Source: an uncultured Dehalococcoidia bacterium (lineage in GTDB: Bacteria; Chloroflexota; Dehalococcoidia; Lucifugimonadales; Lucifugimonadaceae). Taken from it: a stretch of DNA of 64,000 bases. Each line of letters starts with the position of its first letter. Position 1 is the stretch's first letter. The translations under genes and the position numbers were made by a program. The notes under the pieces are model-generated. The model worked only from the letters and a program-made list of their open reading frames with translations, ran no database searches and was not told where the DNA came from. Positions 1 to 64,000 of the stretch are shown piece by piece. The stretch covers positions 911-64,910 of the forward strand of contig CAJXEJ010000007.1 in the NCBI GenBank assembly GCA_913052475.1. The letters are read 5' to 3'.

Positions 1-1
1 G

Positions 2-280
2 TCAGAGATCATCACCGCCGTAGGTAAAGGTACCGAGGGCTTACGGCCAGTAATTGAGGATGACGATCCAAACCGCCAAGGACCGACTGCAGTCTTCTAC
101 TTCGATGAAGGCTGGGACGGCCCCTCATCGAAGGAAATACAAGACAACCTGGCATCCGGAAACCCGTCCATACAAGTCGGTGTTGGAAGCTACGGGGATG
201 AGTTATACGTGAGTCCCGTTGCGCTCGAACCCGATGAGGCAGAAATCGTGGCCGAAGCACTTCGATCAGCATTTGGTTAA
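2..280 (+). CDS. 3' end of a CDS that begins upstream of the window (93 codons). Product unassigned, with a weak resemblance to C-termini of SelA/DgaE-like PLP enzymes.
   Basis: The frame is open from the window edge to TAA at 278-280: ...FYFDEGWDGPSSKEIQDNLASGNPSIQVGVGSYGDELYVSPVALEPDEAEIVAEALRSAFG*. The listed antisense ORF 12..311 looks like its shadow. Confidence 0.4.
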   Translation, partial: SEIITAVGKGTEGLRPVIEDDDPNRQGPTAVFYFDEGWDGPSSKEIQDNLASGNPSIQVGVGSYGDELYVSPVALEPDEAEIVAEALRSAFG

Positions 281-364
281 CCACTAACTTTGTGCCGTTT
301 GAAAAAGCCATGTGATCTCAAACGAACACCGCCAATTTGTACAAACCCAAATTAAGGATTACGA

Positions 365-1291
365 ATGAAAGTCGATAGAAACTACCGTTGCAAAGTGGTC
401 AAACCAGACGATTTCGATGAATTCTGGGACGGCGTTCTTAGGGATGTGAACGCGATAGATCTTGATTCCACTATGGAGAAAGACGATCTGCGATCGAACG
501 ACGAAGTCGACGTTTATCAGGTTTATTACAACAGCCTAGACCACGTAAGAATCTCGGCCTGGTATTCGGTACCCAAAGGGGCAACCGGAAATTTGCCGGC
601 GATGATTCAGCTACCCGGCTATCAAAGTGATCCTCCGATCGCCAGAGAGTGGGCTGCGAAAGGATACGCGTGCATTTCAGTTAACCCTCGTGGCAAGGTC
701 AGAAGCCGAACGCAGTTCGATCCTGGCTACCCCGGCCTGCTCACCTACGGAATCGTAGATAAGAATTCGTACTCCTACCGTGGGTTTTACGTTGACGCAT
801 GGCGCGCCGTTGATTTCTTGCTAGGACGGCCAGAAGTCGATGGGGCAAATATTGGTGCAGTCGGAGGTAGTCAAGGCGGTGGACTCGCGATCACAATCTC
901 GGCAATGCGCAAAGAGGTTAAGGCTGTGTCGATAAGCGCACCATATCTATGCGGATACATGGACGCAATTGAATTGACTCACGCATATCCGTTCCATGAG
1001 ATCAACGACTATCTGCACACATACCCGGAGCGTCGCGAGGACATTGAGAACACCGTTGCGTATTTTGACGGTATTTCTTTTGCCGACAAGATCGAATGTG
1101 CTGTCATCCTGAACGTCGGACTCCAAGACAACGTAGTACCGCCCGAAACTGGCTATGCCGTATTCGACGTGATCGCCAGTAGCAACAAGAAGTTATACAA
1201 ATATGACGGCCACGGTCACGATGCTGGTAAGTACGTGCACGGCGCGATTATCGATAAGTTTTTTGAAGCCGAACTGAAGGGTGGGAAGTAA
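365..1291 (+). CDS. CE7-family acetyl xylan esterase / cephalosporin-C deacetylase-like alpha/beta hydrolase
   Basis: Nucleophile elbow AVGGSQGGGLA, later LQDNVVPP and C-terminal GHGHD, giving a Ser/Asp/His arrangement typical of AXE1. AAGGA lies 6 nt before the ATG. Confidence 0.85.
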   Translation: MKVDRNYRCKVVKPDDFDEFWDGVLRDVNAIDLDSTMEKDDLRSNDEVDVYQVYYNSLDHVRISAWYSVPKGATGNLPAMIQLPGYQSDPPIAREWAAKGYACISVNPRGKVRSRTQFDPGYPGLLTYGIVDKNSYSYRGFYVDAWRAVDFLLGRPEVDGANIGAVGGSQGGGLAITISAMRKEVKAVSISAPYLCGYMDAIELTHAYPFHEINDYLHTYPERREDIENTVAYFDGISFADKIECAVILNVGLQDNVVPPETGYAVFDVIASSNKKLYKYDGHGHDAGKYVHGAIIDKFFEAELKGGK

Positions 1292-1295
1292 AGAT

Positions 1296-2216
1296 ATGAC
1301 TGTAATTAAACCCGCTGAGTTCGATAGCTTTTGGGATGATGTCGACAACGATCTTGCCAGTATTTCGATCGCTCCCGAAGTTGAGTACGTCCAATTGCGT
1401 TCAACCGACGATGCCGATCTCTATGGGGTGCGCATTACCAGCATCGGACCATACCGACTATTTGCATATCTGAGCATTCCAAGGGGCGAAGGACCATTCC
1501 CGGCGATCTACTACGTGCCGAAGAACGGAAGCGTTCATGAGGTAATCCCGCAGGGCACTGCGATCGGCATTCGCAGTCGTTACGTGACATTCTCGATTGC
1601 TGGGCGCGGAATGAGAGGCTCAGACAAGCCATACACGGCCATGTATCCGGGACAACTCACTGATGGTTTGGAAAGTGCCGATACGTATGTGTATCGAGGG
1701 ATCATAGCCGACGCAATTCGAGGTTTGGAATACCTGATGACACGCCCAGAAGTCGATTCAACAAGAATAGTCACATGGGGTAACGACATCGCTGTTATGG
1801 TGGCGGCACGTAGAAGTGAAATCACACATGTCGTATCGACCCCGGCCTACCTGTTTGACACGGTTGAGCACGCTCTGAAAACGTCGTCGTATCCGCTTGC
1901 GGAGTACAGCGATTACCTTCGTCTGTACCCCGACAGAAAAAATGAAGTTATATCGATATTGTCAATGTACAACTTGCGTTGGCATGCGCAAGCGGTCAGA
2001 GCGGAAACTCTGTTGAGAGCAGATCACTCAAACGGTATATACAGCCCGGAAGTGCTTGCTGGTTTAGAGAACGGTATCGCCGGAGACGTAACAGTCCACG
2101 AATCGGAAAGATCGAGCTTCAAAGACGGTCTTTTCGCAGAGAAGTGGATCACCGAAAAGTTTTTCGGTCCGGATGTCAAAGCGATCGTTCCTGAACACTG
2201 GCGGAGCACACTTTAA
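1296..2216 (+). CDS. CE7/AXE1-like paralogue lacking the GxSxG nucleophile motif
   Basis: Collinear with the upstream CE7 gene (KPxxFDxFWD N-terminus, RPEVD...). The elbow reads IVTWGNDIAVMVAA instead of GGSQGGG. ATG 1296 is preferred over the GTG 1281 of the ORF track because the upstream gene stops at 1291. Confidence 0.75.
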   Translation: MTVIKPAEFDSFWDDVDNDLASISIAPEVEYVQLRSTDDADLYGVRITSIGPYRLFAYLSIPRGEGPFPAIYYVPKNGSVHEVIPQGTAIGIRSRYVTFSIAGRGMRGSDKPYTAMYPGQLTDGLESADTYVYRGIIADAIRGLEYLMTRPEVDSTRIVTWGNDIAVMVAARRSEITHVVSTPAYLFDTVEHALKTSSYPLAEYSDYLRLYPDRKNEVISILSMYNLRWHAQAVRAETLLRADHSNGIYSPEVLAGLENGIAGDVTVHESERSSFKDGLFAEKWITEKFFGPDVKAIVPEHWRSTL

Positions 2217-2680
2217 CGGTCGATTTGTAGCGTTATACCAAAACCAATACAGGCGGACATCTTGTGCCAGCCAGGGAGTGAAATCGGTATCGTCTCGAGA
2301 CCAAACCTCTCTGAGACTGCCGGAAACAATCGTCCTAATTTATTGTTCATGGTTACCTGATGTTGGGTCGAGTTATCAAAGGACATCTTCCTACTCGTAT
2401 CCGACTAAAACCGAAGAATCGTTTGTGATTGAGAGAATACATTGACTTCAGGTGAAATGGTCACAATCGTCTGGTTGCATATTTGGCAGTAGATTTGACA
2501 TCAACATGAGTGGTCAGACGTGGTGTCTAACGAACAAGTTTCAGTCTTTAGTTTGTGATTTAGAGATGCAGACAAATACCAACGAACACAAGCATCATGC
2601 GACTTAAGAAATTCAAAATGACACTGTGTGGGAGGTCGACACTTCCTTGGCAATCAAGATTTCGCGCGAACTGCGATATC

Positions 2681-3709
2681 CTAATCCACAAATTTATCGG
2701 CGTGGGCGAAAAGTTGAGGGAGGCCGCCAGAGTGGATGAAAACGATCGTTACTTCAGGGTCGATGCGACCGGCGCGTAGTTCGCCGATAAGTCCCGCCAT
2801 CGCCTTGCCGGTGTAGTTGGGATCGAGAATGAGCCCTTCTGCCTTACCAACCATTTGGATGGCTTCGATCACCCGGTCATCGAGGACGCCGTATGCGGGA
2901 CCTCGGTAGTCTTCGAGGATCTGTAGATCGTCTGATTCCAGCGAGTGTTCTAGATCGAACATCTCGACAACCTGGGAAGCACGATCTGCCGTTGCTTTTT
3001 GAAAATCTTCGACCTTGCCGGATGAGTACTGGCAGGCGGTAGTTTGCCAGTTGAGATAGCGGTTCTTGGCGTACAAGCGCAGCCCTGCAATCGATCGACC
3101 TTTGAGTCCCCAGAACCGTACCGGTCCTTCGACGCCGGCATCGGCAAACTGCTGTTCGAGTTCGAGCCCGGCTTCGAGAAATCCGATCATTCCCATTACG
3201 TCGGCGAATGGATCGTTGGGCAGGATGTAAGGTTTTCGGCCAGCTTCTTCTTCTTCGGCGAAGATCTTTTCGGCTACCTGTCGGCCATATTCCGCTGGCG
3301 TGCGATGAATGTTGGCTCCCATGAGTTTGCATAAAAGCAAATTACCGGTCATAGGGGCGTTCACCATATCGGTTGAAACGATGTGGTATTTCAGCCCGGC
3401 CTTGGCACAGCCTGCAGCGATAAAGCGTGCCTGATTCGAGTGATAGTGGTTGATGTTGATGACGGTGTTAAAACCACCTTCAAGTACGTGGGCGATCTCA
3501 AACTCGAAGTGTCGACCCTTGTTGCCACCAAACGCCAAACCCGTTGTATCGTCGCGTTTCACAAGCATTCGGTTCGGCACCGGAACACCCTCATCGATCA
3601 GCGACTGGCGAAGTCGATCGAGCGGTTCCAGTGGTGTATTTAGGTGCGAAAGTTTGAATCTTGGAAGGTTTTCCAGACCCACGCGGAACTGTTCTTGTGA
3701 GATCGTCAC
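2681..3709 (-). CDS. PLP-dependent ACC deaminase / D-cysteine desulfhydrase family enzyme
   Basis: KRDDTTGLAFGGNKGRHFEFE (PLP-lysine motif GGNKxR of this family), with a Trp-synthase-beta-like fold length of 342 aa. Confidence 0.85.
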   Translation of the reverse strand: MTISQEQFRVGLENLPRFKLSHLNTPLEPLDRLRQSLIDEGVPVPNRMLVKRDDTTGLAFGGNKGRHFEFEIAHVLEGGFNTVININHYHSNQARFIAAGCAKAGLKYHIVSTDMVNAPMTGNLLLCKLMGANIHRTPAEYGRQVAEKIFAEEEEAGRKPYILPNDPFADVMGMIGFLEAGLELEQQFADAGVEGPVRFWGLKGRSIAGLRLYAKNRYLNWQTTACQYSSGKVEDFQKATADRASQVVEMFDLEHSLESDDLQILEDYRGPAYGVLDDRVIEAIQMVGKAEGLILDPNYTGKAMAGLIGELRAGRIDPEVTIVFIHSGGLPQLFAHADKFVD

Positions 3710-3722
3710 GAAATTGCCTCGT

Positions 3723-4943
3723 TTATGAAGCCTGAGTCGGCAGCCAGCCCCAGGGTCGGGGGCCGTAATCGAGTGGTTGTGGAAAGCCGTTGCGAACTGC
3801 CATCACGGGCTTTACCGCCTGTGAACCGGTAGCAGTCGCACCTGATGCCTCTTGGAAGAGGAAGTCACCTTCAACAAGATCGAGAATCGAAATATCGGCG
3901 GCAATCCCGACGCTGAGCGAACCAATTATATCTGACATGCCGAGAATTTCGGCAGGTCTTGACGTGGTCATCCGCACAGCATCTTCGAATGAAATGCCGA
4001 GGCTCATCACCTTGCCCATGCACTCTGTCAGCGAAAAGACCGGACCCGTGTGTCGACTCATCGCGGTGATGTCGGAGCTGATCGTGTCGGGCACGAAACC
4101 CTGATCGAGAACAGCTTGTGCGGCAGCAAACGAGAAATTGCCTCCACCGACTCCAATATCGAAGTAGACACCGGCGTCACGTGCATCCTGTGCCTGCGAA
4201 ATCAGCGATCCATTAGCTAGCAGCGCACCGACCGCTCCACTAAGTGTGTGGGTAACGACGTCGCCTGCGGTCAGAATGTCGATGAGAAGCGTAGGTGTAA
4301 GATCGGCAGCAACCGGATCCTGCCCGGCGATATCGCCGACGTGAACCATCATGAATCCACCGGCTTCGTCGACGATCGCTTTTGCTGCCCTTGGCATGTC
4401 GAGTCCCAGCGCGGTAATTCCGGGAGTGACCATTCGAGCTTTCACGCCCTTGATTACATTGGGTGCGGACTGAATCGCCTGAACCGAAGAGGCGTGATCG
4501 ATATCGTCGGTGGTTTTGACCTCTGGGAGATTGGCAACCCCCATTTTGCCGATATTAAGCAATGCCATGAGCCGAGTGGTTGAGTGAGGTGCAAGGAAGT
4601 TAATTAGTGCACCGGCGTTTAGCGCCCCGACCGAACCCGCATCTAGAATGGTCGTTACTCCAGCACTCACACCGGCAACGTCTGGGCTCACCATAAACTC
4701 ATCGTTTGAAGGCTTGCGAATCCCGTCAACCGCGTGGGTATGGAGGTCGATCAGTCCGGGAGTGACGACGAATCCGCTGGCATCGATAACCCGTTTCGTA
4801 GTTGAAGTGTCGATACCTGCTACAACGGCTGAGATTTTCCCGTTGGAGACTGCGACATCGAGCTTTGCGTCGATTGAGTTAGCGGGATCGATTACTCGAC
4901 TGCCAGAAATAACGAGATCGTAGGAAGTAGATTCAGTTGGCAT
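3723..4943 (-). CDS. Amidohydrolase-superfamily metallohydrolase (deacetylase / D-aminoacylase-like)
   Basis: N-terminal beta-sandwich region followed by PGLIDLHTHA (HxH metal site). 406 aa. Lies 13 nt upstream of the ACC-deaminase-like gene, so a likely operon. Confidence 0.8.
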   Translation of the reverse strand: MPTESTSYDLVISGSRVIDPANSIDAKLDVAVSNGKISAVVAGIDTSTTKRVIDASGFVVTPGLIDLHTHAVDGIRKPSNDEFMVSPDVAGVSAGVTTILDAGSVGALNAGALINFLAPHSTTRLMALLNIGKMGVANLPEVKTTDDIDHASSVQAIQSAPNVIKGVKARMVTPGITALGLDMPRAAKAIVDEAGGFMMVHVGDIAGQDPVAADLTPTLLIDILTAGDVVTHTLSGAVGALLANGSLISQAQDARDAGVYFDIGVGGGNFSFAAAQAVLDQGFVPDTISSDITAMSRHTGPVFSLTECMGKVMSLGISFEDAVRMTTSRPAEILGMSDIIGSLSVGIAADISILDLVEGDFLFQEASGATATGSQAVKPVMAVRNGFPQPLDYGPRPWGWLPTQAS

Positions 4944-4977
4944 ATTTTCGGATTTGTGAGCTAGATCATTTTGATTG

Positions 4978-5003
4978 TCATCCTGAATACATATTCAGGA
5001 TCA
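4978..5003. promoter_or_regulatory. Palindromic candidate operator TCATCCTGAA-tacata-TTCAGGATCA
   Basis: 11 of 13 self-complementary positions per arm. Lies 35-60 nt upstream of the start codon at 4943. Related copies at 6836..6861 and 61151..61175, and a half-site at 5065..5074. Confidence 0.45.
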
Positions 5004-5599
5004 AACACAGAATTCCGTGAATGAACGATTTAGCCAGTGATTGTGAGGGAGCAAACGCCCGTTGTCATCCTGAACACATGTACACAATAGACCCGTTCAG
5101 ATTCGTTCTGAACGGTATGTTGCGCAATCGATAATGGTTACTAGAAAGTTCGAACCTCTCTTGCTGGAGCCTGCAGAGCGAAAGGCAAATCCTTTTCCGA
5201 GCGGTTTGAATTGAGTTGATGCGAACTGCTCTCAATGGCGTCAATATCTCAGAGTCACGCCACCCTGTTCAGTTGTTTCGATCACTTCGTGCAGGAATGT
5301 GACGACAGTTCCTGCGGTCGCTTCGGCATCTTCTTCAGTCGTGCAAACAGAAAGCAAGATCAAGACGAGAATCGCTAGCCCGGTGATAAACGTTGGCAGA
5401 ATTTTCTAATCGAGTGACATCGAACACCCACCAACGTCGAAAATGCCAACGTACCTATCCTTACGTGAAACGCAGCTTATACGTGACATCGTGAGGGGTG
5501 CATGAATTCGGTGGATGGCTCAGTAGTACACGGCTATTCAGAGACGATTGAGTCAGGGTTATGAGAATGACAGGAGTCCGTCGTGAAAACGATTGGCGA

Positions 5600-6769
5600 T
5601 CAATATTCTCGCAGGCTGCCATCGAGATTGATTAGTGCGGGGCGGTCGTAGGGAACGGGGGGGTAGTGCTTGAAGGCTTCTTCGTTTAGTTCGATTCCGA
5701 TGCCGGGTTTGGCAGGAACCTCGATGTAGCCGCCTACTCGTTTCAGTGGTTCTTGAACGAGTTCGGCCTTGATACCTGAGTCATCGTCGTACGGGTATTC
5801 CTGAACGGGGATGTTGTGAGTTGCGGCATCGATCTGAACACAGGCCGCAGTCAGCACGCAGCTAAGCGGGTTATGCGGAACGACTCCAACGTACGTCGAT
5901 TCGGCGATGGCAGCAATCTTCTTTACGTTGGTTATGCCGCCGGCAAGCGATAGATCAGGACGGACGAACGCTGCGCCTTGGTGATTTAAGAGTTCGCGGA
6001 ACTGGTAGATAGTGTAGAGACGCTCTCCCATCGCCAACGGAATCGGCTGCTGTTGTGCGACCCATCCCCACTGGTCCATATTTTCTGGTTCGATCGGGTC
6101 TTCGTAAAAGTAAAGATTGAACGGCTCAAGTGCCCTGCCCAGTCCGATCGCTTCGGCTGGTGTCAACCGATTTACGACGTCGATCATCAGGTCGACATCT
6201 GGTCCTGCAGCTTCCCGAACTGCAGCCACCCGCTCGACTGCGTTGTTTTGCATGCCCGTAAAGCTCATCGTTTCGAGCCCTATCCCTTCCTCAAAATTGG
6301 AGTTGCCGAAATTGCCGAACGGGTAGATGCGCAGTGCCGTGAAACCTTCTTCGACCCGCGCTGCCGCTTCTTCGGCAAGAGTTTCGGGCGTATTACCGCC
6401 AAGGTGGGTGTAGAGGCGAACTTTCTCTCGTGTCGGCCCGCCCAGTAGTTCGTAAACGGGCTTGTTGAGTGACTTGCCCTTGATATCCCACAGAGCGATA
6501 TCGATTGCACCAATCGCCGCCATCATGTCCGATCCGCCCCGGAATAGCTGGCGACGGAACATGTGCTGCCAGTGCCGCTCGGTGTGCAAGGGATCCTTGC
6601 CTACGAGATATTCGGCGCAGTACTCGACCGCTGCCCGCGGCACGAACGGTGTGCCGCCGGTTCCCGATGCCGGATGGAGCTCACCGACACCCGTTATGCC
6701 TTCGTCGGTTTCAACCTTCACGTAGTTGAATCGTGCGACGGGGAGAGTTGTTACTGCTGTGACTTTCAT
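5600..6769 (-). CDS. Enolase-superfamily (mandelate racemase/muconate lactonizing) acid-sugar dehydratase-like enzyme
   Basis: N-terminal capping-domain signature VKVETDEGITGVGE and a typical ~390 aa length. Confidence 0.85.
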   Translation of the reverse strand: MKVTAVTTLPVARFNYVKVETDEGITGVGELHPASGTGGTPFVPRAAVEYCAEYLVGKDPLHTERHWQHMFRRQLFRGGSDMMAAIGAIDIALWDIKGKSLNKPVYELLGGPTREKVRLYTHLGGNTPETLAEEAAARVEEGFTALRIYPFGNFGNSNFEEGIGLETMSFTGMQNNAVERVAAVREAAGPDVDLMIDVVNRLTPAEAIGLGRALEPFNLYFYEDPIEPENMDQWGWVAQQQPIPLAMGERLYTIYQFRELLNHQGAAFVRPDLSLAGGITNVKKIAAIAESTYVGVVPHNPLSCVLTAACVQIDAATHNIPVQEYPYDDDSGIKAELVQEPLKRVGGYIEVPAKPGIGIELNEEAFKHYPPVPYDRPALINLDGSLREY

Positions 6770-6835
6770 GATTTTCTATCCTGGCGCAGCCGCCTGACCT
6801 GCGGTGGCAACCCGGCCGTGCATCCGTACATGGGA

Positions 6836-6861
6836 TCAACCTGACGGTTGCGTCAGGATGA
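6836..6861. promoter_or_regulatory. Second copy of the palindromic candidate operator (TCAACCTGAC-ggttgc-GTCAGGATGA)
   Basis: Sits in the divergent region between the enolase gene (start 6769) and the oxidoreductase gene (start 7070). Same half-site consensus and N6 spacing as 4978..5003. Confidence 0.45.
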
Positions 6862-7069
6862 CACTTACAGACGTTACGGTTGAATACTGGTTGGCGCATT
6901 GAACACCCGCATGGGAGAAACAGCAATAGGGTGGTCGAGTTGTTGATAGCACCCGAACGCACCTTCACGGGTATAAACTCAGCGGGCATTTTTCGCAGAT
7001 GCGGTCGGTTCTTCTAGTCCTGCTGCGTTTTCTCTCTATTCGTTAACTGGATACAAGGAACAAACTCTC

Positions 7070-8242
7070 ATGGCAGGACCTCTGCGCGTCGGATTGATCG
7101 GCGTCGGCCAACGTGGACTTCAGCACGTTAATGCGCTGACAAACATGCAGTCGGACGAGATCGTCCAGATAACTGCGCTAGCAGATCCCTACCCTGAGAA
7201 CCTCAAAGAGTCGAAGATTTCGAGCCATGTCGACGGCTACTCACCCGCAGGTATTCAGATGTTCGACAGTGCCGACGGAATGATCGAGTCAGGCCTCGTC
7301 GACGCCATCTGGTTCGTCATACCACCGAACCAGCACAAAGGTGAGATTGAACGAGCCGCAAAGCGCGAAATCGCCATCTTTGCCGAGAAACCACAATCGC
7401 TGTTCCTCGACGACATCATTTCTCAGGACGCTGCGATCACCAAGGCTGGTGTGCCGAGCACGGTCGGGTTTCAGATGCGACACGATCGCGGCTACACCGA
7501 TATCCACAACTACCTCAGCGACAAGTGGGTTGCTGCCATGACGATGATCGCCGAAGGTGCAGTCGAAGGTCACGGCGTAAAACACACCCACACTGAAGAG
7601 CAGGGTGGCCCCGCCAACCGTGTTTGGACAGCTAACCGGGCATGGTCGGGTACTTCAATTGTCGAAGCCGGAATCCACCAGACCGACATCATGCGCTACT
7701 GGTCGGGCGATGACGTTGACTGGGTGCGGGCGACCTACACTGACCGTCCTGCTGAGCTGCACGACACCGAGGGTGACAACCCGATTGCCTACACCGTCAC
7801 CTACGGGATGAAGAAGGGCGGCGTCGCCAACTTGATTTTCACGAAACCGGCACGGTCGTACTACGGTGGTCGATTCGACTGCATCATTCACACGCACGGC
7901 ACGATCAAGCTGGAAGACGACTTTGTTGATTACACATTTGATGGCGACTGGCCACCGGCGAACAATCCGACCATCGATCAGGTCAGAAAGGTCATTTCAG
8001 CAGGTCCGCACAATACAGCGATGGGCGGCGAGAGCACGCTGGCAATCGGCAAGTCGTTTGCGACTTCGATTGTTGAATGCAAGCCGGAGAATCGCTTGAA
8101 TTCGTTCAACTCGTCGATCAACTCGTTGGCTGCTGTACTTGCTGCGAATATTTCTAACGACCTCGGTGGCGAGAAGATCGTTATCGATGAGTTCATCAAC
8201 GACGACAAGTACGCTCAGTATCGGGTAAACCCGAACAGGTAG
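7070..8242 (+). CDS. Gfo/Idh/MocA-family NAD(P)-dependent oxidoreductase
   Basis: Rossmann N-terminus LRVGLIGVGQRGLQH. 390 aa. Confidence 0.8.
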   Translation: MAGPLRVGLIGVGQRGLQHVNALTNMQSDEIVQITALADPYPENLKESKISSHVDGYSPAGIQMFDSADGMIESGLVDAIWFVIPPNQHKGEIERAAKREIAIFAEKPQSLFLDDIISQDAAITKAGVPSTVGFQMRHDRGYTDIHNYLSDKWVAAMTMIAEGAVEGHGVKHTHTEEQGGPANRVWTANRAWSGTSIVEAGIHQTDIMRYWSGDDVDWVRATYTDRPAELHDTEGDNPIAYTVTYGMKKGGVANLIFTKPARSYYGGRFDCIIHTHGTIKLEDDFVDYTFDGDWPPANNPTIDQVRKVISAGPHNTAMGGESTLAIGKSFATSIVECKPENRLNSFNSSINSLAAVLAANISNDLGGEKIVIDEFINDDKYAQYRVNPNR

Positions 8243-8269
8243 TCGATCAACTTCACGGAGAAGAAACAA

Positions 8270-9457
8270 TTGCCAGTATCAGGTGAGTGGTTCACGCCGA
8301 CCGGATTGAGTTTCAATTCGGTCGTGGCGCGACCTGATACGACGTGGGTGCATTTTTCGTTTAGCGATGACGATGGAATAGTTGGACAGGGCGAGATCAC
8401 CGATACACAAGTCGACCAATCGATCGCACCGATTGTTGCGAGATTGGCGGATCGACTGCGCGGTCAGAAACTTACGAGTGATTCAGATGTCATCACGCTG
8501 AATAACCTTACCGCCGAACAACTGGAAGAAGACGTTCCGCTGGCGACCGCTGTGAGTGGATTGCGTTGTGCAGTAGTTGATGCGCTGGCACAGCGAGCAC
8601 AATTGTCTTTAGTCGACTATTTGCGGGTTTCGTTCGGCCACGAAGGCAAGGCAGAACAAAAAGTCCGGCTCTATTCGAATATCAACAGGGCGCTCAAACC
8701 GGATTTCGATGGTTCGAACGACCGATCCCCTGACGGATTCGCCGAGATGGCAGAGCGGGCGATGGAAGCCGGATTTACGACTGCCAAGTGCGCTCCATTC
8801 GACGAATGCATGGCACCGTTCAATAATTCCGGATTACCACGTGAAGCCGAGATGGGCCTCGATCGTATTCGAGCTGCCAAAGCCGTTATTGGCCCAGATC
8901 GTACGTTGCTGGTTGACTGCCACTCGCGCTTCGATCTCGAATCTGCACTGGCGCTCGAACCCGAACTGCGAAAAGAGGGTGTCGGCTGGTTCGAAGAGCC
9001 GGTTGACCCGATTACGATGGCCGACGATCTTCGCATCATCCGTGACAAGGCCGAGATGACGATGGCCGGGGCCGAGATGGGCTACGGTGTCGCATTCTTC
9101 ACCAAGCTCATGGAAGAAGATGTTTTGGACGTCGTGATGCCTGACGTGAAGTTCTGCGGAGGGCCGGTCGAGGCGTATCTGATAGGTCGAGAGCTTGAGG
9201 CGCGCTGGGAGGGCTCGGTTTCCATGCATTGCCCATCGGGTCCGCTTTCACTACTGGCTTCGGCGCACGCAACGGCTGCGTTTGGAAACAAAATCCCACT
9301 CGAACATGCCGTTTACGAGGCAGAATGGCGTCACGAGGTGCTGGAGCCTTTCGAGACCATCAAAGATGGATATTTGGAGCTGACGGATGGATATGGGCTC
9401 GGAGGCCGTGTCGATCCGGTGACTGTTGCGATGCGAGGCCGTGCCTGGACTGAGTAG
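8270..9457 (+). CDS. Enolase-superfamily (MR/MLE) enzyme, divergent member
   Basis: FSDDDGIVGQGEITD capping region, later LLVDCHSRF and WFEEP barrel motifs. TTG start with GGAGAAG 8 nt upstream. Confidence 0.8.
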   Translation: MPVSGEWFTPTGLSFNSVVARPDTTWVHFSFSDDDGIVGQGEITDTQVDQSIAPIVARLADRLRGQKLTSDSDVITLNNLTAEQLEEDVPLATAVSGLRCAVVDALAQRAQLSLVDYLRVSFGHEGKAEQKVRLYSNINRALKPDFDGSNDRSPDGFAEMAERAMEAGFTTAKCAPFDECMAPFNNSGLPREAEMGLDRIRAAKAVIGPDRTLLVDCHSRFDLESALALEPELRKEGVGWFEEPVDPITMADDLRIIRDKAEMTMAGAEMGYGVAFFTKLMEEDVLDVVMPDVKFCGGPVEAYLIGRELEARWEGSVSMHCPSGPLSLLASAHATAAFGNKIPLEHAVYEAEWRHEVLEPFETIKDGYLELTDGYGLGGRVDPVTVAMRGRAWTE

Positions 9458-9556
9458 GCTCTGGAAAGGCTTATTGGGAAGGCTCAGCGGTTTCACCCCG
9501 CACATCGGACTTCCCGAGTGCCGTCGAGGGATCCGGTGGTATGGTGTGAGTTCGTT

Positions 9557-9631
9557 GTGATCGCCGGCAGCTCCTCCCTACGCCTTCATTCCCCCTCACC
9601 TACATCCTCTCCCTGAATGGAGAGGATGTAG
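9557..9631. repeat. C/T-rich intergenic repeat ending in a perfect 13-bp hairpin (CTACATCCTCTCC-ctgaat-GGAGAGGATGTAG)
   Basis: Shares GTGATCGCCG..CCTCA..CCTCACC and the TCCTCTCC/GGAGAGGA hairpin core with 55302..55400. Confidence 0.5.
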
Positions 9632-9656
9632 TTCGCCTAAGATCGATCGGCGGGGG

Positions 9657-10478
9657 TTGGTGTATCGAATGAAGTCGGTTTTAGGCGCATTACGACGGGG
9701 CACGTATAAGCTGATCTGGCTGCGATTTGTCCTGGTAATCCACGACTTGCCTTCTGAAATTGCCGTAAACGGCCCAAATTTGATTCATCGTTCTGCGTTG
9801 CTGGAGCGGCTGACCGACTTTGAAATTGAGCCGGGCGCTGGGTTTGTTGTCGAGATGCTTCCTGCTGGCTATTCGCTGGGTGAAGAATGGGAATCACTCC
9901 CTCGGTCAGCGCAAGATTCCGAAAACGGCATCGTATTAATCAGCGCGGTCGTTCCACCGGTCGACCAGCAACCACGGCTGGCGCTACTTCCGCCGTTCCC
10001 GATCACAAAATCGTTCGAATCCAGTTCGTTTGACGATTTGAGATCGTTCATATCCACGGACCACACGATTGGAATAATCCTCCTCAGGCTTGGGCGCTGG
10101 GCGGTAGCGATCGCCGAAGATGGTGAACTGGTGGTGACCAAAACCGGGAGTCGCTACGTCAAAGGACAACACCGAAAGGGTGGGCAATCGTCGAACCGGT
10201 TCAGACGAGGTCGAGAAAAATGGATTCGAGAACTGTTCGATCAGGCAGGCGAAGCCGCCAGAGCTCGATTTCGTGATTATCCTGGTGAATTAGAGTTTCT
10301 CTCGCTAGGTGGTGACCGAGTCGTACTGGGTCAGTTTCTGAAACGCGTCAAACTACCCGACGGTTTGGGAGATCGTGTGTTGCCGAATCGGGTGGCGGTC
10401 GATCAACCGGGTCGAAGCGCACTCGACCATGCGGTGCGGGAAGCATGGTCGTACCGGTCGCTCGAGTTCACCGATTAG
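9657..10478 (+). CDS. Vms1/ANKZF1-like (VLRF1, eRF1-fold) putative peptidyl-tRNA hydrolase
   Basis: GIILLRLGRWAVAIAEDGELVVTKTGSRYVKGQHRKGGQSSNRFRRGREK matches the VLRF1 core as I remember it (GGQS loop followed by RF.R.RE). The start is uncertain: TTG 9657, GTG 9660 or ATG 9669. Confidence 0.65.
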   Translation: MVYRMKSVLGALRRGTYKLIWLRFVLVIHDLPSEIAVNGPNLIHRSALLERLTDFEIEPGAGFVVEMLPAGYSLGEEWESLPRSAQDSENGIVLISAVVPPVDQQPRLALLPPFPITKSFESSSFDDLRSFISTDHTIGIILLRLGRWAVAIAEDGELVVTKTGSRYVKGQHRKGGQSSNRFRRGREKWIRELFDQAGEAARARFRDYPGELEFLSLGGDRVVLGQFLKRVKLPDGLGDRVLPNRVAVDQPGRSALDHAVREAWSYRSLEFTD

Positions 10479-11223
10479 AATCCGAAATAGGCATAAAGAA
10501 TGCGATGATGCTCGATTCGTTGGCAATTTCTGAATTTGCGAGCGTGAAGTGACCTTGGGAAGTTCCCTGCAGGCCTGTAGATCGAATCCATGTGATCAGG
10601 CCGATTCATAAAAAGACTGCTCAATTCTAATGAAGATGCAACTGAGACTTCTCCAGTTGATATTGCGGTAGAGGAGCACGCCGAAGAACCTGAGGAATCG
10701 AATCCACCCAAAACGGTCGATACCGATGTGGGTCAGGTTTCCGACGCCAGCCAGTTGTTCGCAACTGAAGACGAGTTGAAGGAAGCGGGTATCAACCCCG
10801 CGGAGCGGTTTGGCGTGCTGGCAGATACGAGCGATTCGGATGAATCGGTGGAACCAGGTGGGCGTTTGATTTTGTACAGGGGGCGCTACGCGGTAATTGG
10901 CAAGGCGTGACGGGAGTTGCACGACGGTCTCGGAGTGGCTTGGGGCGAGTGACTGCCTTCGGAAGGTTGGATTCGGCTTCAATTGGCTTCGAATTAGTTC
11001 CTTAACGAATAATTCTGAACCCTAATCCACTCATACAAACATATATACAGTGGGGAACTATACGCACACGTGTGTGAGGCGTAGCATCGCGTTGCCCCAC
11101 TAACAACGGATAAGCAAGAGGGGTATGAGGCGTCCGAGCGAGCTTCGAAAGAGCCAGCGATTCGGTGAACGTCCAGGGGTCGAACTCCACTATCGATACC
11201 GACAAGATTGGATACAACCAGCG

Positions 11224-12159
11224 ATGACTACTGCAGCTACTGGCGAACGAGTCGCCTATTTCAACGGCGAGATAATGCCCGAATCCGAAGTCAAGGTGCC
11301 ATTCAGGGACCGTGGCTTCAAGTACGGCGATGCCGTGTTCGACATGACTCGAACGTTTGGCCACAAGATTTTCAAGATCGAAACTCACATCAGCCGTTTC
11401 TACAACTCACTACGTTATGTCGACATCGACCCCGGCATGAGTGAGGAAGAGATGGTTGCCCGGTCTGGTGAGGTGCTTGAGGCCAACCTCGACCTGCTGG
11501 GACCAGACGAAGATTACTGGGTCGGCCAGCGAGTTTCGCGTGGTGTCGATCTTGTAGGCGGCGATATGTGGGAGACGGCAGGTGGTCCAAACGTGATCAT
11601 AGAATGCGCACCGCTGCCGCTCAAGCCACGTGCCCGGCTGTACAAAGATGGCATGGACGTTCTTGTGCCTTCAGTTCGTCGAGTTCCGCCCGAATCACTT
11701 AGCCCTCGTGCCAAGTCGCACAATTATCTCAATTTGATCATGGCCGATATGGAAGCCAAGTCTCAGGATCCTGAGGCGTGGGCGATCCTGCTCGATACTC
11801 GAGGATTCCTCACGGAAGGCATCGGATCGAACATTTTCACGATCAAAGATGGTGTGATCTACACCCCGCAGGAGCAATACGTTCTCGGCGGAATCTCACG
11901 TGAAACTGCAATCGAGATGGCAGAGCGAATCGACGTTCCGGTTGTGACGAAGGATCTCGATCTTTTCGATGCAATGACTGCTGACGAAATCTTCCTGACA
12001 TCGACTTCGCTCTGCATCTGTGGAGTTCGATCGTTCCAGGGTCGCCAAATCGGTGATGGCGTAGCTGCTGGACCGATCACAAAAGCCTTGATGGACGCTT
12101 ACGTTGATTTCGTCGATTTCGACTGGATCGGCCAGTACCTGAAACGGCTCGAAGACTAA
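11224..12159 (+). CDS. Class IV (branched-chain / D-amino-acid) aminotransferase
   Basis: YFNGEIMPESEVKVPFRDRGFKYGDAVFD is the classic fold-type IV N-terminus. ATG 11224 is preferred to the longer ORF start at 11125. Confidence 0.85.
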   Translation: MTTAATGERVAYFNGEIMPESEVKVPFRDRGFKYGDAVFDMTRTFGHKIFKIETHISRFYNSLRYVDIDPGMSEEEMVARSGEVLEANLDLLGPDEDYWVGQRVSRGVDLVGGDMWETAGGPNVIIECAPLPLKPRARLYKDGMDVLVPSVRRVPPESLSPRAKSHNYLNLIMADMEAKSQDPEAWAILLDTRGFLTEGIGSNIFTIKDGVIYTPQEQYVLGGISRETAIEMAERIDVPVVTKDLDLFDAMTADEIFLTSTSLCICGVRSFQGRQIGDGVAAGPITKALMDAYVDFVDFDWIGQYLKRLED

Positions 12160-12177
12160 CCAGGAACAAAGGCCAAC

Positions 12178-13332
12178 GTGAGTACTACTAAAAAGCTGTA
12201 CCTCCCACCAAAGGGCGAGTGGGAGCGTCGAGATGCTTCGTCACTCGGCGTCGATCAGTCGATTCTCGGTTCCGCAGTTCAGTTTGCTAAGGACAATGAG
12301 ATCAACTGGCCGATCGATATCGAGAACGGTCGTGTTGGGGACGACGCGCCCGAGTGGGCTGCAAAACTCGGCCCTTTCAAAGACCGAGGCGGGCCTGCGG
12401 GCGTTGTGATCAAAGACGGCTACATCGTTGCCGAGTGGGGAGATATTCATCGTGTCGATCTCACGTTCAGTGCAACGAAAAGCTACGTTGCCACTATTGC
12501 GGGACTCGCGCATGACCGAGGGATGATCAAAAGCACATCTGATCCGGTTCTCGACTACGAATCTAGCAAGTCAATAATCCAGCGAAATACTGGTGAGCCA
12601 GTTGATGGTTTCGATACTGATCAAAACCGTGGTGTGACGTGGGAGCATTTGCTCCAGCAGACCTCCGAGTGGGAGGGAACGCTCTACACCAAGCCCGATA
12701 TCGTCGATTGGAACCGGAATCTCGGTCCAGAAAGCATGGGCGATCCCGGAAGAGCGGCTCGGCGTGATCGCAAAGCTCCCGGTGGTCACTGGGAGTACAA
12801 TGATGTTCGAGTTAATCGAACTGCACTTGCGCTTCTGGCGGTCTGGGGAGAACCGCTTCCCGATGTGCTAACCCGTGAGGTGATGGATCCGATCGGTTCG
12901 TCGGGCACGTGGGAATGGCATGGGTACGACGATCATTCTGCAGTGAATCTAGATGGAGTGGTCACCGAATCGGTGTCTGGTGGTGCTCACTGGGGCGGTG
13001 GACTCTGGATCGACACTCTCGATCACGCTCGTTTTGGGATGCTCTATCTCAACCGTGGTCGCTGGGGTGATCATCAGATTGTTTCTGAAAAGTGGATCGA
13101 CATGATGACGGTCCCGTGCGAACTGAATCCTCAGTATGGCTACATGTGGTGGCTCAATACCGGAGGCCTTCGATACGGGGCGAACGCATCGGAAGCTACA
13201 TTCTCGGCTTCTGGGGCCGGTGGAAATTGCGTCGTGATTGATCCTGAGAAGGACCTCATCGTGGTTACCCGGTGGTGTGAGGACGTGCCTGGTGTGGTTG
13301 ACCTTGCGGCTCAAGCGATGGTTTCCATCTAG
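12178..13332 (+). CDS. Serine hydrolase of the beta-lactamase / PBP (class C-like) family
   Basis: SxxK motif in TFSATKSY. 384 aa, with no obvious signal peptide. Confidence 0.8.
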   Translation: MSTTKKLYLPPKGEWERRDASSLGVDQSILGSAVQFAKDNEINWPIDIENGRVGDDAPEWAAKLGPFKDRGGPAGVVIKDGYIVAEWGDIHRVDLTFSATKSYVATIAGLAHDRGMIKSTSDPVLDYESSKSIIQRNTGEPVDGFDTDQNRGVTWEHLLQQTSEWEGTLYTKPDIVDWNRNLGPESMGDPGRAARRDRKAPGGHWEYNDVRVNRTALALLAVWGEPLPDVLTREVMDPIGSSGTWEWHGYDDHSAVNLDGVVTESVSGGAHWGGGLWIDTLDHARFGMLYLNRGRWGDHQIVSEKWIDMMTVPCELNPQYGYMWWLNTGGLRYGANASEATFSASGAGGNCVVIDPEKDLIVVTRWCEDVPGVVDLAAQAMVSI

Positions 13333-13338
13333 TCGTTC

Positions 13339-14319
13339 ATGGCAACATCTTCTTCGGAAAGCTCAACGAAAATCGCTGACTCCTCTGTGACAAACGGACG
13401 GCGACCTCTTTCGCTCAGAGCCGGTGCGCTGGCTTTGCTGCTGTCGACGATGTGGGCCGGTAATCCCGTTGCCAACAAGGCAGGACTGGAAGATGCAGGT
13501 CCGCTGCGACTCGGGTATCTGCGGTTCATTCTTGGTGCGATCGTTGTACTGATCTACGCGATCGCAACCCGACAATCGTTCCGAGTGCTTCGACATGAAT
13601 GGGTGCCGCTTGGGCTACTCGGCTTGCTTTTCACCGTCCAACTGGCGTTTATGAATATCGGTCAGGATTTCACGACCGCTGGGCACGCTGTGGTTGTGAC
13701 AACTACGTTCCCGCTTTGGGCGGCCGTTTTCGCACATTTCGTTGTTCCGGGCGATCGAATGTCACGTTCGCGGACATTTGGAACCATGATCGCTTATGGA
13801 GGTGTTGTCGCTGTTTTCTACAAGGGATTCGCTGATTCCAGCTCGGATTTCCTGATTGGCGACTTATTACTTCTGGGATCGGCGATTCTATTAGGTGGCA
13901 GGCAAGTGTTGCTGTCGCAGCTTGGCCAGGGGATCGAGCAGCACAAGCTACTGATGGCGCAGAGTATTTTCGGCATCGTCACGTTCATTATCGCTAGCCT
14001 GATTTTCGAAGGTGACGAGGCGTTCGTGGTTACGACAAAGCTCGTAATCGCGCTGTTCTACACTGGCGTTCTGATTGCCGGATTAGGCTTCATCGGCCAG
14101 ACGTGGCTGCTCAAACGTTACTTGCCAAGTCGTGTAACGGTCATCTCGCTGAGTCAACCAATTTTCGGTGTGCTGCTCAGTTGGTGGATACTCGGCGAAC
14201 CGATCGGAGGCGAACTCTACGTCGGTGCCGTGCTTGTCGTTGCCGGATCGGCACTCGCTCAAAGGCGAAGCGATCCGAAAACGACGTCGCCAGAACCTGC
14301 TGGTGACGCTTCTAGATAA
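13339..14319 (+). CDS. DMT-superfamily (EamA-like) transporter
   Basis: About ten hydrophobic spans in two halves. 326 aa, with a Pro/Ser-rich tail. Confidence 0.8.
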   Translation: MATSSSESSTKIADSSVTNGRRPLSLRAGALALLLSTMWAGNPVANKAGLEDAGPLRLGYLRFILGAIVVLIYAIATRQSFRVLRHEWVPLGLLGLLFTVQLAFMNIGQDFTTAGHAVVVTTTFPLWAAVFAHFVVPGDRMSRSRTFGTMIAYGGVVAVFYKGFADSSSDFLIGDLLLLGSAILLGGRQVLLSQLGQGIEQHKLLMAQSIFGIVTFIIASLIFEGDEAFVVTTKLVIALFYTGVLIAGLGFIGQTWLLKRYLPSRVTVISLSQPIFGVLLSWWILGEPIGGELYVGAVLVVAGSALAQRRSDPKTTSPEPAGDASR

Positions 14320-14708
14320 GCGAGTGAACTACTTCGACATCGAGGTGGCGCTTCGGGTAGAACGCGGCAGCCTGCCTCTGCTGCAAGAGTTGCGTACTCG
14401 TCATCCTGTTTCATCGAGGTTAGAACGACCGCTGCCTGTGAGTCGGCACGAGGATCGTGCCAAAGGCCTCGAAGCCGTTCATTTGTGGCATCTGCACGTC
14501 CATCACGACGATGTCTGGGTTCATCTTGCCATCATCTCGATTGCATGCATGCCGTCGATTGCTTCGCCAACGACTTCACAGGCACCATCTCGCTCAGTAC
14601 CGAGCGGACGGCATTTCGGATTGCGGGCTGATCATTTATAAGAAGAACATAGAATGATTCGAATTCAGCTTGCGTAGTTTCGTTGAAAAAATCGACTATC
14701 TCACCCAT
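14312..14708 (-). pseudogene. CheY-like receiver domain broken by four frame disruptions
   Basis: Five consecutive minus-strand segments read MGEIVDFFNETTQAEFESFYVLLINDQPAIRNAVRSVLSEM / CEVVGEAIDGMHAIEMM / GKMNPDIVVMDVQMPQMNGFEAFGTILVP / DSQAAVVLTSMKQDDEYATLAAEA / AAAFYPKRHLDVEVVHSLI*. All receiver landmarks are present (ND pair, MDVQMP acceptor Asp, LTS, YPK Lys). They lie in four different reading-frame registers, with shifts near 14583, 14531, 14445 and 14372. Confidence 0.6.
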
Positions 14709-14938
14709 TGTTGTGTCGCCTACCAGTTGGTCTGATTGCCGGGCCAGAGGTGAATCGGGAGCCGGTGTAGCTGATGTAGCAAATCTATACTCAATTGTCC
14801 TGAACCGAGCAGCAGGTCTGCGCCTGATCGTCTTGGTGGTAGCGCACATCTGCTGTTTCGTGTTTCTCGGAGTGGTTAGGGGAAGCTGCGCAGGAGCCGT
14901 TTTCCTGGCAACGACATAGGTAGAATTCTTGCCGCACC

Positions 14939-15676
14939 ATGCCAGAGCAAGTATCAAAACCTGAACTGCCGTACCGTTCTGACGAGTCAGAAGAGTCGAT
15001 CATTCCAACTGCTGAAACGTCGGGGATCACGCGCCTTAGCAAGATTGAGAGCGAAACCGAAGGCGCCCATCTTCGTCGCGTTGCCGATGAATTGAGCGGC
15101 TCGGGTGAGGAACGAATTTCGCAGCTTCACGCAACGCTTGCGCATCGAGATCCGGGTGAACGAGTAACTGCGGCTCGCGAGTTGGGCAAGATCGGATCAA
15201 TTCGGGCGATACAACTCCTGCGGGATTTGCTGGTGTCGAGTCATGAAGATTCCTGGCGGTTGGCGATTCACGGATTACGCACGGGCGGGTCACGTGAGGG
15301 CTGGTTGTGTCTTGAAGGTGTGGCTCACGACGATGCTGTGCAACTGGCTTACGCCAATGAGCGGGCATCAAACATATCGTTCAAGCGATTGATGGCAATG
15401 GGTCGAACTAAAATGATGGATCGGCTATTTCGCGCTGCCGACGGCCATTCACGATCGATACCGGGAGAAGTTGCCCGGCAATTTTCTATCGATGCCGTTG
15501 CTACGTTGCCCACCGATCATCAAGACGTGATGGAGCATCGATTGGGCCTACTGAGCGGCGGCGCAGCAACACCGTCCGACACTGCCAAGGCGCTTGGCGT
15601 TAGCTTGGACCGAGTTCGGTCGATCGAGCTTGAGAGTTGGCAGTTGATTCACTCGCCAATCGAAATTGACCGGTAG
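14939..15676 (+). CDS. HEAT-repeat protein with a C-terminal sigma-70 region-4-like HTH
   Basis: HEAT/PBS-lyase-like repeat DPGERVTAARELGKIGSIRAIQLLRDLL. The C-terminus LPTDHQDVMEHRLGLLSGGAATPSDTAKALGVSLDRVRSIELESWQLI resembles sigma-70 region 4.2. No region 2 was seen. Confidence 0.6.
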   Translation: MPEQVSKPELPYRSDESEESIIPTAETSGITRLSKIESETEGAHLRRVADELSGSGEERISQLHATLAHRDPGERVTAARELGKIGSIRAIQLLRDLLVSSHEDSWRLAIHGLRTGGSREGWLCLEGVAHDDAVQLAYANERASNISFKRLMAMGRTKMMDRLFRAADGHSRSIPGEVARQFSIDAVATLPTDHQDVMEHRLGLLSGGAATPSDTAKALGVSLDRVRSIELESWQLIHSPIEIDR

Positions 15677-15690
15677 CAACTTAGCCGCAA

Positions 15691-17001
15691 GTGCAGGCAT
15701 ATACTGCTGCGGAATTGGTAAACGAACAGGCAACCGAAGAACCATCCTCCCCCTCCTCTGGTGACCGTGGAGTTATCTCACGGTTGATGCCCGACACCCT
15801 CGCCGCCGCTTTTCGCTCGCTCAGCAATCGAAATTTTCGCTATCTGTGGTTCGGACAACTGCTATCTGCAACTGCAATGCACGCCGATATGGTCGCCCGT
15901 AGTTGGCTGGTGTGGGATCTCACCGGATCGTCGACCTCGGTCGCGTCGGTACTCGTTGCTCGTGCAATTCCAATGCTGATACTCGGCTTGATCGGTGGTG
16001 TGGCTGCTGATCGATTCAACCGTCGCAGGCTGCTGATGATTATTCAGGCATGGACGATGTTGATGCATGTGATCATGGCTGCGCTGCTGTTAGCTGGGGT
16101 TATCGAACTCTGGCACGTCTATGTGCTTGCGTTCGCACTGGGTGCGGGTATGGCGATGAACCAACCCGTTCGAACTTCGATCATTCCGAATCTTGTTGAT
16201 AAGAAAGATATGATCAATGCGATGTCGCTGAACTCTATCGCCATCAACAGCACCCGCCTTGGTGGACCGGCACTGATCGCGATATTGATCGCCGCCACCG
16301 ATGTCGGGTGGGCGTACGTGTGGTCGGCTGGTGCTTTTGCGGTTGTGCTGTTCACTACATCGAAAATAGCCATTCCCGATATTTCCTCAGGAAGATCTCG
16401 TGGTAATCCTCTTAATCAGCTCGTGGAGGGGTTCGTATACATCGGTAGGCATCGAGTGATTCTTGCGCTCGTGCTGCTCGGGTTGGGCCCGCTTGCGATT
16501 GGTTTCTCTCATCAGGTGCTGCTTCCTCAGTTAGTGGAGGAGGAATACGGCTACGGGATTGGTCTGCTGGGTGTGCTGACTTCGGTGGGGGCGGTCGGGG
16601 GACTGACTGGCGGTATCTACATCGCTTCGAGGCGAAACGTTTCGTTTAAGGGTCGTTTGATGTTGTTTTCAGCTACTTCATACGGCCTGGCCCTTCTCGG
16701 TTTCGCAGGAGCTTCGTACTTGTGGATGGCGTTCCCTTTGATTATCTGGATCGGTGTATCGCAAACGTTGTTCCGCGCTGGCAACAGTGCGACCCTGATG
16801 GAACTGGCCCCCGATCGTCTACGAGGTCGTATTATCTCGGCGACTCTACTCGATACGGCGCTATCTCCGGCAGCCGGAGTCGCAGCGGGATTTGCGGCCG
16901 ACACGTATGGCGTCAGCGCTGGATACATGCTGCTTTCGGCAGGTTGTCTGGGAGTTGTGGCGCTGACCATGATTATCTATCCACGAGTAAAAAACCTCTA
17001 G
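15691..17001 (+). CDS. MFS transporter (EntS/MFS_3-like)
   Basis: FRSLSNRNFRYLWFGQLLS N-terminus and about 12 hydrophobic spans. An alternative start is ATG 15787. Confidence 0.85.
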   Translation: MQAYTAAELVNEQATEEPSSPSSGDRGVISRLMPDTLAAAFRSLSNRNFRYLWFGQLLSATAMHADMVARSWLVWDLTGSSTSVASVLVARAIPMLILGLIGGVAADRFNRRRLLMIIQAWTMLMHVIMAALLLAGVIELWHVYVLAFALGAGMAMNQPVRTSIIPNLVDKKDMINAMSLNSIAINSTRLGGPALIAILIAATDVGWAYVWSAGAFAVVLFTTSKIAIPDISSGRSRGNPLNQLVEGFVYIGRHRVILALVLLGLGPLAIGFSHQVLLPQLVEEEYGYGIGLLGVLTSVGAVGGLTGGIYIASRRNVSFKGRLMLFSATSYGLALLGFAGASYLWMAFPLIIWIGVSQTLFRAGNSATLMELAPDRLRGRIISATLLDTALSPAAGVAAGFAADTYGVSAGYMLLSAGCLGVVALTMIIYPRVKNL

Positions 17002-17143
17002 CAGTATCGACCGACCGCAGTCAGGTATAAACTGCCGTGATTCGGATTTCACGCGGGCTGGCGATGGATGTGCTGTTTGGGATAAATCAATGTTCGAGCA
17101 GTAACCAGACTCCGAATAGAGCAGAACCTCACCCAGAAAAACA

Positions 17144-18280
17144 ATGAAAATCACCGATATCAAGACGTTTGTCATGAAAGGCGGAAACCGCAACTGGGTT
17201 TTTTGCAAGGTCGAAACCGATGAAGGTATTCACGGTTGGGGCGAGGGCACGCTCGAAGGACACGAGCGTGCGGTTGAACAAGGAATCAAGACGCTTGCAA
17301 CACGCCTGATAGATCGTGATCCAACGCAGATCGAGCTCAACTGGCAGATCATGTATCGCCACGGCTTCTGGCGTGGTGGTCCGGTGATGGGTTCCGCCAT
17401 GGCAGGGATAGATATTGCTCTCTGGGACCTCACCGGAAAAGCATACGATCTGCCGGTATACAAATTACTCGGTGGTGCGGTTCGTGAGCGTGTTCGCGCA
17501 TATACTCATGCTGGCGATTTGCGAGGCGGTTGGGACGCCGTAGATCAGGGATTTTCTGCGTTCAAGACCGGCGGTTGGGCTGCAGGCTACAACGAGTTCT
17601 ACGAAGCGGATGTCGTTGATGCCTTGCACGAGAAGATCAAGGGCATGCGCAAAGAACTCGGCGACGATGTTGAGATCATGATCGACAATCACGGTCGTTC
17701 ACGACCGTCACTGGCCAACAGACAAATTGCTGCGATTGACGAGTTCAATATCACGTTCTTCGAAGAACCGGTACCGCCTGACAATCTTGATGCGATGGAG
17801 CAGATTCGCGCAGCCGGTCACAAGACTGATATCGCCACTGGCGAACGACTGTTTTTCCGATACGGATTCCGAGATATCTTGCACCGCCGTCTCGCCGACG
17901 TTATTCAGCCAGATATCGCTCACACGGGCGGTATTACTGAGATCAAAAAGATCGCCCAGATGGCAGAGATCGAGTACATCAAATTCGCACCTCATAACCC
18001 GAATGGCCCACTCTCAACTGCAGCGTCGATGCACGTGTGCGCAACTGTTCCTAACTTCCAGATTTTGGAGACGGCACGAGACATGCCGTGGCACGACAAA
18101 GTTCAGACAACCCCGCTTGTGTTGAAAGACGGCTACTTCGAACTGCCAACAGCACCGGGACTCGGGACCGACATAGACGAATCAGTGTTTGCTGAACGAC
18201 CGTACATTCCGCCCGAACCAGTTGAATCAGGCGTATCCGGTTCATGGAATGCTGAGGATGGATCGCCAGCGGACGTGTAG
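17144..18280 (+). CDS. Enolase-superfamily D-galactonate dehydratase-like enzyme
   Basis: MKITDIKTFVMKGGNRNWVFCKVETDEGIHGWGEGTLEG closely parallels the DgoD-type N-terminus. Confidence 0.85.
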   Translation: MKITDIKTFVMKGGNRNWVFCKVETDEGIHGWGEGTLEGHERAVEQGIKTLATRLIDRDPTQIELNWQIMYRHGFWRGGPVMGSAMAGIDIALWDLTGKAYDLPVYKLLGGAVRERVRAYTHAGDLRGGWDAVDQGFSAFKTGGWAAGYNEFYEADVVDALHEKIKGMRKELGDDVEIMIDNHGRSRPSLANRQIAAIDEFNITFFEEPVPPDNLDAMEQIRAAGHKTDIATGERLFFRYGFRDILHRRLADVIQPDIAHTGGITEIKKIAQMAEIEYIKFAPHNPNGPLSTAASMHVCATVPNFQILETARDMPWHDKVQTTPLVLKDGYFELPTAPGLGTDIDESVFAERPYIPPEPVESGVSGSWNAEDGSPADV

Positions 18281-18322
18281 TTCGAACCCTCAATTCAGTT
18301 GGGCTACAACTACGATTTACTT

Positions 18323-19006
18323 ATGACCAATCAAAAGTTCCGCGCGGCACTTTTCGATATGGACGACACGCTGATCGACAGGCGTTCGGCGTACGACGAT
18401 GTTTACCGGGTGTTTTACGATCGCCACGAGGCGATTCATAGTACGACAAGTTGGGAAAACGCACTGGAGTTTTTCTGGTCGCTGTCGCCGTCTAATGCCA
18501 CTAACGCCAACACGGCAATTCTTGATATCCAAGAGAGATGGCCCGGCGTCACAGGCGATTCGCAATCGCACTACAACTTCTACTTCACGCACATGGTGAA
18601 ATTCATAAAAGTGCTGCCGGGTGCGATCGATTTCATCGAGTGGATGAATTCGAACACTTCGAAGTGGGGCGTTGTGACTAACGGCGATCAGTTTCAGCAT
18701 CTGAAGGCTGAGACGACCGGACTCGACAGGATCACACCGTTCGTGCTGGCATCGAGGTTGTTTGGAGTAGATAAACCGGCACCCGAGGTGTTCATGGAAG
18801 CTGTTCGGCTTCTGGATATCGAAGGACTAGCGACCGAAGAGATTCTTTTTGTTGGAGATAATCCCTACACCGACATTCTCGGGGCTCACGGCGTTGGGAT
18901 GAAAACCGCTTGGGTGCGAATGGGGCGAGAGAAATATCCAGACGATGCGCCGGCACCTGATTACGTGATCGATCACGTCGAAGAACTGAAGAATGTGTTG
19001 GTGTAG
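18323..19006 (+). CDS. HAD-superfamily hydrolase (subfamily IA-like)
   Basis: Motif I ALFDMDDTLID and motif IV FVGDNPYTDILGA. ATG 18323 is preferred to TTG 18299. Confidence 0.8.
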   Translation: MTNQKFRAALFDMDDTLIDRRSAYDDVYRVFYDRHEAIHSTTSWENALEFFWSLSPSNATNANTAILDIQERWPGVTGDSQSHYNFYFTHMVKFIKVLPGAIDFIEWMNSNTSKWGVVTNGDQFQHLKAETTGLDRITPFVLASRLFGVDKPAPEVFMEAVRLLDIEGLATEEILFVGDNPYTDILGAHGVGMKTAWVRMGREKYPDDAPAPDYVIDHVEELKNVLV

Positions 19007-19175
19007 AACGCGGACACGCGTCCTGAGCGGCAACCGAAGGATCTGAGTCGTGGTGGGCCCGCTGCCCGTTATCCAATCCAACGGTCTACAATTCCGGCGA
19101 AATGGCAGGGCAGAAATAGGTTGTCGAAGAATGACCGCAACATCGCACGCAAGTGATTGAAAGCGAGAGAACGAA

Positions 19176-20204
19176 TTGGTTGGAGTAGCAGTGCTTGGCA
19201 CCGGTCGAATCGGTGGAAGTTATATCGACGTCGTAAACCAAACGCCGGGAGCCGAACTGAAAGTTGTCGCCGAGCAGCGAGCCGAAGCGGCAGCGCCTTG
19301 GGAAGACAAGTATCCGGATGTTGAGTTCGTATCCGACTACAAAGCCGTTCTCGAGCGCGACGATGTCGATATCGTCATCGGCACGCTCCCCCACTGGCTC
19401 CACTATCAGGCGGGTCTCGACTCTGCGAATGCCGGTAAGCATGTGTTCATGGAAAAACCGCTTGCACTCACAGCTGCTGAAGGGCGAGAGATGATCGCCG
19501 CTGCTGCTGCGAACGGTGTGAAGCTCATGACCGCTCATACACAGCGGTACTACCCTGCTGTTCAATCGATGAAAAAACTGGTCGATTCGAAACGGCTTGG
19601 CGAAGTGGTGATGGCCCACGATATGTGGCACAAGGTTTACCAGCCATGGACGCGCCCACCCTGGATGTTGATCGGTTCAAAAGGTGGTGGCATGGGACAG
19701 ATGGACGGCACCCACGAGATCGATCGCTTGATGTGGATCATGGGTGACGACGTCGAGACGGTGAGCGCGCAGATCGGTCAGGTCACCTACCCACGAGCCA
19801 AAAACCCGGATATCGACTGCGACGATACAGCGATGTGCTTTTTACGTTGGAAGTCAGGCAAGGTGGCAACGATTAGTCGAATGGCATGGCGGGTCGGTGC
19901 GACTGAGTATGGCGCTGATTTCTTTTTTACGAACGGTATGGCGAAGTTCCGACTCAAATACGGTCGAGCCGAGGGGCAGGAAACCGCCCTGTGGATTGGC
20001 GATACCGAAGAAGGCAACTGGCAGAAGGAAGAGGTTCGTGAGAACGAGCCACTGCTGGAGGAGTTCACCGAGTTCGTCGAAGCCATTGAGCGGAGAGATG
20101 CCGACACGCCGATTCCACAGGAGCACGGTTTGCGGGTGCTGACGGTATTCGAAGCCACAGAAGAATCGTCTCGAACTGGTCGAGAGGTCAAGATTGACTG
20201 GTAG
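19176..20204 (+). CDS. Gfo/Idh/MocA-family oxidoreductase
   Basis: VAVLGTGRIGG Rossmann start and EKP motif (FMEKPLA). Confidence 0.85.
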   Translation: MVGVAVLGTGRIGGSYIDVVNQTPGAELKVVAEQRAEAAAPWEDKYPDVEFVSDYKAVLERDDVDIVIGTLPHWLHYQAGLDSANAGKHVFMEKPLALTAAEGREMIAAAAANGVKLMTAHTQRYYPAVQSMKKLVDSKRLGEVVMAHDMWHKVYQPWTRPPWMLIGSKGGGMGQMDGTHEIDRLMWIMGDDVETVSAQIGQVTYPRAKNPDIDCDDTAMCFLRWKSGKVATISRMAWRVGATEYGADFFFTNGMAKFRLKYGRAEGQETALWIGDTEEGNWQKEEVRENEPLLEEFTEFVEAIERRDADTPIPQEHGLRVLTVFEATEESSRTGREVKIDW

Positions 20205-21438
20205 TAAGTTCGGTTTCGGGTTTCTAACCTCGAAATTCACCCTGACGAACGTCTACGATTCGGGATTTACGCGTCCGGACAACCGGTTTATTCCGGTCGG
20301 ATCAGACGATCTGATCGATTATCTGGCAAGTGACACTGAAACGTTCGGCGAACAGAGTTCTGCAATCGAGCAAGTCGCCAGTTGGTTGATTCAGATTCTT
20401 GAGCAGGAAAAATCGGCTTTCGAGCGGATTATCACTCGTACGTACGCCCGGATCAATCCCGATCGAGAAACGATCGACGTTCTCAACGGCAATCCTCCCG
20501 GTGATGATGAGTTCTTGTTGCTGAATTCCAAGGTTCAGCACATGCTCGAAAAGGCGAATTTCGAGAAACTTTCTGACGATCAGGTGAAAACGGCCCTCGA
20601 AGCCGGCAGCACGCACGGCATCAAGGTGAAACTTGACGAGGATAGCCTTGAAGAAATGTCGATCTGGGTACGGGGTCGTTCAACTGCGCCGTTTCATCGT
20701 CGAACACTTCGACACCCGATCAAAGGCGAAATAAGCAGTGTGGCGATATTCAATCGACTGGCGCTGATAACTCGTCCGTCCGGCGAAGCTAACGTTCAGG
20801 TGCGCCTTTTCAAAGACATCCCTATTCGCGATGTTGAAGCGTTGCTGCCGAATGCCAACGTGAGTATGGGCTTGCGAGACGCCGCAATGATGATCGGTAG
20901 CGGTGCTGGTGCGGTTTGGACGTTGGTGGCGAAGGTACTGGCAGTGGGCCTAGTGGCTGCGAGTCAACTGCTTTGGATAATTGCGCTACCGCTAGTCGGG
21001 CTTTTCTGGAAGATTTTCTCTGGATATCGACGTGCGATCAAAGATCGCGACTCCAATCGAGCGAAGCATCTGTATTTCCAGAGTTTGGGCGCAAATCGTA
21101 GTGCGATTCACTTGATTTCGTTCATGATCTGTGAAGAGGAAATCAAGGAGGCGGTGCTTATTTACGCCTTCTGCCTCGATGTCGAAAACGACGGGCGAGC
21201 AATGTCTGAATCAGCAATCAAGAGTGAAATAGAAACGTACTTGAAGAAATTGACCTCGAGCGAAGTCGATTTCGATATCGACGATGCTATCGAGACGCTT
21301 GATCGACTGGGTTTGTGGAAAGATCGTGCCGCTTTGCAGGTAATCGGCATCGACGAGGCGTCGGACAAGCTCGAATCGCACTGCCAACAAGGGTTATCTC
21401 GCGATTATCACGCCGATTTGTTGGGCATTGCAGAGTAA
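20194..21438 (+). CDS. TMEM143/DUF3754-like membrane protein
   Basis: NRFIPVGSDDLIDYL ... YARINPDRET N-terminal pattern, plus two adjacent hydrophobic helices (AMMIGSGAGAVWTLVAKVLAVGLVAASQLLWIIALPLVGLFWKIF) followed by HLYFQSLGANRS. The family assignment is from memory. Overlaps the upstream gene by 11 nt. Confidence 0.55.
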   Translation: MTGSKFGFGFLTSKFTLTNVYDSGFTRPDNRFIPVGSDDLIDYLASDTETFGEQSSAIEQVASWLIQILEQEKSAFERIITRTYARINPDRETIDVLNGNPPGDDEFLLLNSKVQHMLEKANFEKLSDDQVKTALEAGSTHGIKVKLDEDSLEEMSIWVRGRSTAPFHRRTLRHPIKGEISSVAIFNRLALITRPSGEANVQVRLFKDIPIRDVEALLPNANVSMGLRDAAMMIGSGAGAVWTLVAKVLAVGLVAASQLLWIIALPLVGLFWKIFSGYRRAIKDRDSNRAKHLYFQSLGANRSAIHLISFMICEEEIKEAVLIYAFCLDVENDGRAMSESAIKSEIETYLKKLTSSEVDFDIDDAIETLDRLGLWKDRAALQVIGIDEASDKLESHCQQGLSRDYHADLLGIAE

Positions 21439-21442
21439 GGGG

Positions 21443-21710
21443 ATTCTCACATTCAAAGTCGTTTTGTTCGACCTCGACGACAACCTGATTCCATACCATT
21501 TACGACAGCTTTGGATGCACTTGGGATTGAACCTACAGAAGCAGTGATGGTCGGCAAATTGTGGAGCAGCAATATTCAGGTGCAGCGAATCTAGGAATGG
21601 CGTCAATCTGGGTCAACCCAGATCGGAACCAGCGACCAGATTCGAGAAATCCGCCAACGTACGAGATCGACTTGTTGTCCCAAATGCCCAAGATATTGGG
21701 ACAGATTTAG
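21443..21710 (+). pseudogene. Remnant of a HAD-IA hydrolase (internal deletion plus frameshifts, no start codon)
   Basis: Motif I KVVLFDLDDNLIPY is followed after ~10 codons, in another frame, by ALDALGIEPTEAVMVG. A third frame then gives GAANLGMASIWVNPDRNQ...ILGQI*. The ~120-codon cap/motif II-III region is missing. Confidence 0.5.
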
Positions 21711-21722
21711 GCGATATAGCTC

Positions 21723-22466
21723 CTAAACGCCTATTCCGCCTTGAACGATCTTTTCGTCGCGGACGATGTCGCCTAGTGCGAGGGTGTGTGACGAGTCGTT
21801 GATTGTTCCGATGTGCCAACCAAGTTTGCCGAAACGGAAACGACTGATAGAGCAGTTGAAGATGTCAGTGCGCATCGCAAGTCGGTTGTCCATGCCTGTG
21901 ATGTAGTGCAGCAGTGCCCGCATCGTGTCACCGTGGCTGACGATTGCGATCGGGTGTGTGCCGGGCTTCTGGTACCAATCTTTGTTGTACAGAATTTCAT
22001 CTTCGAGCCAGTTCGAGGCACGACGTTCAACCCAACGCATCGTTTCGCCGTCGGCCGCTTTGAAGTATTTGCCTTTTTCGGCCATCAACAGGCGTACTTC
22101 GGTAGGCATAACGTCCTTGGCGAGCTTTCCTCTCCATGCCGGGGTTTGCTTCTCGATTATGGCGTCGACCTGTTCGTATTCGGTGCCTTCGAGTCCCATA
22201 CCACGCAGCACACCTTCGGTCGTCTGCTTTGCTCTAACGAGTGACGACGAGAAGATCTTCTCGAACTTCACGCCCTCTTCGCCCAGCCTTCTGCCGGCTG
22301 CCTCGGCCTGCTGGTGGCCTCGATCGGTCATCGGCGCATCGAAGTTCTCGCCGGCTGCAATGCCCGGCGTGATGTTTGATATCGATTCGCCGTGCCTGAT
22401 GAAGTAAAAATCGAATTCGACGTTGTCGTGAATCAACTCTAGAGTCTCCCGATGTACTGATCGCAA
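21723..22466 (-). CDS. Histidine phosphatase (phosphoglycerate mutase-like) family protein
   Basis: FYFIRHGES (RHG catalytic motif) and a later SHG. Confidence 0.85.
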   Translation of the reverse strand: MRSVHRETLELIHDNVEFDFYFIRHGESISNITPGIAAGENFDAPMTDRGHQQAEAAGRRLGEEGVKFEKIFSSSLVRAKQTTEGVLRGMGLEGTEYEQVDAIIEKQTPAWRGKLAKDVMPTEVRLLMAEKGKYFKAADGETMRWVERRASNWLEDEILYNKDWYQKPGTHPIAIVSHGDTMRALLHYITGMDNRLAMRTDIFNCSISRFRFGKLGWHIGTINDSSHTLALGDIVRDEKIVQGGIGV

Positions 22467-22838
22467 GCCGAAAAAACCGGCAGACGAACAGTATCACTCC
22501 CTGAACATCGAATGTGTTGTTGATGAGAGACCTATGGAATCAAGAATGCTGGTTCCCTGAGAACGAGATTGCCATGAACAGTAGTTGGAAGTTCAGGTGG
22601 GGTTTGATTTCGAGTTGCACTGTTGATGCATACTCAACTCGCTATCTGGTACGTAAAAACGACCGTTGTTGGGCTTCAAGGGGAACGTCATGAATGAGGT
22701 GAAAACGGCTATCGTTGAGTTCGGATACTATTACGCTCAGCGCACGAGTGCACAACTATTGGCCTTTGCCTAACGGTTCATGACGCTGAGCACCTGTACG
22801 ATGCCTACACACGAATATCAGTCACCTAAGAGGACAAC

Positions 22839-23669
22839 ATGAACCCAGCTGATCTGAAAGCTGCACTAAAAGCTAAGAAACCCGTATTTGGATTTATGGT
22901 CTCCGCCACCTCAAGTATGCGCTGGGGGCGAGTGTTTGCTGGTAGCACTCTCGATTTCGTTGTGATCGACTCAGAGCACGGATCACGTGACCGACAGTTG
23001 ATTGCCGACACGGTTGCGCAGATGCAGTCGCTCGATATCACCGCAATCGTTCGAACACCCAACACGGAAGAAGTGTGGGTTGCGATGGCTCTCGATGCCG
23101 GAGCAGACGGCGTATTGGTTCCCTACTGCGAGACGGTGGACGAAGTTCGACACACCTGCATGAAACTTCGAACCCACCCGTTGAAGGGTGAGTACTACGA
23201 ACGAGTAGTAGAGACAGGGGAGTACCCGAGCGCGAAGTCTGAGGCGTATTTGAACGCACGCCACAAAGACCAGATCTTCATCATGGGCATTGAGAGTGAA
23301 CCGGCAGCGAACCGGGTCGAGGAGCTCATCGATTGCGCACCGATCGATGCGGTGTTCATTGGTCCCAACGATATGACTACGTCCCTGGGCATTCCGGATG
23401 AAGTGGATAACCCGATTTACCTCGACACTTTGAGCAAGGTAATTGGCGAGGCCGACAAGCGCGGGTTGCCAACGATGATTCACCAGCAGACAATCGAGGC
23501 ATCGACGACAGCTATTGATCTGGGTGCACGATTTATCATGCACTCGTCCGACTCTGGCATCCTGCTGCGAGGGACTCAGGACGAGTTTGCTGAACTTCGA
23601 GAGATTGCTGGAAAAAAGCACGGCGGTGTTGTTTCAGTCGAGGCAGAGGACACACTCGACGTCGTTTAG
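22839..23669 (+). CDS. HpcH/HpaI-family 2-keto-3-deoxy-acid aldolase
   Basis: DFVVIDSEHG, ALDAGADGVLVPY and FIGPNDM motifs. Confidence 0.85.
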   Translation: MNPADLKAALKAKKPVFGFMVSATSSMRWGRVFAGSTLDFVVIDSEHGSRDRQLIADTVAQMQSLDITAIVRTPNTEEVWVAMALDAGADGVLVPYCETVDEVRHTCMKLRTHPLKGEYYERVVETGEYPSAKSEAYLNARHKDQIFIMGIESEPAANRVEELIDCAPIDAVFIGPNDMTTSLGIPDEVDNPIYLDTLSKVIGEADKRGLPTMIHQQTIEASTTAIDLGARFIMHSSDSGILLRGTQDEFAELREIAGKKHGGVVSVEAEDTLDVV

Positions 23670-23788
23670 CACTCACAGGGGGCTTTTTTTATTTTCGCCG
23701 CTGTTGTGGAATCAGAGCGAATGACAGTGCCGATCGTGTGGTGCGATTTGACGTGACCGTGTCAGTAGAAAAATTCCGCACTACGGCT

Positions 23789-24520
23789 CTAGCTCAGCGT
23801 GAACTTGTGGAAGGATTCGGCGTAGTCGGCGTTGATCTTCTTACCGATGTCGGCGCGACGTTGTTTCATCCACTTTCCAGCCTCTTCGGGATTGCTCACC
23901 TGGCTTACGTGGCCCTTGAGTGCTGCGATCGACGTGTCGACATCCTGTTCGGTCAGCGGGTTCCAGAAATTAGCGTTCTCGCCAAAGCTCATTACCCAGA
24001 CTTCGCGCACCTTGTGTGGCTCGAGACCCTCGTCGTAGAACAGTTCCGGGAACGTCAGGTGGTCTCGTGCTGATGGAAAGACCGCTGAAAGCGCAGCTTC
24101 GCCTGCAGCGAAATGATCGGGGTGGCCAATGTAAGACGCGCTCAGTAAATCACGAGTTGGGCTGACAGTGATGAGCACATCGGGTTTGTGCTTCCGAATA
24201 TGGCGAGAAATATCACGGCGCAAATCAAGACTTGGTTCGAGATATCCGTCGGGGTAGCCGAGGAATTCGACGGTTTTCAGACCGAGCGTTTTTCCGGCGG
24301 TTCGCTGTTCTTCGGCACGGATTTCAGCGAGTTGTTCTAAGGAAATATCTCGATCTTCAGTTCCCTTTGAGCCGTCGGTGCAGAGCACGTAGACGACTTC
24401 CCATCCTAAACGGCACCACTTGGCGACACTTCCGGAGCAACCGTACTCGGCGTCATCGGGATGGGCAGTGACCACCATAGCTCGCTTGAAATCGTCGTTC
24501 GAACCGTCACCAGTAGTCAT
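23789..24520 (-). CDS. PIG-L (LmbE-like) family N-acetylglucosaminyl deacetylase
   Basis: VVTAHPDDAEYGCSG and a later HPDH. Confidence 0.85.
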   Translation of the reverse strand: MTTGDGSNDDFKRAMVVTAHPDDAEYGCSGSVAKWCRLGWEVVYVLCTDGSKGTEDRDISLEQLAEIRAEEQRTAGKTLGLKTVEFLGYPDGYLEPSLDLRRDISRHIRKHKPDVLITVSPTRDLLSASYIGHPDHFAAGEAALSAVFPSARDHLTFPELFYDEGLEPHKVREVWVMSFGENANFWNPLTEQDVDTSIAALKGHVSQVSNPEEAGKWMKQRRADIGKKINADYAESFHKFTLS

Positions 24521-24621
24521 GTACTACCGACCCCTATGAGAAGAACTAGAAGAAGAAAACGCGCCGCAACAATCGCGCGCAGTCGAAAATTCTAGCACCT
24601 ATAATCGGAATTCTACGTTCG

Positions 24622-25356
24622 TTAACCGAGGTGTCGCGACACGAACTCGGTCACGGATTTAACTGCGGGTTTTGAGGAAAAAAATGTGCTGTCATGATCG
24701 GTATCTGGAAACGCCGAGAGTTCAAATCCGTATTTTTCGGAGGATAGCTTTGCGTTGGCGAAGTGACCATCATCTTCTCCGCAGAACAGAAGAGTCGGTG
24801 CCGAGTGTTTGCACATCCTTCCCTTTGCGCCGCGCCACCACAGCAGGGCTTCGTGCGAAGCGGCGAGTGCCAGCGGATCGTTTCCAGGTCGATCGCCATC
24901 CGGCTGCTCAACCGACTTTGCCCTGCCCGAGCGGAGCACCTTGATGTGACGTTCAAAGCGGTTCGCATTTTCCGTGGCAGGTAGCAGGTGCATTCCACCG
25001 ATAGCCAGCATCCTCAGTCGCTCAGGAGTTGACGCTGCCAGTTCAAGGCCGGTTCGCCCCCCCATCGAAAAACCGACATATCCGAATTGTTCTGTTGAGA
25101 ATTCGTCAGCTAGGGCGTTAACTACTTCGGCCCGTTGTTCGACGGTGTGATCGGCGGGATCGTGCGTGCGAGTGGAAAGACCATGGCCAACCGCATCGAA
25201 GATAAGCACGCTGGCGTGTTTTTCAAGCGATTCGATCCAACCACCACGATTCCAGTCTCGGCCCCACGCTCCAAAACCGTGATGAAGGATCAGCAATGGT
25301 CCGGAACCAGAGATTTCGTAATTAATTTCAAGCGAACCGAACTTCATTGTTGGCAT
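24622..25356 (-). CDS. Alpha/beta-fold hydrolase
   Basis: LILHHGFG oxyanion region, GFSMGG nucleophile elbow and a C-terminal DHD. Confidence 0.85.
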
Positions 25357-25466
25357 TCGATGATTCTAATTGCTTTGACAACGCGTTTTTGGTCCGGACG
25401 AATGTAAAATCGTTCAGTCGTCCATCGGCGGTCGTACTAATAGTCTTCAGTTGGAGCGTCAAATCA

Positions 25467-25973
25467 ATGGCAAATCCGCTCGTTTCGGTGATCATGGGTA
25501 GCACTTCGGACCTTCCGACGATGCAGCACGCGGCCGACATGCTTGAAGAGCTTGGGGTTCCACACGAGATTCGTGTTGTTTCGGCCCACCGTACGCCTGA
25601 TCTCATGTTCAAGTTCGCCGAAGAGGCGAAAGATCGCGGAATCAAGGTCATCGTAGCCAGTGCTGGTGGAGCCGCCCACCTGCCGGGAATGACAGCCGCG
25701 AAGACGATCCTTCCGGTGATCGGCGTTCCTGGCGTAGGGCCTCACCTCGACGGCATGGACTCGTTGTTGTCGATGGTGCAGATGCCACGCGGCTACCCGG
25801 TTGGGACGGTCGCAATTGGCGAGTGGGGAGCTGTGAACGCGGGGATTCTGGCAGCTCAGATCGTCGGACTTAGCGATCCAGCGATTCAGCAGAATATCGA
25901 AACCCGACGCGCTCGAATTACCGCCGAGATCGAAACGGTTACCTACGTGAAGTCCGAAGGCAGCGGCGAGTAA
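25467..25973 (+). CDS. purE: N5-carboxyaminoimidazole ribonucleotide mutase
   Basis: [14 protein letters not shown]...VVSAHRTPD...[14 protein letters not shown] 25467 is used because the longer ORF start at 25347 overlaps the neighbouring gene. Confidence 0.9.
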
Positions 25974-25976
25974 TTA

Positions 25977-27140
25977 ATGCAACGAGAATCACTTCTGAAC
26001 CCCGGTTCGACTATCGGAATCATTGGGGGCGGTCAGTTGGGCCGAATGCTCGCTATCTCTGCGCGCCAGATGGACTACAAGACCATCGTGTTGGACCCGG
26101 ATTCAGGATGCCCAACCGGTCAGGTCGCTGACGGTCAGATCGCTGAGGCGTATTCGAATCGTGGCGCATCACGCGAACTTGCTCGCTCGTCTGATGTAGT
26201 CACCTATGAGTTCGAGAATGTTGATGCTGATTCGGTATCAGATGCCGCTGAACTGGTGTTGGTGCACCCTTCGGCTTCGGTATTGCGTACAACTCAGCAC
26301 CGATTGCACGAGAAGAACGCTTTGCTCAAAGCAGGTGTATCGGTTGCACCGTTCCGAAGCGTCGAATCGCTCAGTGATTTGGAGGCTGCCGGCGTCGATC
26401 TCGGATTTCCGATGATTCTGAAGACAGCTACGCAGGGCTACGATGGCAAGGGGCAGGCCATCATTACTCGTCAGGAGGATATCGAGCCTGCATACGAATT
26501 GCTCAGCATCGGGCCCGCCGAACTGATTGTCGAGCAGTACGTGCCGTTCGCGATGGAGATATCGACAATTTGCGCTCGTACCGTCGATGGTCAGACTGCG
26601 ACGTTCCCACCGTCGGAAAATATTCATCGAAACCACATTCTTGATATTTCAATTGTCCCGCCGAGAATCCCTGACAGTGTGATAGAAAACGCTCGATTGC
26701 TGGCCGCAGATATCGCGTTACAGTTGGAAGTGGTTGGGCTTATCGCGGTTGAAATGTTCGTCACCAATGAAAATGAACTGCTGGTCAACGAGCTTGCCCC
26801 GCGCCCCCACAACTCCGGGCATTACACGATGGATGGCTGTGATACTTCACAGTTCGAGCAATTAGTGAGGGTGCTGGCAGGATTACCAGTTTCTGAGCCG
26901 AAACTTCACTCGCCGACCGTCATGGTGAATCTGATGGGCGAAATTTGGGAAGATACCGGCGGGAATCCCGATTGGGCGGGGGCGCTTGAAATGCCGGGCG
27001 TTAGTCTGCACCTGTACGGGAAGTCGGAAGCGAGGTTGGGTCGCAAAATGGGGCACATCAACGTTGTTGCCGATACCGTCGAGGATGCGCTGTATATCGC
27101 CACAGAAGCCCGTGACCGGGTGTGGCGTCGCACGAAGTAG
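25977..27140 (+). CDS. purK: N5-carboxyaminoimidazole ribonucleotide synthase
   Basis: IGIIGGGQLGRM ATP-grasp N-terminus. Lies 3 nt after purE. Confidence 0.9.
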   Translation: MQRESLLNPGSTIGIIGGGQLGRMLAISARQMDYKTIVLDPDSGCPTGQVADGQIAEAYSNRGASRELARSSDVVTYEFENVDADSVSDAAELVLVHPSASVLRTTQHRLHEKNALLKAGVSVAPFRSVESLSDLEAAGVDLGFPMILKTATQGYDGKGQAIITRQEDIEPAYELLSIGPAELIVEQYVPFAMEISTICARTVDGQTATFPPSENIHRNHILDISIVPPRIPDSVIENARLLAADIALQLEVVGLIAVEMFVTNENELLVNELAPRPHNSGHYTMDGCDTSQFEQLVRVLAGLPVSEPKLHSPTVMVNLMGEIWEDTGGNPDWAGALEMPGVSLHLYGKSEARLGRKMGHINVVADTVEDALYIATEARDRVWRRTK

Positions 27141-27165
27141 TCCCCTCTGGCACCGCCAACTGAAT

Positions 27166-27945
27166 CTATTCTTCGTTTGGCCGTTTGAACTGGGCGCTGA
27201 CGTCGACGTGTTTGCCGACTTCGGTTAGCTCGATCTCGCCGTTATGAACTGTGTAGATCTTATCGGCTAGGTCGAGAAGCGTGCGGTCGTGCGTCGTCGC
27301 AACGATCGACATGTCCTCTTCACTCACCATCTGTCGGAACAGGCCGAAAATCTCAGCGGCGTTTACCGAGTCGAGTTCGCCGGTAGGCTCGTCTGCAAGA
27401 ATCACGTTTGGCTTCATGGCAACGGCGCGAGCGATAGAAATTCGCTGTTGCTCACCACCGGATAGTTCGTATGGACGGTGCTTTGCTCGTCGGCCAAGGC
27501 CAACGATATCGAGCACTTCGTTTGTGCGCTTTGATCGCTCCGATGCGCCAATTCCTGCAATTCGCATTGGTAGCTCAACGTTTTCGTAGGCGGAAAGTAA
27601 CGGCAGTAGCGCGAATGACTGGAACACAACACCAATGCGATGCCTACGAAGCCGAATGAACTGCTTTTCGCTGAAATTCGCCATGTCGTCACCCTCGAAA
27701 TACACCTGACCCGAAGTCGGATGATCTAAACCTGCCAGCATGTTTAGCAGCGTGGTCTTGCCAGAACCGGAACGGCCCACCAGAGTAATGAACTCGCCGA
27801 TTCGAATATCGAGATCGACTCTGCGAACTGCATGAACGATTTCGCCAGCCAGTTCGTATTCGCGTGAAGCACCAACCGCTTGAATAATAGGGGCGGTGGC
27901 ACCGCGTTCGTCTCGTGCAGTTATTTGCTCAGTCGCCTGACTCAA
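27166..27945 (-). CDS. ABC transporter ATP-binding protein (MacB/LolD/FtsE-like), ATPase 2 of the operon
   Basis: Walker [10 protein letters not shown], signature LSGGEQQR and Walker [12 protein letters not shown]. Confidence 0.9.
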
Positions 27946-28807
27946 GTGTCACTCTTCCGTCTTTCGTGTCTACTCGAACTCGGCGTCCGATGTTTAGTTC
28001 GTCGAGCATCTCACGCGGGATCTGCACGGAACCTGCCGAATCGATAAGCAGGAACTCTTCGGTATCCGTTGCATAGCCACCGAGTTTTCGTTCGAATGAA
28101 ACTTCTCGAGTTGTTTCGGTGCTGGTTTTACCGTCTTTAATGGCCACTGCCCGCCCAACGCTAGTTGCGATAGCCGGGTCGTGAGTAACGATCACGATGG
28201 TCGTACCGAGATCCTGGTTGAGCTTGTTCAGCAGTTTGAGAACCTCTTCACCGGTCTTGTCGTCCAACTCACCGGTAGGCTCGTCAGCGAGCAACAGAGG
28301 TGGCTGGTTCGATAGACCAACGGCAATGGCAACTCGCTGTTGCTCACCGCCGGAGAGTTGGGCTGGTTTGTGATTGGCTCGATCCGCAAGCCCTACGACA
28401 TAGAGAAGCTCTTCCGCTCGTTTCTTGCGCTCGGGGCCGGGTGCACCTGAAATGACCATTGGTAGTTCAACATTTTCGAAGGCTGTCAGGTACGGGAACA
28501 GGTTTCGCGAGGTTTCTTGCCAGATGAACCCAACTTCGTGCCGGCGATACTCGACGACCTCTTTGTTGGTCATCTGAAGCAGATCGTATTCGCCAACTCG
28601 GATTGTTCCGGCTGAAGGGGCGTCGTATCCAGCGAGGATGTTCAGCAGTGTCGATTTACCACTACCTGACGCACCGACAATGGCGATAATTTCACCTTGT
28701 TTTACGCCCAGTTCAAGACCGCGCAGTGCCACTACTTCAAGATCGGCAGCTTTGTAGATCTTGAACAGTCCGCTGCACTCGATGTAATTAGAATCCGGTG
28801 TTGTCAC
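27929..28807 (-). CDS. ABC transporter ATP-binding protein with a ~65-aa C-terminal extension, ATPase 1 of the operon
   Basis: [17 protein letters not shown] and [11 protein letters not shown]. An extra C-terminal segment follows: ...[43 protein letters not shown]. Confidence 0.9.
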   Translation of the reverse strand: MTTPDSNYIECSGLFKIYKAADLEVVALRGLELGVKQGEIIAIVGASGSGKSTLLNILAGYDAPSAGTIRVGEYDLLQMTNKEVVEYRRHEVGFIWQETSRNLFPYLTAFENVELPMVISGAPGPERKKRAEELLYVVGLADRANHKPAQLSGGEQQRVAIAVGLSNQPPLLLADEPTGELDDKTGEEVLKLLNKLNQDLGTTIVIVTHDPAIATSVGRAVAIKDGKTSTETTREVSFERKLGGYATDTEEFLLIDSAGSVQIPREMLDELNIGRRVRVDTKDGRVTLESGD

Positions 28808-28847
28808 TTCGCGTCACCCTTAATTGATGAGCGATTAGTTCGGTTGA

Positions 28848-31800
28848 TCAACTTTCACCCATCCTCATGATTCGGTGTATCGACATTCGGTATACGGAAA
28901 TCAGGATTGCGCCGATCACACCAAGGAATACTAACCCTAAAAGTCCGAACGTAATCCCAAATCCAAACCAATCTATTTGAACAGCCATTGGAGGAACGAC
29001 TACTACGTTCTCTCCTGAATTCGCCAGATACGGCATGATCGCTGTGCCCATTTGGGCACCCATGTAGATGCCAAGCGCAACGGCGACTCCGATGACCATC
29101 ACCTGTTCCAAAACAACGAGGAACAGCAATTGTTTCATCGAAAGGCCGATGGTTCGGAGCAGAGCCAGTTCGGCACGACGCCCGTCGAACGTCACCTTGG
29201 CGTGAACGAGGAAACCGACCGCGCTTACGACTAGAACAGTGAAGAAGGCGATTCCCAGCAAGGCTCGCCAACCCGCAGATACAAGCGGGTCGAAAGCGAC
29301 ACTTGCCAGTTCCTGCGATCGGTCGGTTGTATTTGCACCGGGACGCAAACGGAGCGACGCCAGTTCTCGGCTGATATCGGGAACAGCCCTGTCGCCAGCG
29401 ATCACTGACTCGAGAATTCCTTCTTCGGCGACGAGGAGTTCGGAACCCTGAAGTGTGGATATCCAGAATTCGGTTGGTTGGATATTTCCGACTGTTCGGG
29501 TGATGTTGAGCCGTTCGTGGACGGCTCCAATATCGGCAAGTAGGAAAGATTCGTCATCGAGCGCCAGTGTCGGGAAGTATTCAACTACGTCGCGTATAGA
29601 AATATTAACGGGCGTGCCGTCCATCGCTATTTGCATGATCTTGCCATCTTCACCGCCGTAGCGTTCGACAAACGTAGTGCTTGCGATCACAGGCACTACT
29701 TCAAGTTCAGATCCATGGGCGAGACCGCGGTATTCGTTAGGTCCAGACCGAGTCCACCTCATGCGTGCGATTCCATCGAGCGGTTGGCCGTCCGGTGTTG
29801 AAGCGGGACCGAGATGGTCGCCAAGTGCCTCTCTCGTGGGTGCCATTGTTCGCCAGTTGTCGACCGAATCGAACGTTTCGATGATGATGAGTTCTGTTGC
29901 TTCTTTATTCAGCACCGCGACGTCGTCGATATCAAGTGCCGCCGGGCTGAGACCGTTTTCATAGTCGATCACACCGAGCGAGTGGAGACGGTTCGGCTCT
30001 TTGGGAAGAAGACCTGGAACCCCCCGGAAGTTGGTTGCCTGAATTGCTGCCCCAATCCGACACCACTCCGTGGGTTCGCCCTCGATTGGTAATGGGCAAT
30101 TGAATCGGAACTGGTCGGTAGCCAGTGGATTGAGATTGCCAAGCGGAACTGAGAAAAAATGGCCATTGTCGTCGGAAAGCCTCGCTACAAGGTACGTCGA
30201 TGACTGTCGCACGAGCGGGTGAACTCTGGCGGTTAGCCAGCGACCCTCGGCAGGAAGCTCGATTCCAGCGGCACCACCTACGTCAAGAACTGACGCTTTG
30301 TTTGCGAATGGTGTTAGCCCAAAATCGTCGCGGAACCATCCGACATCCTCAATTGTGTCTAGATCGACTCCAATGAACTGGAATCCTTCGACATTGATGC
30401 CCGCAGTAATATTGGCTGCATAGCGATAGATCGGTGAAGCTGCTTCAACATCTTCAAGCTCTGAAAGGTTGTCGACAACTGAGAACGATAATCCGCCTTC
30501 ACGAACGTTTACCGACGTCAGTTTTATATCGGCACCAGTGCGGTAGTACGCCTGATCGATCGCACTTTGTTCCAGCGTTGCACCGAAGCTGGCAGCGAAC
30601 ACGCCAAGGGCGGCGGTGAGGATCAGCAGGAGTGATAGTCGAGAGTGGTGGGCCGGGTTTCGAGCCATCTGCCAGATGCCGAGAATCAATGCCGGTGGCG
30701 TGACTGAAGACATTGGTCTGCGCGAGAGGACTCGTCCTATCAAATCCATTCCAACCGGGAAGATACGCAGTAGAACTAGACCGGCAGCAACCACGAATAT
30801 CGCAGGTACGCCAAGAATAAGTTGGTTGACCGTCGTTTCGCCGAAAATGCTGACCGCGACGAACGAGCCCTGCTTGGTGAGTTGCCAGAACAGGAACATA
30901 ACAAGGCCTAAGAACCCGAGGTCGAGATAGTAGCGCTGGATCACGGCCAATCGTACGGGCCTTGCTCGCGTCACGCGACTTGCCAGTAACCCCAGTCGTG
31001 TGGCTCGAAGTGCCGGAATGAACAGTGCGAGCAGCCCCAATAGACCACCGAAGAACGCCATGCGGAAGGCACCGATTGTCAGTTGCACCGGGAGCGGGTC
31101 GCCCGAGTTAAGTTCGCTGTAGAGGGGTAATACGCCGATGAATCCAACGCCGAACATAGCGAGGAACGGTCCTGATATTGCTGCGACAGTTGCCAGAAGC
31201 GCTGATTCGATGATGAAAACCGCCAGAATCTGACGTGAGGTAGCCCCACGAGTCCTGAGCAAGCCAACTTCACTACGTTGTGCGTCGACTAGGAGCGATG
31301 CCAGGGTTACGACGTAATAGAGGACGACGAGAACAATCAGTATCAACACGATAAACATCGGGAGTCGGTTGAAGAATAGATCGGTTTCGAAGGCGCTCAG
31401 TACCTGCGGAAGATCAGATCGTAACAGGAAGCCATCGACAATCGCTTTTAATTCGCGTTCGGTGGCATCAATCGTGTTTCGAATCGCTTCGGTTTCAGAT
31501 GCGGCAATTCGGGTCGGATCAACGTCGAGCCACCATGCGTAGTCCGTGCCCATGTTCGGAAAATAAGGCCCTAGCCCTTCGAGAATAGTCTTTTCCAGAA
31601 CTACAAATCGTGCGAACTGGAGCGTGTCGGTACGAGATCCAAATGCTTCGTTCTGGATGCGCCAGTGAGCCAGTTCAGGATCGACGCGTTCGTAGAGACC
31701 TGTAACCAGAATATTTACGCTGGTGTGTTCGTCTTCCCAGTGCGGTCGTGCCGGGTAGAGGTCGCCAACGCTGATGTCCATCATTTCAGCCGACTGGACA

Positions 31801-32354
31801 TCGAGAATTCCTTCGATCTGCAGTGAGCCGTCCGGACCAATGCCGTAAACCTCCCGGGCCATGGTTCCCTCGACGATTTCAACCCGATTTTCGAAATCGG
31901 GGAGCGTCATCATCGTTACTCGACGGCAGTCGCATTCGATTAGTACTTCGTTGTCACCCGAGTTGATGCCGACGTTTGATCGGCATGGACATTCGCCTGG
32001 TGAAACCTTTGCAGGTGGCAAATCAACGAAGAATGTCCAAGTTTTAAGCGCAAACTCTCGTTGGTCGAGAAACGGCTGGAACCTTTTGACGATCGTGCCG
32101 TTCATTGCATCGACGATCGTTGCGTGGGTTTCTGGGCTTGTCGGCACCTGACCCGCTTCGACCAGTACATCAACGTCGGATGGTTCGTGAGTTGCGAGAG
32201 CACGCTGGAGTGCGACATCTCGCAGGGCGTCGAAGAAAATAACCGAACTCGCCATGACCGTCGAAGCGAGCATGACACCCACCACAACTGCAGACAGCAG
32301 TCGCCAGTGCGCAAGTGTTCGCTTGACTATGAGTTGCAGTGAATTACTGATCAT
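28848..32354 (-). CDS. Giant FtsX-family ABC permease (about 10 TM, two large extracytoplasmic domains)
   Basis: 1168 aa. Hydrophobic clusters are arranged 1 + 3, then 3, then 3, with ~300 and ~470 aa soluble inserts (BceB/YbbP-like topology). Overlaps the upstream permease by ATGA. Confidence 0.8.
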   Translation of the reverse strand: MISNSLQLIVKRTLAHWRLLSAVVVGVMLASTVMASSVIFFDALRDVALQRALATHEPSDVDVLVEAGQVPTSPETHATIVDAMNGTIVKRFQPFLDQREFALKTWTFFVDLPPAKVSPGECPCRSNVGINSGDNEVLIECDCRRVTMMTLPDFENRVEIVEGTMAREVYGIGPDGSLQIEGILDVQSAEMMDISVGDLYPARPHWEDEHTSVNILVTGLYERVDPELAHWRIQNEAFGSRTDTLQFARFVVLEKTILEGLGPYFPNMGTDYAWWLDVDPTRIAASETEAIRNTIDATERELKAIVDGFLLRSDLPQVLSAFETDLFFNRLPMFIVLILIVLVVLYYVVTLASLLVDAQRSEVGLLRTRGATSRQILAVFIIESALLATVAAISGPFLAMFGVGFIGVLPLYSELNSGDPLPVQLTIGAFRMAFFGGLLGLLALFIPALRATRLGLLASRVTRARPVRLAVIQRYYLDLGFLGLVMFLFWQLTKQGSFVAVSIFGETTVNQLILGVPAIFVVAAGLVLLRIFPVGMDLIGRVLSRRPMSSVTPPALILGIWQMARNPAHHSRLSLLLILTAALGVFAASFGATLEQSAIDQAYYRTGADIKLTSVNVREGGLSFSVVDNLSELEDVEAASPIYRYAANITAGINVEGFQFIGVDLDTIEDVGWFRDDFGLTPFANKASVLDVGGAAGIELPAEGRWLTARVHPLVRQSSTYLVARLSDDNGHFFSVPLGNLNPLATDQFRFNCPLPIEGEPTEWCRIGAAIQATNFRGVPGLLPKEPNRLHSLGVIDYENGLSPAALDIDDVAVLNKEATELIIIETFDSVDNWRTMAPTREALGDHLGPASTPDGQPLDGIARMRWTRSGPNEYRGLAHGSELEVVPVIASTTFVERYGGEDGKIMQIAMDGTPVNISIRDVVEYFPTLALDDESFLLADIGAVHERLNITRTVGNIQPTEFWISTLQGSELLVAEEGILESVIAGDRAVPDISRELASLRLRPGANTTDRSQELASVAFDPLVSAGWRALLGIAFFTVLVVSAVGFLVHAKVTFDGRRAELALLRTIGLSMKQLLFLVVLEQVMVIGVAVALGIYMGAQMGTAIMPYLANSGENVVVVPPMAVQIDWFGFGITFGLLGLVFLGVIGAILISVYRMSIHRIMRMGES

Positions 32355-35300
32355 ATCGAGGCCGCAGAGAACCCTTCGCGGGCCATCTCCGCAATTTGAA
32401 TTTCATGTAGTGAGCGGACGGAGTTGACTACGCCTGCGAGGGCAATTGTGAATATCGCAGCGATTGTAACCACAGGCAGCATCCAGTTGGTCTGCAAAAT
32501 GAACGGCGGAAGCAGGTGCGCGCCCGTGTCGGTATACGCCATCGAACCGACCATCAGTGAACTCACGGCGAATCCCGTGCCCAATCCGACTACTGCCCCG
32601 ACAAATATCGCTGGAAAAAGTTCTGCAACCGTACTCAACCATTGATCGCGCGTGCTGGCTCCAAGTGCGAGTTTGAGAGCGACATCGCCCTTAGTTCGCA
32701 ATGCGAATGCAGCCATGAACACGGCATATGCCATCAGTACGACCAGCCCCGCAACTATCGTCGCCACAATGCTCATTCCGCGCCAACCTGCTACTGCGAT
32801 TGGATCGATGAAAGTGCTAACGATTCGTTCAGCTCTCAAATCGATTCGAGCCAATCTGAACACTTTTCGAACTTGTTGTCCGATTTCTTCGTTTGGAAAA
32901 TCCGTCGGTTCAAGACTGGCAAAAAGTTCGTTCGGAACGGTTTTTCTGTGACCTCTGAGTTCGATGAAGTCTATTAGGGCGTCCACATCGGTGACGGCAA
33001 ACGGCCCGCGTTCGGGATCAAGCGTTGGGAAGTAAATGACCGTGCCGATCACTTCGACAGGGACCAACCCTCCTAGCACATTGATCACGAATGGGCGGTG
33101 CAGGCCGACACCGGTTTGCGACATGAAGGCCTCGCTAGCGATTATCGGAATCGGACGATCAACGGCCTGGCGGTAGATGCCTCGGATTCCCTGACTGGAA
33201 CCTCTGCCGAGTGAGACGCTTCCTACACCGTTGCCGGCATCGTTCGCAATGTAGCCAGAGATGCCATCGGGCTCGGGGGCTATCGTAAACCCAGTGTCTT
33301 CACCTTCTGCTGTGGGAAGGCCTTTCCACAGTTCGGGAACGTCGAAATCGATCACCAGATGTCTGGCTCCATCGGCTGTGGTAACAACGAGGTCATCGAC
33401 CAGCAGCGTCGAAAGTGGGGCACTGTCGGGCCCGACAGTCATGAAGGTTTGAATTGAGGTTATCCGCACCGGTTGCGGAAACGCCCCAAGGTGCCCTGTG
33501 GCGTTGTACCAGCCTTCTTCAAACTGCCCCAAATTGATCGTGTGAGGTTCTCCGAGTCCGTCTTTTAGCACTACCCAGAGCTCGAGCATGGGGGTGACAG
33601 GTTGTACGTTGACCCACATCGAAAGATCGATCGAATCAGGTGGCAATTCAATAGGTTCAGGCAGCACTCGGACTGCGAGCCGGTCGACGAGTTGATCGAT
33701 CGTCGCACGAGAATTGGAAAAGTCGTCTCGGAACCATGCGACCTGCTGGAAATCTATCGGGTCGATCGAAAGAAGATTGAATTGCGATCCTGTTGAGGTT
33801 GTGCCAACAGTGGCTACGGTTCGTAATGCTGGAGTCACAACGTCGATGGTTTCCAGATCACGGACTTTTTCTAGTTGCTCATGTGCGACCTGACCGGTTG
33901 TTCCAATTGTCGTGACATGAATATCGGCTCCAGTGCTGTAGAGGACCTGCTCGTTGGTTGACCGTTCAAGGGTGGATACAACCGACCCGGCAACAACACC
34001 TGTACTGATCGATAGAATTATCGCCAGCATTGGCCAGCCGTGGAAAAACGGTCGTCGCGCTACGCTTGCGAGCCCAAGCCCCAAACCCAATGAATTCGAT
34101 TTCAACCCAATTTCAGCGAGAAATCGGGTGATGATCGGAAACAGGCGCAATGCCACCAACGAACTCGCCATCACGATTAGCACCGGAGCCGCCAGCAGGC
34201 TGAAATCGGGTGAAAAATCTCCCCCTCGTTCGAGAACTACAATTGCATTTCTTGCACCAACCTCCCACCAGACGATAGCGCTTAGAGCGACCAGCAAGGC
34301 ATCGATGTAGTAGCGCTGGAACCAGAGAGCGCTGACTGGCCGAGCGTCGGAGGATCGAGAGGCTGCCAGCGTTGCCTCATCCCAGAATGAAGACGCCGCA
34401 GTAACGACCAGTATCGTTCCGATTGCCCCGCCAAACGACCATATCCAGATGGTTGGGTATAACTCGACGGGCATAGTGCTGCCGTTGGTTATGGAGTTGT
34501 ACGCAGGCAGGTAGCCGATAACGGCGATGACTAGTGTCGAGACGAGTGGAGCAACTATTGCTGCAGGAATTGAGACTATCGCGGCTCCTATCGCGTGGAT
34601 TCCCAACTGCTGCTTTACGTTGAAGCCCCGACTTCGAAGCATCATGTAACCGTTGATCCGCTTTCTGCCGAGCAGTCCTGCGGCCATCGTGAGATAGAAA
34701 GCGACGCATGCGAGCGTGAGTAGCGTCATGAGCAGTAATGGGATGCTGCCGAAAAGCGCTCGCTGCTTCATTGTTTCGACACGAGGGATCAGTTCGGTAA
34801 TCACGAAGGGACGGGCGACCGTGTTTTCGAGTTGATCGGCGAGATCGTCGAACGTTGTTTCCAACTCAGCAATCGACATGTCAGCAAGAAGTGTTTGATC
34901 GATGAAGAAGAACCAGTCGTACGATGCAGGGAGCCCGGCGTTGGCTTCGGCGACCAGCGTGAACATTGAATTGCTCGTTGGGAGCATGATTAAGGGCTGT
35001 TCACGCCCCTCAATTGAGGGTGAAAGATAGGCTTCGCCAAGTTCCATCCAGAACCGTTCGCCTAGATCGGTCGGTGTGAAGGTTCCAGTCACAATAGCCC
35101 GAACCAATCCCGTGCCACCGTCGACCGATTGTGAATCGATAACGTCGCCTATCGAAATACGGAGATGTTTCGCACGGTCGTGCTCAATCGCAACCTCAAT
35201 AGCGGGTTTGCCATCGACATTGGTTACGGAGTCGGTAGGGGCAATCCCCTCGATGTATTCGACGTGATCGTCGATGTTTTCAATGTACTGGAACGAGCTC

Positions 35301-35620
35301 TGCGACGCCAATGAATCGGTCCTGAGGCCCGTCTCTAGCCATCCCCACCAGTGGATGCGGCTTTTTACGAGCCGTCCTGAACCTTCTACGAGTTCACCAA
35401 GATGAGTATCGATTGCTGAGAAAACCGACTCGTCTGTGAGTTGGCGATCTTCGTCGGCTAGCGGAACCCAGGAAGTGTTGATGTGAACACTCGAATTGAT
35501 CGGGCCGATCTCCTCGACCACTGCTCGCATTGAAACGATTTCAAGCGACCGACGATACTGAGGAATTCCCGATGCAGTCGTTGTTGCAAAGAGAGCACCG
35601 ACTATCAGTCCGGCGATCAT
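32351..35620 (-). CDS. Giant FtsX-family ABC permease, paralogue of 28848..32354
   Basis: 1089 aa with the same topology. The frame stays open upstream to 35735 and encodes ...NLNLLRLIKTRASSDPW before the first ATG, so the true start may be non-canonical. Confidence 0.8.
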   Translation of the reverse strand: MIAGLIVGALFATTTASGIPQYRRSLEIVSMRAVVEEIGPINSSVHINTSWVPLADEDRQLTDESVFSAIDTHLGELVEGSGRLVKSRIHWWGWLETGLRTDSLASQSSFQYIENIDDHVEYIEGIAPTDSVTNVDGKPAIEVAIEHDRAKHLRISIGDVIDSQSVDGGTGLVRAIVTGTFTPTDLGERFWMELGEAYLSPSIEGREQPLIMLPTSNSMFTLVAEANAGLPASYDWFFFIDQTLLADMSIAELETTFDDLADQLENTVARPFVITELIPRVETMKQRALFGSIPLLLMTLLTLACVAFYLTMAAGLLGRKRINGYMMLRSRGFNVKQQLGIHAIGAAIVSIPAAIVAPLVSTLVIAVIGYLPAYNSITNGSTMPVELYPTIWIWSFGGAIGTILVVTAASSFWDEATLAASRSSDARPVSALWFQRYYIDALLVALSAIVWWEVGARNAIVVLERGGDFSPDFSLLAAPVLIVMASSLVALRLFPIITRFLAEIGLKSNSLGLGLGLASVARRPFFHGWPMLAIILSISTGVVAGSVVSTLERSTNEQVLYSTGADIHVTTIGTTGQVAHEQLEKVRDLETIDVVTPALRTVATVGTTSTGSQFNLLSIDPIDFQQVAWFRDDFSNSRATIDQLVDRLAVRVLPEPIELPPDSIDLSMWVNVQPVTPMLELWVVLKDGLGEPHTINLGQFEEGWYNATGHLGAFPQPVRITSIQTFMTVGPDSAPLSTLLVDDLVVTTADGARHLVIDFDVPELWKGLPTAEGEDTGFTIAPEPDGISGYIANDAGNGVGSVSLGRGSSQGIRGIYRQAVDRPIPIIASEAFMSQTGVGLHRPFVINVLGGLVPVEVIGTVIYFPTLDPERGPFAVTDVDALIDFIELRGHRKTVPNELFASLEPTDFPNEEIGQQVRKVFRLARIDLRAERIVSTFIDPIAVAGWRGMSIVATIVAGLVVLMAYAVFMAAFALRTKGDVALKLALGASTRDQWLSTVAELFPAIFVGAVVGLGTGFAVSSLMVGSMAYTDTGAHLLPPFILQTNWMLPVVTIAAIFTIALAGVVNSVRSLHEIQIAEMAREGFSAASI

Positions 35621-35836
35621 CCAGGGATCGGAACTTGCTCGGGTTTTTATGAGTCTAAGTAGATTCAGATTCGTACTCTGATGGCTTCCGTTCGTGACGG
35701 TTACGGTTAGCAGCAGTCGATTTTTCGCAGTGATTCATATCACTCTGGCATTGAATACCCACAGACGATAAGCACTGTCGCTTGATACGCTGGCAGAACG
35801 GAATTCGGTCTATTCGATCCAGACATTACCACTACT

Positions 35837-36958
35837 GTGACTTCTCTTCGCCGTCTAAAACTTGTGAATGTTGCCATCCTGCTGATATCGCTTGCGGTGA
35901 TCGCCACCTCCTGTGCTGGTTCGGGAGGTGACGGCCAGAGTATCTCGCCCAATGACCCAACTTCGGTTGGCGAGAAGCCGGATGCAACACTCGAACCAAC
36001 GGAGGCAGTTGTTCCCACCGCTGTCACCCGATCAGCTGATTCACAACCGCTAACAACCCCGGAACTGGTTGAGATTCTCACTCCTTCTGTTGTTCAGATT
36101 GCTGTGAGTTTGGAGCGTGGTCAGGGTATTGGAACTGGCGTAATTCTCGATGAAGAAGGTTTGATTCTGACTAACTGGCATGTGGTTGAAGGTGCTGTGG
36201 CGATTACGGTTGCTTTCGAAGATGGCACGATTGCTGAAGGTGAACTGTTTCGGCGGGATCCCCAGCTTGATCTGGCGATAGTTCGTGTTGCGGATCAACG
36301 TGGACTTAAACCCGCGATTATTGGTGATTCTGATGCGCTTCGCATTGGAGAAGATGTAGTCGCCATCGGGCACGCTCTTGGATTACGGGGCGGTCCGACC
36401 GTGAGCAAGGGAGTCGTTAGTGCACTCGATCGAACGATTGTTGGCGAAGTAGGTGGTGATCTGACCGGGCTTGTCCAGACCGACGCTGCGATCAACGAAG
36501 GCAACTCCGGTGGTCCGCTTGTGAATATGTTCGGCGAAGTTGTTGGCATCAATACGGCGAAGATCAATGCAGGCGATCGGATCGGCTTTGCGATCAATAT
36601 GAACGCTGCGAAAACTGCCGCGTACAGTTTGATCGCACAAGGCCCGATGCCTCCTCCCGGTTTTCTGGGTGTTGGGGGCGTCGATGTTACCCGAGCACTT
36701 GCCCGCGCACTCCGGCTTCCTGTCGGTGAAGGCTTTGGCGTGACTGTGATCGAACCGGGATCACCGGCAGATCAGGCTGGAATCGAACTGGACGACATCA
36801 TTGTTCAGCTCGATACGACCGAGATCACGCGCGGGCAGGATCTAACCGATTTCCTTCGCGAGCATATCAGCGGAGACACAATCAAGGTCACGGTCGTCAG
36901 AGACTCTCAGTTCCTGGTATCGCTGGAAGCCACACTGGTTGAACGTCCCGAGCGATAA
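35837..36958 (+). CDS. HtrA/DegP-family S1C serine protease with PDZ domain, lipoprotein-type signal
   Basis: Lipobox LAVIATSC, TNWHVV His region, DLAIV, GNSGGPL catalytic Ser and a C-terminal PDZ-like region. GTG start. Confidence 0.85.
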   Translation: MTSLRRLKLVNVAILLISLAVIATSCAGSGGDGQSISPNDPTSVGEKPDATLEPTEAVVPTAVTRSADSQPLTTPELVEILTPSVVQIAVSLERGQGIGTGVILDEEGLILTNWHVVEGAVAITVAFEDGTIAEGELFRRDPQLDLAIVRVADQRGLKPAIIGDSDALRIGEDVVAIGHALGLRGGPTVSKGVVSALDRTIVGEVGGDLTGLVQTDAAINEGNSGGPLVNMFGEVVGINTAKINAGDRIGFAINMNAAKTAAYSLIAQGPMPPPGFLGVGGVDVTRALARALRLPVGEGFGVTVIEPGSPADQAGIELDDIIVQLDTTEITRGQDLTDFLREHISGDTIKVTVVRDSQFLVSLEATLVERPER

Positions 36959-36989
36959 AGCCGACGTTCAACCAGAGCCCTGCACTGTT

Positions 36990-37014
36990 ATGTGCATTGC
37001 GGTGCACATTTTTT
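36990..37014 (+). terminator. Rho-independent terminator after the HtrA gene
   Basis: ATGTGCA-ttgcgg-TGCACAT (7-bp stem) followed by TTTTT. Confidence 0.6.
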
Positions 37015-37080
37015 CGCCCTATCGTGCAAAATGTGCGGGATTCTTTCGCATGTGCGACAACTCGATAGAAGGGCATCTCG

Positions 37081-37908
37081 ATGACCGACCTGACCGGTTC
37101 CGAACTTAAGGGCAAAGTGGCGATTGTTACTGGGGCGGGTCGGATGCGCGGAATCGGCCGTGGCACAGCAGTTGTGCTGGCCCGTATGGGTGCGAATGTG
37201 GTAGTGACGGGCACTGGACGTGACCCGGGTACGTTCCCGCAGGATGAAAAGGACGCCGGCTGGCGAGATATTCATTCCACCGCTGAGCAGGTCGAGTCGT
37301 ACGGTGTGAAGGCACTGCCGCTTATTTCGAACATCACCGATGAAGATGATGTACAGAAGATGGTGGACACGACGGTCGCTGAGTTCGGGAGCCTCGACAT
37401 CATCGTCAACAACGCCGCAGCACCGTACGGCAACGATCGCGTTTCCGTACTGGACATGCGGGCTGATGTCTTCAAGACAGTCATTGAAGTGAAGGTGCTT
37501 GGGACCTTCTATGCCTGTCGAGCTGCTGTGGCGCAGATGATTAAGCAGGGCGAGGGTGGTCGGGTAGTCAACCTGTCTTCGACGATGGGTAAGAGCGGTC
37601 GAGCCAACACCAGCGCCTATAACGCAGCCAATTTCGCTGTCGATGGATTTACTCAGGCACTATCGAAAGAAGTTGGCGAGCACGCCATCACCGTGAACAG
37701 CGTATGCCCTGGCCTGACCGAAACTTCACGCCTTGATCCGATGGGGCGTACCGGCCGCTGGGACGCACGTATAGTAGAGATTCCATTGCTACGAGCAGGC
37801 AGCGACGAAGAGGTTGGCGAGCTGATCGGTTTCCTCTGCAGCCCTCGAGCGGGTTACATCACAGGTCAGTCGTTGAACATCAACGGCGGTGTGATTACCG
37901 AACGTTAA
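37081..37908 (+). CDS. Short-chain dehydrogenase/reductase (FabG-like) with an atypical Y-x3-N active-site motif
   Basis: VTGAGRMRGIG, NNAA and SST...AYNAANFAV. The usual YxxxK lysine is Asn (AAT at 37630..37632). Confidence 0.85.
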   Translation: MTDLTGSELKGKVAIVTGAGRMRGIGRGTAVVLARMGANVVVTGTGRDPGTFPQDEKDAGWRDIHSTAEQVESYGVKALPLISNITDEDDVQKMVDTTVAEFGSLDIIVNNAAAPYGNDRVSVLDMRADVFKTVIEVKVLGTFYACRAAVAQMIKQGEGGRVVNLSSTMGKSGRANTSAYNAANFAVDGFTQALSKEVGEHAITVNSVCPGLTETSRLDPMGRTGRWDARIVEIPLLRAGSDEEVGELIGFLCSPRAGYITGQSLNINGGVITER

Positions 37909-38390
37909 ATCTCCATACCTTCGTACAAGGCGATTTCAACGAAATCTGCCGATTCGACGTCCCACTCAAACTGGCGTGCTTCGACGACTCGATCGCCGTC
38001 GATACCGACCACAATCTGATTGACGGGGTATGCTGGGCCATCGCCCCACGGATCGGAAGCGTTGGCGCGGTCGGTCTCCGAGAAATAAGCGCGGCCGTTC
38101 GGGTGCGAGTGGTAAATGATTCGCGGGCGAACATCGTTGTCGAGCGTGAGGTTCAACTCGAGTAGATCGTTATCGGAAATAACGAACGCAGTCTGGGCGG
38201 TGCGGTTTTTGGCGGTCGGATGGGTATCCGGCTCGTAGGCGTTGATGGCGGGTCGCACACCGTCAACCGAATTCGAGTCCTTTCCGCCGGTCAGCCAGCC
38301 ACAGCACTCATTCGGGAACAATTCCCGGGCGTGCTTGTATATCGTTTCGAGGGAGGAACGAGGGACTTCTATGGGTTCTGGCGTTGGCAA
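37905..38390 (-). CDS. JAB/MPN (JAMM) domain metalloprotease-like protein
   Basis: E in NECCGWL, plus HSHPNGRAYFSETD, which equals HxHx7Sx2D. Confidence 0.8.
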   Translation of the reverse strand: MPTPEPIEVPRSSLETIYKHARELFPNECCGWLTGGKDSNSVDGVRPAINAYEPDTHPTAKNRTAQTAFVISDNDLLELNLTLDNDVRPRIIYHSHPNGRAYFSETDRANASDPWGDGPAYPVNQIVVGIDGDRVVEARQFEWDVESADFVEIALYEGMEI

Positions 38391-39289
38391 AGGGTTTGTC
38401 TCAAGAGTTATAGAACTCGTGTCAGTATATTTTGACTGAGTGAGAGCATTCTCGCTCGCATTTGTTCTACATCCCGACTCCTGCGGAGGGATCTTTGGTG
38501 GTTGGATTGGTGAGGTGATGTGAGCGATGCTCGGTATTGACTGAGTCGTGGTTAGCGTTGCGTCAACCGCTGATTGTCACGTTGTTCGTACCTCACTCCT
38601 CGAATGACGGAAAAAGCCGGCGCCATGTAAGACAGCACGACACGTTGCCGTGTAGATAATCTGGGCGTGCATTTTGTTTCGTGACAAGTGTATTCAGCGT
38701 TCGATACTGGGGTGTGTCACGCTTTATTTTCACCAGTAACAGCCAGCAAGCAGTATATGCCCGGACTACCAAGAACCTGGATAGATCGACGAAGACGCAA
38801 GCTGCGTCGTGCTCAGCGCGAGGCGTTATCGAGAATTGGTCTGGCGACTGCGGGTTCTCCTGCTGCTGGCGAAACAACCATGTGCATCGCCTACATGTGC
38901 CCGTGGGCGCACGCTTGCAACTCCGCTGCCCCTCGACCTGCCCTAGTCGCCCAGCGAGACTGCGCCCGCAAGTTCCCTGAGGTGAACCGACCAGATTCCG
39001 GGTTGTCCGATTCAGCGCTGGATAATCTTGCGCAGCAGCGCGTGAACGGAATCAGGCTTGAAAGTGTGACCGTTGGTATATTGGACGAATTGCGCCCCGA
39101 TGGCCCAAGTCCGTCGATGGGCAAGAAGCGACCGGCGCTACCGGTTTCCGGTACTGGTGTACGAGGAAGGGCTTTAGCACCTCGCAAGAAAGATATCGCC
39201 AGACTCCGAAAGCTTTCCAAAGTCAGCAGATCGAGCAAGATGAGAAGGCTCAGTATGGGCGGTGGCCGTTCATAGCGCGGCGCGCGTTG

Positions 39290-40085
39290 TTAAGAACTCG
39301 AACAACACTTTTGATATGCGTCAGGATCGACCAGGTTCAGATCGTCGTGGTCGCCACCCTGAGGATGTGCATTTGCTTCGGCTTTGGCGCTGCTTCGAAT
39401 ATCCGATGTGTGTTCTCGACCGAAACAGTCTGGTATGAGTTCCCATGCAGTATCAGAGTCGGTACTAAACGTGTACTGACGTGTTTCGTCGTTTCGAGTT
39501 TCGAGCGCATGATGAGATATCTAGGCAGAAATCTCGTCAGCGGTACTTGCTCATGCATCGCGTATCTCAATGACGAAATCGCAGCTTCAAGCACGAGTGC
39601 TGTTCGGCTTACATCTTTGGCGAGATGTGCCGCTACTGCTCCACACATTGATCGCCCAAACACCACGATTTTCTTGCCTGGGTGGAGTTTACGGTTGAGT
39701 TCGTACGTCGCAGTAGCGTCGAGGTACATACCTTCTTCCGGCGGCTCACCCTCGGGACGACCGTATCCTCGATAGTCGATAGCGATGATGGATGGCGAGT
39801 ATTGACGGTGGGTTTTATGATTTTGGTCTAGTCGGACACTGATATTTCCTCCGTGCCGTGGAAAATCAGCTAGACGACGTCGGAAGTATCCGGCATGTGC
39901 CAGCCGTGGAGTTTCGTGTTCTTATTTTCGCTGGAACTGTTGCTCAGCCGAGCGATAGGGAAGATATCGTCGTATTCAAGACCAACGTGTTCTGGCGTTC
40001 CGCGAAACGAGTGCTCCGGGAAGAACAAAGCCTTGTGTTCAAGCCATGTGAGAGGGTGGAGAAGTTGCCGGAGACCATATGACAT
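39290..40085 (-). pseudogene. Bem46/ABHD13-like alpha/beta hydrolase with one in-frame TAG and two frameshifts
   Basis: The segments read ...LFFPEHSFRGTPEHVGLEYDDIF...KLHGWHMPDTSDVV*LIFHG / GGNISVRLD...AIDYRGYGRPEGEPPEEGMYLDA...KIVVFGRSMCGAVAA...PTLILHG...KQMHILR / GGDHDDLNLVDPDAYQKCCSSS*. The TAG is at 39870-39872 and the shifts are near 39853 and 39358. Confidence 0.55.
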
Positions 40086-40125
40086 GCTGGCGTGCTTATC
40101 TTTCTTGCGGGTTACCGCGGTACCA

Positions 40126-41418
40126 CTAGTTGACTGAACCCTCGTCGCGCAGTTCGGTGATCTGTTCCGAAGAAAACCCGATATCGCTGAGTACCTGGTC
40201 GGTGTGTTGTCCTAGAGATGGCGACGATTTCAGCTCTGGCATGCCAGAGCCAAATTGAAGAATCGGCCCTGAGGTACGGATTTTATGGCCGGTGTGGTGA
40301 TCGACTTCGACGACGTAGTTGTTCGTGAGAACCTGTTCGTCATCGATCATCTCTTCGACATACCTGATCGGCTCGCATGGAATGTCGTGCGAACGCAGTT
40401 TATTGAACCAGTGGTCGGTCGTATTACTGGCGAAGATCGCTTCGAATTCTTTGAAGAGTCGCAGTCCAAGCTCTTCGGCTTCTGGTGTTGAGTGATCGTA
40501 AGTCGGATCGGTCACTCTCGGGTCTTCGAGGCCGAATACGTCGAGAAGGCGTGCCCTTGAGTGGACTGCCAACGTTCCGAGCGCCAGCCCGCCGTCGAGC
40601 GTTTTGTACGCTCGGTAGTAACAGCGATAAATGAGCGGTCGTACCGCCAGCTGGTAGCTATCCTGAATCTCTTCGTAGCTCGCGCCCTGCTCAACGAGCT
40701 TTGGGCGTTTGGTTTCGAACCAGATCCGTGCAGGAGCTGGCAGACCTTCGATATCGGCAATACGTAGGCTTTGCATCGCGATGGCGTTGGCAAGCAGGCT
40801 GGTCGAAACAAATTGACCTTTACCGGTTGTACTGCGACCAACGATTCCAGCGAGTATTCCGGTTGCGGCTGCGTAGCCGGTCGAAAAGTCGATGTATGAA
40901 GACGACCACACGACCTCTGGTTGGCCGTCTCTGGTGATCTTTCCTTCGCTCATCACTGCACCGGTGTAGCCTTGCACGATCAGGTCGAAGCCGGGGGAAT
41001 CGTGCATGTCGCCCTTGGGTCCGTACGCGGTGATATCGACATATACGAGGCGCGGATTGATCTTCGAGACCGTTTCGTAGTCGATCCCAAGTTTCAAGGC
41101 GGTGTCACGTCGGTTGTTCGAAATAATGCCGTCGGCCGATTCGATGAGTTTTCTGAGAACGGCTCGCGCTGAATCCAATTTCAAGTCGAGGCAGATGCTG
41201 CGCACGCCTCGGTTCAGCGGAGTGAACACGCGACTTTCGTTCTTCTGGAACGAGTTGGCATGCCGCCATGGATCACCGGAAGGCGGTTCGATTTTGACGA
41301 CGTCGGCACCCATATCGGCGAGTAGTTGACCGCCCCAGGGTCCGGCAACGAAGCTCCCGAATTCGAGAACTCGTATTCCCTCTAGCGGGCCTGCTGTTGG
41401 CGTTTGATTGGCTGACAT
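40126..41418 (-). CDS. Family III CoA-transferase (CaiB/BaiF-like)
   Basis: LEGIRVLEFGSFVAGPWGGQLLADMGADVVKIEPP. ATG 41418 is preferred because the longer ORF would run through a terminator-like hairpin. Confidence 0.85.
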   Translation of the reverse strand: MSANQTPTAGPLEGIRVLEFGSFVAGPWGGQLLADMGADVVKIEPPSGDPWRHANSFQKNESRVFTPLNRGVRSICLDLKLDSARAVLRKLIESADGIISNNRRDTALKLGIDYETVSKINPRLVYVDITAYGPKGDMHDSPGFDLIVQGYTGAVMSEGKITRDGQPEVVWSSSYIDFSTGYAAATGILAGIVGRSTTGKGQFVSTSLLANAIAMQSLRIADIEGLPAPARIWFETKRPKLVEQGASYEEIQDSYQLAVRPLIYRCYYRAYKTLDGGLALGTLAVHSRARLLDVFGLEDPRVTDPTYDHSTPEAEELGLRLFKEFEAIFASNTTDHWFNKLRSHDIPCEPIRYVEEMIDDEQVLTNNYVVEVDHHTGHKIRTSGPILQFGSGMPELKSSPSLGQHTDQVLSDIGFSSEQITELRDEGSVN

Positions 41419-41502
41419 GCTGCTGTCGGTATCCGTGATCGTTGTGTGCAGGTCGGTCGGGCAGATGTTATCGTCGATCAACGGTAAATGTGCGCAAAAT
41501 GG

Positions 41503-41543
41503 TGCGAAAAATAAAAACACCGGCATATTCGTAGCCAGGTGTT
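41503..41543 (-). terminator. Candidate terminator after the Usp gene
   Basis: On the minus strand: AACACC-16 nt-GGTGTT followed by TTTTTATTTTT. Confidence 0.4.
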
Positions 41544-41569
41544 CTTAATTTTCGATCTCGTTGCTGTCG

Positions 41570-42535
41570 TCAGCCGATTATGGGAGGAATTACAAGCACG
41601 GGGCGACGAGCGGACCGAATTACTTTGTCTGCGACACTTCCAACAACCCATCGTTTCAGGCCACCGGCTCCGTGCGAGCTCATGACAACGATGGTGTTCT
41701 CGATTTCGGCTGCCGCATCGACGATCTGCTGTGAGGGGCTGCCTGTTCGAATATTGGCACTGGCTTTCAGTCCCGCAGCTTCAGCGGTCGAGACAAATCC
41801 CTGGAGATACTTGGAGGTTTCCTCTTTTAGAGAGTCGATACCGAAGTCACCGGCGTAGTCACCTGCGCCATATTCAATGCCGGCCACACCCACTCCGAAG
41901 AATGGAAGCCTGATGACTTCAGTGAATACGACTTCGGAGTTCGCCGCTTCCGCGATTTCAAGTGCAGGCCCAACAGCTGTTTCTGAAAGGATTGAACCAT
42001 CGAGCGGGACGATTACTCGAGCTGGGCCATCGCTGGTGTCGTCGATCTTATGAATTTCACCGGGATAGAGAATTAATATTGGTGTGGATGTTGAGTGGAG
42101 AACTCGGTCGGTAACGCTACCGAGCACGCCGCGAGCAAGTGCCGACTCTCGACGAGTTGCCATTGCGATCAGGTCGATCTCACGAGAGTGGGCTTCCGAA
42201 ACGATTACCTCGGCTGGCGAACCGGCTCCAACTCTGATGCTCGCAATTACGCCGGCAGCGGTGATTCTGTCGGCTACTTCCTGAAGATCCTTCTCGGCCT
42301 GTGAAAGCGCGTCACCTATCACGTCAGAAGGAGTCCTGATCGTCGACGTTGTCGCTCCGGCTTTAGAGCGGTGTAAATCCCGGGTTGTTGCTTCGAGTAT
42401 TTCGATTTCTTCCGTATCGATAACCGAAAGCAGAATAATTTCGGCTTCCAGTACACCCGCCAGCCCTGTCGCCCAGCCCAAAATGCTTCGAGAATGTTGC
42501 GAACCATCGAGAGGAACAAGTATTTTCTTGAACAT
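41570..42535 (-). CDS. Tandem-domain universal stress protein (UspA family)
   Basis: Two Usp repeats, each starting ILVPLDGS / VIVPLDGS and ending with G..G...GSV..V motifs. Confidence 0.85.
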   Translation of the reverse strand: MFKKILVPLDGSQHSRSILGWATGLAGVLEAEIILLSVIDTEEIEILEATTRDLHRSKAGATTSTIRTPSDVIGDALSQAEKDLQEVADRITAAGVIASIRVGAGSPAEVIVSEAHSREIDLIAMATRRESALARGVLGSVTDRVLHSTSTPILILYPGEIHKIDDTSDGPARVIVPLDGSILSETAVGPALEIAEAANSEVVFTEVIRLPFFGVGVAGIEYGAGDYAGDFGIDSLKEETSKYLQGFVSTAEAAGLKASANIRTGSPSQQIVDAAAEIENTIVVMSSHGAGGLKRWVVGSVADKVIRSARRPVLVIPPIIG

Positions 42536-42853
42536 TAGTTTTTTTACCCTCCCGTTGCCACAAGAGCTCTGTCCGTCCAGCGAATCATATTAGCGGGAGA
42601 GTATGAACAGGTCGTGAGCGCGAGTGCCCCATGGAGAGGACAAGAATGATGAAAAGATGAGGTTTAAGAACGACCGTGAGGATCATTTGCGCCATCTTGC
42701 TCGACGAAAAACGAAATTTCGGAGCTTGTGATTATTGGCGCGATCTGGATCGGACAAACTACCATGCGTCCGATCCAGTGGAAGTTCTACCTTGCGATTA
42801 CAATGAATGCAAAACCATGGAACATCGTCCAGCGTGCGGTATTTATTTAGCGG

Positions 42854-43459
42854 CTACTTGATTAGATACAGCGTTGGGTAGATAAATACCCACGCTACGT
42901 CGACAAAGTGCCACCATTTCACTGCACCTTCCACTGCCCACTGATTGTCGCCGATCGTCTTGGACTTCCGAATCCGGAAGTACACGAATCCGAGCGTTAA
43001 AACACCAGTTACTACGTGGGTGACATGCACACCTGTAAGTGTGAAAAGTACTGTGCCAAATCCAGTCGATGGCGGGAAGTGCTTGAATGCTTCATACCAT
43101 TCGTAGCCGACTCCGAACACGAAAATAATGCCCATGCCAATTGTGGCTAACAACATCTTTTTCGCATTCGGTAGGTCGCCATGTTCGGCAGCGGCTTCAG
43201 CGCGGTATGCGGTCAAACTGCTGAGAAGAAGCAGGATTGTGAGGCTGAGACCGAGTACCTGATCGACGTGCTCTGGCGTGCTTGTGCCAACCACGAAGAA
43301 TCGCGAGGACAAAAGCGCAATAAAGAACGAAGCATCGGATACTAGGAACAGCCACAAACCAAGCCGGTTGATCGTCAGGGCATCAAACCGGTGATTTACG
43401 TGATGCGGTACATGGTTTGTCACGTGGCTAGTCCTCTTCCCTGTCGGCTTCTGGGTCAT
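42854..43459 (-). CDS. ctaE: Heme-copper oxidase subunit III
   Basis: 201 aa with five hydrophobic helices. Shows LGLWLFLVSDASFF and HVTHV patterns. Last gene of the oxidase cluster. Confidence 0.85.
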   Translation of the reverse strand: MTQKPTGKRTSHVTNHVPHHVNHRFDALTINRLGLWLFLVSDASFFIALLSSRFFVVGTSTPEHVDQVLGLSLTILLLLSSLTAYRAEAAAEHGDLPNAKKMLLATIGMGIIFVFGVGYEWYEAFKHFPPSTGFGTVLFTLTGVHVTHVVTGVLTLGFVYFRIRKSKTIGDNQWAVEGAVKWWHFVDVAWVFIYPTLYLIK

Positions 43460-43691
43460 CGCTCAGCATTCCGTACCAAGCATCCGACACGTGTTCCCAC
43501 AGTTGTCCGAAATGCATGAAGTACTGAATGATTAACCACGCTTTCGCTAGGCCAACGATCAGGAGGAGCGTGAACAGGATCGCTGTGTCATCAATGACGA
43601 CAGCGACGATGTACTCGGCGGCGGTCATAATCGCCAGAATGACGATCACTACCCACCCGAGTTTCAATGTTTCTTGAATTGTTTTGTGCAT
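43428..43691 (-). CDS. Small two-helix oxidase subunit (prokaryotic subunit IV / COX4_pro-like)
   Basis: 87 aa with two TM helices. AKAWLIIQYFMHFGQLW resembles the FMHL motif of bacterial subunit IV. Sits between the subunit I and subunit III genes. Confidence 0.55.
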   Translation of the reverse strand: MHKTIQETLKLGWVVIVILAIMTAAEYIVAVVIDDTAILFTLLLIVGLAKAWLIIQYFMHFGQLWEHVSDAWYGMLSDDPEADREED

Positions 43692-43695
43692 CTAC

Positions 43696-45528
43696 TTAGT
43701 CCCCCTCAGCCGAAATAGCGTCGGTGGAATTCGGGAATTTTGCGTGTATAACACTCTCGTCACCGTAGCCGTAGGGATCGCCCGTAACCGTCGGGAACTC
43801 GTCGAAGTTCTCCAGCGGTGGAGGCGAGCTTGTCTGCCATTCGAGGGTTTTTGCGTCCCACGGGTTGTCAGGTGCTTTTGGTCCACGGATCCATGAGTTC
43901 AGCATGTTGTACATCCACGGTAGGAACGCTATTCCGAGTGCGAACGCAGCGATCGAGGTTACGAGGTTCATAAACTCGAATTCCGGTGGATACTCAGCGA
44001 CACGTCGGTTCATGCCAACAGTGCCCGGAACGAACATTGCCAGGAACGTGATGTTGTAGAACAAGAACATAAGGCCGAAGTGGATTCGACCCAGAGTTTC
44101 GTTGTACATGCGACCCGTGATCTTCGGAAACCAGTAGTAACCGGCAGCGAAGATTGCGAATATCTCACCACCCATAATCGTGTAGTGGAAGTGCGCTACA
44201 ACGAAGTAGGTGTCCTGCAAGGCAATGTCGGTTGCGACGTCGGCGAGGAAGATACCCGTCAGACCACCGATCGAGAAGTTGAAGACAACTCCCAATGCGA
44301 ACAGTAGCGGAACCTTCAGCCGAAGCTTGCTTCGCCACAACGTTCCCAGAGCCGATAGGAAGATGACTCCAGTTGGGATCGAAATCAACTCGGTGAGGAT
44401 CATGAACGGACCGTGCAGGTTTTCGCCCATGCCACTTGTGAACAGGTGGTGCGCCCAAACAATGAAGCTCAGGAACACGATCAGAGCGAAAGCCCTAACC
44501 ACCCATCTGTAAGCGAACAGCGGTTTTCTTGCGAAGTGGCTGATGATCTCAAGTTCAGCTCCGAACGCCGGCAGGATCATGATGTAGACCGCCGGGTGCG
44601 AGTAGAACCAGAAGACGTGCTCGTACAAGAGTGCGTTACCGCCTGGAGGCGAGAAGAACACCATGTTGAAGACACGTTCGAAGATGATCATCAGGAGGCC
44701 GTAAGCGACCCACTGTGTTGCAGTTAGTGAAATCACCGAAGCAGCGAGTACTGACCAAGCGAAGATCGGTAGTCGGCCCCAGGTCATCCCCGGCGCTCTT
44801 TGCGTAACGATCGTCGCTATGAAGTTCATTCCACCAAGAATCGATGAGATTCCGAATGTCAGGAACGCCAGTTCAAATAACAAACCACCAATTGGTGTTT
44901 GAGTAGCGAGTGGAGGGTAAGCAGTCCAGCCAGTGTCAAATCCACCGAACAGCGGTGAGAGAAGGAGCAGGACCACTACCGGTGGAACGATCCAGAAACT
45001 GAGTGCGTTGACCCGAGGGAATGCGACGTCTTCAGCACCGATGATGAGCGGCAAAACGAAGTTAGAGAATCCACCCATCACAGCGGCAACCGCAACGGCA
45101 ATCATCATGATCCCGTGAAGGCTCATTGTGGTGTTGTAGGTGTTCTTTGTAAATATGTTCTGACCCGCATCCATCAGTTCCACCCTGATGAGAATAGCCA
45201 GTACACCAGCTAACAGGAACACAACCACGAGCGAGGTGATGTACTGGATACCAATCACTTTGTGATCGATATTGAAACGCAGGTAGCGCTCCCATCCACC
45301 AGTAGGGTCGTTGTTGGTGGATTTGCCGAACCACTGACGGCCCCATACTTTCCACATTCCAACACCCATGAGCCAGCCGATAACCGCGAATACGTACCCA
45401 AGTACGATCATCGGTTCCGTTGCTGGCTCCTTGGTGAAGCTAGTGATGAGCTGCGATATGCCCCCACCGATAGCGAAACCTATTGCGGCTCCTATCAAGC
45501 CCTTGACGATCGGCATAAAAACTGCCAT
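43696..45528 (-). CDS. ctaD: Cytochrome c oxidase subunit I
   Basis: HVFWFYSHPAVYIMILPAFG and WAHHLFTSG. 610 aa. Confidence 0.95.
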   Translation of the reverse strand: MAVFMPIVKGLIGAAIGFAIGGGISQLITSFTKEPATEPMIVLGYVFAVIGWLMGVGMWKVWGRQWFGKSTNNDPTGGWERYLRFNIDHKVIGIQYITSLVVVFLLAGVLAILIRVELMDAGQNIFTKNTYNTTMSLHGIMMIAVAVAAVMGGFSNFVLPLIIGAEDVAFPRVNALSFWIVPPVVVLLLLSPLFGGFDTGWTAYPPLATQTPIGGLLFELAFLTFGISSILGGMNFIATIVTQRAPGMTWGRLPIFAWSVLAASVISLTATQWVAYGLLMIIFERVFNMVFFSPPGGNALLYEHVFWFYSHPAVYIMILPAFGAELEIISHFARKPLFAYRWVVRAFALIVFLSFIVWAHHLFTSGMGENLHGPFMILTELISIPTGVIFLSALGTLWRSKLRLKVPLLFALGVVFNFSIGGLTGIFLADVATDIALQDTYFVVAHFHYTIMGGEIFAIFAAGYYWFPKITGRMYNETLGRIHFGLMFLFYNITFLAMFVPGTVGMNRRVAEYPPEFEFMNLVTSIAAFALGIAFLPWMYNMLNSWIRGPKAPDNPWDAKTLEWQTSSPPPLENFDEFPTVTGDPYGYGDESVIHAKFPNSTDAISAEGD

Positions 45529-45565
45529 CTAAAAGTCCCCTTGAACTCTTTTTAATCTTTGGCCT

Positions 45566-46402
45566 TTAAGCCGCTTGGTCTGCAATCCATTGTTCGAATT
45601 CGGCAGGTTCGACCACCTCGACGCGTGTAAACATCAGGGAATGGTCGTTTCCGCAGAGTTCAGCACATTGGACTCTGAAGTTGACATCATCATTGAAGTG
45701 GCCAGTTTCCGTGGTTTCGACATCGAAGTATGTCGTTAGCCCTGGAACCGCATCAATCTTCATTCGGAAAGCCGGGATCCAGAATGAGTGAATTACGTCT
45801 TGGTCTTCGGCGGTGACGTTGAATCGAATCAGCGAATGGTTCGGAAGGACAAGCATCTCGTCCTTTGTGAACAACGAAACGTCACGCCCTTCATATTCGT
45901 AGATCCATTGCCATCGTCTGCCTGTCACATTCACTGTCAGGTCGGGTTCCTCGGCGTTTGTTGCGCGGAGCTCGAGGATTCCTGTGTAGCCGGGGTGCAC
46001 GATCACCACGAGACAGAGGATAGTTGTCCACGCCAACCAGAATCCAACCCACTTGGTGTGGGTGCGGGTTGGCGCTGCGTCTTCAATCTCGTCACCCTTG
46101 GCGCGGAACTTGAAAACGACGTAAAGAATCATCGTGATAACTAAAGTGAAGATCGGAATTGCCAATACCATCAGCAGGATAAAGGCATCGTCGATGAAAT
46201 CACCCTGTTTGGTTGCGGCGTCACCAAACATATCTATCTGAAGGAAGGAAAGTTCACCGATTATCGTTAGCAACACCCAAATGGCTGCGGCCGTTACTGT
46301 ATCTCTATTCAGAACGATCTCCCTTAGTGCTCGATAGAAAGTTGGCTCGCGCGGACTTCGAATTCCCGTCCCCAGCAAATTTATTGGGCTGAGATTAGCC
46401 AT
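45566..46402 (-). CDS. ctaC: Cytochrome c oxidase subunit II (CuA domain, no fused cytochrome c)
   Basis: HSFWIP...CAELCGNDHSLM CuA ligands. Start taken at MANLSPINLL (46402). Confidence 0.9.
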   Translation of the reverse strand: MANLSPINLLGTGIRSPREPTFYRALREIVLNRDTVTAAAIWVLLTIIGELSFLQIDMFGDAATKQGDFIDDAFILLMVLAIPIFTLVITMILYVVFKFRAKGDEIEDAAPTRTHTKWVGFWLAWTTILCLVVIVHPGYTGILELRATNAEEPDLTVNVTGRRWQWIYEYEGRDVSLFTKDEMLVLPNHSLIRFNVTAEDQDVIHSFWIPAFRMKIDAVPGLTTYFDVETTETGHFNDDVNFRVQCAELCGNDHSLMFTRVEVVEPAEFEQWIADQAA

Positions 46403-46521
46403 CACCAGAATCCACACATAGGTGCATTCACACCAGATACTACACTCGGTCGACACCTTAGGTGTGTTCGCACTAGCCGCTCAAACCTGAACTCTGACTT
46501 TCGTGCGTACGGAGTGCGGCT

Positions 46522-47202
46522 CTAGATCAGCCCGGCCCGCGTTCCCAAAGCTACCGCTTCGAGTCGTGACCGACACCCAAGTTTTGTAAGCAGCCTGCTT
46601 ATGTGGTTACGCGCCGTCAGTGGTCTGATCGTCAAAATATCGGCGATGTTGTTGGTGCTTTTACCTGCTGCAAGTAGCTTCAGAACTTGATCTTCACGAG
46701 TTGTTAACTGAGGGATTCGGTATCCGTTGATGTCGGTGATAGTCGAGGCGATTTCAACTCGCCGTCGGTCGGTGACGTCGCGAAACACGTGGAAAATGTC
46801 TTGTGATTCATCGACCTGAGACGGCAAAATAGTGCTCACGTTAATCTGCCTGAACTCACCCTCAGAAGTTTTGCATTCGAGGTCGAAATCCTTTGTGGTT
46901 CTGCCTTTGGTTGCGTTCGTTACGACATCACAACCATGACCGCATTTAACTCGGCTTGTGCTGCTGTTGGCACACAACACTTCGTAACATTTCTTTCCGA
47001 GGACCTGATCACGTCGGTAACCGAACAGTTTTTCTGCCGTGGTGTTCCACGACTTGATTTTCTGCTCTCTCGTTACCGAGAACATGCCGTCGAACGTACG
47101 AAACTCCTGGTAAAGCTGGCCTTCAGAATCTTTGCTCAATCTCGATATTCCCTCGATAGCATACATAGGCGCGGTGCTGCGTACCGGGTAAAGAACAATC
47201 AA
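46522..47202 (-). CDS. PAS-domain / LuxR-type HTH one-component regulator with a four-Cys cluster
   Basis: PAS core SWNTTAEKLFGYRRDQVLGKKCYEVLCANSSTSRVKCGHGCDV (C-x4-C-x9-C-x3-C). C-terminal LTTREDQVLKLLAAGKSTNNIADILTIRPLTARNHISRLLTKLG. Confidence 0.8.
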   Translation of the reverse strand: MIVLYPVRSTAPMYAIEGISRLSKDSEGQLYQEFRTFDGMFSVTREQKIKSWNTTAEKLFGYRRDQVLGKKCYEVLCANSSTSRVKCGHGCDVVTNATKGRTTKDFDLECKTSEGEFRQINVSTILPSQVDESQDIFHVFRDVTDRRRVEIASTITDINGYRIPQLTTREDQVLKLLAAGKSTNNIADILTIRPLTARNHISRLLTKLGCRSRLEAVALGTRAGLI

Positions 47203-47301
47203 CTTGGCTGGGCTGCGACCATGGTTTGCCGCTGGATCAGCAATGCACCCAATTGAATATAGACTGGGACGGTCAAATTAAATGTGAGTTTTCGCTAAAT
47301 T

Positions 47302-47340
47302 GGTGAATTCACACCATACCATGATTGGTGTGTTATCACC
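47302..47340. promoter_or_regulatory. Interrupted palindrome in the regulator / cytochrome c divergent region
   Basis: GGTGAattCACACCA-taccatgat-TGGTGTGttaTCACC (12 of 15 arm positions complementary). Confidence 0.35.
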
Positions 47341-47423
47341 TATGGTGGGGAGATGGGAGCAGCTACTTTTTGTCGGTGCGGCTTTTTTTATCGGCTAGTT
47401 ATTAATATTCTGGGGCTTGATTC

Positions 47424-47843
47424 GTGTTCAAACGCTTAAACGTCGTTGTAATTTTCGTCCTCGCTGCTTTCGCTATGTTCGCAGTTGCAGCGTGTGCCGA
47501 CGGTGAGGACAATCCATTCGGTACTACTACACCGGTTCCTGCTGGTGAGGTTGCGGATTCGGGCAGCAGCGAGCCCGCTTCATCAGGTCCCGATATTGGA
47601 AATGGCGAAAGTAAATTCACTGGACTCGGCTGCAGTGGTTGCCACACAACTGGCACCGACAAATTAATCGGTCCCGGTCTTGCAGGTATCAGCTCCAAAG
47701 GTGACGACTACATCCGTGAGTCGATTACCGACCCCGGCTCTGAGTTGGTTGACGGTTATTCGAACTTGATGCCGACCTCGTTCGGCGACCTCCCGGCATC
47801 GGACCTAGACGATCTCGTCGCGTATTTGAACACGCTGAACTAG
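47424..47843 (+). CDS. Class I c-type cytochrome, lipoprotein-anchored
   Basis: Lipobox FAVAAC, heme site CSGCH and a distal NLMP. GTG start. Confidence 0.8.
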   Translation: MFKRLNVVVIFVLAAFAMFAVAACADGEDNPFGTTTPVPAGEVADSGSSEPASSGPDIGNGESKFTGLGCSGCHTTGTDKLIGPGLAGISSKGDDYIRESITDPGSELVDGYSNLMPTSFGDLPASDLDDLVAYLNTLN

Positions 47844-47974
47844 CTTTCTTCTGTCGTGTCGGCTGATTCTTGCCGGCCCACCGCGATCTACCAAAGCCTC
47901 CCCACGTTGCTTCACTGCGGTCGAGATTTCGATGGTCTGGTTGGATGTACTGATTGTGCCGGTGAGCGAAACCG

Positions 47975-49201
47975 CTAGCTGAGATCGACACCTGAGGCTT
48001 TCGCGACGGTTTCGAGGTCTTTGTCACCCCGACCACTGAGCAGAAGCAACACGACGTGATCTTTCGGCAGTGTCGGAACCCATTTAATCATGTAGCCGAG
48101 GGCGTGCGCGGGTTCCAGCGCAGGGATTATTCCTTCCGACCGGCTCAAGAGCCTGAACCCGGCGAGGGCATCGTCGTCCGTCGCTGAAACGTAGGTTGCA
48201 CGTTCAATGTCTTTCAGGTAGGCGTGCTCTGGTCCAACGCCCGGGTAGTCGAGACCGGCGGAAATGCTGTGGGCCTCGGTTACCTGCCCATGTTCGTCCT
48301 GTAGTAGGTAACTCATTGCCCCGTGCAGTACACCTGGGCGTCCTTTTGACATTGTCGCAGCGTGACGTTTGTCGAGACCTTCCCCCGACGCCTCGACGCC
48401 GACCAACCCGACATCCGAATCTTTCTGGAAACCGGAGAAAATCCCCATAGCGTTTGAGCCACCACCGACGCACGCAATAACGTAGTCAGGAAGTCGGCCT
48501 GCCATGTCGATAATTTGCTGGCGTGCTTCCGCGCCGATAACTGCTTGAAAATCGCGAACCAGTTTCGGATAGGGGTGTGGCCCGACGACGCTGCCAATTA
48601 TGTAGTGAGTGGTTTCGACGTTCGACACCCAGTCGCGAATCGCTTCGTTGGTGGCGTCTTTTAGTGTGCGGCTGCCTGATGAAACTGGTTCCACCGTGGC
48701 TCCGAGTTCCCGCATTCGGTAGACGTTCGGAGACTGTCGTACGATGTCTTTGTCACCCATGTAAACGATGCACTCGAGGTCCATTTGTGCACATACCGTC
48801 GCCGTAGCGACGCCGTGCATGCCAGCGCCCGTTTCGGCAATGATTCGTTTTTTGCCGAGTCGTTTCGCGAGCAGGGCTTGACCGATGGCGTTGTTGATCT
48901 TGTGAGCACCGGTGTGGTTCAGATCTTCACGCTTGATGTAAATCTTCGCTCCGCCCAGTTTTTCGGTGAGATTTTTCGCGAAATACATCGCTGACGGTCG
49001 TCCGACATAGTGCGTAAGAAGATTTTCGAATTCGGCCCAGAACGAGTCGTCCTGCCGTGCCTCGTCGAAGGCGTTTTCGAGTTCCGTTAACGCCGACATC
49101 AGTGTTTCAGGTACGAACTTTCCGCCGTAGGGACCGAATCTACCGAGCGAAGTTGGGAGCGATTCGAATTCGTAATCAGTATTAGACGAAGTTGATGTCA
49201 T
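47975..49201 (-). CDS. trpB: Tryptophan synthase beta chain
   Basis: [15 protein letters not shown] and [11 protein letters not shown] (PLP lysine). Confidence 0.95.
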
Positions 49202-49393
49202 CAGATTTTAGGCGAAAAGTACGTGTGAGATAGATCTGGAAATCGAAAATTCACTGAGCTAATTGGAGCGTGAAGCTCGATCACAAGCTAGGATAGCAGC
49301 GGAGAGGCGGCTAGCCGCGATTTATTAGATTGAAATTGCACTAGCCCGGTTCCCAAAAAGCACAGTTGGAAATTCCGAGGGATCACCACACCG

Positions 49394-49921
49394 TTGTCAG
49401 AATCGAAAACACAGCGACCGGATTGGGACGACTACATCATGTCGATCGCGGTGGGTGTTCGCGCACGTGCGAACTGCCTGGGCAGCCAAATCGGATCGGT
49501 ACTGGCGCGGGATGGTCACATCCTCTCGACCGGGTACAACGGCACGCCGCACAACACACCGAACTGTGATGAAGGAGGTTGTGCCCGCTGTTCGAATCGC
49601 GACGAATACCCGTCGGGGACAGGGTACGACCTGTGCATATGTGTACATGCCGAGCAAAACGCTTTGTTGCAAGCGGCTCGATTTGGTATTGCCGTTGAAG
49701 GATCGATTCTTTACACGACGTGGCGACCCTGCTTCGGATGTACCAAAGAGATACTCCAGGCTGGTGTAGCGGGCGTTCGGTACGGCGAGAACTGGGAGCC
49801 GAACCCAGATCTGAAAGACGAGTACGAACGGCTCCAAAGTTACTTCCCGGGAGGAATAGAAAAAGTCGATCTTCCCGAAGGTGCTGATTCCCACACCCGT
49901 GGAATCAAAGCTCAGTCATGA
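49394..49921 (+). CDS. dCMP (deoxycytidylate) deaminase family protein
   Basis: HAEQNAL and PCFGCTKEI zinc motifs. TTG start. Confidence 0.85.
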   Translation: MSESKTQRPDWDDYIMSIAVGVRARANCLGSQIGSVLARDGHILSTGYNGTPHNTPNCDEGGCARCSNRDEYPSGTGYDLCICVHAEQNALLQAARFGIAVEGSILYTTWRPCFGCTKEILQAGVAGVRYGENWEPNPDLKDEYERLQSYFPGGIEKVDLPEGADSHTRGIKAQS

Positions 49922-51120
49922 AAATCACCAGTGTCGAAACTATAGCGCTCCGAGATGACGCCGATGGGACAGTAACCTCGTGGAATCCTTCGTTTGCGGA
50001 ATCTGATAGTGATCCCGCCAGCATGGGCGGATACGACATAACGCTTGTTCGTGTTGATACCGATGAAGGGATAAGTGGTATCGGACAGGTCGAGGCACCG
50101 AGTCTGGTAATTGACGCGATCGTTCGTTCGACCCAGGGTCTCGAAGTGCTGCTGATCGGCGAGGATCCCACCCAAGTTCAACGTCTGTGGCAAAAGATGT
50201 ACAACTCGACCGGTGTGTTCAATCGCCGAGGAGTTGGGATTGGTGCAATTGGTGCGGTCGAGACGGCTCTTTGGGACATTACGGGCAAGGCAGGAGGTAA
50301 GCCTGTACACGAGCTGATCTGGCGATCGTTTACTACAACAGCGAGCCACACTGAACCACTAAAACGAGTCACTCCATACGCCACGGTCTACCCGCCGGGA
50401 GCGAGTTTGGATGAGCTGGAAGAACGGGTGGGCATCGCTATTTCACGCGGGCTGAAGGCAGTCAAGATCGAAGAGTGGCCGGGTCAATTCGGCAACGTCG
50501 ATGTTGAGACCGATGTAGCAGTTATAGAGAAGGCTCGTTCGGTGATTGGCCCGAAGCGCGACCTAATGATCGACGTGCAAAATCGTTGGCGTGACGTTGG
50601 CCAAGCACTTCGAACAATCGAGGCGATCGAGCAGTTCAATCCGTACTTCATCGAAGCGCCGCTTCCAGCCGACAATATCGAGGGATATCGAAAGCTCGTG
50701 GAGTCGACGAACGTAAGAATTGCCGTGGGCGATTGGGGCTTCAGCACTCGTCATGAGTTTGCTGATTTGCTTCGACGGGGTCGGCTCGACGTCGTTCAGC
50801 CGAGCGCAGTTCGAGCCGGCGGGATGCACGAAATCTTGAACATCGCCGAAGACGCCTATCAGTTCGGCGCGCTATGCATTCCGCACACGTGGTGTAATAC
50901 TGTTGGCGTTGCCGCGCAATTGCATCTTGCGGCGGTTACGCCAAATATGCCCTACTTCGAATCCCCGATAGCGTTCCCGGCTACCCCACTCGTCGAAAAC
51001 TTGCTGCTGCCGAACTTCGAAGTCGCGCCCGATGGAACGATGGAAGTTCCGAATCGGCCTGGGTTGGGATTTGAGCTGAACGAAGATGTTGTATCTGAGT
51101 TCCGAGTTGATCCCTACTAG
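49918..51120 (+). CDS. Enolase-superfamily (MR/MLE) enzyme
   Basis: VRVDTDEGISGIGQ capping motif. ATGA overlap with the deaminase gene. Confidence 0.85.
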   Translation: MKITSVETIALRDDADGTVTSWNPSFAESDSDPASMGGYDITLVRVDTDEGISGIGQVEAPSLVIDAIVRSTQGLEVLLIGEDPTQVQRLWQKMYNSTGVFNRRGVGIGAIGAVETALWDITGKAGGKPVHELIWRSFTTTASHTEPLKRVTPYATVYPPGASLDELEERVGIAISRGLKAVKIEEWPGQFGNVDVETDVAVIEKARSVIGPKRDLMIDVQNRWRDVGQALRTIEAIEQFNPYFIEAPLPADNIEGYRKLVESTNVRIAVGDWGFSTRHEFADLLRRGRLDVVQPSAVRAGGMHEILNIAEDAYQFGALCIPHTWCNTVGVAAQLHLAAVTPNMPYFESPIAFPATPLVENLLLPNFEVAPDGTMEVPNRPGLGFELNEDVVSEFRVDPY

Positions 51121-51146
51121 CGCAGAGCGTAACGATCGAAAGTGCT

Positions 51147-51776
51147 TTGATGCGATCGAAAGACCAACCAAGATCAAACAAGGATGACCACGAGTTCCTA
51201 GCCCGTCATCCCGGCCTTGCTGGGCTCACGTATGGAGAAGGCGATACCAGCTTTCGAGGACGGGTAAGAAAGCATCTTCGAAATCCGCCGATGCGAACAG
51301 TATTACTGATCTTGTTCGTCATTGTGGCAATACCAGCCGTACTCGTCTATCCACAAGTTTCTGGCGTTGCCGAAGACAATTGGAGCGACGTTCAGCGAGC
51401 CCGTGAACGTCACTTTGTGAACGTTACGGCAGCCAGCTGGATCTACCCGTTTTTGCGAAGACAGGCCGAGCGGATGCAACAGGCCGATGTGCCGGTCGAA
51501 TGGCGGGGAGTTTCGTTCAAGAATGGCCCCTGTTTTCCGGAGCACATGACGCAATTGCCAACCGGGAAGTACGCCTATGCGATCGAGACTGCATGTACGA
51601 GTCTGGATGAAATTCAGATGAGGTACGCGCCCGATTGTGCGCAAACATCGGCTTGCAATATTCCAGAGCAAGCGGTGGTCGAACTTCAGATCGTGCTGGA
51701 CCGTCTCAAAGTGGCGTTTTCTGATGCAAACTTGGTGCAGCATTCGACTGACGATCAGGGGCAGATGCGGGACTGA
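51147..51776 (+). CDS. Single-pass membrane protein, paralogue 1 of an unrecognised Cys4 ectodomain family
   Basis: RKHLRNPPMRTV + TM helix + PVEWRGVSFKNGPC-x20-C-TSLDEIQMRY-x3-C-x5-CNIP. Confidence 0.6.
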   Translation: MMRSKDQPRSNKDDHEFLARHPGLAGLTYGEGDTSFRGRVRKHLRNPPMRTVLLILFVIVAIPAVLVYPQVSGVAEDNWSDVQRARERHFVNVTAASWIYPFLRRQAERMQQADVPVEWRGVSFKNGPCFPEHMTQLPTGKYAYAIETACTSLDEIQMRYAPDCAQTSACNIPEQAVVELQIVLDRLKVAFSDANLVQHSTDDQGQMRD

Positions 51777-51933
51777 TTATTGTTATCTAATTGCCTGAAA
51801 TCCGATGCATTTGGAAGGTATACGGGCGTAGCATGAATGGTTGATTTCCAAGGACAAGATTGATCACCAAGGCAATCGTTAAGCCGATATCAAGGCTGAA
51901 CCCAGAAAGCAATACAACCAGCAGCACGCTGTC

Positions 51934-52503
51934 ATGGATCTTTCGTTCGACAACGACATCTCACGTCTCGCCAGATTCCGGCGAGAACTCCGCAACCCCT
52001 CGATGTGGACGATTTTCATCATCGTCACGGTTGCCGCAGTGGTCGTTTTTGCACCGTTCGCCCATGGTTGGGTCGAGACGGCTCGCAGCAGTTTCAAGTC
52101 GGTGGCAAGGCAGAAGGAAATTCAGGACAAGAGCATGATCTCGCTCGGTGCGATCGTTCCAAGCCAGATCGCTCCGTGGATGGGGCAGCAGGTCAACACA
52201 ATGATCCGAGCTGAAGGACCGGTCGAATGGCGAGTGGTGTCGTTCCGTGCCGGACCATGTGACACAGGGAATCTTTCTCAGCTACCTGCGAGCAAGTATT
52301 CGACATCAATTGCGACCGCGTGTAACGATCTCGACAGCATTCAGCAGCGGTATTCGGGATCTTGCTTCCTTGCTTCAGACTGCAACGTTCCGGAAGTTGC
52401 CAAGAACGAGTTGAAGGCGGCTATGGGATTGGTTTGGGAAGCATTCTCCGACGCAGGATTTGTTCTGCCCTACGACGAACTTGAACAGCAAGTTTATCCG
52501 TAG
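51934..52503 (+). CDS. Single-pass membrane protein, paralogue 2 of the Cys4 ectodomain family
   Basis: RRELRNPSMWTI + TM helix + PVEWRVVSFRAGPC-x20-C-NDLDSIQQRY-x3-C-x5-CNVP. Confidence 0.65.
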   Translation: MDLSFDNDISRLARFRRELRNPSMWTIFIIVTVAAVVVFAPFAHGWVETARSSFKSVARQKEIQDKSMISLGAIVPSQIAPWMGQQVNTMIRAEGPVEWRVVSFRAGPCDTGNLSQLPASKYSTSIATACNDLDSIQQRYSGSCFLASDCNVPEVAKNELKAAMGLVWEAFSDAGFVLPYDELEQQVYP

Positions 52504-52631
52504 GTAGCACTTTGCCTTACGACATTGTTGTCGTTCTACTTTACACTGTCCTGCGAGATCATTATCACCACCAGTCCACGATGCGCATGTCTTTTGGAAA
52601 TAGCTATATCACGGCGTGAGGGCAACTGACC

Positions 52632-53162
52632 ATGACGTTCGAGTATGAAGAAGATAATTCGCTGTCGGAGCGCATTCGAAGGGAACTTCGCAATCCTTCG
52701 ATGCGGACGATCTTTATCTCTATTGTTGTTGTAATCGCTGTGGTTTCAGCTCCATTTGCGCCAGGTTGGATCAGCTCGACGAAATCGGGAATCAACGAGG
52801 TTACGGCTGATCACGACTTGCAAACTTCATCGAGACTTCCGAACGATGACCTCACTGACGAGCAGATCTCGCCGTACCTCATCGAGAAAGCCGAGACGAT
52901 GCGAGATGCCACAGGGCCGTTCCAGTGGGAGATCGTCAACTTCCGTTTTGGTCCCTGTGATCCCGATGCGCTTGCTGCGCATTCGGACGGTGCTTTCCGC
53001 ACGGCACTTACCGATTCGTGTACTTCGCTCGCCGACATTCAGGGTCGCTACCAGCGTGATTGCTACATAGCTGCGTCATGCAACGTTTCTGATGAGGCCA
53101 AAAATGGGCTGAATGCCGTTATCGCGGTTCTCCAGAAGGCACAGATCAACGCCGGGTATTAG
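52632..53162 (+). CDS. Single-pass membrane protein, paralogue 3 of the Cys4 ectodomain family
   Basis: RRELRNPSMRTI + TM helix + PFQWEIVNFRFGPC-x20-C-TSLADIQGRY-x3-C-x5-CNVS. Confidence 0.65.
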   Translation: MTFEYEEDNSLSERIRRELRNPSMRTIFISIVVVIAVVSAPFAPGWISSTKSGINEVTADHDLQTSSRLPNDDLTDEQISPYLIEKAETMRDATGPFQWEIVNFRFGPCDPDALAAHSDGAFRTALTDSCTSLADIQGRYQRDCYIAASCNVSDEAKNGLNAVIAVLQKAQINAGY

Positions 53163-53505
53163 CCAGCGGTCTTTGCCAAACCAAGGCAACAACGTCAAAC
53201 CTGCGCGCCAGTCGGGATGTCACTACAATTTGTGGCAGTCGTGCAGCGATTCGGTCGGCGATTGATTCTGAGACTGGTTGTGGGTGTGTAGAAAACCATG
53301 TGAGTGTCTCTCGAATTGCATCATCGCGGCTGATTACGTGCTCATCATAGACTGCTGTGAAATTTTCTTCGTTTTTGAACTTGTGAGCTAGGCATGATTG
53401 CCAAATCGACCTGCAGATACGGCCACTGCTAGACTGCCGTCGAATTAGCGTTTTGAAGTTATACGAATATGGTTTCGTCAACTCAGTGAGGATGTTCTTC
53501 AACAC

Positions 53506-55221
53506 ATGGACAGCAGCTTAACTCCACATGGCTTGATCGGTGAAGCTTATCGACCCCCTAAGATCGGCGGCAAGGGCGCAGTCGTCGCTAACCACACGAT
53601 GGCTAGTCAGGCAGGTATGCGAATACTCCATCAGGGTGGGAACGCCGTTGATGCAGCAGTTGCCGTGGCGTTCGCTCTCGGAGCAGCCGAACCGCAAGGT
53701 TCATCAATCGGTGGCGATGGGTTCGTGATGGTCCATATGGCGGCAAACAAGACTGTCGAAGTTGCTAACGGTACAGGTGCTGCACCACTGTCTGCAACCT
53801 CTGAAAAGTACCCTGATGGAATTCCTTATACTGGCATTCTCGGCACTTCGGTTCCCGGCATAGTCGATGCGCTGCTGAGCGCACACGAACGGTACGGCAC
53901 TATGACTCTGGCTCAGTGTCTGGATCCGTCAATCGAGCTTTGCGAAGACGGCGTCCCGGTTTCTGACTTTCAATCTCGAATGGCTGCTCAAAATCCCGTC
54001 CTTCGGAGTTCATCAACATCCGGTCCGATATTTGCTCCGAACGGTAGTTGGTTGAAGCCTGGCGAGCTTCGTCGGAATCCCGATCTGGCCCGTACTTACC
54101 GGCAAATCGCTGACTTGGGGCGAGATGCTTTCTACGAAGGTGATATTGCTCGTGAAATTGCACGGTATTCAGAAGAGCAGGATGGGCTGCTCACCTATGA
54201 AGATCTCAAGCGGCACAAGGTTCAGTGGCAGGCTCCTGTATCGATTAATTACCGGGGACGGACGGTTTATGAGGCGCCGCCGAATTCGAGTGGTCATGTT
54301 TTGTTGCAAGAACTGGCTATGTTTGAACGATTCGATACGAACCAGTACGGCCACATGAGTGCAGAGTCGGTCCATTTAATGGTGGAAGCTAAGAAGCTGG
54401 CGTTTGCAGATCGTGAGGCTTACATGGCCGATCCGAACTTCGTTGACGTTCCAATCGAGGGCTTGTTGAACCCAGAATATCTTGCTGAGCGCTCTGCACT
54501 GATCGATATTGAGCGTGCTGCCGAGAACGTCATAGAAGGCGATCCATGGGCGTACATGGACCGTTTACCCGACTCGGCGAAAAAACACCGTCAAGGCGGT
54601 CGCTTGCACGAGGCAGGTAGCGACACGACCCACTTCTGTGTGGTCGATCGTTGGGGCAATTCAGTTGGCGAGTTGCAGAGTATTCAAACGATGTTCGGAT
54701 CGTGCGTAATTGCGGGATCAACCGGGATTCTGATGAACAACCGAATGACCTACTGGCACCTTGAACCCGATCACATCGACTATCTCAATCCGGGCCAGCG
54801 GGTTCGCCACACGATGAATCCCGTGATGGTGTTCTCGAAGCCCGTCGAAGAAGGCGGTCGATTGGAGCTGGTATGTGGTACCCCGGGAGCCGACACGCAG
54901 GTCCAGACCAACATGCAGGTCGTGACGAGTGTGTTCGACTACGGCTTAAGCGTTGTGGAAGCAATCGATGGCCCTCGTTGGACGCACAATCAAGCAGGTA
55001 CGGGTTCAGCCGCACCTCGATCAACGACGGATTCGTTGCAGATTGAGGATCGAGCGGGTGAGGATGTGATCAACGGACTAGCACAACGCGGCCAACCGAT
55101 CGAGTCGACCGGTGGGTGGGGTGGAGCGGGAAGTGAGGGTGCTATTCAGGTTGATCTCGAAAACGGCACGCTGTTCGCCGCTTCAGATCCCCGACGTGAA
55201 GGAGATGCCCTCGTCTGGTGA
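53506..55221 (+). CDS. ggt: Gamma-glutamyltransferase family protein (no obvious signal peptide)
   Basis: GGNAVDAAVA, GGDGFVMV and the autoprocessing/nucleophile site GSDTTHFCVVD. Confidence 0.9.
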   Translation: MDSSLTPHGLIGEAYRPPKIGGKGAVVANHTMASQAGMRILHQGGNAVDAAVAVAFALGAAEPQGSSIGGDGFVMVHMAANKTVEVANGTGAAPLSATSEKYPDGIPYTGILGTSVPGIVDALLSAHERYGTMTLAQCLDPSIELCEDGVPVSDFQSRMAAQNPVLRSSSTSGPIFAPNGSWLKPGELRRNPDLARTYRQIADLGRDAFYEGDIAREIARYSEEQDGLLTYEDLKRHKVQWQAPVSINYRGRTVYEAPPNSSGHVLLQELAMFERFDTNQYGHMSAESVHLMVEAKKLAFADREAYMADPNFVDVPIEGLLNPEYLAERSALIDIERAAENVIEGDPWAYMDRLPDSAKKHRQGGRLHEAGSDTTHFCVVDRWGNSVGELQSIQTMFGSCVIAGSTGILMNNRMTYWHLEPDHIDYLNPGQRVRHTMNPVMVFSKPVEEGGRLELVCGTPGADTQVQTNMQVVTSVFDYGLSVVEAIDGPRWTHNQAGTGSAAPRSTTDSLQIEDRAGEDVINGLAQRGQPIESTGGWGGAGSEGAIQVDLENGTLFAASDPRREGDALVW

Positions 55222-55301
55222 GTGAGTGGCATTATCATTTTTAAGGGCTCTGGATTTGGTCGTGAGTTGGCGTGGTGGGGAGCGTTGAGTGCAACGTAAA
55301 A

Positions 55302-55400
55302 TCCTCTCCTACTGGAGAGGAATTAGGTGATAGTGGAATCTCACGCCAGAAACGGTGATCGCCGCCCCCCTCATCCCAATCTTTTCCTCACCGAGAAGAG
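55302..55400. repeat. Second copy of the C/T-rich intergenic repeat, with a different module order
   Basis: TCCTCTCC-tact-GGAGAGGA hairpin, then GTGATCGCCGCCCCCCTCATCCC...CCTCACC. Compare 9557..9631. Confidence 0.45.
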
Positions 55401-55423
55401 GCCGGAAGCTAGCGTGTTCAGGT

Positions 55424-55984
55424 TTAACTCCAAAAAACCAACAAATCTCGGATTGCTTCGAGTGCTTCGAAGAATGTGAAACTATCGAGATATTGTCCGC
55501 CGTGTAGGACCCATTCTTGCCCTAGCTTGAGAACGAGAATGACAAGGAACCATTTCACGATTCGTTCTCGGGTTATCTCGTAGTTTGGCCAGTAGTGCTT
55601 TCGGATCGCAACGAAAACGAACCAGAATTCAAAAACGTTCGGGAATGCGAGGAGAATTGGTCGAGCCTGAGTGAATTCGAACGTTGTGAATCCGATCATG
55701 CGGAAGGCGAACAGGCCAAGTGCGATTTTTCGATCTGGACCATCCCATTTGTTAGCGACCCACAGGAACGTGAGCATGTAGACCAGGTCGGCCCACTTAT
55801 CGAACGCTTGATAGTTTCTGAGACCACCGAGTTCGAGTGCTTCTTGAAGGAATAGGTCAGAGAAATCGACGACGATCGCGATCAAAGCACCCGCGAACGC
55901 CCATCGCAGCACGGGTAGTGAACCCACTACTCGGATGAGTCCTATGACGAGTTGTTCGAGAGTCATTTGTTTTCTTGAGGACAC
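55424..55984 (-). CDS. Hypothetical polytopic membrane protein
   Basis: 186 aa with 5-6 hydrophobic segments. No motif recognised. Confidence 0.6.
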   Translation of the reverse strand: MSSRKQMTLEQLVIGLIRVVGSLPVLRWAFAGALIAIVVDFSDLFLQEALELGGLRNYQAFDKWADLVYMLTFLWVANKWDGPDRKIALGLFAFRMIGFTTFEFTQARPILLAFPNVFEFWFVFVAIRKHYWPNYEITRERIVKWFLVILVLKLGQEWVLHGGQYLDSFTFFEALEAIRDLLVFWS

Positions 55985-56113
55985 TTTGCTGTAGCGTGAT
56001 CAACCTGCGGTCACCTCGGAGCGACAGACAGCACGCCCAGTTCGTCCTCTGCCCACTATAATCACCCGCGTCCGAATTATTCATTCCCTGCCATCAATCC
56101 TCAAGAGAAAAAT

Positions 56114-57052
56114 ATGAAATACCGTCACCTCGGAAATTCTGGTCTTGAAGTCAGCGTTATTGGTCTTGGCACCAACAATTTCGGCGGACGTATGGAGTAC
56201 AAAGAGGCCCATGAAGTGATCTTTGCCGCCCTCGACGAAGGCATCAATCTCATCGACACGGCGAATATGTATTCGCACGGAAACTCTGAAGAGATAATCG
56301 GGCGGTCTTTAACCGATCGGCGTGACGAGGCGCTAATCGCGACAAAGTTTGGCATGGTTTGGGGGGACGGTCCCCACGGCAAAGGAGGATCGCGCAAGCA
56401 CATGATGGACTCGCTGGAAGGCTCGTTGCGTAGGCTTCAGACCGACTACGTTGATCTCTACCAGATACATCGTCAGGATCCCGAAACTCCGATCGAAGAG
56501 ACGCTTCGCGCACTTGACGATGCAGTTCGAGACGGCAAGATTCGCTACATTGGACTTTCGAACTTCGATCCGTGGCGAATCGCTGATGCGCAGTGGACAG
56601 CGCGACATCACGGTCTCACGCAGTTCATTTCGTCGCAACCGGAGTATTCGATGCTCGAACGTGGCGCTGAGCGTGCAGTTCTACCTGTGTGTGAAGAGTT
56701 CGGACTTGGTACGCTACCTTATTTCCCGCTTGCGCACGGATTTTTGACTGGCAAGTACCGTCGTAACGAAGCGGTTCCTGACAACACACGATTGGCTCAC
56801 ACTCCGGCTGCTCAGGAGAAGCGACTATCCGAAGCGAACTTCGACATTCTCGATCAGCTTGAGGTTTTCGTCGAGAAGCGCGGACACACGATGGCCGAAC
56901 TGGCTTTCGCCTGGATTCTCGCCCGGAAGTCGGTGGGATCAGTGATCGCAGGTGCTAGCACGGCAGATCAAATTCGCCAGAACGCCGCTGCCGCTGAATG
57001 GGAGTTGACGTCTGATGAAATGGATGAACTGACAGGAATTCTGGACGGTTAA
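56114..57052 (+). CDS. Aldo/keto reductase
   Basis: MKYRHLGNSGLEVSVIGLGT, DTANMY and LDLYQIHR-type motifs. Confidence 0.9.
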   Translation: MKYRHLGNSGLEVSVIGLGTNNFGGRMEYKEAHEVIFAALDEGINLIDTANMYSHGNSEEIIGRSLTDRRDEALIATKFGMVWGDGPHGKGGSRKHMMDSLEGSLRRLQTDYVDLYQIHRQDPETPIEETLRALDDAVRDGKIRYIGLSNFDPWRIADAQWTARHHGLTQFISSQPEYSMLERGAERAVLPVCEEFGLGTLPYFPLAHGFLTGKYRRNEAVPDNTRLAHTPAAQEKRLSEANFDILDQLEVFVEKRGHTMAELAFAWILARKSVGSVIAGASTADQIRQNAAAAEWELTSDEMDELTGILDG

Positions 57053-57656
57053 TTTTATGCGAAACGTCCACATCAGAGACAGCTGAATGACGGAAAACAG
57101 TTCGGTTTCATTACCGCCCCACGAGCTCCTAGTCGAAAGTTATTTCGCCGTTGCCGTGGGTTATCGGATCACCTAGAACGGTCGTGTTACGCACGATCAT
57201 CTGTGTCGGGGTGTATTTTCAGCGGTGGAAAAGGCGTAGCTATTTCTTCGAAAATGTTCTCCTGCTCGGGCTCGGTTGTGGCTGCGGGAGCGACCGTGGA
57301 GTGATTGGAATACTAGTAAGGATGGCATTCGAAGTGGCGGTTGGCTCGATCGTGGCTGCTGTCGGTTTTGGAAGTGCTTGTGCGCTTGTTAAACCAGACA
57401 GATCGTCATCGGCACCGACTGTGTCAGCCGCGCTGGAGGACGGAATATCTTCGATAGAAGGCGTATCGGCAGATGAGCAGGAAGTTACGAATTCAGTGAG
57501 GAGAGTTGCGAGTGCGACGAGTGTGACATCTTTTGTCTTGATCATCACCTCATCACGAAACTTAGTTCTGCATCCGGCATCCGTGATTCCACATATTGGC
57601 ACGAGCCGTCATATTCGATGTTGGTGAGCCCGACAAGTCTGTAGAGTATTGACCTC

Positions 57657-59156
57657 ATGCCAGAACACATCCTCGCAATAGACCAGGGAACGACTTCCAC
57701 ACGAGCGATAGTTTTCGATTCCGTGGCTTCGCCTGTCGCATCCGCCCAGATTGAGCTTTCGCAGTATTTTCCGCAACCCGGATGGATCGAGCACGATCCG
57801 ATCGAAATAGCCGAAGCTGCTGTTAACGTCGCGAGGCAAGCTATCGGGCGCGCGCAGCTTGCGCCGGGAGATATCGCGGCAATCGGTATTACGAATCAGC
57901 GAGAGACAACGATCGTCTGGGAGCGGGAGACGGGTCGACCAGTTGCCAACGCCATCGTGTGGCAGGACCGGCGAACTGCCGAGATCTGTCTGGACATCAA
58001 CAAGACAAAGCGTCGTGATATCCGACAGGTCACGGGACTGGTCGTCGACCCCTATTTCAGCGCGACGAAATTAATGTGGCTTTTATCGACGATTCCCAAC
58101 GGGCAGGCTCGTGCCGAAGCGGGTGAGTTGTGCTTCGGGACGGTCGATTCCTGGCTGTTGTGGCATCTGACAAACGGTGAAGTGCATGCCACCGACGCAA
58201 CCAACGCCTCTCGAACGATGCTGCTGAACCTGCACGATCTTCAATGGGATCCGGAGATGCTGCGTATTTTCGATATTCCGGAAGTAATGCTGCCAGAGGT
58301 TCGAGGATCGGCGGACGATTTTGGTGTGACCGACAAGTCGGTATTCGGAGCGGAAATTCCGATTACGGCGATGGCAGGCGACCAACACGCCGCACTATAC
58401 GGACAGACGTGTTTTAAAAACGGTCAGGTGAAGTGCACCTACGGGACCGGGGCGTTCGTGTTGGCGAACAAGGGAACTAATGTTCCTTTACAGAGTTCTG
58501 ACGGTAATGATGCGGGGTTACTGACAACTCTTGGATATCGGCTTGGCTCTCGCAAAACTTACGCGATTGAAGGATCGGTATTCGTAACCGGAGCCACGGT
58601 GCAGTGGTTGCGGGACGGTCTCGGCGTGATATCGAATGCGCTTGATACGGTTGATATGGCGATGGCGGTCGGCTCGAATGCGGGAGTGTATTTCGTGCCG
58701 GCTTTCGTTGGGCTTGGTGCACCCCACTGGCAGCCCGATGCTACTGGCTCCATCACCGGCCTTACACGTGGGAGTGATAAGAATCACATCGTGCGAGCGG
58801 CTCTGGAATCGACCGCGTATCAGGTGAAGGATGTTGTCGATGCTATGGAAGCGGGTCGACCTCGGTCTAGTCAGTCAATTCGAGCAGATGGCGGGCAGAG
58901 CGCCAATCCTTTTGTCATGCAGTTCCAGGCCGATATTCTGGATCGACCAGTGGAGGTTGCGAGCATCACTGAAACCACGGCACTGGGTGCTGCTTTCCTG
59001 GCGGGTAGAGGGATTGGTCTGTGGCGATCGGACTCAGAGATTGAGGCAATGTGGAAATCGTCAGCAGTTTACGAACCGTCGATGAGTGAGTCGGAGCGCA
59101 ATTCCCTGTACTCAGGCTGGCTCGAGGCCCTGCGGCGCACCTCACCGCGAATATAG
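57657..59156 (+). CDS. glpK: Glycerol kinase
   Basis: AIDQGTTSTRAIVF, GITNQRETT and GDQHAALYGQ. Confidence 0.95.
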   Translation: MPEHILAIDQGTTSTRAIVFDSVASPVASAQIELSQYFPQPGWIEHDPIEIAEAAVNVARQAIGRAQLAPGDIAAIGITNQRETTIVWERETGRPVANAIVWQDRRTAEICLDINKTKRRDIRQVTGLVVDPYFSATKLMWLLSTIPNGQARAEAGELCFGTVDSWLLWHLTNGEVHATDATNASRTMLLNLHDLQWDPEMLRIFDIPEVMLPEVRGSADDFGVTDKSVFGAEIPITAMAGDQHAALYGQTCFKNGQVKCTYGTGAFVLANKGTNVPLQSSDGNDAGLLTTLGYRLGSRKTYAIEGSVFVTGATVQWLRDGLGVISNALDTVDMAMAVGSNAGVYFVPAFVGLGAPHWQPDATGSITGLTRGSDKNHIVRAALESTAYQVKDVVDAMEAGRPRSSQSIRADGGQSANPFVMQFQADILDRPVEVASITETTALGAAFLAGRGIGLWRSDSEIEAMWKSSAVYEPSMSESERNSLYSGWLEALRRTSPRI

Positions 59157-59350
59157 GGGACCGTCGTGAAAATCGTTATATCCGGAGTGATCGGCACGAT
59201 GGTTCGGTGAGTCGCTGGTTTCACTGGCGCTGGTACAAGGCACCGAAGCAGCAATTGGCTTTGCATCTGCCGGATAAAGACTCACCAAATGCCTGATCGC
59301 CTGCTAACCTGCCGCCAGTTTGTAGCTGCTAAGTGCGGGAGGCATGATTT

Positions 59351-60391
59351 ATGTACGTAGGAACTCAGGTAGGTGCACGAAACGACTCGGATTTTGAACA
59401 GTGGGCACAACTGGGAGTCGTAAATATCTGCTCCGATCCGTCGGGCGATCCTCACAAGTGGACGCGCGAAGATCTGGCTCGCCATAAGGAGAAAGTCAAC
59501 TCCTACGGCATCGAGCTCGACATGGTGCAGATTCCGCTTTCTTCAACACCGCTTGATCAATCACAGTCACCAAACATCATGCTCGGCAAGAGTCCGGAGC
59601 GAGATCGCGAGATCGAGTCTATCCAGAACATCATTCGAATGTGTGGTGAAGTTGGAATTCCGGCGGTCAAGTACAACATGAACATTATCGGCATACCGCG
59701 TTCCGAGCGAGAAGAGGGTCGTGGCGGTTCGTCGAACTCTACATTTCGTTGGGCTAAGATGAATCAGGACGATCCGACAACGATCGCTGGGGTTGTTGGT
59801 GTCGACGAAAACTGGGAGCGAATCGACTACTTCCTCGAACGGGCAGTCCCGGCTGCTGAATCGGCGAAAGTTAGACTCGCCTGTCACCCGCACGATCCTT
59901 ACACACCAGATGGTTACATGGGCGTGACTCGAGTGCTCGGGACGATTGATGGGATGAAGAAATTCGTGCAGATGCATGAAAGTCCGTACCACGGCCTTAA
60001 CTTTTGCCAGGGCACGGTTACTGAGATGCTCGATGATCCGGGTGAAGAAATCGCTGACGTGATCCGCTGGTTCGGTTCGAGAGAGAAAATCTTCAACGTG
60101 CACTTCCGCAACATTCGCGGTCACAAACTAGACTTCATGGAGTCTTTCCCCGACGAAGGTTCGATCGACTTCTCGGAGATCATCAAGATCTACAAGGAGG
60201 TTGGGTACAAATACATGCTGATGCCCGACCACGTTCCGTGGATCAGCGGTGATGACCCGCAGGGTGCGGCGTTTGCGTTCTGCTACGGCTATATTTCAGC
60301 GCTGCTGCAAACGGTCAAAGAGCCTCGGAAGCAGCCATGGGTAACCAAGGAACCGGGTCAACACAAGACGGCGGCATGGCAGGCGAACTGA
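59351..60391 (+). CDS. uxuA: UxuA-type D-mannonate dehydratase (xylose-isomerase-like TIM barrel)
   Basis: VRLACHPHDP, NFCQGT, FNVHFRNIRG and MPDHVP parallel the E. coli UxuA landmarks (VRMAVHPDDP, FTHLR, RPDHG). Confidence 0.8.
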   Translation: MYVGTQVGARNDSDFEQWAQLGVVNICSDPSGDPHKWTREDLARHKEKVNSYGIELDMVQIPLSSTPLDQSQSPNIMLGKSPERDREIESIQNIIRMCGEVGIPAVKYNMNIIGIPRSEREEGRGGSSNSTFRWAKMNQDDPTTIAGVVGVDENWERIDYFLERAVPAAESAKVRLACHPHDPYTPDGYMGVTRVLGTIDGMKKFVQMHESPYHGLNFCQGTVTEMLDDPGEEIADVIRWFGSREKIFNVHFRNIRGHKLDFMESFPDEGSIDFSEIIKIYKEVGYKYMLMPDHVPWISGDDPQGAAFAFCYGYISALLQTVKEPRKQPWVTKEPGQHKTAAWQAN

Positions 60392-60449
60392 GAACCTAAT
60401 CGTCACTCGATGTGGCAGTGGACGCTGCGAGCATGAGAGAGAAAATGAA

Positions 60450-61093
60450 ATGGGAAGTGAACTATTAAATGATCGGATTCGTGCTGGAGAGGAATACAAC
60501 GAGGTCCGCAATGAGATGGATAGCACGGCCGAACAAGTGCAGGAGATTATCCGCACGCAGTCGCCGGATATTATCTACGTCGATAGCCAGCACGGCCGCA
60601 CACCGAATGGGACATCGTTCGAATCTGCAAATCCGCCGAGGAGCTGGGGGTGGGTGTGATTCTGCGAATCAAGCACACTCGTTACGCTCATTTAGCTGGC
60701 AATTATCTTGATCTGGGATTGCTTGGAATCAAGGTCCCTGAGGTCGAGGATCCAGAGGTTGTTCAGGAGGCAATAAATGCCTTTTATTATCCACCGATCG
60801 GTCGACGAAGCTGGGGCGGCGAAGTCGGATTCGGAAAGTCGGATATTGAAGATCGTGTCGAGTATTCCAGATGGTGGAATAAGACCGGAATTCTGGCAAT
60901 TAAGATCGAGTCGATAAAGGCCGTATTGAACATCCGAGATATCATTGATCCGTTGCTTACGTTTATGGATGACGGGGCAAACGATCTGAATTTTAGTCTT
61001 GAAACTACCCCTCATCTGGAATTGAAGACATACGAAGACTGCAGAGCGTTCGTGGACAAAGAATTCGCCGATGTAGATATTCGCGTGAAATAG
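60450..61093 (+). pseudogene. HpcH/HpaI-family aldolase interrupted by a single frameshift
   Basis: Frame 1 reads ...PDIIYVDSQHG. Continuation is only in the next frame: (P)HTEWDIVRICKSAEELGVGVILRIKHTRYAHLAGNYLDLGLLGIKVPEVEDPEVVQEAINAFYYPPIGRRSWGG.... The switch is at about 60594-60600 (GGCCGCACACC). Confidence 0.6.
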
Positions 61094-61150
61094 TGGAGCA
61101 ACTGTGGTTTTCGACATCGAATGTCAGTTTGTGCGGTCGAAATCCCAAAG

Positions 61151-61175
61151 TCATCCTTAACTCTGTTCAGGATGA
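61151..61175. promoter_or_regulatory. Third copy of the palindromic candidate operator (TCATCCTTAA-ctctg-TTCAGGATGA)
   Basis: About 130 nt upstream of the OsmC-like start. Same half-sites as 4978..5003 with an N5 spacer. Confidence 0.4.
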
Positions 61176-61303
61176 TATTAAAGCAAACGGTTGATGGGCC
61201 GATCGATCGTGCGGTCGTATGAGGTACTGGATCAACTATTTTCATCGGGACAGACAAGGTGCTTGACAGTTGAACGAATTTGGTCAGACAGGAAGATGGT
61301 TGA

Positions 61304-61807
61304 ATGGCAGAACAAGAAGAAGCAAACAATCCGATCGCATACCGTTCCCACGTTAGAATAGAGCGGGTGAAGGGGCCGATTCGTCGGGCGTTTGTGCCTG
61401 CGCATGATGGGCCGGTGATGCTGGGAGTTCACTCCGAGGTTGCCGAGCACTACGGAGTCGACAACAACGTGATCGATCCGTACACGACCACTCTTGATTA
61501 CATTATTGCCGCGGCCGCTGGCTGAATGATCGGAACATTTGGCGGTGCCCTTGAGGCCCGAGGGGTTCCGGCCGGAGACGGTTTTCTTATCTCAGAATCA
61601 GAAGGTCAGCTTGAGAAAGAAAACAACATTCTTGTCATCAAGCGCGTTCACATCAAGTACATCCTGAACGTTGACAAAGCTCTATACGCCGAAAAAGAAT
61701 CGGCCATCCAGCGAGCGTTCGATCTGCACCACGATTCATGCCCCGTCTACCGAAGCATCCACGCCAGCATCGACATCACAAAAGAGCTTGAGGTAGTCGA
61801 GACGTAG
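61304..61807 (+). CDS. OsmC/Ohr-family peroxiredoxin-like protein with in-frame TGA (61523-61525) at the conserved Cys position. Either a candidate selenoprotein or a nonsense allele.
   Basis: ORFs 61304..61525 and 61526..61807 are in the same frame. The joined product reads ...TTLDYIIAAAAG[TGA]MIGTFGGALEARGV...HHDSCPVYRS. The E. coli OsmC landmarks are ..LLAAAHAGCFSMAL.. and ..CPYS... Confidence 0.6.
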
Positions 61808-61819
61808 CGTACAGTGACT

Positions 61820-61839
61820 CCCTCCCTATCAAGGGAGGG
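61820..61839. other. Hairpin between convergent genes (CCCTCCC-tatcaa-GGGAGGG)
   Basis: 7-bp G/C-rich stem with no flanking T-run on either strand. Possible bidirectional terminator or repeat fragment. Confidence 0.3.
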
Positions 61840-61914
61840 CCGACAGTAGTCAGTGGAAGCTCGTCATATTTCAGCGGGAATTCCCAAAACTTGCAGAAAA
61901 CGTTCCAATGCACC

Positions 61915-63213
61915 TCACGGCTTGACCATTGAACCGTCGGCTCGGCGGACAGTGTCCCAGGCTCCCCCAAATTCACGCTCTTTGAACGGGAATTTGGCCG
62001 CCAAGTCTTCATCGATATCTATACCGAGACCCGGCTCGCCGTTCGACCACATCATGCCGTCTTTCAGCGTTGGCGTACCCGGGAACATCTCGCGTGTTCG
62101 TTCCGAAGGAATGTTGGCTTCTTGGATACCAAAATTATAGGTGTTCAGGTTCAGCATCATGTTCGCAGCGTGACCCACAGGCGAAGTATCACCAGGACCG
62201 TGCCAGGCAGTTCGAACATTATAAAGTTCACCCATTGCTGCGATCTTACGGGCAGGCGTGATGCCACCGATCTGAGACATGTGAATTCGGATGAAGTCCA
62301 TCAATCGATTCTCAATCATTGGAATTACTTCGTGGGGGCTGTTGTGCAGCTCGCCCATGGCGATTGGAGTAGCGCACTGCTCGCGAACCATTTTGAAGTA
62401 GGCCTGATCCTCTGGGCTGAACAAATCTTCGAGGAAGAACAACTGGTACTTCTCGACCTCTTTGGCGAACCAAACACCGAGAATCGGTGGAATGCGTTCG
62501 TGAACGTCGTGAAGAATTTCCAATCCATATCCGAAGCGATTTCGAATGTACTCGAATAGTCCTAATGCTGATCGCATGTACGGCTTGGGTTCATAGACGC
62601 CACCCGGGTGCGCGTAGAGTTTGTCTTTGGCGTATTCACGCAGCCAATCTGTGTTGGCAATAGGCCCTTCGAGCGTGTTCTGGTTACTTGCCGTGCCGGT
62701 GCCGGTCGCTGCGCCTCTATTGCCGTAGGTTGCGTAGCCGGGAGTCGACATCTGTACTCGGATGTGGTGGAAGCCTTGCTCCACGAACTCCTGCACCTTG
62801 TCGCCGACTTCTTCGTGCGATTCGCCCGAGGTGTGAACGTAAACAGGAGCTGCTACACGCGCTCGACCGCCAAGCAAATCGTAAACCGGCATGCCGGCCA
62901 TCTTGCCCTTGATGTCCCAGAGTGCCTGGTCGACGCCAGATAGTGCGTTGTTGAGCACGGGACCGTTGCGCCAGTAGGACGAAACGTACGATGACTGCCA
63001 GATGTCCTCGATATCGGCAACGTTACGCCCGATCAGGAAGGGTTTCAGGTAGTCGTCAACGGCCGCTGCGACGGCGGTGGGTCTCTGGGTAAAGGTTGCG
63101 CAGCCGACGCCGTGAAGGCCGGGTTCTGAAGTTTCGATCTTGACGATTACAAGCCGGATTTGATCCGGCTCGGTGAGAATTGTCTTGATATCTCGAATCG
63201 TTACATTGCTCAT
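61915..63213 (-). CDS. Enolase-superfamily ManD/RspA-like D-mannonate dehydratase subgroup
   Basis: IRDIKTILTEPDQIRLVIVKIETSEPGLHGVGCATFTQRP...ALWDIKGK. 432 aa. Confidence 0.85.
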   Translation of the reverse strand: MSNVTIRDIKTILTEPDQIRLVIVKIETSEPGLHGVGCATFTQRPTAVAAAVDDYLKPFLIGRNVADIEDIWQSSYVSSYWRNGPVLNNALSGVDQALWDIKGKMAGMPVYDLLGGRARVAAPVYVHTSGESHEEVGDKVQEFVEQGFHHIRVQMSTPGYATYGNRGAATGTGTASNQNTLEGPIANTDWLREYAKDKLYAHPGGVYEPKPYMRSALGLFEYIRNRFGYGLEILHDVHERIPPILGVWFAKEVEKYQLFFLEDLFSPEDQAYFKMVREQCATPIAMGELHNSPHEVIPMIENRLMDFIRIHMSQIGGITPARKIAAMGELYNVRTAWHGPGDTSPVGHAANMMLNLNTYNFGIQEANIPSERTREMFPGTPTLKDGMMWSNGEPGLGIDIDEDLAAKFPFKEREFGGAWDTVRRADGSMVKP

Positions 63214-63491
63214 AAAAAATTTGGCCTGGGTGCTTGGGATGGGGAGTAAAAAATCTTTGGATGCTTGAGTCCAACGGCCAAAGAATTGTACTCGCGGTAA
63301 AAAGAGGTGGAGGGGATTGGAGGATATCTATCCGGTAGCGTCGATTTTTCACACGTTTACGAATGTCAGCTTGCTTGTGGGGAACGTTCGAATTTGAATG
63401 TCGAGGAGGCATTCAGGCTAACTGTAGAGAGTGTGTTGGGAGATGAGCGCTCTGACACCGATTAGATATCAACGACACGGTACGACTGTTC

Positions 63492-64000
63492 CTAAGCATG
63501 CGCCCGGGTCCACTTTCGGAGCGAGGCTTGTTCCTGACGAGGGTTTTGGTGGCGGCCCCATTTGACGTAGGAGACTTCGGCGACGTAGACATCACCCATC
63601 GAGTCTATCGCCATGCTGTGTGGCCAGAGGAACTGGTCGGGCTCGTTGCCGAACGTGGTGGATCCAAAGCGAGTGAGTCGATTGCCGTGTCGATCGTAAA
63701 CACCGACGCGGTTGCCAAGATTTTTATTTCCGCGAGATGGCGAGCCGGTAGTAGGCCCTTGTTCGGCTACGTAAATTCTCACGTCGTTGCCGGTGCCGGT
63801 CACTTCGACGGCCACGGCCTTGTGGGAATTCCATTCGCGTCGGAACTCTCCTTCAATAGAGAACACCTGCACGCGGTAGTTTTCGCGATCGCAAACGACT
63901 ACTTCTTCATCGTCAATTAGTGCCAGGTTGTGAGGCAGATTGAACTCACCGGAATCCGTACCGGATGTACCCCACGACATGATGTGGTTACCGTCTTTGT
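63492..64000 (-). CDS. NHL-repeat beta-propeller protein (peptidyl-hydroxyglycine amidating-lyase-like), 5' end outside the window
   Basis: Repeated GxFxxPH.(v/l)A.D units (GEFNLPHNLALID, DQFLWPHSMAIDS). The frame remains open to the window edge (KDGNHIMSWG...). Confidence 0.75.
   Translation of the reverse strand, partial: KDGNHIMSWGTSGTDSGEFNLPHNLALIDDEEVVVCDRENYRVQVFSIEGEFRREWNSHKAVAVEVTGTGNDVRIYVAEQGPTTGSPSRGNKNLGNRVGVYDRHGNRLTRFGSTTFGNEPDQFLWPHSMAIDSMGDVYVAEVSYVKWGRHQNPRQEQASLRKWTRAHA

Follow-up and report, generated by a model that had tools for sequence, protein, structure and literature searches.

The window analysed here, a stretch of 64,000 nucleotides from an uncultured Dehalococcoidia bacterium, contains three tandem genes on the + strand, separated by spacers of 157 nt (A–B) and 128 nt (B–C) and encoding the proteins called here paralogues A, B and C (Table 1). 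The first-pass annotation had described them as diverged paralogues sharing a tail motif, one transmembrane (TM) helix and an ectodomain with four identically spaced cysteines, a description that the comparison of the three products sustains. Their pairwise BLASTP E values (7e-35 for A–B, 3e-43 for B–C and 2e-24 for A–C) and a three-way alignment with 32–41% identity and 40 invariant columns, which include L-R-N-P-x-M-x-T, P..W..V.F..GPC and all four cysteines, mark them as clear paralogues, with a similarity far above chance. All three share the predicted cytoplasmic motif R-(R/K)-(E/H)-L-R-N-P-(S/P)-M-x-T, a single strongly hydrophobic window of 19 residues (Kyte-Doolittle mean 2.4–2.7, next best window at most 1.1), and exactly four cysteines in an ectodomain with the spacing C-x20-C-x13-C-x5-C. 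The proposed ectodomain pattern is reproduced exactly in the three copies, and the spacing recurs in 157 of the 166 unique family members. The start of copy A had been placed at the TTG of its longest open reading frame; the frame stands, but the start is probably the ATG one codon downstream, because the homologues of copy A are 208 aa long.

Table 1. Features of the locus (positions in the window; TM segments and cytoplasmic tail as predicted).
Feature	Position	Strand	Remarks
dCMP-deaminase gene	49394–49921		overlapped over 4 nt by the MR_MLE gene
Enolase-superfamily (MR_MLE) gene	49918–51120	+	invariant upstream neighbour of the family
Paralogue A	51150–51776	+	208 aa from the probable start; longest ORF, from TTG 51147, 209 aa
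A, motif RKHLRNPPMRT	51267–51299		cytoplasmic tail of about 47 aa
A, TM segment	around 51291–51347
A, Cys codons	51531, 51594, 51636, 51654
Conserved intergenic block ATACGGGCGTAGCAT	51820–51834	+	upstream of paralogue B; from A–B spacer alignment of 9 genomes
Paralogue B	51934–52503	+	189 aa
B, motif RRELRNPSMWT	51979–52011
B, TM segment	around 52003–52059
B, Cys codons	52258, 52321, 52363, 52381
Paralogue C	52632–53162	+	176 aa
C, motif RRELRNPSMRT	52677–52709
C, TM segment	around 52710–52766
C, Cys codons	52956, 53019, 53061, 53079
NAD-dependent epimerase relic	53146–53505	-	45% identity to the epimerase of locus L001 (BLASTP); no Pfam match by itself

The MR_MLE gene ends only 29 nt before the ATG of paralogue A (about 3–40 nt across loci) and is probably co-transcribed with it. 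The family lies directly downstream of this same gene, on the same strand, in 24 of 24 GTDB species loci and in all other loci that retain the upstream flank, and the neighbour is kept also in single-copy genomes, where it is only 67–70% identical. The whole block of 10–15 kb, TrpB–dCMP deaminase–MR_MLE–family–GGT–AKR–FGGY, is syntenic, so the adjacency mostly reflects synteny, in line with the earlier statement that the flanking genes give no obvious functional link. The epimerase relic marks the site at which relatives carry a Peptidase_M10 gene and an epimerase gene between the family and GGT. This M10 metalloprotease, adjacent to copy B in those relatives, was discarded as a partner or fusion, as it has its own signal peptide, lacks the family domain and occurs in a subset of genomes, and GGT was discarded as an extracytoplasmic partner, having no signal peptide in any clade checked. 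No second conserved membrane or envelope gene was found in the gene context of the family, nor a second conserved neighbour of its distant lipoprotein-type relatives, whose contexts are unrelated (glycine reductase, metallo-beta-lactamase fold, PhyH). Within the A–B spacer, the block ATACGGGCGTAGCAT is unique in the window, and its 12-nt core CGGGCGTAGCAT is found a single time in each locus, invariably on the upstream side of the clade-B gene (see below), even in L014, a locus without clade A; in genomes lacking clade A the gap before B is about 200 nt. This distribution makes ATACGGGCGTAGCAT a candidate for a promoter or operator private to B. Promoter, terminator and Rfam scans of the locus gave nothing above chance, and no sigma-70-like promoter was found.

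The proteins had not been recognised at first reading, and the profile-HMM and structure searches leave them so, with no confident match to a characterised domain family and nothing above threshold in Pfam, NCBIfam, PHROGs, PADLOC, PDB profile or Foldseek searches. No Pfam or NCBIfam entry reached its gathering cut-off, the best being Macin (13.8 bits, cut-off 27), followed by Herpes_US9 (12.6 bits, cut-off 23.7) and RirA (11.6, cut-off 193), and among 92 aligned members scanned with Pfam no entry was matched by more than five, none of them at E < 0.015. Single proteins had no PHROGs match, PADLOC returned only HEC-01B (E 0.029, 12 bits, below threshold), and tblastn against 50,697 phage records gave no match. 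The family profile reached at best E 0.03 among PDB sequences, over the TM segment only, with PilA-N and KwaA as matches, while Foldseek with two AlphaFold2 (AF2) models (full-length and ectodomain-only against the PDB, full-length also against BFVD) gave nothing significant (best E 0.2–0.26, the BFVD best being 0.26 for the full-length model). An exhaustive HMM search of 1.84 billion representative proteins (1.84e9) recovered 62 clusters, which makes the family very small. Judged by these searches, it is a previously undescribed and genuinely new DUF-type family. All named members belong to SAR202, Dehalococcoidia or Chloroflexota, including the cultured Ca. Lucifugimonas marina, as do 24 of 24 GTDB species matches; outside SAR202 group I (Dehalococcoidia, Chloroflexota) the family is essentially absent. 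Two proteins with long HMM matches in several stretches, P0144 and P0156, are repeat proteins, and were dropped as domain fusions.

Orthologues occur in dozens of genomes, that of a cultured isolate among them, and on hundreds of contigs from metagenomes. A tree built with 56 copies, drawn from about 27 genomes, places the sequences in clades A, B and C, which correspond to gene positions 1, 2 and 3 across species and are old paralogue clades fixed by position. The triplet had been read as an old triplication kept under selection, and both halves of that claim hold, the first by the position-matched clades and the second by dN/dS values of 0.08–0.32 in all clades with unsaturated dS; the third copy, on the other hand, is not universal, as genomes carry one to three copies (A+B+C, A+B, B+C or a single copy). 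Clade B is found in every multi-copy genome and clade C in nine sampled species; clade C is the most divergent and lacks the QLPxGKY loop, and each of the three clades carries its own conserved blocks. The three ORFs are genuine genes under purifying selection. Identity with their counterparts in other genomes is 66–72% for clade A, 62–68% for clade B and 46–49% for clade C, while MR_MLE and GGT are 83–89% identical in the same genome pairs, which indicates that its neighbours change far more slowly than the family, whose pace would be typical of exposed, non-enzymatic proteins.

The N-terminal motif is nearly invariant over 126 unique sequences (N 100%, P 99%, R 96%). The strongest conservation in the family lies on the predicted cytoplasmic side, in LRNPSM, which a purely external docking role leaves unexplained. 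The motif was not found outside the family genes in a local search of 551 kb, and a profile built from the N-terminus only returned just a truncated clade-A fragment, missing known members. The charge bias (+2.9 before the TM segment, -0.2 after it) points to an N-in/C-out topology, for which we infer an uncleaved N-terminal signal anchor. No lipobox of the form L-(A/S/T)-(G/A)-C is present in A, B or C, which have no cysteine before the ectodomain, and the segment does not match the Tat consensus S/T-R-R-x-F-L-K: the invariant residues are R-N-P and not an R-R pair (R 89%, R 69%, with RK in clade A and RQ in distant members), and the h-region is strongly hydrophobic, versus the moderate hydrophobicity expected of Tat substrates. 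Only in four rare, distant members (P0127, P0138, P0140 and P0143) are the motif and TM segment replaced by a lipobox-like signal (LTAC, FAC, SGC, SAC; for example L-T-A-C-T), which supports an extracytoplasmic location. The extracytoplasmic four-cysteine module suggested earlier agrees with this replacement, with the charge bias and with the monoderm envelope of the host clade, SAR202 group I (PMC10444878).

The ectodomain is predicted with confidence to be of an all-helical fold class. In the full-length AF2 model of paralogue B, TM segment and stalk form one continuous helix (residues 24 to 69), followed by a confident helical head without strands, and the ectodomain-only model of the same protein reaches a pLDDT of 86.9 and a pTM of 0.79. 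Exactly four cysteines are present in 147 of the 166 members, the C2–C3 spacing being fixed at 13 and the C3–C4 loop varying from 4 to 8 residues, and neither CxxC nor any other recognised redox or metal motif occurs in the family. The 20/13/5 spacing with its variable last loop fits structural staples, and the four cysteines most likely form two disulfides. No catalytic-type conserved residues were found in the head, and therefore a non-enzymatic binding or docking module is its most likely nature.

Taken together, these features are consistent with helical-bundle proteins that are locked by disulfides, fixed N-in/C-out by a signal anchor and exposed on the outside of the membrane, where they would bind or dock without catalysing a reaction; to this reading we give about an even chance. 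Each protein would be small and bitopic, its N-terminal signal anchor left uncleaved: a basic cytoplasmic tail closes with the near-invariant L-R-N-P-(S/P)-M-x-T, and the single TM helix runs on into an amphipathic stalk, which carries the all-helical head, compact and about 100 residues long, outside the cytoplasmic membrane of the monoderm cell. A C1–C2 disulfide would pin the long W..F..GPC loop onto the central helix, and a C3–C4 disulfide would close a short inter-helix loop. The head would serve as an accessory subunit or a kind of receptor, in contact with a ligand or with some other protein of the envelope or membrane. A, B and C would stem from an ancient tandem duplication at one fixed locus, after which each would have gained conserved surfaces of its own; since these surfaces are clade-specific, the three would be non-redundant. 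They may assemble as a hetero-oligomer, and as a homo-oligomer in single-copy genomes.

The hydrophobic segment might instead be a long Sec signal peptide of the monoderm type, cleaved to release small, soluble, secreted, disulfide-bonded helical proteins. The layout resembles the n-h-c order of such signals, with a basic n-region, about 17–19 hydrophobic residues, a proline conserved at 92% and then, in many members of clades B, C and D, small residues before W (A-x-G/S), and the distant relatives use a cleavable signal of the lipoprotein type. When cleavage by SPase I was judged by eye with the -3/-1 rule, A-x-G or V-x-S was seen before W in many members, but several orthologues have K, N or T at the would-be -1 position and clade A has V-S-(G/S/N/K); moreover, the n-region is unusually long (24–47 aa) and highly conserved, and AF2 continues the TM helix into the stalk. 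Cleavage is rather unlikely, and so are the products that it would imply, such as binding proteins outside the cell or factors for signalling or antagonism. A different kind of processing would apply if the proteins were type IV pilin- or archaellin-like subunits of a surface filament, with a class III signal cut by the prepilin peptidase of the FlaK/PibD type that SAR202 group I possesses. Geobacter PilA-N was indeed the top match in the PDB profile search, aligning LRN...T..LIVV...A...P, AF2 models the protein as a lollipop with an N-terminal helix of 46 residues, and Lucifugimonas genomes encode, elsewhere, an archaellum cluster and a Peptidase_A24 (FlaK) candidate (PMC10444878). The lead was nonetheless rejected after a position-by-position test, as the hydrophobic stretch is preceded in the 126 unique sequences by R-N-P-(S/P)-M-x-T, where no position carries a conserved Gly or Ala that could serve as -1, Glu is missing at +5, and none of the 17 residues of the purely hydrophobic stretch is acidic; the head is all-alpha and not an alpha-beta roll, and the match at E = 0.03 covers the TM segment only. 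Neither pilus or archaellum assembly genes nor a prepilin peptidase gene were found within 8 kb on either side of the family in any locus. A filament subunit is very improbable.

Other readings keep the anchor and assign the ectodomain a more specific task. Copy A, co-transcribed with the dCMP deaminase and MR_MLE genes, could be an extracytoplasmic accessory for sensing or uptake of the sugar-acid substrate of their pathway, in favour of which speak the short gap and the invariable upstream position of MR_MLE, which persists even where that gene has diverged in single-copy genomes. This is quite unlikely, since the adjacency may be purely historical in a block that is syntenic in its entirety, some 80 MR_MLE paralogues are present in SAR202 group I (PMC10444878) against a single family locus, a gap of about 200 nt precedes B where clade A is missing, B has its own conserved upstream element, no transporter is adjacent, and the distant members do not lie beside MR_MLE. 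Alternatively, the four cysteines could be functional rather than structural, serving at the external side of the cytoplasmic membrane either in thiol-disulfide redox sensing or relay or in binding a metal (Cu, Zn or Fe-S), for example in an accessory factor for the nearby caa3-type oxidase. All four are invariant and most members have no further cysteine, a COX1-4 operon lies 5–8 kb upstream in the window and in L001 and L007, L005 has a Caa3_CtaG gene close to the family, and one member has a weak match to COA2 (E 0.018). The spacing and the variable C3–C4 loop, without a recognised motif, argue against such a site, the proximity to COX is part of the general synteny (L004 has no COX gene up to 8 kb from the family) and the COA2 match is single and sub-threshold; both the site and the oxidase accessory appear improbable. 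Finally, the missing promoter, the long spacers and the lack of annotation anywhere would be expected of chance ORFs or decaying duplicates, a reading effectively refuted by the dN/dS values, by the wide occurrence of orthologues, also in the cultured isolate, and by the confident AF2 fold.

Beyond the signal-anchored docking module preferred here, a bolder and decidedly speculative version would make the three proteins a SAR202-specific hetero-oligomeric surface receptor or envelope complex, with the near-invariant cytoplasmic L-R-N-P-(S/P)-M-x-T as a new kind of N-terminal tag for sorting, assembly or signalling, read by a dedicated partner. If true, A, B and C would represent a module of a new class, for outside-in signalling or for organising the envelope, in a bacterial clade that is among the most abundant in the ocean. 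Cultures of SAR202 group I, which abounds in all parts of the ocean, are recent, and there is essentially no work on its cell envelope; as a clade-defining, conserved and surface-exposed set without detectable relatives, the family is a candidate lineage marker and a possible handle on monoderm envelope biology (surface recognition, interaction with phages or predators, docking of exo-enzymes), and it merits a new domain-family (DUF-type) entry. At the same time, lineage-restricted families of small uncharacterised membrane proteins are common, nothing here points to a new mechanism, and the practical value will stay modest until a partner or phenotype is known.

Among known systems, Psb27 and PsbQ/CyanoQ, small lumenal accessory proteins of photosystem II, offer a parallel in kind, being helical bundles of about 100–120 residues tethered to the extracytoplasmic membrane face as non-catalytic docking proteins, with Psb27 and CyanoQ lipid-anchored as the distant, lipobox-bearing members would be. 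Both are among the top Foldseek matches (2kmf, 9phw_Q, 7y5e), but homology is unsupported (E 0.7–2.4, TM-scores 0.27–0.46, no sequence similarity), neither has the four-cysteine pattern or the LRNPSM signal anchor, and SAR202 has no photosystem II. The four-helix-bundle (4HB) sensors (Tar/4HB_MCP and the histidine-kinase structure 4k0d) likewise have an extracytoplasmic helical bundle continuous with a TM helix and appear among the weak Foldseek matches (1wat, 1lih, 4k0d; E >= 2.5), whereas the family has one TM helix, no cytoplasmic output domain (the tail is of 20–47 aa) and no Pfam 4HB match. The resemblance to type IV pilins extends to a basic leader with L-R-N, a hydrophobic helix whose conserved Pro comes after about 22 residues, the long-helix lollipop shape and, in the pilins too, a C-terminal disulfide-bounded loop; the -1 and +5 positions and the all-alpha head set the family apart. 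MgrB, of the PhoQ system, combines a short cytoplasmic tail, one TM helix and conserved extracytoplasmic cysteines, and acts by binding a membrane protein; at about 47 aa and without a folded ectodomain, it is an analogue only, with no sequence or structural relation to the family, which has no adjacent two-component system here. A last likeness concerns OppC_N (PF12911), the N-terminal TM segment of oligopeptide ABC permeases, weakly matched by 5 of the 92 members (best E 0.015, below the gathering threshold): the family has no permease domain, and what the two share extends over about 30 residues, with a juxtamembrane basic-x-x-(R/N)-N followed by a TM segment that closes in A-P.

The three tandem genes A, B and C were described in the first-pass annotation as diverged same-strand paralogues of an unrecognised membrane protein; the finding is real and its interpretation supported, the family comprising new, clade-restricted, signal-anchored, probably disulfide-locked helical-bundle surface proteins, here as ancient tandem paralogues. 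The ORFs, with spacers of 157 and then 128 nt, encode proteins sharing 32–41% identity over a full-length three-protein alignment with 40 invariant columns, and BLASTP between the copies gives pairwise E values of 7e-35, 3e-43 and 2e-24. Each copy has a single strongly hydrophobic segment (Kyte-Doolittle mean 2.4–2.7 over 19 residues; no second candidate in A, B or C on this scale), preceded by the common motif R-(R/K)-(E/H)-L-R-N-P-(S/P)-M-x-T, and exactly four cysteines spaced C-x20-C-x13-C-x5-C, which reproduces the single TM helix, LRNP-type motif and identical Cys spacing first noted. The ORFs had been described accurately throughout, except for the start of copy A, probably the ATG at 51150 (not 51147) because copy-A orthologues are 208 aa long.

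Coordinates of the family genes, the conserved block and other features in the window and in loci of related genomes (L numbers)
Feature	Location	Position	Strand	Remark
Copy A ORF	window	51147/51150–51776	+	ORF call and orthologue length
Copy B ORF	window	51934–52503	+	ORF call
Copy C ORF	window	52632–53162	+	ORF call
Conserved intergenic block ATACGGGCGTAGCAT	window	51820–51834	+	upstream of every clade-B gene
12-nt core CGGGCGTAGCAT	L001; L007; L014; others	8674–8685; 5898–5909; 7890–7901		
Peptidase_M10	L001; L007; L013; L025	9551–10723; 6799–8001; 3482–4684; 7005–8195		
Split clade-A gene	L016	7198–7839		ORFs 7198–7473 and 7498–7839
119-aa ORF	window	53146–53505	-	long copy C–GGT spacer
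hyp186	window	55424–55984	-	186 aa
FtsX-domain proteins and ABC ATPases	window	27166–35620	-	
ORFs of 158–195 aa	window	38688–39275, 39287–39775, 57151–57627	+	
UxuA-like mannonate dehydratase	window	59351–60391	+	
Second MR_MLE paralogue	window	61915–63213	-	

The family is real but very narrow. Homologues form 97 clusters (90% identity) in a collection of 5.8 billion proteins, some on >170 contigs, with Ca. Lucifugimonas marina, a cultured isolate, and Tara Oceans data among the sources. Of 1.84 billion representatives searched exhaustively by HMM, only 62 proteins scored at E ≤ 1e-3, and at least two of these were rejected as spurious repeat proteins. All 24 family-bearing species-representative genomes are Chloroflexota, Dehalococcoidia or SAR202 MAGs, and in all 24 one and the same enolase-superfamily gene (MR_MLE) is the immediate upstream neighbour of the family, as it is in further loci with the upstream flank preserved. 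The syntenic order is TrpB(-), dCMP deaminase, MR_MLE, the family (1–3 copies), GGT, a membrane protein of 180–186 aa (-), aldo-keto reductase and FGGY kinase, with Peptidase_M10 and an epimerase(-) between family and GGT in some genomes only.

In a distance tree of 56 copies, the clades follow the order of the genes, with A, B and C in first, second and third place, and copies from single-copy genomes form a separate clade D. After correction of one missed ORF, A, B and C occur together in six species (the window, L012, L013, L016, L018 and L019), A with B in about nine, B with C in three (L014, L017, L025) and a single copy in eight, a pattern indicating that the duplications are old and that B is the constant member, whereas A or C can be lost. 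Orthologue comparisons (unsaturated dS only) give dN/dS of ~0.14 for clade A, 0.09–0.19 for B, 0.08–0.32 for C and 0.18–0.26 for the single-copy clade; these values and the position-matched clades bear out the proposed old triplication under selection. The family evolves much faster than its neighbours: its identity is 46–72%, whereas MR_MLE and GGT reach 83–89% across those same pairs of genomes. Strongly conserved blocks particular to each clade argue for non-redundant roles; examples are RERHF-VNVTAASWIYPFLR in the A stalk and the QLPxGKY loop, which A, B and D share and C lacks. Where clade A is missing (L014, L017, L025), the MR_MLE-to-B gap is ~200 nt, and 18 residues in L017 may be what is left of the A C-terminus (E 0.02). 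The split clade-A gene of L016 is aligned continuously by tblastn (68% identity) and could reflect an in-frame stop codon, a pseudogene or a misassembly.

The motif taken over 126 unique sequences is (A/G)-R-hydrophobic-R-(R/K)-(E/H)-L-R(96%)-N(100%)-P(99%)-(S/P)-M-x-T, followed by ~17 hydrophobic residues and a Pro conserved at 92%. The 22 residues ahead of the TM carry a net charge of +2.9, against -0.2 behind it, which indicates a predicted N-in/C-out orientation. A class III (pilin/archaellin-type) signal was considered because SAR202 group I genomes contain genes for archaella and a candidate prepilin peptidase (PMC10444878); the top match of the family profile among PDB sequences is Geobacter PilA-N (E 0.03). 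That match, like weak ones to OppC_N from 5 of 92 members, covers only the juxtamembrane and TM segment, and the class III reading was rejected, there being no Gly/Ala at -1, no Glu at +5 and an all-alpha head. The window proteins also differ from Tat substrates and lipoproteins, with neither a Tat signal nor a lipobox. An uncleaved signal anchor is the favoured prediction, because several orthologues have K, N or T as the would-be signal-peptidase -1 residue and the full-length AF2 model has TM and stalk as one helix (residues 24–69). Rare distant members (P0127, P0138, P0140, P0143) keep the W/F/Cys4/Q core and have lipobox-like signals in place of motif and TM, which independently places the Cys4 domain, as predicted, outside the cytoplasm; since SAR202 group I cells have a monoderm envelope (PMC10444878), the domain faces the cell surface at their single membrane.

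Run on the family alignment, AF2 confidently predicts an entirely helical head, both in the full-length model (pLDDT 85–94 across residues 80–180) and for the ectodomain only (mean pLDDT 86.9, pTM 0.79; main helices 7–22, 52–70 and 85–104, plus short ones). C1 is placed in the long loop following W..F..GPC and C2 in the central helix, with C3 and C4 on either side of a short loop ahead of the last helix; these positions, with C2–C3 spacing fixed family-wide and a C3–C4 loop of 4 to 8 residues, suggest C1–C2 and C3–C4 disulfides. The extracytoplasmic location suggested on first pass is upheld by lipobox relatives and charge bias, its two disulfides standing as a predicted pairing. No family reached threshold in Pfam, NCBIfam, PHROGs or PADLOC, and Foldseek against PDB and BFVD found only generic helical bundles (talin and vinculin, Psb27, PsbQ and sensor domains among them; E ≥ 0.2, TM-score ≤ 0.55), in keeping with the view that the family was unrecognised. 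The family-wide invariant residues (W, F, G/P, Q, four Cys) include no catalytic-type constellation. The most likely role would be non-catalytic binding or docking at the outer face of the membrane, A, B and C possibly working as a hetero-oligomer. Architecture and role taken together are an evenly balanced proposition, with high confidence in the architecture and low confidence in the role; the Cys4 proteins are novel as a family and ordinary in kind.

Copy A is probably co-transcribed with dCMP deaminase and MR_MLE, as suggested by the MR_MLE-to-A gap of 3–40 nt and the 4-nt overlap of dCMP deaminase with MR_MLE. The ATACGGGCGTAGCAT block is unique within the window, and every locus has a single copy of its core, invariably upstream of B, with or without A, which suggests a candidate promoter or operator of B's own; its distance to the B start codon varies, and it does not fit a sigma-70 consensus scan. 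Adjacency to MR_MLE is weak functional evidence, because MR_MLE paralogues number about 80 in SAR202 group I (PMC10444878) and the whole block is syntenic; this agrees with the earlier remark that the flanks offer no obvious functional link. GGT lacks a signal peptide.

In some relatives, a secreted, matrixin-like Peptidase_M10 (390–400 aa, signal peptide), unrelated to the Cys4 family, and a divergently oriented epimerase lie between family and GGT. The pair is absent from the window, where the 119-aa ORF, 45% identical to the relatives' NAD-dependent epimerase and alone without a Pfam match, looks like a relic of their deletion in this lineage. Further downstream, hyp186, a hydrophobic protein syntenic in nearly all related loci (72–82% identity) and without a Pfam match, is another uncharacterised clade-conserved membrane protein.

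Elsewhere in the window, three ORFs match no Pfam family at E ≤ 1e-5, and the two FtsX-domain proteins, both very large (1168 and 1089 aa), adjoin two ABC ATPase genes and represent an unusually large MacB/FtsX-type transporter pair. The UxuA-like gene and the second MR_MLE paralogue, which has diverged from the one at 49918 (22% identity), fit the enolase-superfamily expansion reported in SAR202 group I (PMC10444878).

Follow-up and report, generated by a model that had tools for sequence, protein, structure and literature searches.

An OsmC-like selenoprotein was described in 2005 from the Sargasso Sea (Zhang, Fomenko & Gladyshev, PMC1088965), and it reappears in GOS (Zhang & Gladyshev 2008, PMC2398784). 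Reviews class this protein as COG1765/YhfA and give its selenocysteine (Sec) motif as UxxT (PMC9312934, PMC13188914). The pairing of UGA in one protein with Cys in its homologues is the signature by which selenoproteins are identified (PMC1088965, PMC13326102), and BSepDB holds Dehalococcoidia metagenome-assembled genomes with 46-49 selenoproteins (PMC13326102). Canonical bacterial SECIS elements (E. coli fdhF type; bSECISearch model, cited in PMC13326102) are hairpins inside the coding sequence a few nucleotides after the UGA, an arrangement that recurs in the gene family described here.

Within a 64-kb stretch of DNA from an uncultured Dehalococcoidia bacterium, hereafter the window, two open reading frames of 73 aa (61304-61525) and 93 aa (61526-61807) share a common frame and are separated solely by a TGA (Table 1). 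We put the probability at roughly 90% that they form one gene, 61304-61807, whose predicted product is a single 167-residue protein of OsmC/Ohr fold with the UGA at 61523-61525 decoded as Sec. The first-pass annotation of this DNA had proposed a candidate selenoprotein from the two frames and their 167-codon read-through product, from a UGA at the first conserved Cys of OsmC, and from an intact second conserved Cys (SCPVYRS). Each of these points held, and the proposal as a whole is now supported by conservation of the TGA, a sister clade with Cys, selection and a downstream hairpin.

Around the TGA the window reads IIAAAAG-[TGA]-MIGTFGG, and the SAR202 form of the peptide across the Sec column is ...AAAG-U-MTGTFGGALEAR. 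Family members are 157-167 aa long and share a conserved N-terminal region (VYxSxVRIERVKGPxRRAYLP...HSEVAEHYGV), the peptide U-[LM]-T-G-T-F-G-G-A-L-E-A-R and a second Cys in C-P-V; the motif U-[LM]-T-G-T is found in all sequences but one, and the window itself has U-M-I-G-T. No further stop or frameshift occurs in the window gene or in the other 82 sequences scanned. Among 124 mechanical TGA-interruption candidates in the window, only that at 61523 has protein-like sequence on both sides. TGA also terminates 8 of the 34 long open reading frames in the window; its code is therefore standard, and a reassigned genetic code was rejected.

Table 1. Features of the candidate selenoprotein gene, in window positions
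Feature	Position	Strand	Remarks
Candidate selenoprotein CDS, OsmC-fold thiol/selenol peroxidase-like	61304..61807	+	167 codons including Sec74; stop TAG 61805-61807
In-frame UGA, predicted Sec residue 74	61523..61525	+	First conserved catalytic Cys position of OsmC
TGC, Cys146, second (putative resolving) Cys	61739..61741	+	SCPVYRS / invariant C-P-V; alignments A2, A3
Putative Shine-Dalgarno-like AGGAAG	61290..61295	+	8 nt 5' of ATG 61304; by sequence reading
SECIS-like extended hairpin within the CDS	61530..61571	+	Family positions 8-49, counted from the U of the UGA
Apical loop CUUGA, family-type fold	61550..61554	+	Alignments A4, A5 with consensus structures

The read-through protein matches Pfam OsmC (PF02566) over residues 61-159 with 38.9 bits (gathering cut-off 27.5), and none of the NCBIfam subfamily models was reached (21 bits against a cut-off of 166). 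A family profile was needed because a single-sequence search of the PDB gave 0 matches. In the profile alignment the Sec column falls on the first conserved Cys of OsmC (1ukk, AHAGCFSM) and of YhfA (1ml8, AAGGCSA), and the Cys of C-P-V falls on that of CPVSRAL (OsmC 1ukk) and CPYSKA (OhrB 2bjo). We took the fold from an AlphaFold model of a Cys-form homologue (P0084; pLDDT 84.9, pTM 0.82), with which Foldseek retrieved 38 PDB matches at E <= 0.001, all of OsmC/Ohr type and led by 1ukk (E = 3e-6). As modelled, the gene product has the OsmC/Ohr fold, and in the model of the Cys form the Sec column is located in the long central helix.

OsmC (E. coli 1qwi/1nye; T. thermophilus 1ukk) and YhfA (1ml8) have this same fold (Foldseek E = 3e-6 to 7e-4), but their sequence identity is just 10-22% and they carry Cys where the window family has Sec. 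Ohr proteins (2bjo, 6eb4, 1zb9) resemble the family in fold and in having CP at the second Cys, and AACFGGALE of OhrB is strikingly like TGTFGGALE of the window family. The first Cys of Ohr, however, lies four positions further towards the C terminus than the Sec column, at the second Thr of U-x-T-G-T, so the catalytic placement in the window family is OsmC/YhfA-like and not Ohr-like.

The published OsmC-like selenoprotein (AACY01145085) has PF02566 in common with the window family, likewise has Sec at the first Cys, and is similarly marine with a SECIS directly after the UGA; hhalign registers its LAYIVAGIGF-U-LL with LDYIIAAAAG-U-MI. Similarity between the two is nevertheless not significant (BLASTP E = 0.01-0.05 over short segments in a single comparison; hhalign probability 1.4%), and the published protein has 137 aa, U-L-L-T and a second Cys in GCFAENL, against 157-167 aa and C-P-V here. 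Membership of the published UxxT family was rejected, with no significant similarity and UxxT absent; judged by sequence, the window family is a branch of the OsmC superfamily separate from the YhfA-type selenoprotein. The Sec-for-Cys precedent to which the first-pass annotation had pointed does exist for OsmC (PMC1088965), but in another OsmC subfamily.

The same TGA stands at the Sec column in 83 of 83 sequences: the window and 82 other loci, drawn from 80 species-representative genomes (the best 80 of 336 with a relative) and 2 metagenome contigs. Both scan patterns for relatives were neutral, neither being able to favour TGA at this column. The other loci are 53-86% identical to the window in protein, and carriers of the TGA belong to at least seven phylum-level lineages and include members of Dehalococcoidia/SAR202, Anaerolineae, Desulfobacterales, Latescibacterota and NC10. 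The gene is carried by the cultured Ca. Lucifugimonas marina (L015; JH545, NZ_CP046146.1) and is also present in the complete genome OY759581.1 and in OZ244820.1. An assembly error, which had been raised as a concern, is ruled out because 83 independent sequences carry the same TGA. The first-pass annotation had proposed to check orthologues for Cys or Sec here, and both occur: TGA in 82 of 82 other loci, and Cys in a small sister clade (homologues P0075, P0083, P0084, P0103 and P0112), with the codon verified as TGC in L086 and L087. The codon following the TGA is ATG in 46 of 46 distinct sequences of the SAR202/Dehalococcoidia clade and CTG, CTC or CTA in the remaining 34, which form a second clade. 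Family-wide partner genes were sought and none was found, gene order being kept only inside one Dehalococcoidia sub-clade.

Selection acts on both halves of the gene. We obtained dN/dS of 0.01-0.04 for the N-terminal half, upstream of the TGA, and 0.08-0.26 for the C-terminal half, where purifying selection is seen with synonymous sites near saturation; these values of 0.01-0.26 on both sides of the TGA rule out a recent nonsense mutation.

A GC-rich hairpin, 5-49 nt 3' of the UGA, recurs in all family members, with an outer stem UCGGA(AC)/(GU)UCCGG and a GC-rich inner stem on the codons of Gly-Gly-Ala-Leu-Glu-Ala-Arg. Compared with the canonical element, the predicted SECIS of this family is distinguished by two clade-specific registers that share one peptide: in one the pairing is GCC-CUUGA-GGC with an extended stem, in the other GCGCGCU-GGA-AGCGCGC. 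G61553, with which the invariant Glu codon begins, is unpaired in both registers, 27-29 nt after the UGA. Models of the bacterial SECIS (bSECISearch, E. coli fdhF) call for a G in the loop, and the position of the hairpin, with its unpaired apical-loop G ~27-29 nt from the UGA, fits the general geometry of bacterial SECIS elements.

Several comparisons across the family bear on this hairpin. Synonymous codon entropy at +6 to +15 is 0.96 against 1.77 bits (Mann-Whitney p = 3.6e-5), and frozen synonymous sites reach 15 codons downstream of the UGA. Against synonymous recodings, the family hairpins have a mean z of -1.3, with 33% at p <= 0.05, and 88.7-90% of cells are paired in register against 32-61% when the register is slid. 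Sec forms keep the hairpin, whereas none is seen in the Cys form (p = 0.58), in line with the conservation that the first-pass annotation had proposed to check. In the SAR202 clade (clade A), double changes are no more frequent than in shuffles; in clade B, double-change cells number 10 against 5.2 +/- 1.9, a count reached by 8 of 500 shuffles; core pairs are invariant. A SECIS inside the active-site helix would freeze both the peptide and the synonymous sites, leaving covariation tests nearly blind while synonymous-entropy tests work. No Rfam family matched, and a match was not expected because Rfam, to our knowledge, has no general bacterial SECIS model. The family-level pattern, TGA in 83 of 83 sequences together with frozen synonymous sites, is far beyond chance.

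Taken alone, the window hairpin is within chance (z = -0.64 against dinucleotide shuffles; p = 0.26 against synonymous recodings). In the family-type fold it has -9.7/-12.8 kcal/mol where the closest relative (L003) has -23.6; the substitutions U8, A39 and G43 relative to L003 account for the weaker value, and within the clade U8 and A39 are unique to the window. This is the most degenerate hairpin of its clade, with several near-isoenergetic registers. The pairings first put forward for it, GGAAC 61532-36 with GTTCC 61565-69 and CCCTTG 61548-53 with CGAGGG 61559-64 around the loop AGGCC, do exist in the window and amount to -12.5 kcal/mol. Their inner stem, though, is not the conserved pairing: it depends on a CGA codon that within the clade is found only in the window and a 99.8%-identical relative (L088), and in L003 it scores -7.1 against -23.6 for the family fold.

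Searches for Sec machinery found no selA, selB, selD or tRNA-Sec within the 64-kb window or the flanks of SAR202-type loci, and no tRNA-Sec in the window or in 60 loci. In L076, selA lies 1.7 kb upstream of the gene and its product matches E. coli SelA at 44% identity (E = 9e-94); a flavoprotein disulfide reductase is also adjacent there. In L057/L085 SelA and the gene are on one 6.11-Mb chromosome. The best 120 matches of a SelA search were all Anaerolineae-type, and among them only the L057 chromosome was cross-matched to the gene. A SelB-like tblastn match in L058 was rejected as IF-2 beside NusA.

We infer a mechanism covering Sec insertion, SelB binding, the chemistry of a peroxidase and its reductant. 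With the ribosome at the UGA, mRNA at ~61530-61571 would fold into a bacterial SECIS hairpin sitting on the codons of the invariant peptide TGTFGGALEAR. SelB with Sec-tRNA(Sec) would bind this hairpin and deliver Sec in place of termination. Sec74 would then occupy the site of the first catalytic Cys of OsmC in the long central helix, and Sec74 and Cys146 may act as a selenol/thiol redox pair that reduces hydroperoxides by way of a selenenic acid followed by a selenenyl-sulfide, with the pair recycled by an external thiol reductant.

Three other readings of the UGA were weighed. The conserved codon might be read without Sec, by a near-cognate tRNA for Trp or Cys or by other means, to give a Cys- or Trp-containing protein; the weak covariation of the SECIS and the 64 kb of this genome lacking any Sec machinery gene would both fit such read-through. 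Yet the hairpin, with its unpaired loop G, lies at the usual position of a bacterial SECIS, selA neighbours the gene in L076 and shares a chromosome with it in L057/L085, and a need for plain Cys would be served more simply by a TGY codon, as it is in the Cys clade. The position also corresponds to the catalytic Cys of homologues, the signature of selenoproteins (PMC1088965, PMC13326102), in a group, the Dehalococcoidia, documented as selenoprotein-rich (PMC13326102). We leave Sec-independent decoding a slim chance. Slimmer still is that of a split gene, in which the UGA is a true stop, the 93-aa part reinitiates at the adjoining AUG and two polypeptides together form the OsmC-like fold. The ATG that follows the TGA throughout the SAR202/Dehalococcoidia clade (46/46), purifying selection on both halves, as befits two translated pieces, and the 93-aa frame called there by gene callers agree with it. 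But the other 34 sequences continue with CTG, CTC or CTA, of which CTC and CTA are not starts. The split would also remove exactly the residue that is catalytic, and Cys, in the sister clade and in the OsmC/YhfA structures, and would break the protein in the middle of its long central helix; reinitiation has no need of synonymous sites frozen over 15 codons and a hairpin, and selA is linked to the gene in L076.

Slimmest of all is the chance that this lineage lost an OsmC-like gene to a nonsense mutation from TGY to TGA. The first-pass annotation had pointed to several broken genes in the window, and the HpcH/HpaI aldolase gene next door is indeed disrupted; its break, however, is a frameshift at a G-run and unrelated to the TGA. 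That neighbour and the degenerate state of the window hairpin would suit a pseudogene. Against one stand the presence of this TGA in every one of the 83 sequences, from several phyla and with protein identity as low as 53%, purifying selection on the downstream half despite near-saturated synonymous sites, and the intact frame elsewhere in the window gene and the other 82 sequences scanned, so that the comparative data effectively refute it. We favour an intact selenoprotein gene, since its apparent stop is almost certainly a conserved Sec codon.

The gene is systematically mis-called: NCBI and JGI entries show a 93-aa fragment labelled 'hypothetical' or 'OsmC family'. The W at the Sec column of 'full-length' database homologues is TGA at the DNA level; on short contigs, a switch of the gene caller to genetic code 4 produced the Trp-containing protein. 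As a result of the mis-calling, hundreds of genomes would hide an intact antioxidant enzyme. The searchable literature does not name this branch as a Sec-containing OsmC, selenoproteins of the OsmC kind being already known, and our search for work on selenium in SAR202 or Lucifugimonas found nothing.

Sec decoding here would make this a second independent branch of the OsmC superfamily with Sec at the same catalytic column, and a further case of the recurrent exchange of Cys for Sec among thiol peroxidases. It would also place a Sec-dependent enzyme in SAR202/Dehalococcoidia, which are among the most abundant deep-ocean bacteria and include a cultured carrier (L015). We suggest tentatively, with the odds somewhat against the full proposal, that the window family is a selenoprotein family not yet catalogued and different from the published YhfA type, in which Sec is near-obligatory and the SECIS is fused to the active-site helix in two registers, and which makes peroxide defence in SAR202 partly dependent on selenium. 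Such a fusion would set mutual constraints on the RNA structure and the peptide TGTFGGALEAR. Because abundant SAR202 lineages of the ocean, Ca. Lucifugimonas marina among them, carry the gene, their peroxide defence would be partly selenium-dependent if the proposal is true, with consequences for the trace-element ecology and the culturing of SAR202.

The gene at 61304-61807 on the forward strand of the window is a single selenoprotein gene with an OsmC fold, and we put the probability that its in-frame UGA is a true selenocysteine (Sec) codon at about 0.9. As the first-pass annotation had read it, two ORFs in one frame are parted only by this TGA, around which the sequence runs DYIIAAAAG-TGA-MIGTFGGALEARG. 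Read through, they give a 167-residue protein matching Pfam OsmC at 38.9 bits (curated threshold 27.5), in line with the family first suggested, and the second conserved Cys is indeed intact. Because TGA terminates 8 of the 34 long ORFs of the window, both neighbours included, the genetic code is standard.

Features of the OsmC-like gene, substitutions in its hairpin region relative to L003 (its closest relative), and the selA-bearing locus L076
Feature	Location	Strand	Remark
ORF, 73 aa	61304-61525	+	sequence reading
In-frame TGA	61523-61525	+	sole separator of the two ORFs
ORF, 93 aa	61526-61807	+	sequence reading; same frame as 73-aa ORF
Second Cys codon, TGC	61739-61741	+	context DSCPVYRS
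Hairpin position 8	61530	+	ACC to ATC, Thr to Ile
Hairpin position 39	61561	+	CGC to CGA
Hairpin position 43	61565	+	ATT to GTT
L076 selA	2485-4071		
L076 OsmC-like Sec gene	5761-6210		
L076 disulfide oxidoreductase	6453-7823		

The proposal that the TGA occupies the first conserved OsmC Cys holds. Alignments of the family profile with PDB sequences, weak but consistent, set the Sec column (residue 74) on the Cys in AHAG-C-FSMAL of T. thermophilus OsmC 1ukk and on that in AAGG-C-SAID of E. coli YhfA 1ml8, and the invariant C-P-V on the second Cys (CPVSRAL in 1ukk, CPYSKA in OhrB 2bjo); OhrB has its first Cys four residues beyond the position of the family's Sec column. In E. coli OsmC, Cys59, the first, is peroxidatic and Cys125 resolving. 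Cys stands at the column in a few homologues that form a small clade (P0075, P0083, P0084, P0103 and P0112), with TGC as its codon in L086 and L087, Cys forms read as DNA. When the Cys form is modelled with AlphaFold (pLDDT 84.9, pTM 0.82), the model matches OsmC/Ohr-fold structures only (38 at E <= 0.001, 10-22% identity; best 1ukk, E = 3e-6) and places the Sec/Cys residue early in the long central helix and the second Cys at the junction of the two C-terminal helices. On all three contigs seen (L086 6001-7135; L087 679-1813; the P0083 contig), the Cys-form gene has as its immediate downstream neighbour a gene of 190-194 aa whose CMD/AhpD-like match is faint, a pairing not seen beside Sec forms.

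Protein searches returned dozens of homologues of exactly 93 aa, equivalent to the part after the TGA (63-99% identity; Dehalococcoidia/Chloroflexi MAGs), together with 'full-length' proteins of ~157 aa at 40-59% identity. Most full-length database relatives have Trp at the column at the protein level; the DNA of two of them (L001, L002) has TGA there, and the Trp evidently comes from a gene caller using a TGA-as-Trp code on short contigs. Scanning one genome per GTDB species with HSE[IV]AEHY and a W/C back-translation, neither of which could favour TGA, we found a relative in 336 genomes and fetched the best 80. These include SAR202/Dehalococcoidia, among them cultured Ca. Lucifugimonas marina JH545 (75% identity), as well as Anaerolineae, Ardenticatenales, Desulfobacterales, Latescibacterota, Poribacteria, NC10 and Actinomycetota. 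TGA stands at the column in 80 of the 80 best genomes (of 336), in L001 and L002 and in the window, with TGC in L086 and L087 of the small Cys clade, the Sec-or-Cys pattern that the first-pass annotation had proposed to look for among orthologues. Compared with its relatives, the window gene has a dN/dS of 0.01-0.04 before the TGA and 0.08-0.26 after it, with synonymous sites near saturation, and the TGA is retained in L088, a scaffold of a different sample with 99.8% identity across 12.5 kb. Together with the use of TGA as a stop elsewhere, these results exclude assembly error, code reassignment and a nonsense mutation of recent origin.

In public annotations the gene appears as a fragment of 93 aa named 'hypothetical' or 'OsmC family' (P0002, P0016, P0037, P0079, others; L001; L002), those on short contigs translate TGA as Trp, as under genetic code 4, and no source name among the database proteins examined carries a selenoprotein label. 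In protein alignment A1 the Sec column holds Leu in P0062 and Arg in P0003, residues whose codons may differ from TGA by a single change (TTA, CGA or AGA). Gene order in the flanks is strongly conserved in one Dehalococcoidia sub-clade (L019-L049, L063, L070, L072), by eye with prephenate dehydratase-like, TrkA-like and universal-stress-like genes upstream and a glyoxalase-fold gene plus a 712-aa Fe-S (CCG-type) oxidoreductase downstream; no conserved partner gene was found across the family.

The downstream hairpin looked for in orthologues is conserved: its core lies on the codons for G-G-A-L-E-A-R in every family member, in two registers that follow clade. Clade A (ATG after TGA; SAR202/Dehalococcoidia; 46 distinct sequences) has the core GCC-CUUGA-GGC, extended by GCG(G)/(C)CGC and UUU/GGA-type pairs and an outer stem CCGGA/UCCGG (positions 8-12 and 45-49, numbered from the U of UGA). 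The 34 sequences of clade B, in which TGA is followed by CTG, CTC or CTA, have GCGCGCU-GGA-AGCGCGC and the same outer stem. Either register leaves the initial G of the Glu codon (position 31; window 61553) unpaired within the apical loop, at 27-29 nt from the UGA. Across the family, stability exceeds that of synonymous recodings (mean z = -1.3; p <= 0.05 in 33% of loci, expected 5%), and synonymous codon entropy is 0.96 bits over conserved codons +6 to +15 against 1.77 in the rest of the gene (Mann-Whitney p = 3.6e-5), Ala+8 being only GCC or GCG and Leu+9 only CTT or CTG. Cells are paired in register in 88.7-90% of cases versus 32-61% with slid partners, a control biased towards a structure that was itself built from these data. 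Within either clade the core pairs do not vary and are thus uninformative on covariation, which is absent from the clade A hairpin and only modest in that of clade B (double-change cells: 10 versus 5.2 +/- 1.9, a value reached by 8 of 500 shuffles); an Rfam search gave no match. In the Cys-form homologue the downstream peptide becomes LTGTFAGILKTRK, and the hairpin is absent from that region (-11.9 versus -13.3 kcal/mol in shuffles, p = 0.58).

The window allele is the outlier of clade A, with U8, A39 and G43 substituted relative to L003; within the clade, the changes at positions 8 and 39 occur only in the window and L088. The three substitutions weaken its family-type fold to -9.7 to -12.8 kcal/mol, where L003 has -23.6; other registers of the window sequence reach -19.2, and structure downstream of the TGA is within chance (z = -0.64 versus dinucleotide shuffles; p = 0.26 versus synonymous recodings of the same peptide). 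The stems originally listed do exist (-12.5 kcal/mol), but the inner one, which needs A39, is one of several alternative registers and is not conserved. Sec insertion efficiency may differ in the window strain.

A tblastn search with E. coli SelA, SelB and SelD gave two matches. That in L076, from a Chloroflexota MAG, is clearly SelA (443 aa aligned at 44% identity, E = 9e-94), and its gene precedes the family gene by 1.7 kb; ~240 nt downstream of the latter lies a class-I pyridine nucleotide-disulfide oxidoreductase (flavoprotein), a candidate reductant partner. The SelB-like match in L058 was discarded because it is IF-2. With L076 SelA as query, P0166 was found on the 6,110,456-bp chromosome bearing the L057 copy of the gene. 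No tRNA-Sec was found in the window or 60 locus flanks. Chloroflexi selenoproteins were listed by an earlier survey (PMC1794560), and the BSepDB top ten selenoprotein-rich bacteria include two Dehalococcoidia MAGs with 49 and 46 selenoproteins (PMC13326102).

By analogy with the established bacterial mechanism, the UGA would be decoded as Sec through SelB and Sec-tRNA(Sec), aided by the SECIS hairpin at ~61530-61571. Since both positions are homologous to those of the catalytic pair in OsmC, Sec74 and Cys146 would act as a selenol/thiol pair in the reduction of hydroperoxides. Read-through of the UGA independent of Sec is very unlikely given the Cys/UGA signature, the downstream hairpin and the selA linkage. 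Slimmer still are the chances of a split gene, with the UGA a true stop and reinitiation at the adjacent AUG: clade B has CTC or CTA after the UGA, the catalytic residue would be missing and the central helix severed. A pseudogene is the least credible, as the TGA is conserved and the gene is under purifying selection.

Broken genes had been noted in the window, and one is the HpcH/HpaI aldolase gene at 60450-61093 (+), which at a G-run, GCTGGGGGTGGGTG (about 60640-60656), breaks into ORFs of 69 and 147 aa that lie in different frames. L088 has the identical break, which reflects either a genuine frameshift of the lineage or a homopolymer error common to both sequences and has no connection with the TGA. 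On the other side, a perfect 8-bp hairpin, CCCTCCCT-ATCA-AGGGAGGG (61821-61840), lies between the OsmC-like gene (stop 61805-61807) and a convergent enolase-superfamily dehydratase gene (61915-63213, minus strand). Uncalled by a terminator scan because it has no T-tract, it may be a bidirectional terminator.

The marine-survey precedent that the first-pass annotation mentioned for such a Sec-for-Cys exchange is the 'OsmC-like' selenoprotein of the Sargasso Sea (3 sequences, COG1765, motif UxxT; PMC1088965), a separate branch, with 5 sequences in GOS (PMC2398784) and still the sole OsmC-type selenoprotein listed in reviews (PMC9312934; PMC13188914). That 137-aa protein (…YIVAGIGF-U-LLTQLKRY…GCFAENL…) is likewise Pfam OsmC. 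Its Sec column coincides with that of the window family but similarity is not significant (BLASTP E = 0.01-0.05, hhalign probability 1.4%), so the window family works like the published one without being a member. With its own SECIS and motif U-[LM]-T-G-T-F-G-G-A-L-E-A-R, it makes up a second branch of OsmC proteins that has Sec in this catalytic column. We found no literature on this branch or on SAR202 selenium use; prior cataloguing in BSepDB is possible. Both the Cys-to-Sec exchange, in the fold of a thiol peroxidase, and the bacterial SECIS that decodes it are ordinary. The branch is widespread, with relatives in 336 species-level genomes, almost uniform in its use of Sec and systematically mis-annotated, and it occurs in the abundant, now culturable SAR202 group.
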